Assembly: GCA_942493245.1 (NCBI GenBank)
Contig: OW818685.1
Location: 4,194,973 to 4,258,972, forward strand
From: an uncultured Candidatus Sumerlaeota bacterium
GTDB lineage: Bacteria; Sumerlaeota; Sumerlaeia; UBA8349
Reading direction: 5' to 3'
DNA: 64,000 nt
Positions 1 to 64,000 of this stretch are shown here, piece after piece. Every line of letters starts with the position of its first letter. Within the stretch, counting starts at the first letter, position 1. Under the pieces are notes generated by a model that saw only the letters and a list, made by a program, of their open reading frames with translations, ran no database searches and was not told the origin of the DNA. Position numbers and translations under genes: made by a program.

Positions 1-584
1 CCCCCACCCGATGCCGCCCATTCGACGAACAGCGCGACGGACTGAGCCTGGGCGACGGCGCGTCCGCCATTCTGCTTTGCAGTGAAGAAACACTCCGTTC
101 GCGCAACCTGCCCGCCTTGGGACGGTTGACCGGCTGGGGCATTGCCAACGACGCGAACCACATCACCGGCCCCGCGCGGGATGGATGCGGCCTGACCGCG
201 GCGATCCAACTGGCGCTGAACGAAGCGGGGCTGTCCCCGGAAAACATCGGGGCCTTCTGCGCACACGGAACGGGAACCCCCTACAACGACGCGATGGAAC
301 TGACCGCGCTCGAAAGTGTGTTCGGAGAGCGGCGTTTTCCTCTCTTTTCAATCAAGGGCGCCATCGGTCACACACTCGGCGCGGGCGGAGCCATCGAGGT
401 CGCGGTGTGCCTCAAAGTTCTGTCCGAAAGCCGCATCCCGCCGACCGCCGGTCTGGAGCGCCCGGAACCGCGCGCCGAGGGACGCGCCTGTGGCGAGACT
501 CAGGACTTCCCCGGCGGCGCGATCCTGACGACCAATTCCGGTTTCGGCGGAGTCAACGCGGCGTTGATCCTGGAGAGAGCATGA
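1..584 (+). CDS. 3-oxoacyl-ACP synthase II (KAS, FabF-like), C-terminal part. The 5' end lies outside the window.
   Basis: The frame is open from nt 3. Translation FDEQRDGLSLGDGASAILL...CAHGTGTPYND...SIKGAIGHTLGAGGAIE matches the KAS C-terminal catalytic region (His/His motifs). Confidence 0.8.
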   Translation, partial: PTRCRPFDEQRDGLSLGDGASAILLCSEETLRSRNLPALGRLTGWGIANDANHITGPARDGCGLTAAIQLALNEAGLSPENIGAFCAHGTGTPYNDAMELTALESVFGERRFPLFSIKGAIGHTLGAGGAIEVAVCLKVLSESRIPPTAGLERPEPRAEGRACGETQDFPGGAILTTNSGFGGVNAALILERA

Positions 585-1327
585 TGAAACTGACACTGGC
601 GGGCGGCGCGTGGATCACGGCGGGGGGGATGGGGCTTCTGAGCGACGGAAGCAAACCGATTCTCACGCCCGGAGAACCGGTCCTCCCACGCGGCAAAGAC
701 CTCTTCGACCCCCCTCTAGCGCGGTACGGGCGGTTCGACCGCTACACCAGACTGGGATGCGCAGCGGTGGCACTGGCTTTGCGCGACGGAGGGATGGCCG
801 AATCGGGCCGCAAGCGCCCGATCGGGATCGTGAGCGCCAGCCGGACCGAGTGCCTGGAAACCGATCTGGCCTACTATCGCACCACCTTCGAGAACGGGGG
901 AGCGTTTGCCAGTCCCAATCTGTTCAGTTACACTCAGCCGGGCATCGTGCTGGGAGAATGTGCCGTCTATTTCGGGTTGACAGGACCGACGCTCTGTGTG
1001 GGCCAACCCCTTGCCGAGTCGGGACTGGGGTGGCTGGCGCTAGAAACAGCCTGCCGGTTCCTTGAAACGGGTCAGGCGGAAGCGATGCTGGCCGGATGGA
1101 TCGAGGCGCCCCCGGTTGCGCCGGAGGACTTCCCGGAATCCGAACGTCAAGCCCTGCCGACGGGCGCGATCTTCGTGGTTCTGCGTCCCGAGATGGGTTC
1201 GGCAGAACCTCCCAGCGCGTCCGCACGCACGATTCACTGGGAACGCGGGACCATGCGAACAATGGTGGGGGACCGTTCCGTCTCGATCCAATCGGTCCTT
1301 AATTTTTTCGCTGAAAATCGTGGTTGA
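581..1327 (+). CDS. KAS-like partner protein (thiolase fold, no obvious active-site Cys motif). It resembles a chain-length-factor/ApeC-like partner.
   Basis: ATG at 581 overlaps the upstream TGA (ATGA). ...SPNLFSYTQPGIVLGECAVYFGLTGPTLCVGQP... resembles a KAS N-terminal domain lacking the TACSS motif. Real start MMKLTLAGG lies within the long ORF 185..1327. Confidence 0.55.
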   Translation: MMKLTLAGGAWITAGGMGLLSDGSKPILTPGEPVLPRGKDLFDPPLARYGRFDRYTRLGCAAVALALRDGGMAESGRKRPIGIVSASRTECLETDLAYYRTTFENGGAFASPNLFSYTQPGIVLGECAVYFGLTGPTLCVGQPLAESGLGWLALETACRFLETGQAEAMLAGWIEAPPVAPEDFPESERQALPTGAIFVVLRPEMGSAEPPSASARTIHWERGTMRTMVGDRSVSIQSVLNFFAENRG

Positions 1328-1465
1328 GGGCAGAAAACGAGTCTTTTGTCTTCTGCTATGGGGCGAAAACGGTTTTGACCCCCTCACCTTTGAGGTGAGG
1401 GATTTGACTGCGCCAATCAGGAGATTGGCGGTCCCAGGAACCGCTTTCTCCGCATGAAAACGGCA

Positions 1466-1550
1466 TTTATGGGAGGGAGGGCGTCTCGCCCGCCTGAGAG
1501 AAAACCGGACTATCGGCGTTCAACCGCGGTTTTTGAAGAAACAAAACCCG
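1466..1550 (+). repeat. About 75-nt dispersed GC-hairpin element (family R1, copy 1): GGGAGGGAGGGCGTCTCGCCCGCCTGAGAGAAAACCGG...CCGCGGTTTTT
   Basis: Near-identical copies at about 9436-9518 (+) and 17755-17845 (-). It contains a GC hairpin followed by an AAAACCGG..CCGGTTTTT stem plus a T-run. Confidence 0.55.
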
Positions 1551-1637
1551 CCCTGGGATAAATTTTCGGGAAGTCTGTGGCTCTTCCCGCCGCGCTCCAT
1601 CTTGACGTCACGAACCGGTCGGTGTTAAGGTACCCCC

Positions 1638-2699
1638 ATGACAAACCTTCTGCCTCTCCTCAAACAACTCTGCGACACGTTCGGCCCCTCGGGGTTCGAG
1701 TCCGAAGTGCGCCATCTGATCCGCTCGCGGGTCGAGACTCTGGGGGATCTCCTCGAAGAAACCCCGATCGGAAACCTGGTGGTGACGCGCAGGGGCGCGG
1801 ACCCGACCAAAACTCTGATGCTCGACGCCCACATGGATGAAATCGGCTACATCGTCACCCATGTGGACGAACACGGGTTCCTGCGTTTCGCCCCGCTGGG
1901 AGCGATTGACCCACGCGTCGTCCCGTCGCAGCGGGTGGAAGTGCGCGCCACAGACGGATCGAAACACCTCGGCGTCATCGGGGTGTTGCCCCCCCATGTC
2001 ACCCGGCCCGACGAGCGCAATCGCGTGTTCGACCTGAATGAATTGTTCATAGACCTTGGATGCGCCAACGCGCGCGAGGTGGCCGAACTCGGCATCCGCC
2101 GGGGTTCACCCGCCGTGCCCTTTGCGCCCCTGACCGAGCTGGCGGGCGGGTGCGTGACGGCCAAGGCGCTCGACGACCGGACCGGGTGCGCCCTGCTGAT
2201 CTCCGTGCTCGAAGCGTTCCGCGAAACCCCGCCCCCTGTCAACCTGATCGCCAGTTTCAGCATGGAGGAAGAGACGGGCGGTCTGGGCGCTCAAACCACA
2301 GCCAACACCATGCGGCCTGACGTGGCCCTGGTGCTGGAAAACACCACCGCGACCGACACGCCCGGCGTTCCCTCGTACCGCGTGGTGACTTCGCTGCGGC
2401 ATGGCATGGCGCTCACGCTGGCGGACGCCCGCACCATCGTGCCGGAAAAAATGACCCGGTTCGTGGAAGAACAGGCACAGGCGGCCGGTCTGCCGCTTCA
2501 GATCAAACTGCCCGGAGTCGGCGGCACCAACGCCCCGCGCATCCAGGCGTCCAATGCGGGGGTTCTGACCGGCATCCTGTCCGTCCCCTGCCGGTACATC
2601 CACTCTTCGACCAGCCTGCTGTGCCTGAGCGACGCGGAAAACTCGCTCGCGCTGCTCGTGCGGCTGGTGAACCAGAGCGCCCAGCTCTGGGCAAAGTGA
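1638..2699 (+). CDS. M42 family metallo-aminopeptidase (FrvX/YpdE/cellulase-M-like)
   Basis: 353 aa. ...LDAHMDEIGYIVTHVDEHGFLRF...AKALDDRTGCALL...SMEEETGGLGA... is the M42 signature. Confidence 0.85.
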   Translation: MTNLLPLLKQLCDTFGPSGFESEVRHLIRSRVETLGDLLEETPIGNLVVTRRGADPTKTLMLDAHMDEIGYIVTHVDEHGFLRFAPLGAIDPRVVPSQRVEVRATDGSKHLGVIGVLPPHVTRPDERNRVFDLNELFIDLGCANAREVAELGIRRGSPAVPFAPLTELAGGCVTAKALDDRTGCALLISVLEAFRETPPPVNLIASFSMEEETGGLGAQTTANTMRPDVALVLENTTATDTPGVPSYRVVTSLRHGMALTLADARTIVPEKMTRFVEEQAQAAGLPLQIKLPGVGGTNAPRIQASNAGVLTGILSVPCRYIHSSTSLLCLSDAENSLALLVRLVNQSAQLWAK

Positions 2700-2738
2700 G
2701 ATCCGTTATAATAACGGGAAAAGGGAAAGAATAGATCT

Positions 2739-3080
2739 ATGGCCACCATGCTTTCCGAACGAGGCCTTCTGGGTGTCCTCCTCTACCTGTGCAAACGCCT
2801 CGTAGTGGGTGGCCTCGCGCTGATTCTGATCCTGGCGGCCATTCTCGGCTCGTTCGGGCTGGTCGGAGTCGGCATCATCCTGCGCCTGGGGGAACGGGAC
2901 TTTTCGTTGAGTTCCGAAACTTTCCGCTATTGGCCCGAAGAATTTCCAGCCATTGACCTCCTCTACGCGCAAAACACGTTCTTCATGATCGCGGGCGCCC
3001 TGCTGCTTTTCATCGGCCTGCCCCTGATCCTGACCTTCCTCGAACAACTTTTCGTCTGGACCGAACCGCCCCGTTCCTGA
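2739..3080 (+). CDS. Hypothetical small integral membrane protein
   Basis: 113 aa with 3 predicted TM segments. No recognisable motif. Confidence 0.4.
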   Translation: MATMLSERGLLGVLLYLCKRLVVGGLALILILAAILGSFGLVGVGIILRLGERDFSLSSETFRYWPEEFPAIDLLYAQNTFFMIAGALLLFIGLPLILTFLEQLFVWTEPPRS

Positions 3081-3125
3081 GCGTTTTGCCCTTGCACAAA
3101 AAAGAAACCCGCTGATGACCGCGGT

Positions 3126-4118
3126 TCAATCCGGGTTCTTTTCCGGAGGTTGTGGTCCGGCTTCGGCTTCTGTTTCGGCTTCGGCTTGATTCGTAGTAAC
3201 GGTCCACACCACCACATCGCCCACCATGCGCAGTTGGTGGTACAGGCGGCTGGTGGGCTGTTCCCGCATCTGGTCGTCCAGCGCGCGCTGGTACGAGCGC
3301 GCGGTCAGTCCCGCCAAACCCGTCGGACCGATCTGTCGCCAGCAATAGACCTCCTCGTCCCACGTGCTCATTTCCCGGAACTCCACCATGTCCGGATAAT
3401 CGAGATGCGAGATGCGCTCGGCGCCCACGCACAAGTCCAGCGCCGTATCCCAGCGCTGGCGTTCGGCGCCGAATTCAAAAGTGAGGCGGAACTTCAGGAT
3501 GCTGGCCCGGCGATGCTCCTTTTGATACATGGCGGCAAATTCCGGGCATTGGTGCAGAAGTGAACTCCAGCCGTCGGAATTCTCCTCGTCCCGGTTATAG
3601 AAGCGATACCCCAACAGGGCATTCTGGATTTCCTTGAACGGCCCGTTTCCCCATTCCAGGGGTTGATTCAGGAACGCCCGCATTTTTTCCTCCCGTCCTT
3701 TCAGGTACGCGACCGCCTGGGCGCGCAAAACCGGGTCGGAGATCGCGGCGAGCGCCTTGTCGGTTTCCACGCACTGGTCCAACCACACCTGCGCCAGTTT
3801 CCGAATCGTGGGGGACAGGTGCGGGAAGTCGTCGAGGTTCAGGAGGGGGGCTGTACCGGAGGTCGGGGTGGAGACCGACAACGTCTTCGAGGTGGGGCGA
3901 TCCGAAATACCCGAAGATTGGGAGATTTGTTTCGGCCCGGAAATGACGGGTGGGACCACCTCGATCCGCAGATTCGGGACGGTTATGGCAATCAGGAACG
4001 CCAGAAACAGGAGCAGGCAAACACCGACCACCAGGATTCCCCGTAAGAGAAGCCGCCGCCAGAACCCGGGGTTCTGTGAAGAGGAAGCCACGTCCGCGTT
4101 TGCGCCTAATTCTCCCAC
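3126..4118 (-). CDS. Hypothetical membrane-anchored protein
   Basis: 330-aa ORF with an N-terminal TM (ILVVGVCLLLFLAFLIAI) and a low-complexity S/T linker. No homology recognised. Confidence 0.5.
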   Translation of the reverse strand: MGELGANADVASSSQNPGFWRRLLLRGILVVGVCLLLFLAFLIAITVPNLRIEVVPPVISGPKQISQSSGISDRPTSKTLSVSTPTSGTAPLLNLDDFPHLSPTIRKLAQVWLDQCVETDKALAAISDPVLRAQAVAYLKGREEKMRAFLNQPLEWGNGPFKEIQNALLGYRFYNRDEENSDGWSSLLHQCPEFAAMYQKEHRRASILKFRLTFEFGAERQRWDTALDLCVGAERISHLDYPDMVEFREMSTWDEEVYCWRQIGPTGLAGLTARSYQRALDDQMREQPTSRLYHQLRMVGDVVVWTVTTNQAEAETEAEAGPQPPEKNPD

Positions 4119-4317
4119 GTTGTTGATCTCCCTGGAGTTATAGTAAAAATTTGCCGTTATCGCGTTTCCCGAGTCGCGCCTCTGTTACTATAGACGCAAA
4201 AAGGGGGATTTGGTTGGAAGAAAAAGTGACATTTCTGAAAGTTTTTTTGGGGGAATGTCAGAGTGTCCCCGCCTGTAAAAAGGGATCCATGAGTCCCGCA
4301 TGCGCGTGAAAAGGATA

Positions 4318-4346
4318 TTGACAAGTCACAGTAATGAGCATATACT
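4318..4346 (+). promoter_or_regulatory. Sigma70-type promoter: TTGACA - 17 nt - TATACT
   Basis: ttgacaagtcacagtaatgagcatatact sits about 35 nt upstream of the DUF134 start at 4380. It is a near-consensus -35/-10 with a 17-nt spacer in an AT-rich island. Confidence 0.5.
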
Positions 4347-4379
4347 CATAATCAAGATTGACGGAGAAGGGATGGACAG

Positions 4380-4943
4380 ATGGCGGCGAGACCTTGTTGC
4401 AGGCGGCGGATCGGGTGTCAACCCGCGGCTTCTTACTTCAAACCGGGTGGCATCCCCCTGCGGGATCTGTCTGTTCAAACGTTGTATCTGGACGAGTTGG
4501 AGGCTATCCGACTGGCCGATCTCGAGGGACTTTACCACGAGCAGGGCGCCGAGCGGATGGGCGTTTCCCGCGCCACCTTCGGGCGTATTCTGGAGGGAGC
4601 GCGTCGCAAGATCGCCACTGTTCTGGTGCAGGGCCAGGCGCTTCGCATTGAGGGCGAAAAAGAGGGGGTGGAGGGTGAATCTCCCAGATTGATGGAAACC
4701 GAGGCGCCCGCCACCGGAGCGGACAAAACAGAAACAGTCCGGACACCGGAGGTCACGAGTGTTGGAGAGACGGCTCGTGGCCGCTGTGGGTGCGGGCGGC
4801 GCAAAAGAGGGGTGCATTTGAAACAAGAGGGATTTCCGGACAGTGTCCGGCAGGAGGGAACCGAAATTTCCGGCTCTCTCCGCGAGCCGCTTGCGCAGGA
4901 CGCAACGGACTCTCAACATCATACCGAGGAGGTGTCATCATGA
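4380..4943 (+). CDS. DUF134 (UPF0251) family predicted DNA-binding protein
   Basis: N-terminus MAARPCCRRRIGCQPAASYFKPGGIPLRDLSVQTLYLDELEAIRLADLEGL...GVSRATFGRILEGARRKIA is a canonical DUF134. It has a long low-complexity C-terminal tail. Confidence 0.8.
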   Translation: MAARPCCRRRIGCQPAASYFKPGGIPLRDLSVQTLYLDELEAIRLADLEGLYHEQGAERMGVSRATFGRILEGARRKIATVLVQGQALRIEGEKEGVEGESPRLMETEAPATGADKTETVRTPEVTSVGETARGRCGCGRRKRGVHLKQEGFPDSVRQEGTEISGSLREPLAQDATDSQHHTEEVSS

Positions 4944-5332
4944 AGGTTGTGTTTCCAGTGGAGTTTTATCAGGGGGACGAGAGCGCGTTGTATGGCCATT
5001 TCGGCTCCGCACCCGGCTTTGCCCTTCTGGATACGGACACGGGGGTTGTGGAACCCATGACCAACGGGAACCGGGAACATGAGCATGGGGCATGCAACCC
5101 GCTTCAGGCGCTGGGGCAGCAACCGGTGGACGCCATTGTTGTCGGCGGGATCGGACCGGGCGCACTCAATGGACTGCGCCGCGCGGGGATTCGCGTCTTC
5201 AAAAGCGACGCGTTGACAATTCGGGAGGCGGCGGAGTCGCTCCAGAACGGTTCGCTTCTGGAGGTCACAATGGACGGCGTCTGCAGCCACTCGCATGGAA
5301 CCGGCGGGTGTGGGTGTTCGCACGCGCATTGA
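4940..5332 (+). CDS. NifB/NifX/NafY-like dinitrogenase FeMo-cofactor-binding domain protein
   Basis: ATG overlaps the DUF134 stop (ATGA) and follows RBS gaggagg. MKVVFPVEFYQGDESALYGHFGSAPGFALLDTDTG...DAIVVGGIGPGALNGLRRAGIRVF is the characteristic fold. C-terminal Cys/His-rich tail (CSHSHGTGGCGCSHAH). Confidence 0.75.
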   Translation: MKVVFPVEFYQGDESALYGHFGSAPGFALLDTDTGVVEPMTNGNREHEHGACNPLQALGQQPVDAIVVGGIGPGALNGLRRAGIRVFKSDALTIREAAESLQNGSLLEVTMDGVCSHSHGTGGCGCSHAH

Positions 5333-5510
5333 GCGTCTCCCCTTTGCGCGTTGGCCAATCCCCCATTCTCAGCTTGCAATTCTTCCGGGAAAAACCGGAT
5401 AATTCTCCTGGGAAAATGGGGAAGGAAACCGGATCGCGGGTCTTTATAACGCGATCTATCTGTTGGGGTTTCCGCCGGGTGGCGGAAGCCGCGTTTCGCG
5501 AGGAGGGGGC

Positions 5511-6254
5511 ATGGACCCGAAGCCAGTCATTCTTGTTCAGGACCTGGTGGTGGAGTACAAGACCGCGCGGGGTCTTCTGCATGCGGTGGATGGGGTTTCG
5601 TTCTCGGTGCGACCGGGCGAATGCGTGGGGTTTATCGGTCCCAACGGCGCGGGAAAATCGTCCACCATCAAGACGTTGATGGGATTCATCTTTGCCAAAA
5701 GCGGGACAGTGGAAGTGTTCGGGGAGCAGGCGGGAACGGTGGCGTCGAAGCGGCGCATCGGGTACCTGCCGGAGGTGACCCTGTATTACCCCTTCCTGAA
5801 GGGGCGCGAATTGCTCGAACTGTATGGGGGCCTGCATGGCCTGTCGCACGCGCAGTTGACCGAACGGGCGCCCAAAGTGCTCACGATGGTCGGGCTGGAC
5901 GGCATGGGAGACCGGCAGATCAAGAATTACTCGAAGGGGATGCAGCAGCGGCTGGGAATCGCGCAGGCGCTGATCGCCGAGCCGGAGTGTCTGATCTTCG
6001 ACGAGTTGTCCTCGGGCCTCGATCCGGTGGGGCGGTACGATCTGCGAGCGGTGCTGCTCGACTTGAAGGCGCGCGGGGTGACGATTTTCTTCTCCTCGCA
6101 TGAACTCTATGAGGTGGAAGCGTTGTGCGACCGGGTGGTGGCGATCCACCAGGGGCACGTGCTGTTCGACCTGCCCCTGGGCGAGTTGCAGGAGCGCGCG
6201 GCGGGGGTGGGGCTGGAGAATTATTTCATGGCGGAGGTGAAACGCCGCTCATGA
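5511..6254 (+). CDS. ABC transporter ATP-binding protein (ABC-2 exporter type)
   Basis: Walker A GPNGAGKSST, signature YSKGMQQRLGIAQAL, Walker B LIFDELSSGLD. RBS gaggaggggg lies before the ATG at 5511. The ORF-track start 5463 is probably an upstream extension. Confidence 0.85.
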   Translation: MDPKPVILVQDLVVEYKTARGLLHAVDGVSFSVRPGECVGFIGPNGAGKSSTIKTLMGFIFAKSGTVEVFGEQAGTVASKRRIGYLPEVTLYYPFLKGRELLELYGGLHGLSHAQLTERAPKVLTMVGLDGMGDRQIKNYSKGMQQRLGIAQALIAEPECLIFDELSSGLDPVGRYDLRAVLLDLKARGVTIFFSSHELYEVEALCDRVVAIHQGHVLFDLPLGELQERAAGVGLENYFMAEVKRRS

Positions 6255-7066
6255 AACAACGCTTCCGCAACGTCTGGCTGCTGGCGTGGACCTTGATGCT
6301 CGAAGCATGGCGCAGGCGCGAGATCTATATCATCGTGGCGGTGACCGTGGCGCTGATCGCCGGGCTGCGGATGGTGCATTTCTTCAATATCGAGGGCCTG
6401 GGGAAATTCTACCGGGAAATCTGCCTGAAAACCATGAACCTGACGACGGGCTTGACGGTGATTTTTCTGGCGGCGCGACAATTGCCCCGCGAGTTCACCA
6501 ACCGCACGATCTACCCGCTGCTGGCCAAACCGGTCTCGCGCATGGAGTTTCTGCTGGGGAAATACCTGGGGGTTCTGGCCGCGAGCGCATTCTGTTATTC
6601 GCTCTTTCTGGTCGTGTTTCTGGTGGGAAGCCTCACGCTGCACGCGCCGGTTCAAATGGGTCTCTTTCTTCAATCCGTCTATCTCCAGATTGTGGCGTTC
6701 GCCGTATTGGCCGCACTGGTTTTTCTGCTTTCGATGCTCATGACGCCCGAAGGCGCGGTGACACTGGCCCTGATTCTGTTTGTGGCATCGCAGGTGCTCA
6801 TGAATATGATGGGTGTGCTGTACGACTTCATGAGCGTGCCGGGGCGGGTGGCTCTGCTGGTTCTGCATTTTGTCATTCCGCAATTGACGCTGTTCGACCT
6901 GTCCTCGAAAGTCATCAACAGTGTGGACGTTCAAAAAGGGGTAGCCCAGGTCGTCTGGGAACCGTTGGCCGCTGGAACGATGGGAACGTTGACGGCCTAT
7001 GGCGCGGTTTATATCGGCCTGTTCCTCGGGGGCGCCTATCTGCTGTTCCGGAGGAAATCCCTGTGA
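6251..7066 (+). CDS. ABC-2 family transporter permease
   Basis: ATGA overlap with the ATPase stop. Six hydrophobic TM segments. Start MKQRFRNVW lies inside ORF 6125..7066. Confidence 0.7.
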   Translation: MKQRFRNVWLLAWTLMLEAWRRREIYIIVAVTVALIAGLRMVHFFNIEGLGKFYREICLKTMNLTTGLTVIFLAARQLPREFTNRTIYPLLAKPVSRMEFLLGKYLGVLAASAFCYSLFLVVFLVGSLTLHAPVQMGLFLQSVYLQIVAFAVLAALVFLLSMLMTPEGAVTLALILFVASQVLMNMMGVLYDFMSVPGRVALLVLHFVIPQLTLFDLSSKVINSVDVQKGVAQVVWEPLAAGTMGTLTAYGAVYIGLFLGGAYLLFRRKSL

Positions 7067-7911
7067 GCGAACCTGCCGTTGTTTCCCGAAACGGAGACAA
7101 GACTCCGGCGCCCCGCGGATGGCGCAACATCTGCCTGGTGGCAAAGCTGACCGGACTGGATTTCAGCCGGCGCCACGATTTTGCCATCGTGGCGATGCTC
7201 ATGGGACTGTTTATCCTGGCCATAGTCGTGATTCGAATCGTGGGGTTGAACCCGACCGACCCGGAGGCGTTTGAGAATACCGCGCGTTTCCTCATGAGCG
7301 CGGGACTGGCGTTTGCGCACGTGCTGGCCGCTTTCCTGGCCGCGTCTTTCAGCGCCCGCTCGCTGTCGGAAGAATTCGAGCGGCGCACGCTCCAGCCCCT
7401 GCTGGCCAAACCGGTGACCCGGGGGGAAGTGCTGGGAGGCAAACTGCTGGCCTGCCTGGGACTGGCCGTGGGCAGTTACCTGTTATTTGCCGCGCTGACG
7501 CTATTGGCGGTACCGACGGTGGAGGGGCAACAGATGCTGGCGCTGGGACAGTCCCTGCTGCTGAATGCAGTGGGACTCATCTGCCTGGGGACACTCTCGG
7601 CTGCGCTGGCGATCCGCTGGACGGGCCTGCTGGCGGCGTTGGCGGCGCTGGCGTGGTATTTCGGGGGCGGGTTTCTAATTCAGGTGGGTGAGCAGGTGGC
7701 CCGGACCCACTGGCCCGCCGTGTGGAATATCTTGCGCCGCGCGATCGCGTGCCTGCCCGACCTGGGGTTGTTGAATCAGAGCGAGTGTTTCGCCTCGACC
7801 TCGGGCCACTTGAGCGCGGGGTTGTTCGGGGGCTTGTTTCTTTATGGGTTGGGGTGGAGTGTCCTCTTTTTTCTCTGGACTCGCTGGCGGTTCGAAAGGG
7901 TTCGGTTGTGA
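7063..7911 (+). CDS. ABC-2 family transporter permease (second subunit)
   Basis: GTG start overlaps the upstream TGA (GTGA). Polytopic. The pattern ...PLLAKPVTRGE... repeats the ...PLLAKPVSRME... motif of the first permease. Confidence 0.65.
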   Translation: MSEPAVVSRNGDKTPAPRGWRNICLVAKLTGLDFSRRHDFAIVAMLMGLFILAIVVIRIVGLNPTDPEAFENTARFLMSAGLAFAHVLAAFLAASFSARSLSEEFERRTLQPLLAKPVTRGEVLGGKLLACLGLAVGSYLLFAALTLLAVPTVEGQQMLALGQSLLLNAVGLICLGTLSAALAIRWTGLLAALAALAWYFGGGFLIQVGEQVARTHWPAVWNILRRAIACLPDLGLLNQSECFASTSGHLSAGLFGGLFLYGLGWSVLFFLWTRWRFERVRL

Positions 7912-8885
7912 AACACAGCAATGGGACAATTCTTCTGGCTCTGATCGTGGGGGGGCTTCTGCTGGCGACCTTGGGCCCCTCCCTGCGCGAGGACGCCCTG
8001 TTGGCGCGGGCGTCCTATTCGGCGAACCTGAGCGAAGCGAAACTGCAGGCGCGCAACCAGAGCGCGTTCTCGAAAATTCTGGGCGAAGCGCGAGCCACCA
8101 CCTCCGATCTGATGTTTATCAAGACCCTGAACTACGCCCACGCGGGAGTGGCCTATGCGCCGACAACGAGCATGAATACGTCCGGTGAAGGGTCGTTGCT
8201 CAATTGCGGTCCGGGGGTTCCAACCCTGATCCGCACGGCGGGCGAAGACTTCCGCGGCTTCCTGGGCAATCTGGAGCGTCAGGTCAAACCCTACCGGGAG
8301 AGCGCCAAGGCGCATATCCACACCTCGGAAACGGAACTGATGCCGTGGTACCGCATCATCACATTGAGCAACCCGAACTTTGTCCGGGCCTACCGGATCG
8401 GGTCTTCGATTCTGAGCCGGGATGGGAAATGGAACGAGGCGTTGCAGTTCGTCGAAGAGGGGTTGAAGCAGAACGCAGAGAACCCGGAACGGTTTCTGCT
8501 GTACCACTCGCAGGCCTACCTGTATCTGAGTCTGGCCCGCTCTAACGCGCAGGCTCATCCGGAGTTGGGCGCGAAGTACCAGAATCAGGCGCTCGAAGCG
8601 GCCATCCAGTCGTATGAGTTGGGACTGACGTGCCGTCCTCCGGAGGGCAAATCGGACACGCCATACAAGGGCGTGCTCTGGACCGAGACCGTGGAAGAAG
8701 ATTTCCGGATGGTCGCGATTCTGATCCCGCAAATTCTGGACTACCAGGGGCGCCGGGATGAAGCGTTCGCGCGCGCCACCGAAATCCAGAAAATCTACCC
8801 GAAATTTCAGCCGCTTCAGGCACTGATGCAACGATTGCTGCGCAGCAGCGACCAGATGGGACCGCAACCGGCGGAGGGATCATGA
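7908..8885 (+). CDS. Hypothetical protein, N-terminal TM plus TPR-like helical repeats
   Basis: GTG start overlaps the permease stop. Translationally coupled to the exporter operon. Confidence 0.45.
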   Translation: MKHSNGTILLALIVGGLLLATLGPSLREDALLARASYSANLSEAKLQARNQSAFSKILGEARATTSDLMFIKTLNYAHAGVAYAPTTSMNTSGEGSLLNCGPGVPTLIRTAGEDFRGFLGNLERQVKPYRESAKAHIHTSETELMPWYRIITLSNPNFVRAYRIGSSILSRDGKWNEALQFVEEGLKQNAENPERFLLYHSQAYLYLSLARSNAQAHPELGAKYQNQALEAAIQSYELGLTCRPPEGKSDTPYKGVLWTETVEEDFRMVAILIPQILDYQGRRDEAFARATEIQKIYPKFQPLQALMQRLLRSSDQMGPQPAEGS

Positions 8886-9319
8886 ACCCGAAAACGCTTT
8901 GGACCGGGCTTGTCGTACTGGCCACCGTCCTGCTGGTCGTGCTGGCCCTTCTCACGCGGCCCAAGGCGCCTGGGCCGATCTCCGGTCCGGAGCCAGTCAA
9001 AGCGACCACCAACCCGCTTGATGTCCCTCTTTTGCAACACATGCGCGAGGACGGGCTGGATGTGGGCGCGGAACCGGGACACCTGCTGGTGATCGGACGA
9101 AGCGGGGATGAGGTTTCGCTGACGCTTTCCGACGGACTGCTGGAGTACCTGGGACCGGGTTTCCTCGAACAGTTGGAACTGTCCACTACCCAGACGATGG
9201 TTTCGTGGCAACGTTACGAGCGGTTCCTCAACGACCTCCATGCCCTGATCGTCGCGCGCCACCCGGAAGCCCATGAGCACGAGGAGGGAGAACATTCGGA
9301 GGCGAGTGAAGTGAAATAA
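8882..9319 (+). CDS. Hypothetical membrane-anchored protein
   Basis: ATGA overlap with the upstream gene. N-terminal TM (LVVLATVLLVVLALL). Last gene of the operon. Confidence 0.45.
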   Translation: MNPKTLWTGLVVLATVLLVVLALLTRPKAPGPISGPEPVKATTNPLDVPLLQHMREDGLDVGAEPGHLLVIGRSGDEVSLTLSDGLLEYLGPGFLEQLELSTTQTMVSWQRYERFLNDLHALIVARHPEAHEHEEGEHSEASEVK

Positions 9320-9435
9320 TCGCGGCCCGGCGTATTCTCTCTTCATCGGTTTTCACCGCATTGGCAATAAACGCCGAGCCGGAGATGGTGAATCTGAAGG
9401 GATTCTCGTTGCATCGGTGTATTTAAACTGGATAC

Positions 9436-9518
9436 CGTATGGGAGGGTGGGCGTCCCGCCGGCCTGAAAGAAAAACGGGACGAAGGCGTTCGACTCCGGT
9501 TTTTAAACGTCACCTCCC
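9436..9518 (+). repeat. Family R1 element, copy 2
   Basis: tatgggagggtgggcgtcccgccggcctgaaagaaaaacgggacgaaggcgttcgactccggttttt aligns with the copy at 1466-1550. Confidence 0.55.
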
Positions 9519-9921
9519 CGCTGTAGATACCAACCGCTGTTGTGTTGCCAACCCGGCAGAAATAGTCATGCTTCGTGGCAGTTGTGTCAGGGTGTAAGTT
9601 CCCGTCATTGAGAATTTCTTTCCTTGCCTTTTACCTGTTTCAAGCGTATGCCTGCCAATCGGTGACCGATATAGAGTGCCGGGGGAAGACCCAAAGATAC
9701 AGGGAACAGACCAAAACGTTACCCGGAAATTTCCCGGTGGAGAGACCCCATAACACAACCAGACGCTCAATTCTGTCAAACTCGGCGATGGCGGGAAATG
9801 GACAGAAACAAACTCAACAGGAACGGTTCTTGTGGCAATCGGAAGATCCGGCGGTGTAAGATGCAGCCGCCATTCAAATCCGCCAACACGTCTTATGCGA
9901 AAATGAAGGAGGCTTCACCCC

Positions 9922-10955
9922 ATGATTCTGACCAGACGTATCGTTCTCATATGTCTTTTGTTCAACATCGCCCTCTGGGCGAGCGCCGAGACCAAGATCC
10001 GGTTCGGGCATTTCCCGAACGTCACGCACACCCAGGGGGTCATCGCCCGGCACCTTTCGAGCGCGGGCAAGGGGTGGTTCGAGTCGAAGCTCGGCCCCGA
10101 CGTCAAGATCGACTGGTATGCCTACAATGCCGGCCCCACCGCCATGGAGGCCATTTTCACCAACTCGCTCGACATCACCTATGTCGGCCCGAACCCCAGC
10201 CTCAACGCCTATATCAAATCCAAGGGCGCGGAAATCCGCGTAATCGCGGGCGCCTGTTACGGCGGGGCGGCCCTGATCGTCCACGATGACGGTTCGATCC
10301 AGAAACCGGAGGATTTCCGGGGCAAGAAGATCGCCACTCCGCAACTGGGCAACACGCAGGACGTTTCGTGCCGTTCGTGGCTGGTCAATCAGGGCTTCAA
10401 GGTCACCAACACGGGCGGGGACGTCAACGTCATCCCCACCCAGAATCCGGACCAGTTGCTGTTGTTCAAGACGGGCGGACTCGATGCGGTGTGGACCGTC
10501 GAGCCGTGGGTCTCGCGCCTCGAGATGGAGGCGAAGGGCAAGTCTTTTCTGGAGGAGACCGACAGCCTGACCACGGTGCTCGTCTGCAGCGCCAAGTTTC
10601 TGAAAGAGAATCCCGAACTGGTGAAGAAGATCGCCATCGCCCACGCGGAACTGACCGAGTGGGTCAAGCAGAATCCGGCGGAGGCCCAGCAGATGGTGGT
10701 GGACGAATTGACCGCCCTGACCAAGGCGCCGATGCCGCTCGAACTGGTTCAGCACTCCTGGAAACGCCTCAACTTCAATTACAAGATCGACCAGAAAACG
10801 TTCGAAACCTTCCTGGCGGGCGCGCAAAAGGCCGGCTTCCTGAAAGAGGCCGGAGACCTGAAAAGTCTGGTGGTTCTGCCCGCGGGAGAGAATCCCCTCC
10901 CGGCGGCAGCCGCCACGGCGCCGGTCGCCCCCAATCCCCCGCAGGAGCCTGTCAA

Positions 10956-10959
<4 letters not shown>
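9922..10959 (+). CDS. ABC transporter substrate-binding protein, NitT/TauT (SsuA/TauA-like) family
   Basis: 345 aa with a signal peptide. Resembles aliphatic sulfonate/taurine/nitrate-binding proteins (…VWTVEPWVSR…). Confidence 0.75.
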
Positions 10960-11779
<820 letters not shown>

Positions 11780-11783
<4 letters not shown>

Positions 11784-12553
11784 AACGGTTTTTCCGGGCA
11801 GGCGCGTTCTTTGTTCTCGTTCTTCTGGTCTGGCATTATGGGGCGTCGTACGCCGTGCGGAAGGAGTGGTTGTCGCCCATTCTGGCGCCCGACCCCCTGA
11901 GCGTCGGACAGTACATCTGGGGCGCTTTTCGCGACGGCTCCCTGGTCACGGCCATCTGGGTCACGCTGCGGCGTCTGCTGGTGGGATACTCGATGGGACT
12001 GGCGATCGGCCTGCCGCTGGGGTTGCTGACCTCGCAATTCAAGGCGTTCCGCGACACCATCGGCCTGGTGGCGCTCGGACTCCAGACGCTGCCGAGCGTC
12101 TGCTGGGTTCCCCTGGCGCTGCTGTGGTTCCAGCAATCGGAAAAGGCGATGTTTTTTGTCGTCATCATGGGATCGCTCTGGTCCGTGCTCATCGCCACCG
12201 AGACGGGCGTGCGCAACATGCCCCCCATCTACGTGCGGGCGGCCCGCACCATGGGCTCGCGCGGCCTGCACACCTGGCTCAAGGTCATCCTGCCCGCCTC
12301 GCTCCCCTTCCTGGTCAGCGGCATGAAACAGGGCTGGGCGTTTGCCTGGCGCTCGCTCATGGCGGCGGAAATCTACGTGACCATCCTGACCGGCGACGGC
12401 CTGGGACGGCTCCTGCACTACGGGCGCGAACTCATCGCCATGGACCAGGTGCTCGGCGTCATGGTCGTCATCGTGCTGATCGGCCTGATGGCCGACAAAA
12501 TCATCTTCTCGCCCTGGGAACGCTTCCTGCACCGACGATGGGGCCTGATCTGA
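11780..12553 (+). CDS. ABC transporter permease, NitT/TauT family (SsuC/TauC-like)
   Basis: ATGA overlap. Binding-protein-dependent permease (…ARTMGSRGLHTWLKVILPASLPF…). Confidence 0.8.
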
Positions 12554-12634
12554 GACGCGTCCCCCCACAAAAAACCCGGGAAATCGGGTGCAGAGAGACT
12601 GCAACCTCAGGAAGAAACCACGGAATACACCTTC

Positions 12635-14446
12635 TCAGAAGGGTTTGAAGATAATGTTTTTCTCCTGCAGGACGGCTTTCATCTTGTCCACTTGATCGTC
12701 GAGCGGGTGGGCGGTGTCCAGGCGCAGGTCGCAGGGGAGGTCGGACGGAACCTCGTCGCCCATCCACACCACCACCATCCGCCCTTCGCCCACCGTGGTC
12801 TCGATCAGGTCCAGTTCCGCCCGCTTCAGGTTCACCGCCGTCACGACCAGCAGCACCCCCGCGTCCAGGAGCAGGTGGGCCACCTCGGCCAGGCGGCGCA
12901 GGTGCTCCGTGCCGTCGCCCGCCTGCCCGGCCACCTTGATGTCGGCGTCCACGCCGTAGAGCACGTTGCCGATCCCGAGGAAGTACACCACCTTCCCTTC
13001 CTCGAAGAGGCGACTCTCGAGGGCCTTGGCAAACGTCTTTTTCCCGGTGTCCCGGTTTCCTGTCACCAGAATCAGCGTCGGGCGCTGGTTGTATTTCTCC
13101 GCGCGCCGCTCGCGCGGAATCCGGCTGGTCTCCCACTTCATGTTGCGCAGCAGCACGTGGCTGCGCAACGCTTCGTACTCGTCCTCGAGCGCCTCGCGCA
13201 GAATGCCCCCGCCCCGGATCTCGAAACGGTCCACGATCACGAAACGGCTCGTGCGGGCGTTGTCCTCGGCCGGATCGAACGCCACGGCGCGCCGCGTCCG
13301 CAGGATGCACTCGGCCACCGCGTGCCGCTCGACCCGGTCGGATTCCGGGGACACGCTCAGGTCCGACGCGTCAATGACCCGGAGGATCTTTTCGACCCAC
13401 ACGGGCGTGCGCGCGCCGCCCATCTTGAGCAGGTACTCGCGCCCCACCCGCAACGGCTCGCGCCCCATCCAGAAGAGGCTGGCGCGCACCCGCGTGGCCA
13501 CCCTGGGCGGCGGTTCCGAGGCCCGGCAGGCCAGTTCGCCCCGGGTCACGTAAATCTGTTCGTCGAGCGTCAGCGCCGTGGCCTCGCCCGCGCTGGTCCG
13601 CGTCTGGGGCGGCTTGTTGAACGCTTCGATCGTGGCCACGCGGCTCCGTTTGCCCGAGGGGAAGAACACCAGTTCGTCGCCCACATCCAGTGTCCCCGAA
13701 TCCACGGTCCCGGCCACGAGCCGGCGCTTGTCGCCCGACCCGGTGAATTTGTACACGTCCTGCACGGGCAGACGAAACGGCTGGTCGAGCGCCTGCGGTT
13801 CCTTTTCAAAACGGTCGAGCGCCTCGAGCACAGTCGGGCCGGTGTACCACGACATCCGTTCCCCCGCCTGCGCGATGTTGTCCCCGAATCGCCCGCTGGC
13901 CGGCACGATGAAGCGCGCCTCGACGCCGATCTCGCGCAGGAACGCCGTGTAGTTTTCGACGATGGCGGAAAAGACCGGCTCGCTGTAATCCACCAGGTCC
14001 ATCTTGTTGACCACGACGGCCAGCTGTCGCACTCCCAGGAGGGCGAGCATGTAGCCGTGACGGCGCGAGTTCTCGCGCACGCCCTCTTCCGCGTCGATGA
14101 CCAGGAGCGCCGCCTCGGCCCGCGACGCGCCCGTGATCATGTTCTTGAGAAACTCGATGTGGCCCGGCGCGTCGAGGATCAGGTAATCGCGCTGGGCGGT
14201 CTTGAAGAACACCCGCGCGGCGTCGATCGTGATCCCCTGGGACATCTCGTCCTTGAGCGCGTCGAGGAGGAACGCGTACTCGAACGGCTTCGAGTTGCGT
14301 TCGCACAGCGCGCGCACCTGGTCGAGCTTGCCCACGGGCAACGACCCCGTGTCGGCCAGCAGGCGGCCCATGACGGTGCTTTTGCCGTGGTCCACATGAC
14401 CGGCAATGACGATGCTCATCTGTTCGCGTTGGGCCGTGTTGTCCAT
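12635..14446 (-). CDS. cysNC: Sulfate adenylyltransferase subunit 1 (CysN GTPase) fused to an APS-kinase-like C-terminal domain (CysNC)
   Basis: GHVDHGKST / DAPGH / NKMD GTPase motifs. C-terminal domain with a P-loop-like GNRDTGKKT. See the finding on degeneracy. Confidence 0.8.
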
Positions 14447-14505
14447 TCGGATTGTCTCTCGCAGACCTCAGTTTTCGATTTCATCCCATTTCGGGGACAG
14501 ATTTT

Positions 14506-15435
14506 TCACATATACCCGTCGCGCCGCAGGGTTTCGAGCCCGCCCCCGTCCTCGGCGTCCTGGGCGCGCCCGGCGCGCTCGGCAATGTTCGAGAACCGCC
14601 CGGTCCGCAGTTCCTCGATGATCTCCCTCGGACTCGTCGCTTTCGATTCGACCGGGTTGGTGCAGGGGTGACATCCCAGTGAACGAAAACGCTTCCCCGT
14701 CCCCTGGTCGTAATAGAGGGACACCGTCGGGATCTTCTCGCGCTCGATGTACTCCCAGATGTTCAGCTCCGTCCAGTCGAGCAGCGGGTGGATGCGCACG
14801 TGCGTCCCCGGCGCGAAGTCCGTCTTGTACTGGTTCCAGAACTCCGGCGGCTGGTCCCCCACGTCCCACTCGTTGTCCCGGTCGCGCGGCGAAAAAACCC
14901 GCTCCTTCGACCGCGACCCTTCCTCGTCCGACCGCACCCCCACGATCACCCCCGTGAACGGCTCGGTGTTCGCGTCCACCTCATAGCGCCCCACCGAGAG
15001 GTTGAACCGGTAACGCGGCCACAGCCCGCTGAGCGTGTGCTTGAGCGCCTCGGTCTTGAGCGCCTTGCAACAGGCCAGGCGGTCCACCGCCCCGTCGGGG
15101 AACGTCTGGCGCTCGCGCAGGGCCGACTCGTTCTGGCCATAGATCATCGTCAGCCCCCACTCGGCCGTCATCCGGTCGCGGTAGGCTATCATCTCCGGAA
15201 TCTTGTACGCCGTGTCAATATGCACGAGCGGAAACGGCACATGCCCCAGAAACGCCTTGCGCGCCAGCCAGAGGAGGACCGTGCTGTCCTTGCCGATGGA
15301 CCAGAGCATGCACAGGCTCTTGAAATTCGCATACGCCTCGCGCAGAATGTGAACGCTGCCGTTTTCCAAATGGTCCAAATGATCCATGCGTCTGTCGCTC
15401 CAGTGTTTTCGTACCGCCGACATCCCAGCCGACAC
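14506..15435 (-). CDS. cysD: Sulfate adenylyltransferase subunit 2 (CysD, PAPS-reductase fold)
   Basis: ...[19 protein letters not shown]...[13 protein letters not shown]...LGCHPCT... Immediately upstream of cysN on the same strand. Confidence 0.85.
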
Positions 15436-15840
15436 CTGTGGTTTGCGGTCTTTACCCCACAGGACAAGCAGACAGGGTAGAGAAAATGTCCTGAAAAGTC
15501 AAGGGTTCCCCAAAATAGATATTTCTCCCTGATCTTCATGTTTCTGTCGCCCCTCCTGGGCTTCATCTTATTTTACGGCCTATTTCGTGGGCTGCTTTCG
15601 GTCACCCACGGCTGGCTTGCAGCCTGCGCAGCAACTCACCGTCGCTCCCTCCGGGGGCTGAAAACAGGAAAATACTCTCTCGATCTTTCGAGCCTTCAGA
15701 CCCAAGATGAAGAATCAAGGCCAGAGCGACCGAAGTCCGAAAAGGTTGGCAAGCGCCCGCTTGCCTCTGGTATGGTGAGAGTCACCCGTGGCGAACCCCT
15801 TCGCCGTGAGTCATCTGAATTGAACAAAAAGCGTCCCGAA

Positions 15841-17685
15841 ATGTCCGAAACCCAGCTCTCCCCCCTTCCCCCCGTTCCTTCTCGACCCAGTGTGGGACCT
15901 ACGTCCTCGCCGGTCCGGTCTTCCCGCGCCCGGAAGCGTTACCGCGCGGCGTTACAGTGGGGAAGCGGTTTGGCGGCGGTCGCGCTTCTGGCGCTGACGC
16001 TGATTTGCGTCCACCTGCGGCCCAACGACCAACCCGTCCGGATCGTCAGTACCGACTATTGGGAAAACGCCCGGCTTGTGGGCCTGCTGATTTTCTCACT
16101 GGACAGCGGCGACGGTCTGGTCTTCAAAAAAGACAATGTGTTGCAGAAAACCCCCTACGTCATCGGTCTGGCCTGGGCCGGCCACCTTCTGGGGTGGAAC
16201 GCCCACCAGGTGTTCCTGACGATGGGCACGCTCAATGTGTTGCTTCTGGGGGTGGCGCTGGTGCGGTTCGGGCGGCGGTGGACCCACCGCCGGGTTCCGT
16301 GGGGGTTTCTGATCGTTGTCCCGTTGCTTTTTTGGGGAAAAGGCTTTTTTCAGAGTAATGAATATCACCTGGCCACCCTGCCCATGACAGCGGCCTACCC
16401 CTCGACGTTCTCGTTCGCCCTGTCGCTTTTGTCGCTCAGCCTGCTGGCGGATGTTTGTCGTCTGGGCCGGGACCGCACGGGCCGCGCGATCGCGTGGGTG
16501 GCCGCTGCCGCGCTGCTGGCCGCCGTGGCCCTGAGTCACCTGTTGACCTTTCTCTGCTTCTTCGTGCCCACAGCGGGTTTGACCGGTCTTTTTCTGGCGC
16601 GGTCGAAGCGGGCCTGGGGTCTGAGCCTCCTGGTCTTTCCCGCCATCGCCGTTTGTCTTCTTTTCTGGCCCTGGCCCGAGATCGCCTGCAAACCGCTCCT
16701 GACCTATCTGAATATGGAAAAGACCGGAACGCCGGAAAAACAGAACGCCGCGCCTGAACTCGCCGCTGAAGAGAAAAAGAGCGACTCGGAAGCCTCCCGG
16801 GAGGAGAAAGTTTCGTTCGACCCGGACGTGTATGAGAAGCACTACAAGATCAACAAGATGCTGAACCGCGCCCCCGCGATCTGCTGGGGATTCGGCCTGT
16901 TGGCCGTCCTGTGCGTTTTCCGCCGCAAGCGGCGCGAGGTGTGGGGTCTGGCCGCTGCCGCGCTCCTGTTTCTGCTCGCCTGGGCCGTTACGGGGTACCT
17001 GTCCAAGATCGTGATGGGACACCCGATCACGATGGGTTACCGCTTTCTCTACTTTTGCGGATTGTTTCTCCAACTGGCCGCCGTGCGCTGTGTGTGGGAT
17101 TTTTCTGCAGGCCCGCGCCGGTGGTGGCTTGTCAGTGCGATGGCGCTTCTGTTTGTGCTGATCCCCGGACGCGACTGCCTGAAAGAAAGCCAGGAACGTT
17201 ACTTTGGCTCCTGGCCCCCCGTTTTCATTCCCTCCGCCCAACTGGACGAAATCCGCGCCTTGACCGGCCGCCAGACCGTTCTGGCCGGAAACGACGTCTC
17301 GTATTATCTCCCCGCTTTCAACATCAAGAGCGGTTGGGTCGGGCGCATGCAGCGCAGCGACGTAAACCCGCTGAACCCAATTGTCCGAACTTGGCTCAAT
17401 AATCAGACCGACGAGAACCTCGCCCGGGTCGCGCAACTCGAGAAGATTGACGCCCACTGGCTCCTGTTTGACAAGACGCTGGATGGTGACGCTGCCCCGC
17501 CACGCGCCACCAAACCCGATTCCAACGTTGTGGTCCTGCGCCTGCCCGCCGAGTCTCCCCTGCTCCAGAGAGTTTTCGAGAACGAGCGGTACATCCTGTT
17601 CCACATCCAGAGGGAGGCCCCCGCGTCTTCCCTCTCCCCGACTCCGGCTCCCGAAGCGGGCGGTGCAACGGGGGGGGCGTCGTGA
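15841..17685 (+). CDS. Large polytopic membrane protein (roughly 12 TM). Possibly a glycosyltransferase or polymerase of the GT39/83/O-antigen-polymerase type. Function unknown.
   Basis: ORF 15538..17685. The first about 100 codons overlap a repeat hairpin and are probably not coding. Candidate starts are MV at 15772 and MSETQ at 15841. Basic N-tail, then many TM helices, then a soluble C-terminal domain. Confidence 0.5.
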   Translation: MSETQLSPLPPVPSRPSVGPTSSPVRSSRARKRYRAALQWGSGLAAVALLALTLICVHLRPNDQPVRIVSTDYWENARLVGLLIFSLDSGDGLVFKKDNVLQKTPYVIGLAWAGHLLGWNAHQVFLTMGTLNVLLLGVALVRFGRRWTHRRVPWGFLIVVPLLFWGKGFFQSNEYHLATLPMTAAYPSTFSFALSLLSLSLLADVCRLGRDRTGRAIAWVAAAALLAAVALSHLLTFLCFFVPTAGLTGLFLARSKRAWGLSLLVFPAIAVCLLFWPWPEIACKPLLTYLNMEKTGTPEKQNAAPELAAEEKKSDSEASREEKVSFDPDVYEKHYKINKMLNRAPAICWGFGLLAVLCVFRRKRREVWGLAAAALLFLLAWAVTGYLSKIVMGHPITMGYRFLYFCGLFLQLAAVRCVWDFSAGPRRWWLVSAMALLFVLIPGRDCLKESQERYFGSWPPVFIPSAQLDEIRALTGRQTVLAGNDVSYYLPAFNIKSGWVGRMQRSDVNPLNPIVRTWLNNQTDENLARVAQLEKIDAHWLLFDKTLDGDAAPPRATKPDSNVVVLRLPAESPLLQRVFENERYILFHIQREAPASSLSPTPAPEAGGATGGAS

Positions 17686-17754
17686 CGCCTTGAAATTCAT
17701 CGTTGCCTGGCACGGAGGCCCGCTCCCATTTTCCATGCGTCGAGAATGCTCTTT

Positions 17755-17845
17755 TCAACCGCAGTTGAACGCCTATCGTCCGGTTTTTCTTTCAGGCGGG
17801 CGGGACGCCCGCCCTCCCAGAAAGGCCATTTTTATGGGGCCAGGT
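17755..17845 (-). repeat. Family R1 element, copy 3 (reverse orientation)
   Basis: The reverse complement reads ctgggagggcgggcgtcccgcccgcctgaaagaaaaaccggacgataggcgttcaactgcgg. Confidence 0.5.
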
Positions 17846-18437
17846 CAAAACCCTTTTGCTCCATGACGCAAGAACAAAGGATTCGTTTTCCGTCCTCAAC
17901 TGCGGTTTTTAGCAAATCACTGTCGTCCCACGGCGGTCTGATTGGGGTTAGTCAAACCAAAAACCCTCTGCATTTTTGACCCGTTCGATCCTATTTTTCC
18001 GCCCCCCCTTTTGCGGATTTTCGGGGAGCGCATTCCCATTCCTTTGTCTGGCAGGGCGCCTGCTATCCCACAGAAGGGGAGCAAACCGCTCACCAACACG
18101 CCATCCCAGCGCACGAGCGCAACAACAGAAGAGCCATTTGAACTGGACCGAGCCTGGTGAGATTGGCCAGAGCGTTCGGGATCGTCCTGCGCCAGACGTA
18201 TGTGCGTTTGGGCAAGCGGACGCTGGGCCAGCAGTCAGGTTAAGCCCACGCCCACCCGGATTCTGCGGAGACATGTTCGGTAAAAATGTTTGGCAATTTG
18301 TGTCCCTGCCGATTAAGATCGGTAGGATTTTTACCCACATACGGGTAAGGAATTGTCTCGCAAGGACTGAGCCATTGACCGCAAGTGATCCCAAACACAA
18401 AACGACCTTTCTGGATATCCAACCGGCGAAAAGGTGG

Positions 18438-19388
18438 ATGTCGTTGAACCTGAGGGAAATGTGGCTCTCGCGCGATCTGTTTCTGATCCTCGTTCTGCGT
18501 GACATCCAACTCAAATACCGTCAGACGTTGCTTGGCTTCGCGTGGGCCTTGCTGGTACCGCTGATCAACATGTTGGTGCTCGGCACGATTTTCGGGCGGA
18601 TGGCCAAAGTTCATACTGACGGGTTGGATCCCTATGTCTTCTATCTGGCCGCCTTGGTTCCCTGGCAATACTTCGCCAGTTCCCTCAACACATCGAGCAA
18701 CTCCCTGGTGGGCAACGAGAGTTTCCTGACGAAGATCTACCTGCCCCGTCTGTTCATTCCCACTTCGTCCTGTGTGGCCAATCTGGTGGATTTCCTTCTC
18801 GCTTTCGGGCTGCTCCTGATTCTCATGTACGTGAAACACGTGCCGGTGGCGGCGACCATCGTGTTGATTCCGGCGGTGATGGTTCTGGCGTTTCTAACCG
18901 CCTCGGGAGTGGGGATGATCCTCTCGGCGGTCAACGTCAAGTACCGCGATGTGCGGTTTGTGGTCCCGTTTCTGATCCAGATCTGGATGTACGTGACGAT
19001 TCTGATCCCGTTCAGCATGGTGCCGACTCAAATTCAGGGGCGCGATCTGGGAGGGTGGCGTTACGCCTACGCGCTGAATCCGATGGTGGCGGTGGTCGAA
19101 GGAACCCGCTGGTGCCTGATGCACCCGATCATGACCGGATCCCATACCGAACGCATCCTGCTGGAGGACCGGACGGTTCCCGAGACCCTGACGAAGAATC
19201 AGAGTATCGAGGTGGAAAAGCCCCAGGACGGGGGGAGTGTGCGGGTGTATCGGCTGGATGTCAAGTCCGACAGTCTCGAGCCGCCGTGGATCGTGATGCT
19301 GGTGGGTTCCTGTTCCGGGCTGATGTTGTTTGTGGGTGGGTTGTATTACTTCAAGCGGTTGGAGAAGATGTTCGCCGACATTGTGTGA
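18438..19388 (+). CDS. wzm: ABC-2 type polysaccharide/O-antigen export permease (Wzm/KpsM/TagG family)
   Basis: N-terminus ...REMWLSRDLFLILVLRDIQLKYRQTLLGFAWALLVPL... is the Wzm signature. RBS aaggtgg before ATG 18438. An alternative start at 18273 is possible. Confidence 0.75.
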   Translation: MSLNLREMWLSRDLFLILVLRDIQLKYRQTLLGFAWALLVPLINMLVLGTIFGRMAKVHTDGLDPYVFYLAALVPWQYFASSLNTSSNSLVGNESFLTKIYLPRLFIPTSSCVANLVDFLLAFGLLLILMYVKHVPVAATIVLIPAVMVLAFLTASGVGMILSAVNVKYRDVRFVVPFLIQIWMYVTILIPFSMVPTQIQGRDLGGWRYAYALNPMVAVVEGTRWCLMHPIMTGSHTERILLEDRTVPETLTKNQSIEVEKPQDGGSVRVYRLDVKSDSLEPPWIVMLVGSCSGLMLFVGGLYYFKRLEKMFADIV

Positions 19389-19404
19389 GATGGGCCGAGG
19401 GGTC

Positions 19405-20772
19405 ATGAGTTCCAACGAAATCGCCATCCAGATCGAGAATATCGGCAAGCGTTACCAACTGGGCAACGTGGTGGATCTGTCGCGGACTCTGCGCGAGTTG
19501 ATCATGGATTTGCCGCGTCAGATCGGCAATTGCACCGGTCTGCGTCGCCCGGACGAGGCTGAGAACGAGCCGATCCGCCCCGGCCAGCTGTCCAGCCAGA
19601 ATGTGGATGAGTCGCAGATCGAAGGGCGTTCGCTGACCGGTTCGCCGATGTTCTGGGCGTTGCGCGATATCAGCTTCAACGTCCATCAGGGCGACGTGGT
19701 GGGAGTAATCGGACGCAACGGCGCCGGCAAATCCACTCTTCTCAAAATTCTGTCCCGCATCACAACCCCCACGACGGGGCGGGTGCGGCTCTGGGGCCGG
19801 GTGGGCGCCCTGCTCGAGGTGGGCACCGGTTTCAGCCCCGAACTGACCGGGCGAGAGAACATTTACCTGAACGGTACCATCCTGGGGATGCGTAAAGCCG
19901 AGGTTCAGAGCAAATTCGACGAGATTGTCGCCTTCTCGGGAACCGAAGAGTTCCTCGAAACGCCGGTCAAGCGCTATTCCAGCGGGATGCGCGTGCGGTT
20001 AGCCTTCGCGGTGGCGGCCTACCTGGAGCCGGAGATTCTGATCATTGATGAAGTGTTGGCCGTGGGCGACAGCCAGTTCCAGAAAAAATGCATGGGGAAA
20101 CTCGACGAAGCGGCCAAGGCGGGGCGCACGATCTTTTTTGTGAGCCACAACATGGCCGCCGTATCGGGGTTGTGCAACCGTTGCGCCTATCTCAAGCATG
20201 GCCAGTTGGTTGAATACGGCCCGACGGACTCCGTGATCCAGCGCTACCTGGCCGATTTCGACGCCGGGGAGCGTATCTCGCTGGCCGTGCGGACCGATCG
20301 CAGCGGCAACGGCAGCGGCCGCCTGACCGACATCCGGTTTCTCGACGCCCGCACCCGCCAGCCGCTCGACGCGCTTATCAGTGGCCAGGATCTGTTGATT
20401 CAGGTTTCCTACGAAACGCGCAAGGCCACGTTGACGCAACTCGACTCGCTTCAGGTGGATCTGGCGTTCTATACGAATCTGGGACAGTTCGTGATGGCGC
20501 TCAACAGCGAGCAGGCCCAGCGCGCTTTCGAGGGACCGCTCGAACGCGACGGAACGGTCTATTGCCGGATTCCGCGTTTCCCGCTGATGGGCGGCCCGTA
20601 TCGCATCACGGCCACCCTGCTGATCAATGGCGCGTTGGCCGACAACCTCGACGATGTGGCGATGTGCAACGTCGAAGCGGGGGACTATTACGGCACCGGG
20701 TTTTCCAGCGCCGACACCCGCCAGGGGTTTTATGTGGACCATTCCTGGCACACCGATCCCGCGCAGGACTGA
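19405..20772 (+). CDS. wzt: ABC transporter ATP-binding protein Wzt/KpsT-like with a C-terminal carbohydrate-binding domain
   Basis: Walker A GRNGAGKSTLLK, signature YSSGMRVRLAFA, Walker B ILIIDEVLAVGD. An extra about 200-aa C-terminal domain is typical of O-antigen Wzt. Confidence 0.8.
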   Translation: MSSNEIAIQIENIGKRYQLGNVVDLSRTLRELIMDLPRQIGNCTGLRRPDEAENEPIRPGQLSSQNVDESQIEGRSLTGSPMFWALRDISFNVHQGDVVGVIGRNGAGKSTLLKILSRITTPTTGRVRLWGRVGALLEVGTGFSPELTGRENIYLNGTILGMRKAEVQSKFDEIVAFSGTEEFLETPVKRYSSGMRVRLAFAVAAYLEPEILIIDEVLAVGDSQFQKKCMGKLDEAAKAGRTIFFVSHNMAAVSGLCNRCAYLKHGQLVEYGPTDSVIQRYLADFDAGERISLAVRTDRSGNGSGRLTDIRFLDARTRQPLDALISGQDLLIQVSYETRKATLTQLDSLQVDLAFYTNLGQFVMALNSEQAQRAFEGPLERDGTVYCRIPRFPLMGGPYRITATLLINGALADNLDDVAMCNVEAGDYYGTGFSSADTRQGFYVDHSWHTDPAQD

Positions 20773-21166
20773 AACCTGGGGATTCCGGATGGGAAGACCT
20801 TTTTTCGGGGATGAGTGAGTTGTTTCTTCCGAGGCGTTGATCTCTGCGCAAAGGAGAAGGAGGCGTCTCGAAACATCGGACGGTTCTGCCCGAGAGCCGA
20901 CAGAGGAGAACCTGGCGCTTGGGAAATGGGAACTTTGGGATTGCATTTATGCAAGAGGGAATGCAGACTAGGATCGTCCGAAGTGGGACCTAGGGGAACG
21001 CCGCCGGGGCGGCGGGTTCTTCTCTTCCCAGCCGTTTCTTTCTGTCCAACTGAAGTTGGGGGAGCATTATACGTTCCAGGCGGCAGAATCTCTGGAGGAG
21101 GTCAGAGCGTCTTCAGTTGCGCTTGCGAATAGGAAACATGCACACCGACAATGACGGAACGACACC

Positions 21167-22072
21167 ATGAATTCTGCTAGCGCGGGTTTGAGAAATCTCG
21201 TCGGACAGATTGCGCGAACCGTTTATTGTGCGCTTCCTTTTCGAGGGATCGAGCGTCCCGTCTTTATCATTGGGTGCGGTCGGTCCGGGACCACGATTCT
21301 GGGCGCAACCCTGGCGAAGCATCGGCTGGTCACCTACCTGAATGAACCGTGTCATCTGTGGTTTTCCGCCTATCCGCAGACGGACATCTGGACGCCGAAG
21401 GCTCAGTCCCGCGGGGGAAAACTGGCTCTCACGGCCGCGGACACAGAAGCGGGAAAAAGCCGGAAAATCGGTCGGCTTTTCCGCCTGGAAACTTGGATAA
21501 GCGGAAAGCCCGTTCTGATCGAAAAATTGCCGGTCAACAGCTTCCGTCTGAATTTCATCCAGGAGATTTTCCCCGAGGCGCGTTTCATCCATATCTACCG
21601 GAATGGTCTGGAAGTGGCCCGGTCCATCGAGGAAATCAGCAAGAAGGGCCGGTGGTTTGGGACGAATTCCTATAAATGGGACCGGCTGACTGAATACGCC
21701 TCGGGCCGGGAAGACACAAGGGATCTCCCTGCGCTCTGTTCTTCCTTCTATGAAAAAGGCTTACTCGAATGGCGGTTGAGCGCGGAGGCGGCCGTCGAGT
21801 TCTTGAACCGTCTTCCGGACGGCGCTTTTTTCGAACTGAACTACGACGAGCTGGTCGAAGAACCGCTCAAAACCCTCTCACAAGTCCTGGAATTCGTTGG
21901 CCTGGAGGATGACCCTGAAGTGAAACGTTTTGTCTCCGAGAACCTGGCTCGCAAAACAGGCAAGTTGGGGCGCTGCGAGGTTTCCGAAAAAGAGCGAATA
22001 CTGGGAGGGAAACTCCTGCCGCTGTCCATGAATGGGGTCGGGAGGTTGACAAGGCGCTGCGCCCTGTCTTGA
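21167..22072 (+). CDS. Sulfotransferase family protein
   Basis: 5'-PSB-like P-loop VFIIGCGRSGTTILG. About 300 aa. Sits in a cluster with a second sulfotransferase. Confidence 0.6.
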   Translation: MNSASAGLRNLVGQIARTVYCALPFRGIERPVFIIGCGRSGTTILGATLAKHRLVTYLNEPCHLWFSAYPQTDIWTPKAQSRGGKLALTAADTEAGKSRKIGRLFRLETWISGKPVLIEKLPVNSFRLNFIQEIFPEARFIHIYRNGLEVARSIEEISKKGRWFGTNSYKWDRLTEYASGREDTRDLPALCSSFYEKGLLEWRLSAEAAVEFLNRLPDGAFFELNYDELVEEPLKTLSQVLEFVGLEDDPEVKRFVSENLARKTGKLGRCEVSEKERILGGKLLPLSMNGVGRLTRRCALS

Positions 22073-22145
22073 TTTTGTGGCGCTTCATGCAGGTCTCCGA
22101 CCGGTTCCACAAGTTCACACCACGCAAGAAAAGCGAGAAACGGGT

Positions 22146-22997
22146 ATGCAGGACGATTTGACACGCATTTGCGACGCGCAACGGGAGTTGTACGCCCGGC
22201 GCTGGGACGAAACCTCGTGGGACGGGCAGCCGCTCTATCCCATCCAGTTGCCACTCGAGGAAATCCTGCGCGGTTCGCCCATTCCGCTGCACCGACCCTA
22301 CCCGGCCACCCATCTCAACGCGGTGGGTACGCCGCGTTGCGGCACCAAGTGGCTGCAGCGGATTCTGACCCTGTTGACGGTTCCGCAACGCGAGCCGTCT
22401 TTTCTGGAAAAGGTGTGCAAGCCGATTTTCGACCGTCGGCGGCGGATCGCCCACTTTCACGAAGGCATCCTCGAAGACTACAAACCGTCCCAGAAGATCG
22501 TGTTCATCTACCGCGACGTGCGCGACGCCGTGGTGTCGGGGTATGTGTATATCAAGACGGGCCAGCACCCGGGGATGATGAACTGCACCACCGAACTGCA
22601 CCAGGCCCGCAGTCAGGAAGAGGGGCTGCGCGCACAACTGGTGATGTATATGAAATACCGGATGCCGGTTCTGAACTACTGGTACCGGCTCGACGCGCCC
22701 AATGTGGTGAAAGTGCGCTATGAAGATCTGCTGCGGAATCTCGACGGCGAGATCCGGCGGATCAACCGGGAGGCGCAGCTGGGAGCCGACGAGGAAACTT
22801 TAAGCCGCACGATCGCCCAGTCGTCGTTCCGGAGCATGACCGGCGGGCGCACCCAGGGGCAGGAGGACCGCCAGTCGCACCAGCGCAAAGGGGTTCAGGG
22901 CGACTGGCGTAACTGGTTCAACGACGACCTCCGGCAGACCTTCCGCCAGATGGGCGGCGAGGCCTTCCTGCGCGATCTTGGATACGAGGTTGAATGA
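22146..22997 (+). CDS. Sulfotransferase family protein
   Basis: TPRCGTKWL (PKSGTTW-like 5'-PSB motif) and RKGVQGDWRNWF (the RKG..GDW.N.F 3'-PB motif). ORF from 22077. MQDDL at 22146 is the likely start. Confidence 0.75.
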   Translation: MQDDLTRICDAQRELYARRWDETSWDGQPLYPIQLPLEEILRGSPIPLHRPYPATHLNAVGTPRCGTKWLQRILTLLTVPQREPSFLEKVCKPIFDRRRRIAHFHEGILEDYKPSQKIVFIYRDVRDAVVSGYVYIKTGQHPGMMNCTTELHQARSQEEGLRAQLVMYMKYRMPVLNYWYRLDAPNVVKVRYEDLLRNLDGEIRRINREAQLGADEETLSRTIAQSSFRSMTGGRTQGQEDRQSHQRKGVQGDWRNWFNDDLRQTFRQMGGEAFLRDLGYEVE

Positions 22998-23920
22998 GCA
23001 TGAACTTCTGGCAAAAAGTTAAAAACGCGATCCCGCAGACGGCGCCGGTGCGCCTGGTGGACCGGCTGTTCGAACGCTATCCCCTTTACATGCGCTACCG
23101 CCACCGGGGACTGAAGTTTGAAACCACCTCGATTGTGCTGATCACGCTCGATTCTCTGCGCTACGATACCGCCCAGTTGGCCCGCACCCCCAACTTCGAC
23201 CGCCTGTTCGCCGAATATGGGTCGCAGGGGTGGGTGCTCACCGGGGCGCATGGGACCTACACCCTGCCCGCCCACGTTTCGATGCTCCACGCCGGGATTA
23301 TGGCGTGCGACAACCGGCCCGAGGTGCCCGCGCCGTTCAATCGCGACAAGGGGCGGATTTTCAAGGCCCAGCTGGCCTGGGAACGCACGACCGGCGCCAT
23401 GTTTCCCACGCCTGCCGCCCCCAACATCGTCAAGGGGTTCGAAGCGCTGAATTACCGCACTATCGGCGTGGGCGGGGTGCATTGGTTCGACACCCGATTT
23501 GTCACGTCGCGGTTCTGGAAGGACGATTATTTTCAGGAATTCTACTGGAACGATACGTTCTGCGAGAAAGATCCCCGTTCGTTCGAAAACCAGATCGCCG
23601 CCATCCGCACTCTCGGTCTGCGCACCTGCGGCAAACCGATTTTTCTGTTTCTCAATGTGTCTAGCACCCACACCCCCTACATGGGTTTCGAGCCGACGGT
23701 GGCGGGTCAGGCGAAGGCGCTCGAATACGTGGATTCGCACTTGCCCGAGTTGCTCGAACTGCTGCCCGACCGGTGCGATCTGATGATTCTGGCCGACCAC
23801 GGCGAATGCTTCGGCGAAGAGGGCCTCTGGGGTCACAGTTTCTACCACCCCCGGGTGATGGAAGTGCCGTTTGCCTACATCAAGGGGTTCAAAGATCCCG
23901 ACCGCACGAAGCAGGCGTGA
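22994..23920 (+). CDS. Alkaline-phosphatase-superfamily protein (sulfatase / phosphotransferase-like)
   Basis: ATGA overlap. ...TSIVLITLDSLRYD... and ...LMILADHGE... resemble the metal-binding regions of the sulfatase family. Confidence 0.45.
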   Translation: MSMNFWQKVKNAIPQTAPVRLVDRLFERYPLYMRYRHRGLKFETTSIVLITLDSLRYDTAQLARTPNFDRLFAEYGSQGWVLTGAHGTYTLPAHVSMLHAGIMACDNRPEVPAPFNRDKGRIFKAQLAWERTTGAMFPTPAAPNIVKGFEALNYRTIGVGGVHWFDTRFVTSRFWKDDYFQEFYWNDTFCEKDPRSFENQIAAIRTLGLRTCGKPIFLFLNVSSTHTPYMGFEPTVAGQAKALEYVDSHLPELLELLPDRCDLMILADHGECFGEEGLWGHSFYHPRVMEVPFAYIKGFKDPDRTKQA

Positions 23921-23930
23921 GGAGGCTTCG

Positions 23931-25046
23931 ATGCTCGATTCGTCCAGCGCCGGGAGTTCGATGAATCCCTCGCCTTCCCCTGCCGTTTCGGTGTTGCTGC
24001 CGGTTTACAACGCCGCATCGTACGTCGGCCTGTCCATCGAGAGCATTCTGACGCAGACCTTGGGTGACTTTGAATTGATCCTGATGGACGACGGCTCGAC
24101 CGACGATTCGTTCTCGGCGCTCGAGGACTGGGCGCGGCGCGACGCGCGGATCGTGCTGGTCCGCAACGAGCGCAACCTCGGGTTGATCCGGACCCTGAAC
24201 CGGGGGTTGGGGCTGGCCCGGGGCGAATTCATCGCCCGTCAGGACGCCGACGATTGTTCCGAACCGCAGCGCCTGGAACGCCAGGTGGCTTTTCTGCGGG
24301 CGCATGCGGAGGTCGGCCTGCTGGGCGCCGCGTACCACGCGGTGGATGCGCGGGGGCGTCGCCTCTATACCTTCTGTCCCCCACAGTCCGATACCGCCAT
24401 CCGCTGGATGGCGCTCTTTCAGAACCCCTTCTGCCACACCTCGGTTCTGTTTCGCCGGGCGTTGGCCGCCGGACGCGAGGCGTCGTTCTACGACGAGCGG
24501 GCGCTCCATGCCGAAGATTACGAACTCTGGGTCCGGCTGCTCGAACAGACCCGCGGGGCCAACCTGGCCGAGCCGCTGGTGCGCTGGCGCAAGCACAGCG
24601 AGAGCGTCAGTGTCCTCCACGAAGCGACACAGACCACCTTCGCCACCGAGCTGGCCCGCCGCCAGATGCTGGCGTTGCTGCCCGGTTTGGCGATTTCGCC
24701 CGAGGAGACGGCTCGCTTGCGCGCCTGGCACAACAGTCTGCCTCTGACGATGACCCGCGCCGATCTGGCGCTGTGCGCCCGTTATTTCGACCTGCTCGAC
24801 GCGCTGGCCGCCCGCCCGGACAGCGATCCCGCCGAAATCGCCCGGATTCGCACCGAACCGCCGATCCGGATTCTGCGGTTCCTGAGCGCCCGCACGAGCG
24901 CCCACCGGTTTTGGGCTTGCAGTTTGCTCCCCGCATGGGCATGTTATCGTTTTTGCCGTTCGCTGGGGCGCCAACCGTGGCTGGCGCTGGCTGCGGCAAA
25001 ACAATTTTTGGAAAGCCGATTGGCCCAGACTGGCGCCGGAACATGA
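23931..25046 (+). CDS. Glycosyltransferase family 2
   Basis: RBS ggagg. VSVLLPVYNAASYVGLSIESILTQTLGDFELILMDDGSTDDS is a GT2 Rossmann region with the DxD. Start MLDSS at 23931 lies inside ORF 23871..25046. Confidence 0.8.
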   Translation: MLDSSSAGSSMNPSPSPAVSVLLPVYNAASYVGLSIESILTQTLGDFELILMDDGSTDDSFSALEDWARRDARIVLVRNERNLGLIRTLNRGLGLARGEFIARQDADDCSEPQRLERQVAFLRAHAEVGLLGAAYHAVDARGRRLYTFCPPQSDTAIRWMALFQNPFCHTSVLFRRALAAGREASFYDERALHAEDYELWVRLLEQTRGANLAEPLVRWRKHSESVSVLHEATQTTFATELARRQMLALLPGLAISPEETARLRAWHNSLPLTMTRADLALCARYFDLLDALAARPDSDPAEIARIRTEPPIRILRFLSARTSAHRFWACSLLPAWACYRFCRSLGRQPWLALAAAKQFLESRLAQTGAGT

Positions 25047-26098
25047 TCCACTCCCCCTCCCTTCCCCCCCTGGACTCTGACCCGGCGATCAGCGTGGTGA
25101 TCTGCACCTTCAACCGCGCCCCCCTGCTCGAGGACGCCGTCGTGTCGCTCTACGAGCAGACGTGCGATCCAGCGCTCTTCGAGGTGCTGGTGGTGGACAA
25201 CAATTCCACCGACGACACGGCCGAGCGGTGCGAACGGCTGATGAGCCGATACCCGAGCCTGCGGACGGTCAAGGAAACCCGCACCGGCTTGTCGCACGCC
25301 CGCAACCGGGGACTCGAGGAAGCGCGCGGACGCTACATCGGCTACCTCGACGACGACGCCAAGGTGCCGCCCCACTGGATCGAGCAGGCCGAGAAGATCA
25401 TTCGGGAACTCGCGCCGCTGGCCTTTGGCGGGCCTTATGTGCCCTATTACAACTCGCCCAAACCGTTCTGGTACAAGGACGCGTACGGCTCGCGCGAGCC
25501 GGCGGAATCCTCCCGCTGGCTGAAAGAAAACGAAAGCCTCACGGGCAACAATATGTTCTTTCGCCGCGACGTACTCGAGGAACTGGGCGGTTTCGACCCC
25601 CGGCTCGGCATGACCGGCTACCAGGTCGAGTACGGCGAAGAGACCGCGGTGCAGCGCTGCATTTTCTACCGCTGGCCCGACCGGGCCGACCGGGCCATTT
25701 ACAACGACCAGGAACTGTTCATCTACCACCTGGCGCCGGCGCGCAAGCTGAGCCTGCGCTGGCGCATCGTCGAGCAATACCAGGTGGGACGCTCATATCC
25801 CCGGATGCAGGCGTCGGTGGGCCAGTTTCTGCCCCAGACGCCCGAGGTGGATGCCGCTCCAGCCGCCCCCGCCGGGTCTCTTCTGAGCCGTGTGCTCGTT
25901 CCGACATTCCGGCTCCTCCGGCTCCACGCGGGCAATTTCGTCAAGGGCTTTCTCATCCGCGACCGCGAGCGGTATCCCTACTGGCAAAACTATTTCTACG
26001 AGAGCGGCTCGATCGTCTTTTTCTTCATGGGGTGCGTCCACGAATATCTGAGTCTGTTCGCGCAGAAACTGCGCCGCCGCCCCCAGACCGATGCCTGA
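25043..26098 (+). CDS. Glycosyltransferase family 2
   Basis: ATGA overlap. ISVVICTFNRAPLLEDAVVSLYEQTCDPALFEVLVVDNNSTDDT. Confidence 0.8.
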   Translation: MIHSPSLPPLDSDPAISVVICTFNRAPLLEDAVVSLYEQTCDPALFEVLVVDNNSTDDTAERCERLMSRYPSLRTVKETRTGLSHARNRGLEEARGRYIGYLDDDAKVPPHWIEQAEKIIRELAPLAFGGPYVPYYNSPKPFWYKDAYGSREPAESSRWLKENESLTGNNMFFRRDVLEELGGFDPRLGMTGYQVEYGEETAVQRCIFYRWPDRADRAIYNDQELFIYHLAPARKLSLRWRIVEQYQVGRSYPRMQASVGQFLPQTPEVDAAPAAPAGSLLSRVLVPTFRLLRLHAGNFVKGFLIRDRERYPYWQNYFYESGSIVFFFMGCVHEYLSLFAQKLRRRPQTDA

Positions 26099-26122
26099 GA
26101 CCCCGGAGGTTCCGTTTCGTTC

Positions 26123-27130
26123 ATGACAACCATTTCCATTATCGTCCCCGCCTACAACGCCCGGAAGGGAATCGCCAAGTGCCTCGACGCTCTGCTCCGG
26201 CAGACGGGCCTCGAACATGCGCCCGAAATTATTGTGGTGGATGACGGCTCGACCGACGAGACGCCCGATATTGTCGGGCGCTATCCGGGTGTCCGCCTCA
26301 TCCGCCAGAAAAACGCCGGGGCCGGACCCGCCCGTAACACCGGCATCCAGGCCTCGACCGGCGATTTTCTGCTCTTCACCGATTCGGACTGCGAACCCGA
26401 TCCCACCTGGGCCGCCGAAATCCTCAAGGGGTTCACCTCCGACGACATCGCGATGGTGATGGGTTCGACCCGGACCGACCTGGGGGAGAACAACATCTAC
26501 GCCCGCACGTTCCAGGGGCGCGACTACATCGCCGTGCGCCCGGGGCCGACCAATCGTTTCAATTCCAACAACCTGGCGCTGCGCCGCTGGGCCGCGCTGG
26601 CCTTCCTTTTCGATCCGGCCCTGCCCATCTACTGCGAGGACAACGACCAGGGGTGGCGCCTGCTCGCCGCCGGCTACCAGACCATCTTTTACCCGTCGGC
26701 CCAGATCGCCCACCACCACCCCTACACGACTCGGTCGTTCTACCGAAACGCCTACCTCGAGGGGCGCGCCTCCGCCCGGCTGCACTACAAGCACGGCCTC
26801 TGGATTCCGCGCGACAAGGCCGCGTTCCTCGCCGCGCTCGGCGCGTTGTTGCTCGCTCCGGTCTGGTCCGGGTTTCTCTGGCTCGCCCTGTTATTCTTCC
26901 TGCTGTTTCTGGCCTCGCTGCTCTTCAACGAACTCTATTTCAAGCACAAACCGCTCGGGCTGGCCCTGACGATCTATCCCGTTCAGTTCTCCTGGTATCT
27001 GGTGCGGATCTACGGGTACCTTCTGATGATGGGGCGCATCCTGCTCGGACTGGAACCGGCCATCCGCGCCTCGAAACGAGCCTGGTACGCCGAGCGCCAA
27101 CGCCTCCACGAGGCGAAACGCGGCGCTTGA
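26123..27130 (+). CDS. Glycosyltransferase family 2 with a C-terminal membrane anchor
   Basis: ISIIVPAYNARKGIAKCLDALLRQT...IIVVDDGSTDET... plus C-terminal TM helices. Confidence 0.8.
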   Translation: MTTISIIVPAYNARKGIAKCLDALLRQTGLEHAPEIIVVDDGSTDETPDIVGRYPGVRLIRQKNAGAGPARNTGIQASTGDFLLFTDSDCEPDPTWAAEILKGFTSDDIAMVMGSTRTDLGENNIYARTFQGRDYIAVRPGPTNRFNSNNLALRRWAALAFLFDPALPIYCEDNDQGWRLLAAGYQTIFYPSAQIAHHHPYTTRSFYRNAYLEGRASARLHYKHGLWIPRDKAAFLAALGALLLAPVWSGFLWLALLFFLLFLASLLFNELYFKHKPLGLALTIYPVQFSWYLVRIYGYLLMMGRILLGLEPAIRASKRAWYAERQRLHEAKRGA

Positions 27131-27404
27131 AACAGACCCGACGCCTCCGACGGGCCTATCCGCGTGCCTGCCCCCCGCTTGACAGAATCCCCAGGCCTGT
27201 GCGAATCTATCCCCGTCAGGGTACACCGCCGGGCGCCCGAAAGCCTTCCCCTTCGAGGGGAATCGTGTTTCCACCCGCCGGGCCAGCAGCCCTGAAGGGG
27301 GGGATGAATAAGATGCTGTCCCTATATTTCCAGGCGCATTTCCTCTTCACACGATTTTCCCGCGGAACGGTAAACTCTTCCCCTCCCTATCGAAAGGAAA
27401 ACCC

Positions 27405-27714
27405 ATGTTCATCATCCATGTCTTCGTCCATGTGAAACCCGACTGCGTGGAGACCTTCCGCGCCGCCACACTCGACAATGCGCGCAACAGTGTGCTGGAA
27501 CCGGGAATAGCCCGGTTCGATGTGGTCCAGCAACTCGACGATCCCACGCGGTTCTGTCTGGTCGAGGTGTACCGCACGCCCGAGGACCAGCTGCGCCACC
27601 GCGAGACGGCGCATTACGCCACCTGGCGCGACACGGTGGCCGAGCTTGATGGCGGAACCGCGAACCGCCGTAAAATACTCCGATGTTTTTCCGGACGACA
27701 AAGGATGGGACTGA
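27405..27714 (+). pseudogene. Antibiotic-biosynthesis-monooxygenase (ABM) domain protein. An apparent +1 frameshift fuses it in frame to the downstream ADH.
   Basis: Frame 0 gives [28 protein letters not shown]...[11 protein letters not shown]. The conserved ABM C-terminus ...[22 protein letters not shown] is readable only in the +1 frame (27640-27714). Confidence 0.55.
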
Positions 27715-28874
27715 CCGTGCGTTTCGAATTTGCCACCGCTGCCCGGATCCTCTTCGGACCGGGAACCGCCGCTGAAATTCCCGCCGAAGCGGCCTCACTC
27801 GGGAAAAAACCGCTCGTGGTCGCGGGCGCGAATGGCGCCCGACGCTATGCCTCTTTGATTGAGGCGCTCGGGCGCGCCGGACTGGAGCCTGCCGTCTTTT
27901 GCGTACCGGGAGAACCGGACACCGAGTTGATCGAGCAGGGCGCCACCGAGGCGCGCCGCGCGGGATGCGATCTGGTGGTCGCCATTGGCGGGGGCAGCGT
28001 GCTCGACGCGGGCAAGGCCATCGCCGCGCTTCTGATCAATCCCGGCGAACTGATGGATTACCTCGAGGTGGTGGGCCGCGCCCGTTCGCTCGAACGCCCC
28101 GCCGCGCCCTGCGTGACTGTCCCCACAACAGCCGGTACCGGCGCGGAGGTCACGCGCAACGCCGTCCTCACGTCGAAGGCCCACCGAGTCAAGGTCAGCA
28201 TGCGCAGCCCGTCCATGCTGCCGAGACTGGCCGTGGTGGACCCGGAACTGACCCTGTCGCTTCCCGCCGACGTGACGGCCGAGACGGGTCTGGACGCCCT
28301 GACGCAGCTGATCGAAGCGTTCACGTGTAACGCGCCCAACCCGATGACCGATGGCTTTTGCCGCGAGGGCATCGAGCGGGCCGCAAAGTGGCTGCGCCGC
28401 GCCTGCGAAGCGGGCGACGACCTGGCCGCGCGCGAGAACATGGCCGTGGCAAGCCTCCTGAGCGGTCTCGCGCTGGCCAACGCCCGGCTGGGTGCGGTGC
28501 ATGGCTTCGCCGGGCCAATCGGCGGCCTGTTTCCCGCGCCGCACGGCGCAGTCTGCGCCCGCCTGCTTCCCGGTGTGATGGAGACCAACTGCCGGGCGCT
28601 GGAAACGCGCGCGCCGGATTCGCCTGCGCGTATGCGTTATACCGAACTGGCGCGTCTCCTCACCGGCCATCCCGACGCCACAGCGGCGGATGGAGTCGCC
28701 TGGGTGCGCGCCCTCTGTGCCGACCTCGGCGTGCGTCCCCTCGGCGCATTCGGAGTCCGTTCCGAAGACATTCCCGCCATCGTGGCCCAGGCGGGCAAAG
28801 CCAGCAGTATGAAGGGCAACCCAATCGCGCTGAGTGAAGAGGAATTGACGGCGGCGCTGACGAGGGCGCTGTGA
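27705..28874 (+). CDS. Iron-containing (group III) alcohol dehydrogenase
   Basis: ...[17 protein letters not shown]... and ...[12 protein letters not shown]...[11 protein letters not shown]... are Fe-ADH signatures. ATG 27705 sits inside the fused ORF 27405..28874. Confidence 0.8.
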
Positions 28875-28958
28875 TGTCGGGAAGAGGTTTTTGAAAGAAT
28901 TTGCGGGTAGATTTTGGATGCGTCTTTCGCGTTGGGGCCAAAACACAATCCCGCTTTT

Positions 28959-29084
28959 CGTCATTCCCGCGAAAGCGGGAACCCAGATTATAGACAATCT
29001 GTTTTGATTCCTCCGGGCCATGAACGACTTCCTTGCCTCGGGTTCGTACCTCCTCTGTATCCCCGCTTTCGCGGGGATGACGGG
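28959..29084. repeat. Pair of REP-like hairpins in inverted orientation: TTCCCGC-GAAA-GCGGGAA (about 28959-28986) and TCCCCGC-TTTC-GCGGGGA (about 29059-29084)
   Basis: Perfect 7-bp stems with a GAAA tetraloop. A third copy lies near 56431-56458. They account for spurious antisense peptides such as VIPAKAGIQ / PAFAGMT. Confidence 0.6.
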
Positions 29085-29372
29085 GGAAAGGCTTCTATTT
29101 TCCTCGAACAAAAATGACAAACTGGACAATGAGGAGTTCCTGGTTGGGGCAACAAGTATCCCCAACCGGCCCCAACCGGCCCTTGACCCGGCTCCCGTTT
29201 TTTACTATGATACAGGTATTGCATAATGTGTGGCGATGCGCCTCGGGCGATTCCTTGCGGGATACGGAGGGCATTCTCTTTCGGGTTCGAGTACCGGTTC
29301 CTTCACAACCGTCTGGGTGGTCTCGAACCCGGAAGAAAAAAGCCACAGAGGTCGGGGAAAGGAGACAGGACC

Positions 29373-29822
29373 ATGCCAGTGGAAAAACTTCGCGCATATC
29401 TCGACGGAAATGCGGTCAAGTATGTGTCCATTTCGCATTCGCGGGCCTATACCGCCGCCGAAGTGGCCGCTTCGGCGCACATCCCGGGGAAGAAACTCGC
29501 CAAAGTGGTCATGGTCAAACTGGACGGGAAGATGGCCATGTATGTGACCACGGCGAATGCACGGCTCGATCTCGATCTGTTGAAAGAGACTTGCGGCGCC
29601 AAGGCCGCGGAACTGGCCGACGAGGCGGAATTCATCAAACTTTTCCCCGATTGCGAAATCGGCGCCATGCCCCCCTTCGGCAATATTTACGGCATGGATG
29701 CCTATGTGGATAAGGGGTTGACCGACGACGAGGAAATCGCCTTCAACGCCGGGAGCCACACCGAACTCTTCCGATTGGCCTACCAGGACTTCGAGCGACT
29801 CGTCTGCCCGACGGTGGTGTGA
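29373..29822 (+). CDS. YbaK/ProX-like aminoacyl-tRNA deacylase domain protein
   Basis: ...KLAKVVMVKLDGKMAMYVTTANARLDLDLLKE...EIGAMPPFGNIYGMDAYVD... The start lies inside ORF 29226..29822. Confidence 0.7.
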   Translation: MPVEKLRAYLDGNAVKYVSISHSRAYTAAEVAASAHIPGKKLAKVVMVKLDGKMAMYVTTANARLDLDLLKETCGAKAAELADEAEFIKLFPDCEIGAMPPFGNIYGMDAYVDKGLTDDEEIAFNAGSHTELFRLAYQDFERLVCPTVV

Positions 29823-29865
29823 AAGAAACGAACCGGTAGAAAGCGGGAAAGGAATTTCACACGAA

Positions 29866-30200
29866 GTCCTGGCGCAGCAAAGCCGTAACCGATTTTAACG
29901 CAAAGTCGCAAAGGCGCAGAGACGCAAAGATTCATCGGTTTTCAGGTTGCTTCGTCCACACATTCCGTCCCTGTTTTTGGTTCGGATTTTGAGATCGCGC
30001 AGTTCTCCCCATCCGGACACCTCTGCGTCTTGGCGTCTTTGCGTTATGGGGTTTTACACGTTCCATTCTTTCTGTTCATGAAACGAAATCATTGCGGTTT
30101 GCGTAGATTCTGCGAGATGGTAGTGCGAAGCCACAAAAGAACCGTTTCATTCTCCGTTCCTTTGTGGCTTTGTGCCTTCGTGTGAAATCGGTTTTCGTTC
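29866..30200. repeat. MITE-like dispersed element (family R2, copy 1). It has a conserved about 60-bp arm CCTGGCGCAGCAAAGCCGTAACCGATTTTAACGCAAAGTCGCAAAGGCGCAGAGACGCAAAG and a partly degraded inverted partner.
   Basis: The arm is about 90% identical to the reverse complement of the right arm of copy 2 (35335-35575). The internal inverted partner ctctgcgtcttggcgtctttgcg lies near 30010. Confidence 0.6.
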
Positions 30201-30240
30201 TGTTATCGGCCCAACCGTTTGCTTCAGAATGGGGGAGGGA

Positions 30241-30639
30241 TTATTCCGTCCCTCTTTCAAGTTTCTGGCGCCACTGGAAGTCGCGCGAGGTGACGATTGA
30301 TTCCATGCGGCACACCCGCCGGTCGAGCGCCTCGTAGGTGCGGCGCAGGCGGTCAATCGCCAGGGGGCGCGAAGACATGTACGAGTCGTAGAACTCGCGG
30401 TCGGCTCCGCTCGCGAACGGTTCGACGGGTTCGGGTTTCATCACGAGCGCGGCCACGACGTAGAGAACGATTGCGATCGGAAACGTCACCGTGAAAAAAA
30501 CCACGAGCACCACAATCACCCGAAACCAGAAGACCGAGATGTCGAGGTACTCCGCCACACCGCGGCACACCCCCGCAATCATACCGTGACGCGAGCGGTA
30601 AAGTCCGCGGCCTGCGCCTGTATTGCAATTGGTTGCCAT
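30241..30639 (-). CDS. pspC: Phage shock protein C (PspC domain protein)
   Basis: GLYRSRHGMIAGVCRGVAEYLDISVFWFRVIVVLVVFF (PspC domain plus TM). The C-terminal ...LDRRVCRMESIVTSRDF resembles the E. coli PspC C-terminus. Confidence 0.75.
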   Translation of the reverse strand: MATNCNTGAGRGLYRSRHGMIAGVCRGVAEYLDISVFWFRVIVVLVVFFTVTFPIAIVLYVVAALVMKPEPVEPFASGADREFYDSYMSSRPLAIDRLRRTYEALDRRVCRMESIVTSRDFQWRQKLERGTE

Positions 30640-30643
30640 AATT

Positions 30644-30943
30644 CTACTCTGCCTTTCCAGACGCGCCCGTTTCCGGGGCGGCCTTTTCGCGCTTGAAATT
30701 ATCCACCAGAATCGTTTCGAGCGACTCGATGCGCTTTTCCATCCGGTCCAGGTCCGCGTACAGTTTTCGCACCGCCTCCGCCTCGCGGTTCATCTCCTCG
30801 CCGCAGGACTGGTTGCGCTTGCCGGACTTCGCGATCAGAAGAATCGCGACGACAAAGAAACCGACAATCACCACCAACGGAATGAGCATAATCAGAGAAA
30901 AAGCGGCTGGAATCGCGTCATTCATGGAAAAACCTTTCAACAC
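30644..30943 (-). CDS. PspB-like small membrane protein (paralog 5)
   Basis: N-terminal TM, then ...EAEAVRKLYADLDRMEKRIESLETILVD. Compare E. coli PspB ...RLAQLADEAKRMRERIQALESILDAE. Confidence 0.6.
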   Translation of the reverse strand: MLKGFSMNDAIPAAFSLIMLIPLVVIVGFFVVAILLIAKSGKRNQSCGEEMNREAEAVRKLYADLDRMEKRIESLETILVDNFKREKAAPETGASGKAE

Positions 30944-31004
30944 TACCCCTCACGTGGGGGAAACTTCGCTATTCAGAATTCGGTTTCAATTGTTCTCTTC
31001 AGGA

Positions 31005-31331
31005 TCAGGAAAACGGTTCTCGTGGTTCAGACCCGCCACAGGAGGACACCATCTGCGCCTCTTTGTCCAGCCACTGATCGCGCTCGGACTGAGGAACGGG
31101 GGGCGGAGTCTGTTTCTGCCGATATGTCTCGATCAGGATGGTTTCGAGCGCTTCGATCCGTTTGGCCATCCGCTCCTGGTCCGCATACAACGCCCGCATG
31201 GCCTGGGCGTCCTCGGTCAAATTGGACGACGGGGTTTTCCGCTTGTCCATCTTGATCCCCACGATGATCGTCACACAGAACAATAGCGGAATAAAGATGA
31301 AGATTGCGAAAATCGCCAGAACTTCTTCCAT
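31005..31331 (-). CDS. PspB-like small membrane protein (paralog 4)
   Basis: TM, then ...DAQAMRALYADQERMAKRIEALETILIE. Confidence 0.6.
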   Translation of the reverse strand: MEEVLAIFAIFIFIPLLFCVTIIVGIKMDKRKTPSSNLTEDAQAMRALYADQERMAKRIEALETILIETYRQKQTPPPVPQSERDQWLDKEAQMVSSCGGSEPREPFS

Positions 31332-31466
31332 GGTACGATTCCCTCCCTTACACGGGTTCCTCTCTGTCGGAACGCCTCACTCTTTCAATCTCGAACCTTC
31401 CACATTCCGATATTTTCTTTATCCCACCGGCCCTTGGGGCGGATGGAGTAAAACTCATTCGTTCTC

Positions 31467-31808
31467 TCACCGGTGTAACAGGATTTCTTCCAACGCTTCC
31501 ACCCGCCGGGTCAACCGGTTCCGGCGGATGAACTGGCCCCGCATGACCAGAAAGTCTTCGTCCGAGTCTGCGCGGCGGGTCTGATGTTTCTTTCTAAAGG
31601 TTGAAATCCCCAACAGCGCGCCCAATAACAGGAACAACTGCCCCACGCACGTCAGGACAAAACCGATTCCTTTTCCCAACAAACTCACGATCGCCCTCAG
31701 AATCTCCCACATCAGAATCAGGATGGCGCCTACGCCTTTGCACAAAACGCAGAAACAGAGAAAGGCGAGAAGCGAGAATAGTCCGAAGAGTACCAGAAGT
31801 TCAAGCAT
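31467..31808 (-). CDS. PspB-like small membrane protein (paralog 3)
   Basis: Two TM segments, then ...FIRRNRLTRRVEALEEILLHR. Confidence 0.5.
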   Translation of the reverse strand: MLELLVLFGLFSLLAFLCFCVLCKGVGAILILMWEILRAIVSLLGKGIGFVLTCVGQLFLLLGALLGISTFRKKHQTRRADSDEDFLVMRGQFIRRNRLTRRVEALEEILLHR

Positions 31809-31838
31809 GGTATTTAGCCTTTTCCCGGTCCGGGATTT

Positions 31839-32567
31839 TTACCCGCGCCGCGTTTCGCTCTCCCGGCCCAACTCGCTGACCAACAGCGTCTCAAGCGCCT
31901 CCAGGCGGCGCATCAACCGTTCTTCCTTCTCATGAATCCGCAGGGCCAACACATCCATTTCCGGGTCCGCGCCCCGTCTTCCCGAATTCGCGACCCCACG
32001 CGCCAGGCGCACCAGAAGGAAAAGGAAGAAACCGAAAGCGCACATCATCAGAATTCCCAACGAGGCCCAATTGAACCGGAGAGAACTCCGGGGCGAGTGT
32101 ACAACCACGTTCGGGCCTTGATGAATCTGGACGGCCGATCCGTCCGCATTCTTGAATTGCTTTACGGTCTCGTACTGGTTGTCCTGAATCGTTCCCCCGG
32201 TTGGTTTGAGCGTAACCACCGTTTGCCCCGACTGCCAATCGGGTTGTGGACCGGAATTGATCACGGTCACCGACCCCGGTCCATTAATCTGAACCGACTC
32301 GGGCATTTCCGCCTGGGGTTGTCTCATCATCTGTTCTTGTCCGGGATGCCCGGCATTTCCCGATACATCCACCGGATGGATTCCGCCAACGGGAGTGGAG
32401 TGCTGCACGATTGCCTGATCGTGGTACTCCACCCGACGCTCGACTCGGGTAAAGAAAAAACTGAACAGAACGAACAGAGGGATACAGAATGCCAACCCCA
32501 CGGCGAGCAGGATAAAGAGTCCTTTGAGCAATCCCCGCATGATACGCCTCCTCTTGCCGTCTCGCAC
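31839..32567 (-). CDS. Membrane protein with a periplasmic Gly/Pro/Gln-rich domain and a PspB-like C-terminal helix (paralog 2)
   Basis: TM, then an about 120-aa exported segment, then a second TM, then ...EKEERLMRRLEALETLLVSE. Confidence 0.5.
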   Translation of the reverse strand: MRDGKRRRIMRGLLKGLFILLAVGLAFCIPLFVLFSFFFTRVERRVEYHDQAIVQHSTPVGGIHPVDVSGNAGHPGQEQMMRQPQAEMPESVQINGPGSVTVINSGPQPDWQSGQTVVTLKPTGGTIQDNQYETVKQFKNADGSAVQIHQGPNVVVHSPRSSLRFNWASLGILMMCAFGFFLFLLVRLARGVANSGRRGADPEMDVLALRIHEKEERLMRRLEALETLLVSELGRESETRRG

Positions 32568-32629
32568 ATCGGGTCTTCCCGGGAGGGGTTCTTCAACCCG
32601 CTCTCCCGGGAATCGTCCGGTTTCCTCTA

Positions 32630-33055
32630 TCAGGATTTCCGCCGCATTTCGGCGAATTTTTCATCGAGGATCGTTTCCACCGCCGCCACCCGCCGTTTCA
32701 GGCGCGCCAGCCGGTCTTCTTCCGGTCTGGCAAAGCGTTCGCTCGGGCGTGGAGGTTCCGGCTCTCTTTCCGATTTGCCAAACAACCATTGAAACAGCAT
32801 GTATCCTACCAGCAGCGGGATGCTCAACACAACGCAAAACGCCAGCGCCCGCAACCCCCACATCGCCACCGTAAACACGCCCTCGACGAGGTGCAGCAGT
32901 ACCGGCCCCACCACCACGATCCCCAGGGCCGCCAGCAGCCACATCAGCGGATTGCGCTTGATACTCAGAATCGCACACTGGACCCAGTTCATGGCCTTTT
33001 TCCCCACCTTCCGGCCGGGTACGCAACCCGGCGCGTTGTGAAACGGGCCTCGCAA
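32630..33055 (-). CDS. PspB-like small membrane protein (paralog 1)
   Basis: Two TM segments, then ...EEDRLARLKRRVAAVETILDEKF. The start could instead be MNWVQ at about 32992. Confidence 0.5.
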   Translation of the reverse strand: MRGPFHNAPGCVPGRKVGKKAMNWVQCAILSIKRNPLMWLLAALGIVVVGPVLLHLVEGVFTVAMWGLRALAFCVVLSIPLLVGYMLFQWLFGKSEREPEPPRPSERFARPEEDRLARLKRRVAAVETILDEKFAEMRRKS

Positions 33056-33167
33056 GACCCGGTCCCGCCCCTTGCGCAGCGGACCGGAAACATGCTCCGG
33101 TCCGCCGTTTCAAAAAATCCCAGACCTTCTGTTTTGGCTTTTCGGGTATTGTTGGACGGGCGAGCGA

Positions 33168-33827
33168 TCAGCCCTTGACTTGCTTGCGCAATTCATCGAG
33201 TTCGCGTTCCAGATCCTCATCGGACTCGAGTTCCTTGAACTGCTGTTCGACGGAAGGCTGCACGCCGTAGTTGACCATTTCCGCTTCGGCTTCCATCCGG
33301 TCGAGCCGGCGCTCGAAAAGGTCGATCTTGCTCATGGCCTCGGTGCCATTGGCCGAGCGGATCGTCTCCTCGGCGCGTTTCTTACTCTGCGCGTGGGCGT
33401 AGCGCTGAACCAGCACCTTCTGCCGTTCCCGCAGGGCCTGGATTTTTCCCTCGAGTTGCGAGATGTCTTCCTGATATTTATCAATCAAGGCCTCGCACTC
33501 GGCTTTCTGGGCTTCCTGCGGATCGATGCGCTCCATCAGCCGCCGTTTTTCGAGCAGGGCCTCGCGGGCCAGCACCTCGCGTCCTTTTTCCACGGCCAGG
33601 CGGGCCTTAGCCGCCCAGTCGTTGGCCCGGTCGCGCAATTCATCAATGGCGCGCTGGACGGTTTTACTCTGGGCCATCGCGGAAGCGCACTGGGCCTTGA
33701 GTTCAATCAACGTGTCTTCCATCTCGCGCAGCATCAACCGCAGCAGTTTCTCCGGGTCCTCGGCCTTGTCGAGCATCGCGTTGAGGTTCGAGTTGATGAT
33801 GTCACGCAGTCGGGTGAAGATTCCCAT
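33168..33827 (-). CDS. pspA: Phage shock protein A (PspA/IM30 family)
   Basis: MGIFTRLRDIINSNLNAMLDKAEDPEKLLRLMLREMEDTLIELKAQ... is a canonical PspA N-terminus. 220 aa, coiled-coil. RBS ggaggaaagg. The longer ORF 33168..34139 is an upstream extension. Confidence 0.85.
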   Translation of the reverse strand: MGIFTRLRDIINSNLNAMLDKAEDPEKLLRLMLREMEDTLIELKAQCASAMAQSKTVQRAIDELRDRANDWAAKARLAVEKGREVLAREALLEKRRLMERIDPQEAQKAECEALIDKYQEDISQLEGKIQALRERQKVLVQRYAHAQSKKRAEETIRSANGTEAMSKIDLFERRLDRMEAEAEMVNYGVQPSVEQQFKELESDEDLERELDELRKQVKG

Positions 33828-33877
33828 GATCCTTTCCTCCGTTCCGGGCCGTGGCCCGATAGTGTCTGCCGCATATA

Positions 33878-33894
33878 CAGCACGGCGTGTGCCA
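33878..33894 (-). promoter_or_regulatory. Sigma54 (-24/-12) promoter for pspA: TGGCACacgccgTGCT
   Basis: The minus strand reads TGGCAC-N6-TGC with GG-to-GC spacing of 12. It lies about 50-65 nt upstream of the pspA ATG and about 280 nt from the divergent pspF start. Confidence 0.6.
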
Positions 33895-34171
33895 ACTGAT
33901 GCGAAATTTCGCAAGGCTTTGTCAAACAAGAACTTGCGGAGATTTTCATTTGCTTTTCCCCTTGACGGGAGAACGCGGAGGTGGCAATATTCGCCATGAG
34001 TTGGGTTTTCAAACCAATGAGCGGGACGGGGAACCGCGTGTGCCGGCGGGGACGCCGACGGTACAGACTGCGGGATCGGCGCGAGAATGCCAGCGGCAGG
34101 TCTTGGGGCCTCCCCGTCCACTCGGTCCGTCCCGTCCACCCGTCTCTGAGTCCGAGAAGAAGGATGCTCTC

Positions 34172-35275
34172 ATGTCAGAACAAAAGTCCCTGTGGAATGA
34201 AACCGGGCGGCCCGACAATGGCGCTTCGCCAGTCGGGCGGTTCGATGTGATCGGGGAATCGCCCGCGTTCCTGGATTTTCAGGAACGCCTGGCGCAGGCG
34301 GCGCCCATCGAGCGCTCGGTGCTCCTGATCGGCGAACGCGGCACGGGAAAGGAAATGGCGGCGCGTCGGCTCCACTTTCTCTCGAAACGGTGGGGACAGC
34401 CTTTCGTCACGCTCAACTGCGCGGCGCTGGCTCCTTCCCTGATCGAGTCGGAACTTTTCGGCCACGAGGAGGGCGCGTTCACCGGCGCGCGCAAAAGGCG
34501 CATCGGGCGTTTCGAGGCGGCGGATGGCGGAACCCTCTTTCTGGACGAGATTTCCCTGATCCCGATCGAAACCCAGGAGAAAATTCTCCGCGTGGTCGAG
34601 TATGGCGCGTTCGAGCGGGTCGGCGGTCAACAGTCTATCCAGGTGGACGTGCGTATCCTCGGCGCGACGAACGCCAACCTGGCCCGGGAGGCGCAATCCG
34701 GGCGCTTCAAGAGTGATCTGCTCGACCGCCTCTCGTTCGAGGTGCTCTTTCTCCCGCCCCTGCGCGAACGCGGCGAGGATATCCTGGTTCTGGCGCAATA
34801 CTTTGCCACCCGCATGGCGTTCGAACTGGGACGTTCCGACGCGCCCGAGTTTTCGGACGAGGCGCAGGAAGCCCTGCAGGGCTACCTCTGGCCGGGCAAT
34901 GTGCGCGAACTCAAGAATGTGGTCGAGCGAGCCGTGTACCGGAACGACGACCTGATCGAGCAGGTCGAGTTCGACCCCTTCCGGTGTCCGTATGAACCCC
35001 TGCCCGAAACCATGCCCCCCGTGCCCGTGGTTTCTTCGTCCGAAAAAACCGCTGTTTCCGAACGCGCAAAAGAAATAGAGGAACGTCCGGGCGACGAGAG
35101 CCAGGCCTGTCTCGATCTGCTGGAAGCGACCCGCCGTCTCGAACTCGACTATCTGCGCCGGGCGCTCGAACAGACCCGCTTCAACCAGCGTCTGGCCGCT
35201 GACACACTCGGTCTGACCTACCACCAGTTCCGGGGTCTCTATCGCAAATACACGCGGGAACTGGCGGCGCTGTGA
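34172..35275 (+). CDS. pspF: Sigma54-dependent transcriptional activator PspF (AAA+ enhancer-binding protein without a receiver domain)
   Basis: ...LLIGERGTGKE... (Walker A), GAFTGA motif (GHEEGAFTGA), ...LFLDEI... and a C-terminal HTH. Short N-terminus as in PspF. Divergent from pspA. Confidence 0.85.
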   Translation: MSEQKSLWNETGRPDNGASPVGRFDVIGESPAFLDFQERLAQAAPIERSVLLIGERGTGKEMAARRLHFLSKRWGQPFVTLNCAALAPSLIESELFGHEEGAFTGARKRRIGRFEAADGGTLFLDEISLIPIETQEKILRVVEYGAFERVGGQQSIQVDVRILGATNANLAREAQSGRFKSDLLDRLSFEVLFLPPLRERGEDILVLAQYFATRMAFELGRSDAPEFSDEAQEALQGYLWPGNVRELKNVVERAVYRNDDLIEQVEFDPFRCPYEPLPETMPPVPVVSSSEKTAVSERAKEIEERPGDESQACLDLLEATRRLELDYLRRALEQTRFNQRLAADTLGLTYHQFRGLYRKYTRELAAL

Positions 35276-35334
35276 AGGCTCATGCGAAGTCCCTGAACAG
35301 GGAGAAACAAAAGAAACCGCTGAACCATTGAACC

Positions 35335-35575
35335 TCGAAAGGCATGAGACACTTGTGGCGCAGCAGAGCCGTAACTAAAACCCATTTAACGCAAAGACGC
35401 AGAGCCGCAAGGACGCAGAGGTCGTTGGGTGGGGGGGACGGCAAGGTCTCTATCATGAATTGAAAACAGGGACAGAATATGTGGACAATGGAAACTGAAA
35501 ATCTTGAATCTTTGCGTCTCTGCACCTTTGCGACTTTGCGTTAAAATTGGTTGCGATTTTGCTGCGTCAGGTTCT
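35335..35575. repeat. MITE-like element family R2, copy 2 (both terminal inverted arms intact)
   Basis: Left arm tggcgcagcagagccgtaactaaaacccatttaacgcaaagacgcagag. Right arm ctctgcacctttgcgactttgcgttaaaattggttgcgattttgctgcgtcagg. Confidence 0.6.
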
Positions 35576-35660
35576 TTCGTTCCTTTCGTGGTCGAATAAA
35601 GCGTTTTACTCGCGATCCTTCGATCGTGGCGCGTTTCAAACCGTCCCCCAGGAGGCTTTC

Positions 35661-37070
35661 ATGCCGGAAGATCCCGTTTCCTCCCCGTCCCCGAATCCCG
35701 ATCCGCGCAGCCAGCTGGCCGCGGTCTCCGTTTTGTTGGAACAACCCGAGATTCAAGTCCTGATCCGGCGCTACACGCGGGTACAGGTTCTTGACGCCAT
35801 TCGCGAGGCCCAGGAGTCGCTCCGGCGCGAGATCGCCACCGGCGCGCCCGCGCCCACGCTCGGTCAGCAGGTCGCCCGTGTGTGCGAAACACTCGAGCGG
35901 ACGGAACGCGACCGATTGCGTCCGGTTGTGAATGCCTCGGGGATCGTGTTGAACACCAATCTGGGACGCGCCGTGCTGCCTCAGGCCGCGGTGGACGCGC
36001 TGGCGCACATGAGCCGTTGTTGCAACCTCCAGGTGGACATCGAGAGCGGCAAGCGGGGGAAACGCAATGCCCGGACCGAGCAATTGCTCTGTCGCCTCAC
36101 CGGGGCCGAGGCCGCCTGCCTGGTGGTGAACAATGCCGCCGCCACTCTGTTGATCCTGAATGTGTTTGCGCAGGGGCGCGAAGTGATCGTATCGCGAGGA
36201 CAACTCATTGAGATTGGGGGCGCGTTTCGCCTGCCTGACTGTATCCACCAGAGCGGCGCTACGATGGTCGAGGTGGGCACGACCAACAAGACCCACCTGC
36301 GCGACTACGAACAGGCGGTCACGGACCACACCGCCGTGGTCCTGCGGTGCAATCCGAGCAATTACCGGGTAGTCGGGTTCAGCAAGAGTGTGCCGATCGG
36401 GGAACTGGTGGCCGTGAAGAAGAAAAAGCCGGACCTGCTGGTCGTGGACGACCTGGGGTGCGGCGCACTGGTGGACCTGTCGCTCTACGGCCTGCCGAAG
36501 GAACCGACCGTCCAGGAGAGCGTCCGGGCCGGGGCCGACCTGGTCTGTTTCAGTGGCGACAAACTCATCAGCGGTCCCCAGGCAGGGATCATCATCGGGC
36601 GGAAGGATCTGATCGCCCGTCTCAAGAAACACCCGCTTATGCGGATGCTGCGCGTGGGAAAACTCACCGATCTGGTGCTGGAACAGACTCTACGGCTCTT
36701 CCTCGATCCCGAAACCCTGACCGAGACCAATCCGACCTTGCGGATGCTGGCCCTGACGCCGGAAACGCTCAAACGGCGGGCACAGGGGCTGAAGCGGAGG
36801 ATTGATAAACTGGGGACACCGTTAAAGTGCGAAGTGGTCGCATGCGAAAGCGCCACGGGGGGCGGTTCATTGCCCGATACGCCGCTCGATTCCTGGGCGG
36901 TGGCGATCGAGTCGCCCGATCGGTCGCTCGAGGACCTGAACCGCGCTCTGCGCCTGAACGAGCCGCCGATCATTGCCCGGATCGGAGAAGGCCGCGTGTT
37001 GCTCGACCTGCGCACGTTTCTGGAGGGGGATGAGGAAACGGTGGCGAAAGCGATCCAGCGGTTGTTTTGA
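35661..37070 (+). CDS. selA: L-seryl-tRNA(Sec) selenium transferase (selenocysteine synthase)
   Basis: ...FSGDKLISGPQAGIIIGRKDLIARLKKHPLMRMLRVGK... is a SelA PLP-lysine region. 469 aa. The ORF starts at 35547 and extends into the repeat. Confidence 0.85.
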   Translation: MPEDPVSSPSPNPDPRSQLAAVSVLLEQPEIQVLIRRYTRVQVLDAIREAQESLRREIATGAPAPTLGQQVARVCETLERTERDRLRPVVNASGIVLNTNLGRAVLPQAAVDALAHMSRCCNLQVDIESGKRGKRNARTEQLLCRLTGAEAACLVVNNAAATLLILNVFAQGREVIVSRGQLIEIGGAFRLPDCIHQSGATMVEVGTTNKTHLRDYEQAVTDHTAVVLRCNPSNYRVVGFSKSVPIGELVAVKKKKPDLLVVDDLGCGALVDLSLYGLPKEPTVQESVRAGADLVCFSGDKLISGPQAGIIIGRKDLIARLKKHPLMRMLRVGKLTDLVLEQTLRLFLDPETLTETNPTLRMLALTPETLKRRAQGLKRRIDKLGTPLKCEVVACESATGGGSLPDTPLDSWAVAIESPDRSLEDLNRALRLNEPPIIARIGEGRVLLDLRTFLEGDEETVAKAIQRLF

Positions 37071-37087
37071 AGAAAAGTGAAAAATTG

Positions 37088-37150
37088 ACAGGATTTACAA
37101 GATTAACAGGATAAGGTTTTTTCTTCGGTATCTTGTTAATCTTGTCAATC
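37088..37150. repeat. AT-rich imperfect palindrome (about 28-bp arms) TTGACAGGATTTACAAGATTAACAGGATA...TATCTTGTTAATCTTGTCAA
   Basis: An unusually AT-rich symmetric element in a GC-rich genome, sitting between the convergent 3' ends of selA and the small membrane gene. Possibly a bidirectional terminator or operator. Confidence 0.45.
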
Positions 37151-37447
37151 ATGTCTATTGCCACCTTTGATTTTCCGGATCAATTGATCCAGGACAAACA
37201 AAACCACACAGGGGACACAACCGAAATCGAGTAACAGAGGAACCCACCAGTACGCGTGAACACTTTCCCAAGGCGCCAGTTTCAGGGCATACAACCCCGT
37301 AACCCCACCGACAAAGGGAACAATTGAAGGCATCTTTTTCTTCAAAAAGAGTCCTCCAAATACGATAACCCCATTGAAGATGGTTCCATAGAGAAAAACC
37401 AAGAACAAAGCGAATGCCAGAAGGTTTTTCAGAAAATGAAGAGGCAT
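37145..37447 (-). CDS. Hypothetical small membrane protein
   Basis: 100 aa with 3 TM helices. Sits downstream of pdxA on the same strand. Confidence 0.4.
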   Translation of the reverse strand: MPLHFLKNLLAFALFLVFLYGTIFNGVIVFGGLFLKKKMPSIVPFVGGVTGLYALKLAPWESVHAYWWVPLLLDFGCVPCVVLFVLDQLIRKIKGGNRHD

Positions 37448-37461
37448 AATCGGCGTTCATT

Positions 37462-38517
37462 TCAAGATTCTGTCCGTTTTTCTCGCGCGTGCCAGTTCCC
37501 CGCCAGTGTCGCGGCGCAGGCGACTGCCGCGCGCAGGCTGCCGGGGTTGGCCTCCCCGCGCCAGGCGATGTCGAACGCCGTTCCGTGGTCCACCGAGGTG
37601 CGGATGAACGGCAGGCCCATCGTCACGTTCACCCCGCCGTGAAAGTCGAGGGTCTTGACGGGGATGAGCGCCTGGTCGTGGTACATGGCGAGCAGGGCGT
37701 CATAGACGCCCCGGCGGTGGAAAAAGAACGCCGTATCGCCCGGCAACGGCCCGGCGACATCCAGCCCTTCGGCCTGGGCCTGTTCGATGGCGGGCGCGAT
37801 AATCTGAGATTCTTCCGTTCCAAACATCCCCCCCTCGCCCGCATGGGGATTCAACCCCGTCACGCCAATGCGCGCCCGGGGGCGTTTCAGTCCGAACAGC
37901 GGGATGAAGCGGTCCAGCAGGCGAATCTGCTCGAGCAGCGTTTCCGTCTTCAACAAGCCGGGCACCCGGTGCAAGGGTTCATGGATGGTGGCCAACGCGA
38001 CACGCAGCCCCCCTCCGACCAGGAGCATCGAGACCGGCACGCCTCCGGCCAGGTCGGAGAGCATTTCCGTGTGGCCGGGAAAGGGACACCCCGCCGCGTG
38101 CAACGCTTCCTTGTGGATGGGCGCGGTCACAACGGCGTCGGCGAGTCCCGACTGAACGAGGTGAACCGCCTGGCGCACATAGGCCCACGCGGCGGCGCCA
38201 CACTGGGCCGAGACTCGCCCGGGCGTCAGTTCTCCGTGGAAGGTAAAATCGGGCGGTTCGACGATGGGAATCGCGCCCGAGTCGTCGGATTCGGCGGGAG
38301 GGGCAGACACCACGCGAAGTTTCGGGGAGGTTCTGTCCTGATGCTCGGCCACCTGATCGAGGTGTCGCGCTTCCCCCACCACAAACGGAAGAACCGAAGC
38401 GGGGAACAAACCATCCTCGAAGAAAAGCAGGATGATTTCCGGCCCCACCCCGGCCGGATCTCCCAGGGTCACGGCCAGTCGCAATGGGCGCGCGCCAGCC
38501 GTTTCGGACACGCTCAT
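37462..38517 (-). CDS. pdxA: 4-hydroxythreonine-4-phosphate dehydrogenase (PdxA family)
   Basis: GDPAGVGPEI, TAPIHK and VTGLNPHAGE motifs. Confidence 0.75.
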   Translation of the reverse strand: MSVSETAGARPLRLAVTLGDPAGVGPEIILLFFEDGLFPASVLPFVVGEARHLDQVAEHQDRTSPKLRVVSAPPAESDDSGAIPIVEPPDFTFHGELTPGRVSAQCGAAAWAYVRQAVHLVQSGLADAVVTAPIHKEALHAAGCPFPGHTEMLSDLAGGVPVSMLLVGGGLRVALATIHEPLHRVPGLLKTETLLEQIRLLDRFIPLFGLKRPRARIGVTGLNPHAGEGGMFGTEESQIIAPAIEQAQAEGLDVAGPLPGDTAFFFHRRGVYDALLAMYHDQALIPVKTLDFHGGVNVTMGLPFIRTSVDHGTAFDIAWRGEANPGSLRAAVACAATLAGNWHAREKRTES

Positions 38518-40703
38518 TTTCGAGTTTCCTCCAGGATATGGCGGACCGTTTCGATCAGTTCGGACAAGCGGAAAGGCTTCTGCAGAAACCCGGTCACCTT
38601 CAGCCCTTCAAAACGCCGCATCACATCGTTTTCCCCATACCCGCTGCAAATCACCACTTTCGCATCCGGCCGAAGCTGAAGCATCCGCGCCATCGCATCG
38701 GCGCCATCCAGGCGCGGCATGGTCAAATCCAGCAACACGCACCCGATTTCATCGGGCGTTTTTTCAAACAGATCCACCGCTTCCTGACCATCCTTGGCCG
38801 CCAGAACCGTCAATCCCGCCCGTTCGAGGATGGTGCGGGCCACTTCGAGCACATACGGTTCGTCATCCGCCAGAAGTACCACTCCCTGACCGTGCCACTG
38901 TTCGGCGGGTGTCTTGGTGGCGGCGATCAGGGCTTGCGGTTTCGTTCGCGTGATGGGGAAATAGAGCGTGAAGATCGAACCGAAACCAGGTTCACTCTGA
39001 ACCGCAATCGCGCCTTTGTGCCCGCGCATGATCCCCCATACGACCGGCAACCCCAACCCCCGGCCCGTGAGCTTGGTGGTCGAGAAGGGATCGAACATGC
39101 AGCGCCGCATCTTCTCATCCATCCCGCAACCCGTGTCGGTCACACTCAGAGACAGGCATGGCCCGGAGAAAGACTGATCCGCATGCGGGATCAAGACCGG
39201 TCCTTCCGGCCCGTTGGGCAGGAATCCGGTCGCGATCTGGACCACCCCTTCCGCCGCGTCCCCCCGTCCTTTCTCCACAATGGCCTCGATGGCGTTGGTC
39301 ACCACATTCACCATCACCTGCCGCAATTGCGAGGAATCGCCCAGCATGGGGGGGAGATTCTCCGCCAGCACATATTCAACTCGGACGCCGGGAACCGCGG
39401 AGGCCTGCAACAGAATATCCGTCTGATGGACGATTTCATTCAGATGGATTTCCTGCGTGGAAATCAGACCGCTGCCCGAGTAAGCCAGCATCTGACCGCT
39501 GAGTTCGGCGGCCCGCCGGGCCGTCTCCAGAATCCGCGATGTATAAAGATGCGGGGTCGAATCGGGCGCCAGATCGCGTTGGAGCAGTTCGGCATGGCCC
39601 ATGACACTCATCAGCAGGTTGTTGAAATGGTGCGCGATTCCCCCGGCCATCACCCCCATGCTTTCAAACTTCTGCGTCTGCCGCATGCGGTTTTCAATCG
39701 TTTTGCGTTCGTTCTCGGCCTCGACTCGGAAGGTGATGTCGCGCCCCACCATGCAGCAGTATCTCTGGTTGCCGAATTCCAGGTAGTAGCCCATCAGTTC
39801 CACCGGCAGGACATTCCCGTCCTGACACAGCACCTGGACCTCGATGACAAGACGCCCCTGCTGGTTGATCCGGCCCCACCGCTCGGCCCACGTCTCATCC
39901 GAACACCCCACCACGACATTCATGATCCGCATGCCGGCCAGGTTTTCGCGGCTATAGCCGAGCGTCTGGAGCGTGGTTTCATTGCAGTCCAGAAAATGGC
40001 CCGTCTCGTCGAGCCAGAAAATCAGATCTGGAGCGTGGTCCACGGAGAATTGTGTCAGGCGCAAGGCTTCTTCGGCCCGTTTTCGTTCGGCAATCTCACG
40101 CTGGAGGTTCGCGTTGACTTGAGCCAACTCGACGGCCCGGCGTCCGACAATTTCCTCCAGGTCGCTCATTTTCATGGCGGCCTGGGCCGCCAAGGCCCAT
40201 TTCTCGGTCAAACTCAAGGCCATCTGCTGGATTTCACTGGATTCGAACGGTTTTTTCAGAATCAGAAACTGGTCGTGCGAACGCAGACTCCTGCGGATTT
40301 CACTCCACGAATAATCCGAATGAGCCGTACAGATCACAATCTGAATGGCCGAATCGAGCGCCCACATCTGCTTGATTGTTTCCAGCCCATCAATACCGGG
40401 CGGCATCCGCATGTCCACAAAGGCCAGCGCATAGGGGCGTTTCTGTTCCAGGGACGTTTTCACCCGCTCCACGGCGATCTCTCCCTGGTTCGCGTAATCC
40501 ACCTCGAACTCGGGAATTGACTCCGTTTTCACCGGCTCCCCATACAATTTGGCGGCCAGAAAATCCAGATCCGTCGCCTGATCCCGACTGCGCAAAGCCA
40601 TCTGGAATTGCATATAGACATCGTTCTCATCGTCCACAACGAGAACGCGGCGGGGAAATTGATCGAAAAGAGAACGCATGAAATCTCCTGCGGGGAAGGA
40701 CAC
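38514..40703 (-). CDS. Hybrid sensor histidine kinase / response regulator (REC-PAS-HisKA-HATPase-REC)
   Basis: N-terminal REC (VLVVDDE...FVDMRMP), PAS region, H-box GGIAHHFNNLL, HATPase (DTGCGM...GRGLGL) and C-terminal REC (VLLADDE...LLDLTMP). Overlaps pdxA by 4 nt. Confidence 0.8.
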   Translation of the reverse strand: MSFPAGDFMRSLFDQFPRRVLVVDDENDVYMQFQMALRSRDQATDLDFLAAKLYGEPVKTESIPEFEVDYANQGEIAVERVKTSLEQKRPYALAFVDMRMPPGIDGLETIKQMWALDSAIQIVICTAHSDYSWSEIRRSLRSHDQFLILKKPFESSEIQQMALSLTEKWALAAQAAMKMSDLEEIVGRRAVELAQVNANLQREIAERKRAEEALRLTQFSVDHAPDLIFWLDETGHFLDCNETTLQTLGYSRENLAGMRIMNVVVGCSDETWAERWGRINQQGRLVIEVQVLCQDGNVLPVELMGYYLEFGNQRYCCMVGRDITFRVEAENERKTIENRMRQTQKFESMGVMAGGIAHHFNNLLMSVMGHAELLQRDLAPDSTPHLYTSRILETARRAAELSGQMLAYSGSGLISTQEIHLNEIVHQTDILLQASAVPGVRVEYVLAENLPPMLGDSSQLRQVMVNVVTNAIEAIVEKGRGDAAEGVVQIATGFLPNGPEGPVLIPHADQSFSGPCLSLSVTDTGCGMDEKMRRCMFDPFSTTKLTGRGLGLPVVWGIMRGHKGAIAVQSEPGFGSIFTLYFPITRTKPQALIAATKTPAEQWHGQGVVLLADDEPYVLEVARTILERAGLTVLAAKDGQEAVDLFEKTPDEIGCVLLDLTMPRLDGADAMARMLQLRPDAKVVICSGYGENDVMRRFEGLKVTGFLQKPFRLSELIETVRHILEETRK

Positions 40704-41033
40704 CGCAACGGGTCTGTCCGGCTGGGGAAAACAACACTTTATTCTACAGATTTACCTATATCAGGATTAAAAAGCGCTCCCACTCACCTCACGAGATGCC
40801 GAACCTCACCCGAGAATGCTTCCGGTCCTTCACGTGGTTATTGTTGCACGCAACCGTGACACCGTCAAGTCAGGAGTGCAAAGAACAGACAAAGGGTTGA
40901 CGAAAGTCCGGCCTTGTACTAACGTGGTGTTTCGCAAAGGCGATCTGCGCCGGAAAGCGCCCAGCCTTTTTAGACAACCCATTCTGTGACAACGTTTTAT
41001 AAGGCACAAAAATCTCAGGCCGCGTGAGGATAC

Positions 41034-42989
41034 TTGTTCATGTCTCGAAACTTGACCTATAAAATACTGAAAGCCCACCTGATCGAGGGCGAACTCGAAC
41101 CCGGTCAGGAAATCGCCATCCGGATTGACCAGACCCTGACGCAGGACGCCACGGGCACCATGGCGTACCTGCAATTCGAAGCCCTGGGTATTGACCGCGT
41201 TCAGACGAAACTCTCCGTTTCCTACGTGGACCACAACACCCTCCAGTGTGGCTACGAAAACGCCGACGACCACCGCTACCTGCAATCGGTTGCCGCCAAA
41301 CACGGCATCAAATTCTCTGCACCGGGCAACGGCATCTGCCACCAGGTGCATCTGGAGCGCTTCGGGGTGCCGGGCATGACCCTGCTGGGCAGCGACAGCC
41401 ATACCCCCACGGGCGGCGGCATCGGCATGCTGGCCATCGGCGCGGGCGGACTCGATGTGGCCGTGGCGATGGGCGGCGGCGCTTTTTACCTGACCGCGCC
41501 CAAGGTGGTGGGCGTGTGGCTCGAAGGAAAATTGAGCCCCTGGGTCGCGGCCAAGGATGTCGTGCTCGAAGTGCTGCGCCGCCTGAAAGTCAAAGGCGGG
41601 GTGGGCCGCGTGATCGAGTACCGGGGGCCGGGCGTGGCCACTCTCAACGTGCCCGAGCGCGCCACGATCACCAACATGGGCGCCGAACTGGGCGCCACCA
41701 CCAGCATTTTCCCGAGCGACGATCAGACGCGCGACTTCATGCGCCTGCAACACCGCGGATCGAGTCACCGTTACCTCGGGCCCGATGAGGGGGCGCTTTA
41801 CGACGAAGAGATCGAAATAGACCTTTCAAAACTCGAACCCCTCGTGGCCTGTCCCCACAGCCCGGACAATGTCGTTGAGGCGCGCAAACTGGCCAACATC
41901 AAGGTGGCGCAGGTGGCCATCGGTTCCTGTACCAATTCCTCGCTGCAGGACCTGATGATGATCGCCCGTGTGCTGAAGGGCAAGCGGGTCCACCCCGAAA
42001 CGAGCGTTTGCCTCTCGCCCGGTTCCAAGCAGGTGTTGCGTAACCTGATCGAGACCGGTGGGCTTGATCCGATCGTGGCCGCGGGGGTGCGTTTGATGGA
42101 ACCTGCGTGCGGCCCGTGCATCGGGATGGGGATGTCGCCCCCCAGCGGTTCGGTTTCCCTGCGCACGTTCAACCGCAACTTTCAGGGGCGCACGGGCACC
42201 AAGGACGCGCAGGCTTACCTGTGCAGCCCACAGGTCGCCATCGCTTCGGCGCTGACGGGTCACATCACCGACCCGCGCGAACTGGGCAACGCGCCACGCG
42301 TCCGGATGCCCGAAAGTCTGGTCATTGACGACTCGATGATCCTGAATCCGGCGGACGATCCCGAAAGTGTCGCGATCGTGCGTGGACCCAACATCAAGCC
42401 GCTGCCCATCAACAAAGCGCTGCCCGCCTCCCTTCAGGGCGATGTACTCCTGAAGGTCGAGGACAACATCACCACCGACCACATCATGCCGGCCGGCGCC
42501 AAGGTGTTGCCGCTGCGCTCGAACATCCCCGCCATCAGCGAGTATGTTTTCTCCGCAGTGGATGCAGGTTTTGCCGCCCGCGCGCGGGAACGCAAGGGCG
42601 GTTTCGTCGTCGGGGGCGAGAATTACGGTCAAGGATCCTCGCGTGAACACGCGGCGCTCGCGCCCATGTATCTGGGCGTCAAAGCCGTGATTACAAAGTC
42701 TTTCGCGCGCATCCACCAGGCCAACCTGATCAATTTCGGCATTCTGCCCCTGACCTTCTGCGATCCGTCGGCTTACAACGGCATCGCGCAGGATGACCGT
42801 CTGGAGATCCCCGATCTCAAGACGGCCCTGAAAAAAAACGCGGAAACCGTGACGGTCGTCAATCAGACGAAGAAAACGTCGTTCGAGGTGGCGCTCAACT
42901 TCAGCGAACGCCAGCGCGAGATTCTGCTGGCCGGCGGGTTGTTGAACCTCACGCGCGACCAGCAGAAGAAAGCGGAAGGTAAGGCCTGA
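41034..42989 (+). CDS. Aconitase family protein (aconitate hydratase, about 650-aa form)
   Basis: ...GICHQVHLERF..., ...GSDSHTPTGGG... and ...SCTNSS... are aconitase Fe-S cluster ligand regions, and ...GENYGQGSSREHAA... is the swivel domain. Confidence 0.7.
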   Translation: MFMSRNLTYKILKAHLIEGELEPGQEIAIRIDQTLTQDATGTMAYLQFEALGIDRVQTKLSVSYVDHNTLQCGYENADDHRYLQSVAAKHGIKFSAPGNGICHQVHLERFGVPGMTLLGSDSHTPTGGGIGMLAIGAGGLDVAVAMGGGAFYLTAPKVVGVWLEGKLSPWVAAKDVVLEVLRRLKVKGGVGRVIEYRGPGVATLNVPERATITNMGAELGATTSIFPSDDQTRDFMRLQHRGSSHRYLGPDEGALYDEEIEIDLSKLEPLVACPHSPDNVVEARKLANIKVAQVAIGSCTNSSLQDLMMIARVLKGKRVHPETSVCLSPGSKQVLRNLIETGGLDPIVAAGVRLMEPACGPCIGMGMSPPSGSVSLRTFNRNFQGRTGTKDAQAYLCSPQVAIASALTGHITDPRELGNAPRVRMPESLVIDDSMILNPADDPESVAIVRGPNIKPLPINKALPASLQGDVLLKVEDNITTDHIMPAGAKVLPLRSNIPAISEYVFSAVDAGFAARARERKGGFVVGGENYGQGSSREHAALAPMYLGVKAVITKSFARIHQANLINFGILPLTFCDPSAYNGIAQDDRLEIPDLKTALKKNAETVTVVNQTKKTSFEVALNFSERQREILLAGGLLNLTRDQQKKAEGKA

Positions 42990-43039
42990 GGTGGGATTGC
43001 CGGTTCAAAACAGAGCCTGAGCGCGCGAGTCTGTCCGTA

Positions 43040-44494
43040 ATGAACGTTCTTGAAATCCTCCACCACTCCGCAGAGCAATGGCCCGAGCGCGCGGCCCTGA
43101 TTCACGGAACGGATCGGATCGAGTATCGGTGTCTTTTTGCCGCCGCGCACCGCCTGCGCGACCGCTTCATTGAATTGGGCCTTCGGCCCGGTCAGGCCGT
43201 CGCGGTTGTGGGGGGGAACAATCCCGCCTTCATCGCCGCCGCCTTTGCCGTGGCGGGCGCGGGCGCGGTGGCCGTGCTTCAGTCGCACACCCAGACGGAC
43301 GAGGAACTGCGCGAAACACTCGACGCCCTTCCAATCCATGCGGTCGTGAGTGACGGCCTGCGCGAGTCTTTTCCCCTCGGACTGAAAGCGCAACCGCTCG
43401 ACCTGGACGGTCTTGCCGAAGGGTTGCGTTTCGCCTGGACCTATCCGTTTCCGGAGCGGCCTTTTGCCCCAACCGTGCCCGAGGCGGCCTTTGCCCGATT
43501 CACATCCGGCACCACGGGACAGCCCAAGTGCGCGGTTCTGACCCACGCCAATATCTGCGACCGCATCCGGGCGGCCAATCAGGGACTCGGGGTGACCCCC
43601 GCCGACACGGTGTTGTGGCTGCTGCCGATGGCGTTTCACTTTTTTGTTTCCATCACGTTGTACCTGGCCTATGGCGCCACGATTGTTCTGACCGAAAACC
43701 CCTCCCCGCGCGAGATTCTGGAGCAGGTCAAGCGCCACGCCGCCCGAATCCTTTACGCCGCGCCGCGCCACTACCAGCGTCTGGCTGAAGAACCGGAAAC
43801 CGGCATCGAGACCCCGCTGGCCTCGTTGCGCCTGGCCATCTCGACGGCCAGCGGCCTGCCTGCCCGTGTCGCCCGCGCTTTCCAGGAGCGTTATGGAGTG
43901 CCGGTTTCACAGGCCTATGGAATCATTGAGGCGGGCCTGCCCATGCTCAATACGGCCCATGCGTTCGAGCAACCGGAGGCGGTCGGCACTCCCCTGCCGG
44001 GTTGGGAAGTTCGCTTGCTCGACTCCAAGGGAACGCCGACGCCGAACGGTTCGGTGGGAGAATTGTTGTTGCGCGGCCCCGGTCTGTTTTCCGGATACCT
44101 TCTGGGCGAGGCCTTTGTCACCGGCCTCACGCCGGACGGCTGGTTGCCCACGGGGGATCTGGCCCAACGGACCGGTTCGGCGTGTTACCGCATTCTGGGA
44201 CGCGCCCACGCCGCCATTTCCCTCGAGGGGCGGACTCTTTTCCCCGAAGTGATCGAAGCCGCGCTCGAAAGCCACCCGAGCGTGGACCAGGCGCGGGTCA
44301 TCGTTTCCCCAACGGGGAAGAGCCTGCACGCGGACCTGGTCGCCACCGCCGGTTTTCCCCGGCCTTCCCTCAGGGAACTTCGCGCCTGTGGTCAGGGTAC
44401 CGAGGGCCTCGAAGCGCTGCAAACCGTTGCCTGGGTCGAGTCGCTGGAAAAAACTGCCAGCGGCAAGATTCGCCGGTGGAACAAAGACACCTGA
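43040..44494 (+). CDS. AMP-dependent synthetase/ligase (acyl-CoA synthetase-like adenylate-forming enzyme)
   Basis: FTSGTTGQPKCAVLTH (AMP-binding motif I), ...YGIIEAG..., ...TGDLAQRTG... and ...KTASGKIRR... (A10 Lys). Confidence 0.75.
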   Translation: MNVLEILHHSAEQWPERAALIHGTDRIEYRCLFAAAHRLRDRFIELGLRPGQAVAVVGGNNPAFIAAAFAVAGAGAVAVLQSHTQTDEELRETLDALPIHAVVSDGLRESFPLGLKAQPLDLDGLAEGLRFAWTYPFPERPFAPTVPEAAFARFTSGTTGQPKCAVLTHANICDRIRAANQGLGVTPADTVLWLLPMAFHFFVSITLYLAYGATIVLTENPSPREILEQVKRHAARILYAAPRHYQRLAEEPETGIETPLASLRLAISTASGLPARVARAFQERYGVPVSQAYGIIEAGLPMLNTAHAFEQPEAVGTPLPGWEVRLLDSKGTPTPNGSVGELLLRGPGLFSGYLLGEAFVTGLTPDGWLPTGDLAQRTGSACYRILGRAHAAISLEGRTLFPEVIEAALESHPSVDQARVIVSPTGKSLHADLVATAGFPRPSLRELRACGQGTEGLEALQTVAWVESLEKTASGKIRRWNKDT

Positions 44495-44534
44495 TCCAAT
44501 GGCTTGATACAATTTCACAAACGAAAGAGTCCCC

Positions 44535-45002
44535 ATGTCCTCTCAACCCAACCCCGAAACACCCGATTCTTCCGTTCCGACCGATTCCGGTCTGGCTTCC
44601 AAGGACTATCTGGTGGTGGTCCAGTGCCATATCGTCCAGGAGCGGTGCAGTGGGTATTACTGCGAACGCGCGTTTCACGACCGAGAGGGCGGTTTCGCCG
44701 CCTGTCCGGCGGAGAAACCGGTCCGCATGGTCAGTGTGACGTGCGGCGGGTGCTGCGGACGGGCGCTCCAGCGCAAACTCTCGAACCTGGTGCGGTGCGC
44801 CGGGAAGGACGGAATCCCGAAGGAACGGATCGGGGTCCAGTTCGCCTCGTGTATCACAAAGGACAACCACCACGCGCCCCCCTGTCCCCACCGGGGGTAC
44901 CTGCGGAAACTGGTCGAGAAGTTGGGGCTGGACTATTTCCAGGATACGCATATCAGCAAAAAGTCGCAAAGCCGCCGCGAAGCGGGTCTGTATCGGGAAT
45001 AG
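44535..45002 (+). CDS. CGGC domain protein
   Basis: ...VVVQCHIVQERCSGYYCE...VTCGGCCGRAL... is the Cys-rich CGGC motif. Confidence 0.6.
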   Translation: MSSQPNPETPDSSVPTDSGLASKDYLVVVQCHIVQERCSGYYCERAFHDREGGFAACPAEKPVRMVSVTCGGCCGRALQRKLSNLVRCAGKDGIPKERIGVQFASCITKDNHHAPPCPHRGYLRKLVEKLGLDYFQDTHISKKSQSRREAGLYRE

Positions 45003-45022
45003 ATCTCCCACAAGGTCAAACC

Positions 45023-48000
45023 ATGCCGTTTTCCCGTCTTCACCTCCTCCTGCGAACCCTGCGCCACTACTGGCGCGTCCAGTTGGCTGTGGCTCTGGCT
45101 GCGGCGATCGGGGTGGCTGTGCTGGCCGGGTCGTTCCTGGTGGGGGCGTCGGTCAAGGCGAGTCTGCGCGCCCTGACGCTCGAACGCCTGGGACCGGTGC
45201 AGGACGCGCTGGTTTCAGAACTATTCTTTGCGGAAGATCTGGCCCTCCGACTGAACCAGGCAGCGGAGGATTCCTCCTCGACGTTCTGCTCCGCGATCAT
45301 TTTCGCCGGCTCGGTTCGCCACGCCGACTCGAACGCCCGCGCCAGTCAGGTCCAGATTATGGGCGCCGCTCAGGATTTCTGGGACTTCATGGGGGTGCCA
45401 TCACTCCGCTGGGACGCGTTTGCCGACCCGGAAGAAAGTGTCGTCCTGAACGAGGCGCTGGCCCGGGAACTTCAGGCGAAGGAAGGCGACGAGATTCTGG
45501 TACGGGCCGAGCGGCCCAGCGCCATCGGGCGCAACACCTACCTCGGCGACCGCGACGCCACCGTGGCGACGTTGCGACTGACCGTCGTGCGTATTCTGCC
45601 GGAACAGGGGATCGGGCGCTTTGGGCTGACCCCCTTGCAGCAACAGCCGCTCAATCTGTTCATCCCCTTGAAGACCCTTCAGGGACGCCTGGAACAGGAG
45701 GGGCGGGTGAATACCCTGTTGGCGTCCCGGACGCAGACGGCCCCGCAAGAATTACTGGATCGGGTGGCCACCCTGGATGACCTGGGATTGCAGGTGGCCC
45801 GGAAGACCAGCGACCGCCCCAAAGTCACGGTACAACCCTGTGCGACCCTGGAAGGGGACCGCATTTTCCTCGCTCCGGCGGTCGAAGAGGCCGCGCACCG
45901 CAGCGCCACGGAGTTGAGCCTCGACGCGGCGCCGGTGTTGACCTACTTGGCCAACACCATCCGGGCGGGGGACCGGACGATCCCCTATTCGGTCGTCACG
46001 GGAGCCAACCAGGTGGGGGCGGACTCGCCGGGACCACGCGCCGGAGAAGTTTTCCTCAACCAGGAAGCGGCGGACGACTTGCAGACCTCCGTGGGGTGTC
46101 CGGTTGGCTTGACCTATTACGTCCCAACCACTCGGGGTGAGCTGCTCGAAGAGACGACCACCTTCACGCTGGCGAAAATTGTCCCGATGCAGGCGCCCTG
46201 GGCCGATCCGACCCTGGCGCCCAATTTCCCCGGTCTGGCCGACAAGCCCAAACTCTCGAACTGGGATGCGCCCTTCAAAATTGACCACAACCGCATCCGC
46301 ACACGAGACGACGAATACTGGGAAGACTACCGCGCCACGCCCAAGGTGTTCGTGGCGCTCGAAACCGCGCGCGCCAAGTGGGGAAACCCGTATGGAAATC
46401 TCACGGCGGTTCGGTTCCGGGAACCCGATGGAGGAGAAGTCGGCGCGGATCGTCTGGAATCTCTGAGCCAGTCGTTACGCAAAGGGATTTCCCCCGCATC
46501 GGTCGGGATGGTTTTTGCGCCGGTCCTGGCGCAGGGTCTGGCAGCGTCCCAGGGGGCGTCGGATTTCGGGCAGTTGTTCGTCGGGTTCAGTCTGTTCATC
46601 CTCGTGTCTGTGGCGGCGTTGATTCAGATTCTCTTCCGATTGGGGATCGAAGGTCGCGCGCGACAGTTTGGATTGTTGCGCGCCGTCGGGTTCACGACCC
46701 GCCAGGCGAACCGTCTGTTGTTGTCCGAGGCGGCCATCGTCGCCGCCGCCGGAGGGGTCGTGGGGCTTCTGCTGGCCGTGGGTTATGCCTCCCTGATGGT
46801 GCATGGACTGAACACCTGGTGGGTGGGTTCGATCGGGAGTCCGTTTGTGCGGTTTGCGCTTTCATCGGGCGCTCTGGCTGGTGGGTTTGTGGGAGGCTGG
46901 GGCGTGGCGCTCGCCGCGTCGTACTGGGCGGTGCGGGATCTGGCGAAGATTTCCGAATGTCAGTTGCTGGCCGGACGGATCGAGCGGTTGGTCTCTCCAT
47001 CGAGCGGTCGCCGGGGACCTCGGCGGTGGGCGGTCGGATTCGGCGTTCTCGCGGTGTTACTTCTGGCGGGGGCGTTTCTGTCGCCCGCCCGGTTGCAGGC
47101 GGCGCTTTTCTTCACCACCGCCGCGGCGCTGCTGGCCGCCGCGCTGGCGGGGTTTGCGCTGTATCTGCGGTCCGAGGGAGAAACGAAAATCGAGCGGATC
47201 AGCCTGACGCGAATCGCCCGGGCCGCCGCGCGTCGGCAACCGGGGCGTAATCTGTTGATCGTCGCGCTGGTGGCGACCGCCACATTCCTGATTGTGGCCG
47301 TGGGCGCCAATCGCCAGACCGCACAGACCCGGGCATTGGACAAAGACTCCGGTACGGGCGGTTTCGCCCTCCTGGCCAAAACCGCCGTGCCCCTCTATCA
47401 GCCCATTCAGACCCTTCTGGCCGAGCGTGGTTTCCCGATGGCGGAAATCCCGGAAGGCGGGTTGCATGCCCTGCGCCTGCGTCCGGGGGATGACGCCAGT
47501 TGCCAGAACCTCTACCGGGCCACCGAGCCTCGGCTTCTGGGAGTGGATGCGGCGTTTATTGCGCGCGGTGGGTTTATGTTCTCGGCCTCCGAGGCTCATG
47601 ACCCGGAGACGAAGGCCAATCCGTGGAAACTCCTCGAACGCCCGTGTGAGGAGGGAGTGGTCCCTGTCATCGGCGACTACACGACGGTTTATTGGTTGTT
47701 GCGTCTGGGGCTGGGGAAGGAAATCACGGTGGCCGGACACCGGTTGCGCATCGTCGGGTTGCTCAACAAGAGCGTATTTCAGAGCGAACTGGTGATGAGC
47801 GCGGACAATTTCGAGCGGCTTTTCCCCGACAATCCCGGGTGGAGTGTCTTCGCGCTGGATGCAGGCGGACGCGACGCCACCGCCCTGGGCACGCAACTCG
47901 AGGAGGCGATCGAAGACTACGGGTTCGACGCCACCTCGGCCTCCGACCGGCTCGACAGCCTGATGACGATCGAGAACACGTACCTGGCGACGTTTCAGAG

Positions 48001-48358
48001 TCTGGGCGGACTGGGATTGTTACTGGGAACGCTGGGACTGGCGCTGGTGCTGGTGCGCAATCTTCTGGAGCGGCGGCGCGAGCTAGCGCTCCTGCAGGCG
48101 CTGGGTTTCCGGTTTCGGTCGCTGTTGTGGCTGGCGTTGTCCGAGAACCTGTTCCTTCTGACTGTGGGCATGGGGGTGGGCGCTTTGTGCGCCCTTCTGG
48201 CGATCGCTCCCGCCCTGCTGAGCCGGGCGGCGCTGCCCGACTGGGGGGGATTGTTGACAACCCTGACCGGGGTCTTCCTGTTCGGGGCCGTTTCCGCGCT
48301 TCTCAGCGCCACGCTGGCCCTGCGGGTTCCGGTTCAGGATGCGCTGCGGGAAGAGTGA
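45023..48358 (+). CDS. Very large FtsX-like (MacB/LolE-type, two FtsX/DUF214 domains) ABC transporter permease
   Basis: 1111 aa. Two 4-TM FtsX-like modules separated by large extracytoplasmic domains. No adjacent ATPase. ORF 44504..48358 includes a 5' extension overlapping the CGGC gene. Confidence 0.65.
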   Translation: MPFSRLHLLLRTLRHYWRVQLAVALAAAIGVAVLAGSFLVGASVKASLRALTLERLGPVQDALVSELFFAEDLALRLNQAAEDSSSTFCSAIIFAGSVRHADSNARASQVQIMGAAQDFWDFMGVPSLRWDAFADPEESVVLNEALARELQAKEGDEILVRAERPSAIGRNTYLGDRDATVATLRLTVVRILPEQGIGRFGLTPLQQQPLNLFIPLKTLQGRLEQEGRVNTLLASRTQTAPQELLDRVATLDDLGLQVARKTSDRPKVTVQPCATLEGDRIFLAPAVEEAAHRSATELSLDAAPVLTYLANTIRAGDRTIPYSVVTGANQVGADSPGPRAGEVFLNQEAADDLQTSVGCPVGLTYYVPTTRGELLEETTTFTLAKIVPMQAPWADPTLAPNFPGLADKPKLSNWDAPFKIDHNRIRTRDDEYWEDYRATPKVFVALETARAKWGNPYGNLTAVRFREPDGGEVGADRLESLSQSLRKGISPASVGMVFAPVLAQGLAASQGASDFGQLFVGFSLFILVSVAALIQILFRLGIEGRARQFGLLRAVGFTTRQANRLLLSEAAIVAAAGGVVGLLLAVGYASLMVHGLNTWWVGSIGSPFVRFALSSGALAGGFVGGWGVALAASYWAVRDLAKISECQLLAGRIERLVSPSSGRRGPRRWAVGFGVLAVLLLAGAFLSPARLQAALFFTTAAALLAAALAGFALYLRSEGETKIERISLTRIARAAARRQPGRNLLIVALVATATFLIVAVGANRQTAQTRALDKDSGTGGFALLAKTAVPLYQPIQTLLAERGFPMAEIPEGGLHALRLRPGDDASCQNLYRATEPRLLGVDAAFIARGGFMFSASEAHDPETKANPWKLLERPCEEGVVPVIGDYTTVYWLLRLGLGKEITVAGHRLRIVGLLNKSVFQSELVMSADNFERLFPDNPGWSVFALDAGGRDATALGTQLEEAIEDYGFDATSASDRLDSLMTIENTYLATFQSLGGLGLLLGTLGLALVLVRNLLERRRELALLQALGFRFRSLLWLALSENLFLLTVGMGVGALCALLAIAPALLSRAALPDWGGLLTTLTGVFLFGAVSALLSATLALRVPVQDALREE

Positions 48359-48455
48359 TTCCGTGTCCTGATTCAGTTTCATAAACCTGTAGAGGATGGA
48401 ACCGGTTGCCGGATTTCCGCTTTTTCGCTTGCGTTGAACTTCCTTCCCATTCAAT

Positions 48456-49823
48456 ATGAGAAGAATTCAGGGGCAAACGCTTCTGAATCCTCTCATCGCT
48501 CAAACACATGAAAATGGTGGCTCCATGTCCATCAGCGAACGCATTTCTCCGGACGGTCTGGAAACAGGCGCCCCTTCTCACCAGCAGCGCGTCATTGACA
48601 CGCTGCACCGGGTCACGACTTTCATGAACGAGGTCACCGACCTCAGACGCCTTCTCACGCACATCATGGAAGAATCCAAAACGGCCATGGACTCGGAAGC
48701 CAGTTCCTGCATGCTCTATGATGACGCCACCGATGAACTCTATTTCGAGGTGGCGCTGGGCGAAAAAGGCGACGAGGTCAAGTCCATCCGGCTCAAACGC
48801 GGACAGGGGATCGGGGGCACCTGTCTGGCCGAAGCGCGCACGCTGATCGTCAACGACGCGCAAAGCGACGACCGCCACGACCGCCGCGCCGACCTGAAGG
48901 CAACTTTTATCACCCGCAACCTGGTGGCCACTCCCATGCGCTGTTATGGCAAGATTATCGGCGTACTCGAGGTTCTCAACAAACGAGGCAATGAGTCCTT
49001 CAATTCCGAGGATGTGAAGATTCTCGAGGTCATCGCCGATCAGGCCGGAATGGCCATCACCAACGCCCGTCTGGTCGAGCTCAGCATCCAGCGCGAGCGG
49101 CTGGCCGCCGTGGGATTTGCCGTCAGCGGCATCGCCCACCATCTCAAGAACATTATTCTGGGAATCAAGGCGCCGCTGGGGCTGATCCGGATGGGATATC
49201 AGGGACAGAATTCGAAACTGGTGGCCGAGGCGCTCCCGATCATCGAACGAGCCTCCTCGCGCATGGAACAATCGGTGCGCGAAATGCTGGCCTACAGCAA
49301 AGATCGGAAACCCGAACTGCAGAAGGGAAATCTCAATTCTTTTGTCCGCGACGTGGTCGAGGAAACCACCGACCGCGCCGCGGAAAAAGGGATTCTGGTC
49401 CTGACCGACCTCGACGAACGCATCCAGAACTCAGGGCTCGACACCCTTCGGCTCCACGACGCCGTGCTCAATCTGATCGGTAACGCCATCGAGGCGCACC
49501 GCGAGGAGGAAGCGGGGCGTTATGTCAAAGTGCGAACCCTGCTGGGGCAGAACAACACGGTCCATATCCTCGAGGTGGAGGACAATGGCCCCGGGATTCC
49601 ACCGGATATTCTCAAGAACATCTTCGAACCGTTCTTCAGCACCAAGGGATCGAAGGGCACCGGTCTGGGCCTGGCGATCGCCCGCAAGGTGGCCGAAGAG
49701 AACGGCGGTTCACTGACCGCCCGCAGCCAGATCGGGGCGGGCGCCACTTTTACTTTCCGCCTGCCGATTGTTGAAGCGCCTGCCGTTTTTCTCTTCCAGG
49801 ACACCGACGTTGTCGAACTATAG
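48456..49823 (+). CDS. GAF-domain sensor histidine kinase (soluble)
   Basis: GAF region, H-box SGIAHHLKN, and HATPase with N/G1/G2 boxes (NLIGNAIEA, EDNGPGI, GTGLGLAI). Confidence 0.75.
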   Translation: MRRIQGQTLLNPLIAQTHENGGSMSISERISPDGLETGAPSHQQRVIDTLHRVTTFMNEVTDLRRLLTHIMEESKTAMDSEASSCMLYDDATDELYFEVALGEKGDEVKSIRLKRGQGIGGTCLAEARTLIVNDAQSDDRHDRRADLKATFITRNLVATPMRCYGKIIGVLEVLNKRGNESFNSEDVKILEVIADQAGMAITNARLVELSIQRERLAAVGFAVSGIAHHLKNIILGIKAPLGLIRMGYQGQNSKLVAEALPIIERASSRMEQSVREMLAYSKDRKPELQKGNLNSFVRDVVEETTDRAAEKGILVLTDLDERIQNSGLDTLRLHDAVLNLIGNAIEAHREEEAGRYVKVRTLLGQNNTVHILEVEDNGPGIPPDILKNIFEPFFSTKGSKGTGLGLAIARKVAEENGGSLTARSQIGAGATFTFRLPIVEAPAVFLFQDTDVVEL

Positions 49824-49919
49824 GCAAAATCCGTTGAATAGGGTTGACTCGCAGAGAGGTCTGACATAAACTGACCTCGTTCCATTATTTACACCCTATT
49901 TCTTTTCAGGAGGTGGCCT

Positions 49920-50321
49920 ATGCGTTTGTTTGCGAGGTTTTCGTCTTGTTTGCTGTTGGTGGGGCTGGTGCTGGCGACCGGATGTACGTCGCTCAACACC
50001 TCGAAGTCGTTCCGGGATCTGCCCTTGGAAAAAGGGAAACAGAACGTCTGTCATCTGAACGGCACGGTTTCGGGTCTCTATTTCCTCGGCAAGGTGCCGC
50101 TGATCACGGGCAACACGGACAAACCCGGCAGCTGGATGCCCGTGTTCGGCAAGGACACGGTGTCGCTGAACGAAGCGACCGACATGCTGGCGGGCACGGC
50201 CAAGGAAGGGGGCGCGACGGAACTGGACAGCCTGGTTTCGTCGAGCGGCAAAATGTGGATCATGCCAACCTTTGTTCTGTTCTGGAAGACGCAGAAGGTT
50301 TCGGTCAGCGCGGTAAAGTGA
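49920..50321 (+). CDS. Hypothetical lipoprotein
   Basis: Signal peptide with lipobox LATGC. 133 aa. Confidence 0.5.
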   Translation: MRLFARFSSCLLLVGLVLATGCTSLNTSKSFRDLPLEKGKQNVCHLNGTVSGLYFLGKVPLITGNTDKPGSWMPVFGKDTVSLNEATDMLAGTAKEGGATELDSLVSSSGKMWIMPTFVLFWKTQKVSVSAVK

Positions 50322-50631
50322 GGTATTCGAGTTTCCTGAAATTCTGGAAAGAGGAATCTTTTCTGTGAGGATGGATTTCGATATCCCGGATTCGGAAGGG
50401 ATTGATTACCCTCCGAATCCGGGATTCGACTTTTTGCCTGAGAATCGCATCCTCTGCACAGATGGTGGTGCGGGAAAAGCCGAGGTCCTCTCGGAGCGAA
50501 GTGACTCAATATATCAAAGGGAATTGAACCCGATTTTTCTTTATTCGCAATACGAAGAGAAAAGGTCCTGTTCCCGTTTTCAGTGGCGGTTTCGCGGATG
50601 AAAGGGTAAGATATCGTATATTGAAGTCCTT

Positions 50632-51864
50632 GTGACGGAGGGTACGAAAATGAGGTGGATATCTTTCCGGATGATAAAAGTCGTTTGGATTGCCGGGGTT
50701 TTCGCTCTCGGCTGTTCGGTGGGAGGTACTGCCGCAGCCAAATCCACCCTGGGCGCGGAAATCGTGATCGGGTGGAATGACTTGGGGATGCACTGCATGA
50801 ATCGGACCTATCAGTCTTTTTGCGTCCTGCCTCCCTATAACAATCTGAACGCCCAGGTGGTGTTGCGGGGGAGCCCGCCACAATTGCTCACCCAAGGGGT
50901 CACTCTGAACTACAGCTTTACCAACAACACGACCAGCGCCAACAAGATCAATTTCTGGGATCATGCCCAGAGTCTTTTCAAGGTGACGCTGGCGCCCAAT
51001 GTCGGTCTGGCCGGAAAAGGCCTGACCGGCACGCTGGATTACAATGCGGCGCTTGGAGTCTTCGAGGCGCCCGGCGTGCCGCTCACTCCGTTTGAGGACA
51101 CCGCCCCGACTGTGGAGAGCCCCTACCAGCTCGCCAATGTCACGCTCACCAGTGGTCAGACGTTGATGGACCAAACCACCTTCGTGGCCCCCGTCTCGGT
51201 GGAAATGCACTGCGACCAGTGCCATATGGCATCGGATGGCAAAACGGTCGAGCAGGTGATTCTGGCGTTGCACGATGATAAGGAGGGGACAAATCTGAGC
51301 GGCAATCAACCGGTTCTGTGCGCCAAGTGTCACTCCTCGAATGCGCTTGGAACCCCCGGACAAGCCGGTCTCCCCAGTTTGTCGTTGGCGATTCACGATC
51401 TCCATGCCGACGAACGGCCCAATACGGACTGTTATGCGTGTCACCCGGGTTCCCAGACGCAATGTCTGCGGGATGTGATGTACAGCGCCGGGTTGCGGTG
51501 CAAGGATTGTCACGGCGATTTGCCCGCGATGGCGCTGGCGCTCAAGAACGGTCGGAAGCCGTGGATCGAGGAACCGAAGTGCTCCTCCTGCCATACCGCC
51601 GAATACGCAGAGGAAACGGGAAAACTCTACCGTCACAGTTTTGGACATGGCGGTCTGGCCTGTGCAGCCTGCCACAACAGTCCCCATGCGATTCTGCCGA
51701 CCGTCCAACCCAAAGACTCGCTTCAGGTCATGCGGCTTCAGAACAGTGGGGGGCCTCTGGGGAAATGTTCGGTGTGTCACACCAAGCGCCCCACGGCGCC
51801 GGGACCGCATGGACTGATCGCGCCGCCGGACCCACTGGCGCCTCCTGAAATTTTGATCTATTGA
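50632..51864 (+). CDS. Multihaem c-type cytochrome lipoprotein (7 CxxCH motifs)
   Basis: Lipobox ALGCS. CDQCH, CAKCH, CYACH, CKDCH, CSSCH, CAACH and CSVCH give seven haem-binding sites. The start may be MRW at 50650. Confidence 0.7.
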   Translation: MTEGTKMRWISFRMIKVVWIAGVFALGCSVGGTAAAKSTLGAEIVIGWNDLGMHCMNRTYQSFCVLPPYNNLNAQVVLRGSPPQLLTQGVTLNYSFTNNTTSANKINFWDHAQSLFKVTLAPNVGLAGKGLTGTLDYNAALGVFEAPGVPLTPFEDTAPTVESPYQLANVTLTSGQTLMDQTTFVAPVSVEMHCDQCHMASDGKTVEQVILALHDDKEGTNLSGNQPVLCAKCHSSNALGTPGQAGLPSLSLAIHDLHADERPNTDCYACHPGSQTQCLRDVMYSAGLRCKDCHGDLPAMALALKNGRKPWIEEPKCSSCHTAEYAEETGKLYRHSFGHGGLACAACHNSPHAILPTVQPKDSLQVMRLQNSGGPLGKCSVCHTKRPTAPGPHGLIAPPDPLAPPEILIY

Positions 51865-52193
51865 CCGGCCCAAGTAAACCCATGAGGGTATTCGGAGACA
51901 AAACCGGATTGATCCCAGATGACAAATCGCGGAATGAAAAAATAGAAAAGGGCTTGGGGTTGCGTTCTTGAACTCGATTTGACAAAGTAACAGGTGGTTT
52001 CCGGGGGCTTCTCAAGCGAGAAGCCCCCGGTCACATGCCAGAACGTTTTTGTCGGAACACCCGGAAAACCAATTGCGCCAGCGGGGACGCCGGCGGTACA
52101 AAACCACTGGGCCGACGGGGACTTCGGCGGTACGAAACTGCAGGGCGATAGAGACACCGGTCGCGGTACTTTATGGAAGGGTCGGAACAAAAG

Positions 52194-55100
52194 ATGCCGA
52201 ATTGGACTCCCCAACAGAGCCTGGCGATCGCGCAATCGGGTTGCGACCTGCTGGTGTCGGCCAGCGCGGGCACGGGCAAAACGGCCGTGTTGACCGAGCG
52301 CATTGTGCGCCTGGCCGTGGAGGGTTCCAGCCCCGTGGACCTGGACCGTTTTCTGGTGGTGACCTTCACGGATGCGGCGGCGCTCGAGATGCGCGAACGC
52401 ATCGCCGCCGCCCTGCGCGAGCGTCTGGCCCGGGAACCGGGAAACGACCGGGTGCGGCGTCAGTGCCTGGTGGTGGAGAAGGCGCAGATTTCGACCCTGC
52501 ACAGCTTTTGCGCATCGCTGTTACGTCAGCATTTTCATGTGCTGGGACTCGACCCGGAGTTCACAACGCTGGACGGAATGGAAGCCAAGGCGCTGGCGGG
52601 CGGGGTGGCGCAGGATTTGTTCGACGCCCGGCTCGAAAAACTCGAACCGGTTTTCACTCGCTGGCTCGATACATTCGGCGCGGCCAACCCCGAGTCGGAA
52701 GCCCGGCAGGTGGTGTTGCGGGTCCACGGATTCTTGAGGAAACTCGACGACCCGGAGGTATGGACCCGGAAGGTCCGGGACGAGTATCCGTTGAGACCGG
52801 ATGGGGAAGGGGCGCTCCTGCCGTTGGAAAAATGCGCCTGGTTCCAGGAGTGGAACCGGACGTTTCGGGAGGAAATGGACGGGACGGTCCACGGTATCGC
52901 GGCTCTGCGCGGGGAAGCCCGGTGTACCGACGTGAAACTGGCGAAGTGGATCGAGGAGTTTTTGCCTCTTCTGGAATCGGCGCAGGGGAAATGCCGGGAC
53001 GGCCAGTGGAACGAAGCGGTTCAGGAAGTTCGGGAAATCAAAATTCCCACTCTGAGGGGGACCAGTAACGCGGACGAAGCGGCTCAGAGGTTGAAGGAGC
53101 GTCTGAAGGATTTTCGGGACCGTTTCAAGAAGCGTTTGAAGGACAAAATGGCGGCCGTCGGGTTGGAGGAAATGCAGGCGCTGCACGCCGCGTCGGCCTG
53201 GCAGGTCCACCTCCTGCTCGATCTGGCGTGGGAGTTCGACCGGCTCTATGAAGCGGCCAAGCGCCAGCGCGGCGCGGTGGATTTCGACGATCTCGAGCAG
53301 CTGGCGCTGCGCTTGTTGCGGGGGGATAGGGACGCCCCCAGCAAGGCGGCGCAGTTGTGTCAGGAACAGTATGAATACGTACTGGTGGACGAGTACCAGG
53401 ACATCAACCCCGTTCAGGAGAGAATCCTGAGTCTGGTCTCGCGTCTGCACGATCCGAAACGTCCCAACAACCGCTTCGCCGTGGGCGATGTGAAACAGAG
53501 CATCTATGCGTTCCGTCTGGCCGCGCCCGACATCTTTCTGGGGAAATACGACGCATTCCAGCCGCTTGAACCGGTGGGCGATTTGTCATCTGTTTCGTTC
53601 AGCGGCGCGGTGGACGCGTCTGGCCGGGTGGACCTGACACACAACTTCCGCAGCCGCCCGGAAGCGCTCGACTTTGTGAACTTCGTGTTCGAACGCCTGA
53701 TGGCGCGTGAGACGGCGGGGTTGGACTACGGACCGGGAGCCGCGCTCGAATCGGGGGGCGTGTATGGAGATGTCTCCGATTCGGACGCCCATCCTCGGGT
53801 GGAATTGTGTCTCCTCGAAAAACCCGAGATCCAGACCACCGACGATGGGGTGGAACCGATTGAAGAGGCCTCGGAGACGGAAGAAACGGATTCCGGCGGT
53901 GAGGACGAGAACTCCGGGGTGGACGAGGGCGAGGATCTGGAAGGAGCCGAGTGCGAGGCGTTTTTTGTGGGGCGGCGTATTCGCGAGATGGTCGAAGGAC
54001 CGGAACCCGTCCAGGTCGCCGAACGCCGGGCGGATGGGACGCTGGGCGCCCGCCCAGCGCGTTTCCGCGACGTGGCGGTGCTGCTGCGCTCGCTGAGCGG
54101 CGTGGTGGACATCTACCTGCGGGTGTTTAAGCAAATGGGGATTCCCGTGTTCACCGAGGCGGGTTCCGGATTCCTCCAGGCGCAGGAAGTGCGCGATGTG
54201 CTGAACCTGCTGCGGGTGATTGACAACCCGCGCCAGGATATTCCGCTGGCGGCGCTGTTGGGGTCGCCGTTCGAGGGGTGGACCGAAAGCGAGTTGCTGG
54301 CGGTTCGCCTGAACGGACCGCAGGGCGATTTCTACGAGGCGGTGGCCGCGACGGCTCAGACAGAGTCGGAACTGGGGCGCAAGGCGGCGGATTTCCTGTC
54401 GCGACTGGACGAGTGGCGCACCCGCGCGCGGCGGGGGCCGCTGGCCGATCTGCTGAGCGCGTTGTACGAGGAGTCGGGGTACCCCGCGTGCGTTCTGGCG
54501 ATGGAGAACGGGACGCTGCGCCGGGCGAATCTCGAGCGCCTCTACGACTTGGCGCGCAAGTCCGACTCGTTTGCGCGTCAGGGTCTGAGCCGTTTTCTGG
54601 AGTTCCTCGATCAGATTCAGGACGCGAAAGAGGATTATGACGAAGCCGCCGTTCAGGGTGCCGCCGAGGATGTGGTGCGCATCATGACGGTCCACAAGAG
54701 CAAGGGCCTCGAGTTCCCGATCGTCTTCGTGTCAAATCTGTCCCGGAAATTCAACACGATGGATTTCCGGGGAAGCCTGACTCTGGACCGCAGACGGGGC
54801 CTGGGCGTGTCGGTGGTGGACGTGGACCGGGGCGCGCATTACACTTCACCCGCGCAGGAGTTCATCTGGAACGGCAAGAAGAAACAGGCGCTGGCCGAGG
54901 AGATGCGGGTGCTCTATGTGGCGCTGACCCGTGCGCGCGAGCGATTGGTCTTGAGTGGCACGGTGGCCGACCTGGAAAAAACGCGCGAGCGGTGGCAAAC
55001 GCTGGCCGATGGCGCGCGCGGAGACGAATCGAGGCCGGGCCTGAAACGCCTCGCAGCGCACCAGATGAACGTGGCCGCGCCGGGCGGGGCGATGGACTGG

Positions 55101-56048
55101 ATCGGCGCGGCGCTGGCGTTGAATCCCGAAGTCTGGTGTCTTCACCCCGCCATTCCCAAACCGGGAGGGACACTCCTTTCCCTGCGGCAGGTGGACAAGC
55201 GGGAAACCGGGGTGTGGCGGTTGCAGAGTGGCGCCAGAAGCGCCGGGGACGGAAGCGGTGCGGACGCGCGCGAAGGAAGAGATGGGGAGTCGGCGGAACA
55301 GGCCGCTCGATCGGCGATGGACCGGATCGAGTGGGCCTACCCGCACGCGTGCCTGACGCACGTGCCCGCGCGCATGACGACGTCGGAGCTGAAGCGGCGG
55401 ATGGAGTCGGTCGAGGCGGACTCGGGCGAACGGCTGACGCGGGTGGTGCGGCCCTTCGAGGGGTTGCGCAATCCATTCGCCGAGCCGGAGGCTGGGGCGT
55501 CTCAGTCCTCCGGCGGCACCGAACGGGGGCTTGTCACCCACCTGGTTCTACAGCATGTGAATCTTCTGGAAAAATTGGATTACGCCGGAGTCTCGGCCCA
55601 GGTGGACCGCCTGATGGACCGGGGGCTGTTGACCGAAACGCAACGCGAGTGGGTGGATCTGGCGGCGGTGGCGGGTTTCTTCGAGTCCGCGCTGGGGCGG
55701 CGCGTCCTGGCGCAGCCGTTGGACCGGGTCTGGCGCGAGGCGCCGTTCGTCTTGGGACTGTCCCCGTCGGAGGCCGGATTGCCCGACATGGCCGGGTACG
55801 ACGAGACGGAACGCATCCGGGTGCAGGGGGTGTTCGACTGTCTGGTCGAGGAGGAAGACGGGTTTCTATTGATTGATTACAAGACGGACCGCATCCCGCC
55901 GGAGGCGGTGTCAGCGCGGGTGGCGCATTACCGTCCCCAGATCCGGTTGTACGCCCGCGCGGTCGCGGCGATTTACCCGAAACCGTTAAAAGAGGGACTC
56001 CTTTATTTTCTTCACCTGGGCGCCGCCGTCCCAGTCTGGCCGGAGTAG
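52194..56048 (+). CDS. AddA-like ATP-dependent helicase/nuclease (UvrD/PcrA-type SF1 helicase with a C-terminal PD-(D/E)xK RecB-family nuclease)
   Basis: MPNWTPQQSLAIAQSGCDLLVSASAGTGKT (AddA-type N-terminus and Walker A), ...VDEYQD... and a C-terminal ...VQGVFDCLVEEEDGFLLIDYKTD... nuclease motif. An acidic low-complexity insert lies near residue 560. Confidence 0.7.
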   Translation: MPNWTPQQSLAIAQSGCDLLVSASAGTGKTAVLTERIVRLAVEGSSPVDLDRFLVVTFTDAAALEMRERIAAALRERLAREPGNDRVRRQCLVVEKAQISTLHSFCASLLRQHFHVLGLDPEFTTLDGMEAKALAGGVAQDLFDARLEKLEPVFTRWLDTFGAANPESEARQVVLRVHGFLRKLDDPEVWTRKVRDEYPLRPDGEGALLPLEKCAWFQEWNRTFREEMDGTVHGIAALRGEARCTDVKLAKWIEEFLPLLESAQGKCRDGQWNEAVQEVREIKIPTLRGTSNADEAAQRLKERLKDFRDRFKKRLKDKMAAVGLEEMQALHAASAWQVHLLLDLAWEFDRLYEAAKRQRGAVDFDDLEQLALRLLRGDRDAPSKAAQLCQEQYEYVLVDEYQDINPVQERILSLVSRLHDPKRPNNRFAVGDVKQSIYAFRLAAPDIFLGKYDAFQPLEPVGDLSSVSFSGAVDASGRVDLTHNFRSRPEALDFVNFVFERLMARETAGLDYGPGAALESGGVYGDVSDSDAHPRVELCLLEKPEIQTTDDGVEPIEEASETEETDSGGEDENSGVDEGEDLEGAECEAFFVGRRIREMVEGPEPVQVAERRADGTLGARPARFRDVAVLLRSLSGVVDIYLRVFKQMGIPVFTEAGSGFLQAQEVRDVLNLLRVIDNPRQDIPLAALLGSPFEGWTESELLAVRLNGPQGDFYEAVAATAQTESELGRKAADFLSRLDEWRTRARRGPLADLLSALYEESGYPACVLAMENGTLRRANLERLYDLARKSDSFARQGLSRFLEFLDQIQDAKEDYDEAAVQGAAEDVVRIMTVHKSKGLEFPIVFVSNLSRKFNTMDFRGSLTLDRRRGLGVSVVDVDRGAHYTSPAQEFIWNGKKKQALAEEMRVLYVALTRARERLVLSGTVADLEKTRERWQTLADGARGDESRPGLKRLAAHQMNVAAPGGAMDWIGAALALNPEVWCLHPAIPKPGGTLLSLRQVDKRETGVWRLQSGARSAGDGSGADAREGRDGESAEQAARSAMDRIEWAYPHACLTHVPARMTTSELKRRMESVEADSGERLTRVVRPFEGLRNPFAEPEAGASQSSGGTERGLVTHLVLQHVNLLEKLDYAGVSAQVDRLMDRGLLTETQREWVDLAAVAGFFESALGRRVLAQPLDRVWREAPFVLGLSPSEAGLPDMAGYDETERIRVQGVFDCLVEEEDGFLLIDYKTDRIPPEAVSARVAHYRPQIRLYARAVAAIYPKPLKEGLLYFLHLGAAVPVWPE

Positions 56049-56084
56049 GGACGGGTTGTCTCATCGGGTGAGAGTTTGTCTGGA

Positions 56085-56335
56085 GAAGTACCACGAAATT
56101 CCTGGCGCAGCGAAGCCACAACCAAAAGAAAGAACCGCGAAAGACGCGAAAAGCGCGAAAACTGACTTTTTCGTGTCTTTCGCGCTTTTCGCGGTTGAAT
56201 AAGGAGGTTCCGTTGTGCTTGAGATCGTCGTGGCTTGCGTTGATTCTACGAGATAGTGGTACGGAACAGACGAAAACCGCATTCTTCCGTCTGTTCCGTG
56301 TATTCCGTGGTTGAATAAGGCGGTTTCGGTATCCT
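56085..56335. repeat. MITE-like element family R2, copy 3 (diverged: CCTGGCGCAGCGAAGCCACAACC...CGCGAAAGACGCGAAAAGCGCGAAAAC with internal inverted and direct repeats)
   Basis: Shares the CCTGGCGCAGC(A/G)AAGCC arm start with copies 1 and 2. Internal palindrome cgcgaaagacgcgaaaagcgcg / cgtgtctttcgcgcttttcgcg. A 25-bp direct repeat ttgaataagg(a/c)ggtt(c/t)cg(t/g)t recurs. Confidence 0.5.
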
Positions 56336-56430
56336 GTTGATTGCAACCGGGCAGGAAACCCGTTCCTGCACCGATGGGGGATGGGAAAGGGGGTCGGTGA
56401 GGGACGACATCCGTCCTTTTCGTTCTCCTG

Positions 56431-56458
56431 AGTTCCCGTTTTCGCGGGGATGACGAAA
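56431..56458. repeat. REP-like hairpin, third copy (ttcccgttttcgcggggatgacg)
   Basis: Matches the 29059-29084 copy with one mismatch. Confidence 0.5.
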
Positions 56459-56854
56459 AGTTTGCCTGTTTTTCCCGATCTCTCCAGACCGTTTTCAGAT
56501 GTGGTTTTCCTTTCTTACTTTTTCGACGTAGCAATCGCGTTGACCCGCCTCGGGTTAGGTTTGGGGCGATTTTCCGCCTCCCGAATCCGTGTCTTCGGTC
56601 CTCTTCTGGCACTTTCCATGCGCCGTATAGTCCAACCCGGTTTCACCGGGAAAAATTTGCCGTCGGGTAAATCCTCGCCGTTGCGTCTTCGGGCGGCAGA
56701 GTCTGCCGGGGGCATTCAGGAGGTTCGTATCCCAGCCCTTCCCGTTTCCGGGGGAGGTGGTACGGGTTTCTCGGCTGTGATCCACTTTTCCCGGTCCTGA
56801 TTCTTCCTGCGCCGGGGATCGAACACCCGTTTCGTTCAAAGGAGGTTCCGTTTC

Positions 56855-57382
56855 ATGAGCGCTCAGATTCAAGCGGCGCAAGCCGCGCTCAGCAACCCCG
56901 CCGTGCGCCAGCTCACCTCGCGGCTGCTCGGGGGCGTCCTCTCCGGGGGAGGCATTGCGGGGACAGCCCAGACGCAACAGGCCGCTCCCGCACTCCAGGC
57001 CCAGGGGTCCAGTTTCGCGGGGTTGCTTCAGACGGCGGTGCAATCGGTCATGCAGCTCACGTTCGGCGCGCCACAGGCGGTGCTGGCTCAACCACCCGCA
57101 ACACCTGCCACGAGTACGTCAACGGTTTCGAACAGCCCTTCCACGTCCAGTTCAGCCGCCGACCTGGCAAAGAAGCAGGAACTTCTGCAGCGGGTGATCC
57201 GGGACATCCTCAGCGGGAAGGACTTGCAGACATCGTCCTATACCGCCGAAGAACAGAAGTTGATCCAGCGCGTCCAGGCGTTTTTCGATCAGTACCCCTC
57301 CCTCAAGCAGTATGCCGAAGGGGCCGACTCCGACAAACTGGCGGCCGAACTGGCCCGTGTGTTTCAAGCGGTGGGGATTTGA
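56855..57382 (+). CDS. Hypothetical protein (Ala/Gln/Ser-rich, low complexity)
   Basis: Strong RBS aaggagg 8 nt upstream of the ATG. 175 aa. Confidence 0.45.
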   Translation: MSAQIQAAQAALSNPAVRQLTSRLLGGVLSGGGIAGTAQTQQAAPALQAQGSSFAGLLQTAVQSVMQLTFGAPQAVLAQPPATPATSTSTVSNSPSTSSSAADLAKKQELLQRVIRDILSGKDLQTSSYTAEEQKLIQRVQAFFDQYPSLKQYAEGADSDKLAAELARVFQAVGI

Positions 57383-57544
57383 CCGGGGATCATAACGACA
57401 GGAAAGTGTGAACAACAGAAAGCAAAGGCGCAGGAACACAATGAGAAAGTTGTGTCCCTGCGACCTGGTGTTGAATCGGTTCGTAATTATAGCATTCTCA
57501 AAAATAATGCCCAAAAGGATTGTTGAAATCCAGAAGGGATTCCC

Positions 57545-57745
57545 CTTGAGTAGCCGTAGGTGACCGAAGGGAACCTACGGAATATGTCCCCACAATATTC
57601 CAACCCCGAAGGGGTTCCCCAATCCGGCCTGTAAATGCTTTGTTGGGGCACCCCTTCAGGGTGCAGAATTTACTATCTCTTTTCCGTGGGTTCCCTTCGG
57701 TCACCCACGGCTACTAATGGGAAGGCCCCTCCGGGGCCAATTATT
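57545..57745. repeat. Structured inverted-repeat element. Two 30-bp arms, each itself a CCGT(A/G)GG-N13-CC(T/C)ACGG hairpin, flank about 100 nt containing further perfect hairpins.
   Basis: Arm A tagccgtaggtgaccgaagggaacctacgg. The reverse complement of arm A' is tagccgtgggtgaccgaagggaacccacgg (28/30, the two changes are compensatory in the hairpin). Inner hairpins aacccc-gaa-ggggtt, gcaccc-cttca-gggtgc and ggcccc-tcc-ggggcc. Confidence 0.5.
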
Positions 57746-57826
57746 CGCACATCATTTGGACAAAACTTTTGAGAAACGTTATATCAATTGCCCCTTGTCA
57801 ATTATCCATGATCCATTTCCCCGGCC

Positions 57827-58972
57827 TCACTTGGTCGCGCCCATTTTCTCGACCATTTTTTCCGTGTCGAGGAAGTCGTTCTGGATCGTGGAGACCTTCA
57901 TATCGCCCAGTTGCAGGGCCTTGATGGTTTGCAGGGCGACGTAGTTCGCGCCGCCTGAACCGCTGAGAGCCTGGGCTTTGAGCTGTTCGGCCTGGGCGGT
58001 GGTTTCGCGTTCCAACAGGTTGCCCTTGGCGATTTTTTCGGCGGCGTACAGGTCGGCTTCGGCGCGGGTCTGTGTGGCCGTGAACTGAGCCTCGGCGTTG
58101 ATCTTGGCGATCTTTTTATCCGTCTCGGCTTTCATGCCCACCAGCGCTGCGGTCATCTGTTCCTCGATAACGCCGACCAGCGCCCCGGTGTCGGCTGCGA
58201 TTTTATTGGTTTCCCCGCTCTTTTCCGCCTGCTGGGCGCGAGACTTGTTGAGTTCGACGTCCTGGTCGGCCAGTTTTTTCTGAAGGATCTTGGCCTCATA
58301 GGCGGGGTCAAACGAGATATCGCGCACCAGGAGGTCTATGAGTTCGATATTGCGGACGGACAGATCCTCCGTCAGGATCCTGGTCACCGCGTTGGCTTTC
58401 TCGATACGGACCAGCGGATCGTAGAACTCTTCGGTATTCATCTCGCCCATGATTCCGCGCACGACGTTCTGCACCTGGTCGCGCACGATGTTCTTGTAGC
58501 GGATCTCGTCGTTGAACTGTTGAAAAACTTTATGCGCGGCTCCGTCCATGATGCGGTACTTGACGGTCACGTCGAGGCGGACGGCATTGGCGTCCTTGGC
58601 TTTCACTTCGATCATCTCGGGACCTTCGGGCGCAACGGCTTCTTCAGGGGCAACCGTCCCTTGTACCCGGGAAAGCAAACTCAGGCCCTTGTAGATTTCC
58701 CGCTGGTGCGCGCGTTCCTCGGAGGTGGTAAACTGGATGGTCTGGACGGTGGCGTCAAAGACTTTCCAGGTGTCGAAGACGGGGAGTTTCCGGTGCCAGC
58801 CCGGACTGAAGTCTTTCTGCTCGACCCCTTTTTCGCCGAAAATGGCGTATTGACGGGTCCGGATGCCCACCTGGCCCACTTCGATACGGATCAGAAAGGT
58901 CTTGAAGACTAGGAACGTTCCGATAATCAGGATCGAAACGATCATACAGAATATCTTGAGAGGTTTCATCAT
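57827..58972 (-). CDS. SPFH/band-7 domain protein (HflK/HflC/prohibitin-like)
   Basis: N-terminal TM, then an SPFH core (...VKAKDANAVRLDVTVKYRI...), then a long coiled-coil tail. Confidence 0.75.
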   Translation of the reverse strand: MMKPLKIFCMIVSILIIGTFLVFKTFLIRIEVGQVGIRTRQYAIFGEKGVEQKDFSPGWHRKLPVFDTWKVFDATVQTIQFTTSEERAHQREIYKGLSLLSRVQGTVAPEEAVAPEGPEMIEVKAKDANAVRLDVTVKYRIMDGAAHKVFQQFNDEIRYKNIVRDQVQNVVRGIMGEMNTEEFYDPLVRIEKANAVTRILTEDLSVRNIELIDLLVRDISFDPAYEAKILQKKLADQDVELNKSRAQQAEKSGETNKIAADTGALVGVIEEQMTAALVGMKAETDKKIAKINAEAQFTATQTRAEADLYAAEKIAKGNLLERETTAQAEQLKAQALSGSGGANYVALQTIKALQLGDMKVSTIQNDFLDTEKMVEKMGATK

Positions 58973-58996
58973 GGCTGTTTCTTCCTTTCTGCCGGG

Positions 58997-60289
58997 TTAG
59001 CGGGCGGCTGCTTGCGGTTTGGGTTCCGGCGCTTTGAGTTCCGCCGGTTTGGGTTCCGGCACGGAGGACGGCATGGCCGACCGACCTTCCGCCGCGGCGG
59101 GCGGTTCCTCGATGTGAGAGAACCGCTCGGTCTGGCTGTTGATGATAAAGGGCTGTCCGGTCACGTTCATCTGTTGCAGGCGCTCGGCATATCCCAATTT
59201 CACGATGTTCCGGCCCCCTTCGCCCTGGAGGGCTTCCGCCATCTTTTTGGTTCCTTCGGCTTCGGTGGTGCCTTTGGCCAATACGGCCTTGGCGTTGTTT
59301 TCGCTCTTGATGTACTGGGCGTCGGCGTCGCGGAGGGTCTTGATGGCGTAGGACTCCGCTTCTTTGACAGCGCGGTCGGCCTGGGCCTCGGCGGACACGA
59401 CGAGTTTCTTCATCTCGCCCTCGTACGACTTGACCCGGACCTCTTTTTCCTTGGTAGCGCGGGTGGTGTTGACGATCTGGTCCTCACGCGCGGCGTTGGC
59501 TTTCGACATCTCTTCAAGTACGCCCTGGTCGGCCAGTTTTTTCTCCCGAACCTTCTTCAAATAATCCACGTGGAAGCGGAAGTCCTCAGCGATGACTTTG
59601 GTCACCATGATCCCGTGGGGATTGAGGCGTTTGTTCATCTCTTCCTGCGCTTCTGTCGCCTTCTTGTTTCGTTCGCTGGCGTTGTAGAATTGCTCGGTGG
59701 TCAGCTCGCCGTAGATGGTCCTGCAGATCGAGCGGGCGTAGTCGCGGACCCACTTGGTCTTGTACAGATCGCCGACGCCGGAGGATTTGATGACGTCCCC
59801 GAGCTGGTCGAGCATGATGATGTAGTTGATCGTCAGGTCCAGGAACACGTCGTTTCCGTCCGTGGTCTTGATACGCAAATCGTCCTGTCCCTTGCGCTCA
59901 CCTCGATCGGCGGCAGAGGTCATTTCCAGGCGCTGCTCGGTCTTGTCCATCACATAGAATGACGTGAGAATCCCGTTGTAGATGGTGGTTCCCGACTCGT
60001 TGATGGGGGTCACCTCGCCGGTCAGGTTGTTGACCCGAACGCCGATCTCGGACCCGGACACGCGCTGGATACGGATCGTGGCCAGAAGCGCCAGACAGGC
60101 CAGAAAGATGGTAAAGAGCAGCAACAGAATGGAACTGCGGAAATAACGAACGACATCTCCGATCGGAACTTTTGGAATCTTGATCCTCGGCGATAGTGGC
60201 GGACGTGGTGGTAATTGAGGCTCGTTTTCGAGCATGGTTCTGAATCCCCTTCCTGAAAGATAATCTATGGATACCCATCGCCCCCCCAC
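58997..60289 (-). CDS. SPFH/band-7 domain protein (second paralog)
   Basis: TM, SPFH core and an Ala/Glu/Lys-rich coiled-coil C-terminus. The start may be MLENE at about 60235. Confidence 0.7.
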   Translation of the reverse strand: MGGRWVSIDYLSGRGFRTMLENEPQLPPRPPLSPRIKIPKVPIGDVVRYFRSSILLLLFTIFLACLALLATIRIQRVSGSEIGVRVNNLTGEVTPINESGTTIYNGILTSFYVMDKTEQRLEMTSAADRGERKGQDDLRIKTTDGNDVFLDLTINYIIMLDQLGDVIKSSGVGDLYKTKWVRDYARSICRTIYGELTTEQFYNASERNKKATEAQEEMNKRLNPHGIMVTKVIAEDFRFHVDYLKKVREKKLADQGVLEEMSKANAAREDQIVNTTRATKEKEVRVKSYEGEMKKLVVSAEAQADRAVKEAESYAIKTLRDADAQYIKSENNAKAVLAKGTTEAEGTKKMAEALQGEGGRNIVKLGYAERLQQMNVTGQPFIINSQTERFSHIEEPPAAAEGRSAMPSSVPEPKPAELKAPEPKPQAAAR

Positions 60290-60461
60290 AGGGAGGGATG
60301 GGTCTTGTTCCCGTTGACGCGTTTCGATTCCCTGACACTGGCGCGTACAGGCGAAACGCTTTTTCCTACCTTGAAAACCGCAGGAAACTGATCGTGGCTA
60401 TTGTAACGAACGCCCGGACCGTATTACCACGAGAAAGCGGGACCGATTTATAGAACCCGGC

Positions 60462-61322
60462 TCAAAGATCCTCCTCGCCGTTGCGCTCCGGGGAATCTTC
60501 TTCCTCCTCTTCCTTGAGCGCCATGCGTTCCAAGGGCGAAAGTTCGGGAGGAGCCCTGAAAATCCACCAGAGCGCCAGGATGACCGCGATTGGAAGCACG
60601 ATCAGCACACATGGGATCGGCTGCAACATATCGAGAAAGAAGAGAAAGATCGCGACGATGAAGACCACGAACACCTTCATGATCTTGATCTCGAACTCAC
60701 ACTTGCGCGACGCCGGGTGGCTGCAGATGAAACGGTCGTGGCGCAGCCAGGCGTCGCGGGGATACGTCAGCGGCGGAAACTCATAGTGCGCCGATTTCTT
60801 CTCGAAATCCACCACGCAGCGCGCATGACCGCGCGCAGCCAGGTTTTTGAGCCGTTCCTTGAGCTGGCTCAGTGAAAGGCGCGTGAACCCCGCCAGCGAA
60901 GCCACGCGCAGCGGCCCGGACTGGCGCGAAGCCGCGCAGAGCAATTCATGTTCCCAGACGGCTTCGGCGGGCCAGTCCTCGCGTTTCGCCAGTTCGGTGA
61001 GTTCCGCTTCGAGTTCCCGCATGCAGGTATCGCACAGGGGCGACTTGCCCGCAAGAAGTTCGGGATTTCCGCAGGCCACGCAAACGTTTTTCTGCGGCGC
61101 TGCGGCGGGCGCATCGAGCAGTTCGGGGAACTCGTAGATCTGCCAGTCGTCTTCCCGGCGCGAAGTCAGGACGCTCCCGTCGGCCAACGCGTCGAGAATC
61201 CGTTCGATGAGGTCCAACGAAACGGGGAGATAGGGCATCAGGTGGTTGGCCATGACGCGGCCTCCCCGCGCGACCGCCAGCCGGGCGGCCAGGTTCTCCA
61301 CCGTACGCTTCAAGATGGACAT
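60462..61322 (-). CDS. Hypothetical protein with a zinc-ribbon (CxxC...CxxC) and a C-terminal TM plus acidic tail
   Basis: 286-aa coding portion from MSILKRTV. CVACGNPELLAGKSPLCDTC. ORF 60462..62642 has an implausible Arg-rich 440-aa extension overlapping tilS. Confidence 0.5.
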   Translation of the reverse strand: MSILKRTVENLAARLAVARGGRVMANHLMPYLPVSLDLIERILDALADGSVLTSRREDDWQIYEFPELLDAPAAAPQKNVCVACGNPELLAGKSPLCDTCMRELEAELTELAKREDWPAEAVWEHELLCAASRQSGPLRVASLAGFTRLSLSQLKERLKNLAARGHARCVVDFEKKSAHYEFPPLTYPRDAWLRHDRFICSHPASRKCEFEIKIMKVFVVFIVAIFLFFLDMLQPIPCVLIVLPIAVILALWWIFRAPPELSPLERMALKEEEEEDSPERNGEEDL

Positions 61323-61609
61323 GGGACTCCCTCGCTCTGAGTACCCCACCGGTTCGTTCCACAGGGACCGTGACCGTTCATGTGGTTTTCGGCGGACAAG
61401 CGCACGTCCGGATGAAACCGCCTCACTCCGGTGTGTACTGTACTCTTTCCTCTTGAATAGCACGAAGCGCGCCAGAATGCAAGCGCGAGATAACTGGTTT
61501 ATTGACAATAGATTGCGCGAGAAAGAGACAGGGGTGAAGAGGACTCTTGTTTGTGGAATTCGCCACGTGTTGGTGTGACAAGCCAGAAAGGGGAATGCGG
61601 AATCGGAAT

Positions 61610-62728
61610 TCAAGGCCCCCGGAAGATGCGCAGTTGCTCGTCGCGTGGGATGTCGCGGTGGGGTTTCTGCCAGGCCCAGAGGATTCCTTCCGGCGAAATC
61701 CAGACCACGATGTTGCGGGCGGTCTGCATCAGGCTGCCGGGCTGGGCGGTTCGTGCGAAGTTTTCCAGTTCGACAATCCGTTTCTCCTCGGGCGGGAAGG
61801 GGGTCTCGATCAGGCGCGACAGGAGCAGGCGAAGCAGGTAGGGGGCGAAGACGGCCTCGGGTTCTTCGCATAAAAGAGCCAGAGGCAATCCCACCCGGCG
61901 CGGGTCCGTGCGTTCGAGGAGGCGCGTCTGGTAGAGGTTCTCGATGTAGGCGTTCAACGCCCGATTTTCGCGTTCGAGGCGCCGGGCGGTTTGCGCCAGC
62001 ATGCGGGCGGCGGGCGGGTGGTCGGTGTGGCGCTCGAGACAGGGCAGAATCTCGTGGCGGACCCGGCAACGCAGGAAAGCCGGATCGGTGTTCATGGCGT
62101 CCTCGGCCCACTCGAGTCCGGCCAGGCGGGCCACCTGTTGCAGGTCGGCGCGGGACCAGTGGATCAGCGGACGGACGAGGCGCAGCCCGAGCACTTCCGC
62201 CTCGGGGCCGAACCCGCCCAGCCCGCGCAGGCCGCTGCCGCGCAGCAGGCGCATCAGAAAGGTCTCGGCCAGGTCGTCCTGATGGTGAGCCAGCGCAACG
62301 GCCTGACACCGCGAGCGGGTGGCCAAACCGCGCAGGGCGGCCAGCCGGGCCTCGCGCGCGGCATCCTCGAGAGAACCGTTCTTGCGGGCGTGGGCGTGGA
62401 TCTTTTCCGGGTCGAGTTGACGGGCGTGAAAGGGGACACCCAGAGTCCGGGCCAGTTCGCGCGCGAGTTCCTGGTCGGCATCGGCCTGAGCGCCCCGCAG
62501 GCCGTGGTTGACGTGGAACGCGACGATTTCGGGCGCCCAGGCGGGGCGGAGTTCCGGCACGGCGGTCAGCAGATAGAGCAGGGCCACGCTGTCGGCGCCT
62601 CCCGAAACGCCCACCCCGAGGCGTGCGACCCCGTCGAGCCAACGGGGCAATTCGGGCTGTCCCCAGAATCTTTGGATGAGCGTTTCGATGGAAACGGAAG
62701 GGGAGGCTTTGGACGGACGAGGGGTCAT
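61610..62728 (-). CDS. tilS: tRNA(Ile)-lysidine synthetase
   Basis: PP-loop GVSGGADSVALL. 372 aa. Confidence 0.75.
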   Translation of the reverse strand: MTPRPSKASPSVSIETLIQRFWGQPELPRWLDGVARLGVGVSGGADSVALLYLLTAVPELRPAWAPEIVAFHVNHGLRGAQADADQELARELARTLGVPFHARQLDPEKIHAHARKNGSLEDAAREARLAALRGLATRSRCQAVALAHHQDDLAETFLMRLLRGSGLRGLGGFGPEAEVLGLRLVRPLIHWSRADLQQVARLAGLEWAEDAMNTDPAFLRCRVRHEILPCLERHTDHPPAARMLAQTARRLERENRALNAYIENLYQTRLLERTDPRRVGLPLALLCEEPEAVFAPYLLRLLLSRLIETPFPPEEKRIVELENFARTAQPGSLMQTARNIVVWISPEGILWAWQKPHRDIPRDEQLRIFRGP

Positions 62729-62832
62729 CGGATGGTCGCTCTAATGGGCGTTTTCAAACCCCGGAACGTAAAGGTTTATATGGGGGATGCGCCTCACGGC
62801 GCCGGAGGGCCTCCCTTGCGTGGCCTTTTTGT

Positions 62833-63537
62833 TTATTCCGAACTTTCGAAACGCAGCGCGCCTTCTTTCAGGTACGCCCGCTGGTCGTAGCGCGCGGCCA
62901 GGGTGGTGTCGTGCGTCACGGTGACCAGGGTGGCGTTCTCGGTCTTCTGAAGATCGAGAAAACAGTCCGCCACGGCGTGCGCCGTCGTCTGGTCCAAGTT
63001 CCCGGTCGGTTCGTCGCACAGGAGCAGCGTGGGCGAACCGATCAGGGCGCGGGCGATGGCCACCCGTTGCCGTTCCCCTCCCGAGAGGCTCGAGGGGGTA
63101 TGCCCCATGCGCTCGCCCAGCCCCACCCGCTCCAGAAGACTCCGGGCGCGCGCCACGGCGGCGGTGTCGGGCCGGCCATACGCCAGCAGGGGCAGCAGCA
63201 CGTTCTCGAGCGCGGTGCATTGCGGGAGCAATTGGTGGTCCTGAAATACGAACCCGATTTCCCGATTCCGGAAACGCGCCAGTTCGGTTCCCGTCATGGC
63301 GAACGGATCGCGTCCCGCCAGACGGACTCGCCCTCGTGTCGGCGGCTCCAGTGTCCCCAGAATATGCAGCAGCGTGCTCTTGCCCGACCCCGACGGCCCC
63401 AGAATGGCCAGTGAGCGTCCGCGCTCGACTTCCAGGTGAACCGCGTCGAGAATGCAGAGCGTTTCGCCCCGGGCGGTTGGGTACTCTTTATACAGGTCGT
63501 GAACGGAAACCACCGGATCGGCGCAGGGAACGGTCAT
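62833..63537 (-). CDS. ABC transporter ATP-binding protein (LolD/MacB/FtsE-like)
   Basis: Walker A GPSGSGKSTLL, signature LSGGERQRVAIARAL, Walker B LLLCDEPTGNLD. Confidence 0.85.
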   Translation of the reverse strand: MTVPCADPVVSVHDLYKEYPTARGETLCILDAVHLEVERGRSLAILGPSGSGKSTLLHILGTLEPPTRGRVRLAGRDPFAMTGTELARFRNREIGFVFQDHQLLPQCTALENVLLPLLAYGRPDTAAVARARSLLERVGLGERMGHTPSSLSGGERQRVAIARALIGSPTLLLCDEPTGNLDQTTAHAVADCFLDLQKTENATLVTVTHDTTLAARYDQRAYLKEGALRFESSE

Positions 63538-64000
63538 TTGTCAAGCATCTCACGCATTTTGATCAACAGATCGTCGGGATTGTAGGGTTTGGGCATGACT
63601 TGCAGCCCCTGTTCGGCAATGAACTCGGTATGGAGCGAATCGGTGCTGTACCCGCTGCAGAAGAGAACCGGCATACTCGGAGCGATTTCGAGGATGCGTT
63701 CGTACACCACTCGCCCGCTCACCTTGGGCATCACCACATCCAGCACGGCAATGGCCACCTCGCCGACTTTTTCTTCCAGAATATCGAGCGCCTGCTGGCC
63801 ATCCTCGGCCACCAGCACGGTGTAACCCGAGCGTTTCAACACCCGGACGATCAGGCGGCGGACAATCTCATCGTCCTCGGCCAGCAGAACGGTTTCGGTT
63901 CCCTTGGGTGTCGTCACCTGGCGCCGGCTTCGCGTCGGCGCTTCCTGAGGCGCGCAGGCGGGCAGGTAGATCTCAAACTGAGTCCCCTGGCCCAACTCGC
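63534..64000 (-). CDS. C-terminal receiver (REC) domain of a hybrid sensor kinase. The 5' part of the gene lies outside the window.
   Basis: ...ELGQGTQFEIYLP (HATPase end) followed by a REC (VLLAEDDEIVRR...VLDVVMPKVSG...). The frame is open to the window edge. Confidence 0.65.
   Translation of the reverse strand, partial: ELGQGTQFEIYLPACAPQEAPTRSRRQVTTPKGTETVLLAEDDEIVRRLIVRVLKRSGYTVLVAEDGQQALDILEEKVGEVAIAVLDVVMPKVSGRVVYERILEIAPSMPVLFCSGYSTDSLHTEFIAEQGLQVMPKPYNPDDLLIKMREMLDK

Follow-up and report, generated by a model that had tools for sequence, protein, structure and literature searches.

Genes for sulfate activation, polysaccharide export, sulfation and glycosyl transfer lie side by side at positions 12635-27130 of the window, which is the whole 64-kb stretch of DNA that was analysed, and the question arises whether they form one sulfated-glycan island, as an earlier note on this DNA had proposed. 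Searches with curated profiles (Pfam, NCBIfam), from which all gene identities were taken, recovered every gene listed in that note, with corrections for the tail of CysN, a membrane protein and a supposed sulfatase (Table 1). What had been taken for an island is a juxtaposition, its last six genes being carried as a block at another locus by a sister MAG. It is on balance probable that the region consists of four separately inherited units, the fourth of which probably makes an exported sulfated glycan. The first unit would serve sulfur assimilation and comprises an SsuA-type sulfonate ABC importer together with cysD and cysN. The second is a lineage-specific polytopic membrane protein, the third a Wzm/Wzt ABC-2 exporter whose ATPase has a carbohydrate-binding domain, and the fourth a self-contained operon, ST1-ST2-APh-GT2a-GT2b-GT2c, preceded by an upstream region of its own.

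Table 1. Features of the region, in coordinates of the window
Feature	Position	Strand	Basis
cysN, ATP sulfurylase GTPase subunit, with degenerate APS-kinase-like tail (residues ~431-603)	12635..14446	-	GTP_EFTU and partial APS_kinase match
cysD, ATP sulfurylase small subunit	14506..15435	-	NF003587, Pfam PAPS_reduct
Lineage-restricted polytopic membrane protein, ~613 aa, possibly GT-C-like	15841..17685	+	close homologues, no family match
Non-coding gap, about 750 bp, at the place of the relatives' GT4 gene	17686..18437	.	tblastn
wzm, ABC-2 type polysaccharide exporter permease	about 18438..19388	+	PF01061 ABC2_membrane, 56.7 bits
wzt, exporter ATPase with C-terminal carbohydrate-binding domain	19405..20772	+	ABC_tran 83 bits, Wzt_C
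Operon upstream region, probable promoter or leader, shared with sister MAG	20925..21166	+	DNA homology to L001 from 20925
ST1, Sulfotransfer_3-type PAPS-dependent sulfotransferase	21167..22072	+	PF13469, 96.5 bits
ST2, cytosolic-SULT-like sulfotransferase (Sulfotransfer_1)	22146..22997	+	PF00685, 83.7 bits
APh, cytoplasmic minimal alkaline-phosphatase-superfamily enzyme, coupled to ST2	22994..23920	+	Pfam Phosphodiest, Sulfatase, Metalloenzyme
GT2a glycosyltransferase	23931..25046	+	PF00535, 103 bits
GT2b glycosyltransferase, 4-bp overlap with GT2a	25043..26098	+	PF00535, 105 bits
GT2c glycosyltransferase, hydrophobic C-terminal region (about residues 235-310)	26123..27130	+	PF00535, 117 bits

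Both sulfurylase subunits pass the cut-offs of their models (CysD, NF003587, 350.7 bits against 195, besides the PAPS_reduct match; CysN, TIGR02034, 337.6 bits against 336.1), while the bifunctional CysNC model is failed with 442 against 715. Comparison of the CysN tail with solved and neighbouring APS kinases revealed GKK in place of GKS/T, with loss of the Walker-A Ser/Thr, GIGNVL in place of DGDNVR, with loss of the DGD motif, VNL in place of ISP, and a lid shortened by a 28-residue deletion. By these residues the domain is a degenerate pseudo-kinase, predicted to be catalytically dead and not a credible APS kinase, so that the sulfur-assimilation unit would make APS and not PAPS. As a search of the 64-kb window for a second APS kinase yielded none, PAPS synthesis appears not to be encoded here, and of the APS/PAPS synthesis once ascribed to CysD and CysN(C) the PAPS step has to be withdrawn.

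The cysDN pair adjoins an SsuA-family sulfonate importer, the binding protein of which passes its profile cut-off, and linkage of cysD/cysN to sulfotransferases was found at 0 of about 165 related sulfotransferase or APh loci, where stand-alone APS kinases, unlike cysD/cysN, do occur with sulfotransferases. Owing to the degenerate tail, this neighbour and the lack of linkage, cysDN look like ordinary housekeeping genes, and the logic of rhizobial nodPQ-nodH seen in them by the earlier note does not apply. The nod system (with nodIJ and nodC) does resemble the window, as both place CysD/CysN-type genes close to an ABC-2 exporter, a GT2 enzyme and a sulfotransferase that uses PAPS, but the APS kinase domain of NodQ is active and all its motifs are missing from the CysN tail, NodA and NodB have no counterpart in the window, and the linkage of cysDN is not kept in relatives. 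A dedicated nodPQ-like PAPS supply, with the whole 14.5 kb as one functional island, is therefore very improbable. It would fit the divergent orientation of cysD and the membrane-protein gene, the sulfotransferases within 6 kb, the stand-alone APS kinases of related sulfotransferase loci and the dedicated second cysNDC copies of a Vibrio sulfated capsule locus; it is contradicted by a kinase-like tail lacking every catalytic motif and the lid, by the CysNC score far below cut-off, by the abutting SsuA-type importer, by the relatives, none of which keeps cysDN next to the operon or the membrane protein, and by the count over the related loci.

The open reading frame of the membrane protein opens at 15538 (15538-17685), which had led to a length of 715 aa. 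Since homologues begin at about residue 102 of this frame, the true gene is the shorter one of Table 1; the five close homologues, the only ones found, all start at the equivalent of 15841. The protein is indeed polytopic, but it does not pair with this island: its counterparts in relatives precede a translationally coupled GT4 gene, and none has cysDN next to it. With the relatives' GT4 as tblastn query no match was obtained in the window, and the gap in its place contains a dispersed repeat of 65-75 bp (17757-17832) with further copies at 9440-9501 and 1457-1531. Pfam and NCBIfam profile searches gave no match for the membrane protein, and the structure prediction recommended previously, an AlphaFold model, had a pLDDT of 42 and was unusable. 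In remote homologues of ~500-550 aa, almost none of them in Pfam, the first loop holds a D-x-W that is nearly invariant; the protein is possibly GT-C-like.

The assignment of Wzm/Wzt, including the C-terminal glycan-binding domain of Wzt, was borne out by ABC2_membrane, ABC_tran and Wzt_C matches. Wzm has at least five hydrophobic segments and weakly matches the galactan exporter Wzm/RfbD model; Wzt has a TagH/Wzt-type nucleotide-binding domain and a Wzt_C score of 38.1 bits, above the cut-off of 30.4. The two genes are 1-16 nt apart, depending on an alternative wzt start at 19390. Coupling had also been recognised within the operon, where 4-bp ATGA overlaps occur at ST2/APh and GT2a/GT2b and the genes from ST1 to GT2c overlap or are closely spaced. 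Between wzt and ST1, on the other hand, about 400 bp with a terminator-like hairpin look like a separate promoter region. The part shared with the sister MAG has a block of conserved sequence around 20930-20975, and a GC hairpin lies at 20999-21015.

In the sister MAG (L001) the stretch 20925-27120 is found again as a whole at a different locus. DNA identity is 60-80% over ST1 and rises to 89-98% from ST2 on, and the homology ends at 27120, just inside the GT2c gene. The two ST1 copies are only 76% identical, and ST1 has a lower GC3. The sister block has neither wzm/wzt nor cysDN in the 4 kb upstream or the 4.5 kb downstream of it, and the link of Wzm/Wzt to the operon is thus by adjacency only. 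The neighbourhood could then be due to chance: the sulfated product of the operon would leave the cell otherwise or stay cell-associated, and Wzm/Wzt would export another, unsulfated glycan, e.g. an O-antigen with synthesis genes elsewhere. The exporter-free flanks of the sister operon, the separate upstream region with its hairpin and the left junction, which the step in identity after ST1 marks as a recombination breakpoint, speak for this. It is nevertheless considered unlikely, because the order wzm-wzt-ST1 is also found in a Chloroflexota locus (L045, Aggregatilineaceae) and wzt adjoins ST1-like genes in Phycisphaerales/Phycisphaeraceae and other Planctomycetota loci, because the Wzt carbohydrate-binding domain most similar among the loci compared (41% identity) belongs to a sulfotransferase-rich, APh-containing cluster (L086), and because any other glycan that Wzm/Wzt might export has no synthesis genes in the window.

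The profile search set beforehand as the refuting test placed both ST1 and ST2 in sulfotransferase families, above Pfam thresholds, and the 5'-PSB and 3'-PB motifs reported for them are conserved across their families. For ST1, with 895 homologues, GCGRSGTT (5'-PSB) and RNGxEVAxS (3'-PB) are invariant in 30 sequences; it has a 22-bit partial match to NoeE and no NodH equivalog. The best solved relatives of ST2 are estrogen and cytosolic sulfotransferases, and TPRCGTKW, a histidine, YRDVRDAVVS and RKGVQGDWRNWF are conserved. A hydropathy scan detected no strong hydrophobic segment in ST1, ST2, APh, GT2a and GT2b, which fits cytoplasmic enzymes using cytoplasmic PAPS before export.

APh does belong to the alkaline phosphatase superfamily, with Phosphodiest, Sulfatase and Metalloenzyme matches at or near threshold and a failed NCBIfam STM4013/SEN3800 model (174.5 against 250). 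The sulfatase half of the former label was rejected, as the nucleophile is a threonine (TYTLP) and the C/S-x-P-x-R motif of formylglycine sulfatases is absent. Its family does not vary at D53, H226, D268 and H269, and scarcely at T90. The AlphaFold model (pLDDT 93) had its best Foldseek matches in EptC/EptA/MCR-1, sulfatases and NPP at a TM of about 0.5. A sulfotransferase lies within 5 kb at 18 of the 70 APh loci with enough flank, the majority of APh-family loci having none nearby, and L001, L085, L087 and L089 each have an ST2-type/APh pair.

All three glycosyltransferases match PF00535, as expected from the earlier description. GT2a is EpsE-like (149.7 bits, below cut-off), with homologues after APh at several other loci, and GT2b is EpsD/HpsE-like, also below cut-offs. 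GT2c has one strong hydrophobic segment (250-268), and its sequence suggests a second. An initiating phosphoglycosyltransferase, a ligase, an outer-membrane exporter and a functional APS kinase are all missing from the 64 kb, as are nucleotide-sugar genes. As the locus has only three single-domain GT2 enzymes and lacks a polymerase, a chain terminator and an initiating transferase, the product might be no polymer but a sulfated glycolipid, lipo-oligosaccharide or small-molecule glycoside, nearer to Nod factors (NodC/NodH/NodIJ) or sulfoglycolipids. A membrane-anchored GT2c with weak matches to MftF, NodC, CruG and polyprenyl-phosphate sugar synthases, the likeness of ST2 to small-molecule cytosolic sulfotransferases, the transport of lipo-oligosaccharides by other ABC-2 exporters and weak NodI matches of Wzt point the same way. 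This is quite improbable, however, as Wzt_C is characteristic of exporters of polymeric O-antigens, the neighbouring genes include none for lipid synthesis or of NodA/NodB type, the NCBIfam matches of the glycosyltransferases are all far below cut-offs, and the related loci are of polysaccharide type (epimerases, GT4s, Wzx- or ABC-type exporters).

In the O-antigen pathways of E. coli O9a (WbdD/Wzt) and Klebsiella O12/Raoultella (WbbB/Wzt), the chain is terminated by a cap, to which the carbohydrate-binding domain of Wzt responds. These share with the window Wzm, a Wzt with C-terminal Wzt_C and cytoplasmic enzymes encoded beside the exporter, but neither a kinase/methyltransferase like WbdD nor a Kdo transferase like WbbB is present in the window, leaving only the sulfotransferases and APh as candidate capping enzymes, and its locus has no WecA, WaaL or multidomain polymerising glycosyltransferase.

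The preferred reading, an exported sulfated glycan, is supported by recurrent linkage: relatives of ST1, ST2 and APh recur in unrelated genomes beside Wzm/Wzt, GT2 enzymes and stand-alone APS kinases, which would suit ABC-transporter-dependent synthesis of such a glycan. In L086, wzm and a wzt that includes Wzt_C are joined by APh, by several glycosyltransferases and by four or more sulfotransferases. L085 encodes an ST2-type enzyme coupled to APh, together with epimerases, glycosyltransferases, an APS kinase and a further sulfotransferase, and in L170 ST1 is accompanied by another sulfotransferase, an APS kinase, a GT2 and an ABC exporter. ST1 orthologues are sometimes alone (Methylococcus, L169). 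In the O-antigen cluster of Aeromonas salmonicida, also ABC-2-dependent, a sulfotransferase-domain gene directly follows wzt (PMC4483657); its product has 216 aa and the O-antigen itself yielded no sulfate, whereas the window encodes two full-length sulfotransferases with intact motifs.

The view that PAPS-dependent glycan sulfation is rare in bacteria is outdated. The synechan (xss) cluster of Synechocystis PCC 6803 likewise has two sulfotransferases of different subfamilies among several glycosyltransferases, and ABC-type sulfotransferase-containing clusters are predicted in cyanobacteria (PMC8205485). Unlike the window with its ABC-2 type exporter, xss is Wzx/Wzy/PCP-dependent, plasmid-borne and regulated by XssQRS, and none of the loci closest to the window is cyanobacterial by label. 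Clusters of the type proposed here are already known: the capsule locus of Vibrio sp. KMM 8419, the sulfated product of which is structurally proven, has an ABC transporter, glycosyltransferases, sulfotransferases and cysNDC, with adjacent cysN and cysD as in the window (PMC11641403). Its exporter is Kps-type (KpsMT/DE) and not a Wzm/Wzt with carbohydrate-binding domain; it has a real cysC, second cysND copies and nucleotide-sugar genes in contrast to the dead kinase tail and missing cysC of the window; and of the two loci only that of the window has the APh partner enzyme.

As the most likely mechanism, the three GT2 enzymes would work on the cytoplasmic side of the membrane and assemble a glycan bound to a lipid carrier, and the two cytoplasmic sulfotransferases would sulfate it with PAPS from an APS kinase that must be encoded outside the window. 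APh may catalyse a hydrolysis or transfer of the phosphoryl type, with either the glycan or the by-product nucleotide as its substrate, and Wzm/Wzt would carry the completed chain across the membrane, in the manner of O-antigen or capsule pathways that depend on an ABC transporter. The six-gene operon adjoining Wzm/Wzt thus probably makes a sulfated surface glycan.

As the window has a G+C content of about 61%, reading frames were selected by third-position GC bias together with profile matches. An earlier note had proposed an island for the biosynthesis and export of a sulfated glycan at 12635-27130. Profile searches confirmed its gene list with three corrections, which concern the C-terminal tail of CysN, the membrane protein, and the alkaline-phosphatase-superfamily enzyme (APh). 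The translational coupling it described was found as well, with 4-bp overlaps between ST2 and APh and between GT2a and GT2b, and a spacing of 1-16 nt between wzm and wzt.

Features of the proposed island (window positions; ST, sulfotransferase; GT2, glycosyltransferase)
Feature	Position	Strand	Length	Basis
cysN-like	12635-14446	-	603 aa	profile search
cysD	14506-15435	-		profile search
polytopic membrane ORF	15538-17685	+		ORF; no family match
wzm	~18438-19388			profile search
wzt	19405-20772			Wzt_C domain above threshold
ST1	21167-22072			Sulfotransfer_3
ST2	22146-22997			Sulfotransfer_1
APh	22994-23920			alkaline-phosphatase superfamily
GT2a	23931-25046			GT2 glycosyltransferase
GT2b	25043-26098			GT2 glycosyltransferase
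GT2c	26123-27130			GT2 glycosyltransferase

The flagged stretch is not one island. The order ST1, ST2, APh, GT2a, GT2b, GT2c of the window is found again in a sister MAG (GCA_030154545.1, locus L001), with 92-96% protein identity from ST2 to GT2c, and the DNA homology between the two loci is confined to 20925-27120. The flanks in the sister MAG are different, with R3H, aminotransferase, and HD genes upstream and PMI and phosphomutase genes downstream, none of which was found in the window. In two further loci harbouring relatives of the membrane protein (L083 and L084) neither wzm/wzt nor sulfotransferases nor cysDN are nearby. The island as a whole is thus not conserved across relatives.

Over ST1 and the DNA upstream of it (window 20900-22250 compared to L001 3980-5300) the DNA identity to the sister MAG is 60-80%; from about 22250 onward it rises to 89-98%. 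The GC3 of ST1 is 0.65 as compared to 0.78-0.84 for its neighbours, and the ST1 protein shares 76% identity with the copy of the sister MAG versus 70-72% with unrelated metagenomic copies. From this jump in identity, the lower GC3, and the weak closeness of the proteins, ST1 is predicted to be a mosaic and the left end of the operon a recombination junction, which suggests that the first sulfotransferase may have been replaced in a cassette-like manner. Amid diverged noncoding DNA upstream of ST1 the window and the sister MAG have in common a block of about 45 bp (~20930-20975; GGGAACTTTGGGATTGCATTT...GGATGCAGACTA), after which a GC hairpin lies at 20999-21015. This block is probably a promoter or operator; a sigma-54 promoter was rejected by eye, the GG-N10-GC spacing being absent.

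Several repeats were seen in the two loci. Three dispersed intergenic copies (17757-17832, 9440-9501, and 1457-1531) of a repeat of about 65-75 bp with a GC-rich hairpin (GGCGGGCGGGACGCCCGCCC) show 87-90% identity, and a REP-like palindrome (CGTCATTCCCGCGAAAGCGGGAA) is located at 28959-28987/29054-29082 and 56432-56460 of the window and at 185-222 and 3885-3907 of L001. Between GT2b and GT2c the sister MAG carries about 180 bp of inserted intergenic sequence (L001 9568-9714) with 67% identity to window 15532-15692, the intergenic region of cysD and the membrane protein gene; a fragment of the insertion also matches window 57680-57736, and the insertion may represent a small element, either mobile or repeated. 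Directly 3' of the operon an ABM (antibiotic-biosynthesis-monooxygenase-like) domain is fused to an iron-containing alcohol dehydrogenase (27405-28874), a fusion which is absent from the locus of the sister MAG. No flanking direct or inverted repeats indicative of a mobile island were found, and no integrase or transposase domains among the scanned ORFs of the window. Searches of the window for Rfam families, two long gaps included, and for tRNAs yielded none. The remainder of the window is unrelated housekeeping; a 1284-aa FtsX/MacB-type permease (44504-48358), a multihaem cytochrome (MtrC/c7-like, 50632-51864), and the selenocysteine synthase SelA (35547-37070) have no relation to the island.

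Both genes for sulfate activation gave matches above the cut-offs of their families, CysN to TIGR02034 with 337.6 bits (cut-off 336.1) and CysD to NF003587 with 350.7 bits (cut-off 195). The C-terminal part of CysN, which the earlier note had taken to provide PAPS synthesis, did not stand up to closer comparison. The Pfam APS_kinase match covers only positions 2-107 of the 152 of the model, and the model for bifunctional CysNC (NF004035) scored 442 against a cut-off of 715. The tail was aligned to solved APS kinases and to stand-alone kinases from related sulfotransferase loci (L170 and L085), all of which keep the four motifs of the family. In the tail the Walker A sequence GLSGSGKS/T reads GNRDTGKK, LDGDNVR is replaced by LGIGNVL and the ISP of ISPxR by VNL (VNLKR), and 28 residues spanning the lid KGLYKxAR...FTG are missing. 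The "C" part of this CysN is therefore predicted to be a pseudo-kinase. It is the sole APS-kinase-like sequence in the 64 kb, as tblastn with three APS kinases as queries found no other. The tail of about 170 amino acids (12635-13150) may have a role in regulation or in PAPS binding as a pseudo-kinase. Genes with such tails risk being annotated as bifunctional CysNC, and as a dead kinase domain can go unnoticed under that name, a cysN(C) gene beside sulfotransferases is not proof of PAPS supply.

These findings bear on a nodPQ-like reading, in which cysDN next to the sulfotransferases would follow the logic of nodPQ-nodH. The reading draws on the proximity of the genes in the window; against it stand the degenerate kinase tail and the absence of the linkage in relatives. 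Neither near the six-gene block of the sister MAG nor near the membrane protein homologues was cysDN present, and no cysD match was obtained in the sulfotransferase or APh loci searched. When a sulfate activation gene accompanies related loci it is a stand-alone APS kinase, never cysDN. In the window cysDN is convergent with an ABC importer whose binding protein scores above the cut-off of the SsuA family, so the surroundings look like a sulfur assimilation neighbourhood. That cysDN is dedicated to the glycoconjugate of the operon is very improbable. A system resembling that for Nod factors was rejected, with NodA and NodB missing and weak scores for NodC, NodI, and NoeE.

For the membrane protein, the 715 amino acids given before are too many. 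Since each of its five homologues begins at a position corresponding to residue 102, the true gene would range from about 15841 to 17685 and encode 613 amino acids. In its relatives in L083 and L084 a coupled GT4 glycosyltransferase gene comes next, which is absent from the window, where a noncoding gap of 750 bp takes its place. No match to the protein was found in Pfam or NCBIfam, and none of its profile to the PDB. An AlphaFold model from an alignment of six sequences reached a pLDDT of 42, too low for use. A profile search in 1.84 billion representatives yielded about 149 remote homologues; only two of 38 sampled matched Pfam families, one PTPS_related and one DUF6057. A nearly invariant D-x-W in the first loop is the only hint of a GT-C fold in this family.

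The two sulfotransferases were confirmed. ST1 matches PF13469 with 96.5 bits (cut-off 27) and ST2 PF00685 with 83.7 bits (cut-off 22), and the 5'-PSB and 3'-PB motifs noticed earlier are present and conserved. In ST1 GCGRSGTT and R145...S153 (RNGxEVAxS) are invariant in 30 homologues, as are glutamate 119 and lysine 120; solved relatives are too distant for assigning a catalytic base. ST2 keeps all four canonical motifs of cytosolic sulfotransferases, with TPRCGTKW, YRDVRDAVVS, and RKGVQGDWRNWF conserved in nine sequences, and has a conserved histidine in the segment expected for the catalytic base (AHFHEG). Judged by these motifs, both look intact as predicted enzymes. ST1 belongs to a widespread and well conserved family with 895 matches, of which the 120 best ones listed have 50-77% identity.

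For APh, the earlier designation as sulfatase/alkaline-phosphatase-superfamily enzyme was right as to the superfamily and wrong as to the sulfatase. The core fold, the metal-binding aspartate, the nucleophile, and the DH motif of the superfamily are present, with aspartate 53, histidine 226, aspartate 268, and histidine 269 invariant in 46 homologues and threonine 90 nearly so within T-Y-T-L-P. The nucleophile position reads G-T-Y-T-L-P-A-H; the C/S-x-P-x-R motif of sulfatases is absent in the family, and a formylglycine-dependent sulfatase was rejected on these grounds. The match to PF00884 is at threshold (25.3 bits), and APh, which reached 174.5 bits with the STM4013/SEN3800 model (NF038075; cut-off 250), is a relative rather than a member of that family. 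Its AlphaFold model (pLDDT 93.3) gave 247 Foldseek matches in the PDB at E<=1e-3, headed by EptC/EptA/MCR-1, sulfatases, and NPPs; its resemblance to phosphoethanolamine transferases, to sulfatases, and to NPPs is about the same and in each case distant (TM ~0.5, 11-18% identity). As a hydropathy scan detected no hydrophobic segment, APh is probably cytoplasmic.

Since tblastn with the sulfotransferases of the window was too insensitive for divergent ones, sulfotransferases near APh genes were counted with iterative HMMs seeded with ST1 and with ST2. The two arrived at practically the same set (169 and 172 ORFs, 169 of them shared), which in the window comprised the two real sulfotransferase genes only. 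A sulfotransferase was located within 5 kb in 18 of 70 APh loci and in six of the 15 closest ones, and a GT2a-like gene often follows APh. On the assumption that a genome as a rule has few sulfotransferase genes, the proximity is judged to be far above chance. It is not obligatory.

The exporter consists of an adjacent permease (PF01061) and ATPase (PF00005). TagH and Wzt models scored 181-201 bits on Wzt, below their equivalog cut-offs, and a Wzt_C domain (PF14524) was found at residues 322-457 of the long ORF with 38.1 bits (cut-off 30.4). That exporter and operon are neighbours by chance would fit with the end of the homology to the sister MAG at the left side of the operon; against this rival speaks the recurrence of the linkage elsewhere. 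Locus L045 from Aggregatilineaceae has wzm-wzt-ST1 in the order of the window, and wzt lies beside ST1-like genes in several loci labelled Phycisphaerales, Phycisphaeraceae, or Planctomycetota. Labels of the Planctomycetota lineage on distant matches (Pirellulales and Phycisphaerales/Phycisphaeraceae), together with type II secretion and N-methyl pilin genes in the surroundings of relatives, are no more than a hint of a PVC-type lineage. Locus L086 combines wzm, a wzt with Wzt_C 41% identical in its C-terminal domain to that of the window, APh, at least four sulfotransferases, GT2, GT4, and GT11. L085 contains a coupled pair of ST2-type and APh genes with an APS kinase, glycosyltransferases, and another sulfotransferase, and in L170 ST1 is accompanied by a further sulfotransferase, an APS kinase, GT2, and an ABC exporter. 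The ST1 of a Desulfobulbaceae genome is located in a Wzx-type polysaccharide locus. Compact clusters from other metagenomes in L170 (9001-15464) and L085 (9153-12253), with ST1- or ST2-type genes, GT2, a half-transporter ABC exporter, and a motif-complete stand-alone APS kinase, may be a recurring minimal module for sulfated glycans.

Taken together, the six-gene operon probably makes a sulfated glycoconjugate, and the chances that Wzm/Wzt is its exporter are about even. According to the functions of the families and the order of the genes, the three glycosyltransferases, one of them membrane-anchored, would assemble a glycan on a lipid carrier on the cytoplasmic side of the membrane, and ST1 and ST2 would sulfate it with PAPS, for which the APS kinase would necessarily be encoded elsewhere. 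APh, coupled to ST2, would act on the glycan or on PAP/PAPS by phosphoryl-type transfer or by hydrolysis, and Wzm/Wzt would export the finished product. Domain scans of the 64-kb window detected neither an initiating transferase nor a ligase, no OPX/PCP and no nucleotide-sugar genes, and neither a Wzx flippase nor a Wzy polymerase. A rival is a nonpolymeric product, a sulfated glycolipid or glycoside. The lack of an initiating transferase and of a polymerase sits well with it; the Wzt_C domain and the company of polysaccharide exporters in other genomes speak for a polymer.

Loci for sulfated glycans with ABC transporters are a known kind, of which the operon would be a new member. The closest published case is the sulfated capsule locus of Vibrio sp. 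KMM 8419 (PMC11641403), in which cysNDC and sulfotransferases accompany an ABC transporter and for which the structure of the sulfated product has been solved. The work on synechan (PMC8205485) had already pointed to sulfotransferase genes within polysaccharide clusters of the ABC type; clusters of the synechan type themselves have Wzx, Wzy, and PCP, none of which was detected in the window. In an Aeromonas O-antigen locus an ORF with a sulfotransferase domain adjoins wzt, its role not being known (PMC4483657).

No domains of a chain terminator of the WbdD or WbbB type are encoded in the window, and as candidate capping enzymes the locus offers only the sulfotransferases. One might combine two ideas, that one sulfotransferase adds a chain-stopping cap read by the Wzt domain and that APh is a new partner of bacterial glycan sulfotransferases. 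Sulfate at the nonreducing end would then be the counterpart of the methyl-phosphate and Kdo caps, and APh would, for example, remove PAP or edit a phospho- or sulfo-intermediate. The combination is compatible with the adjacencies of wzt with sulfotransferases and of ST2 with APh recurring across phyla; as a whole it is an unlikely proposal. No published description was found of the ST2/APh gene pair or of sulfate as a cap read by the carbohydrate-binding domain of Wzt, and both should be regarded as leads rather than findings.

Should the product of the operon indeed be a sulfated surface glycan, the operon would add an example of ABC-transporter-dependent glycan sulfation from outside cyanobacteria and vibrios, and would offer two well conserved sulfotransferase families and a compact set of three glycosyltransferases of possible use in the engineering of sulfated polysaccharides. 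The more original leads are the conserved pair of ST2 and an alkaline-phosphatase-type enzyme and the repeated adjacency of wzt and sulfotransferases, by which sulfate as a signal for export or termination becomes testable.
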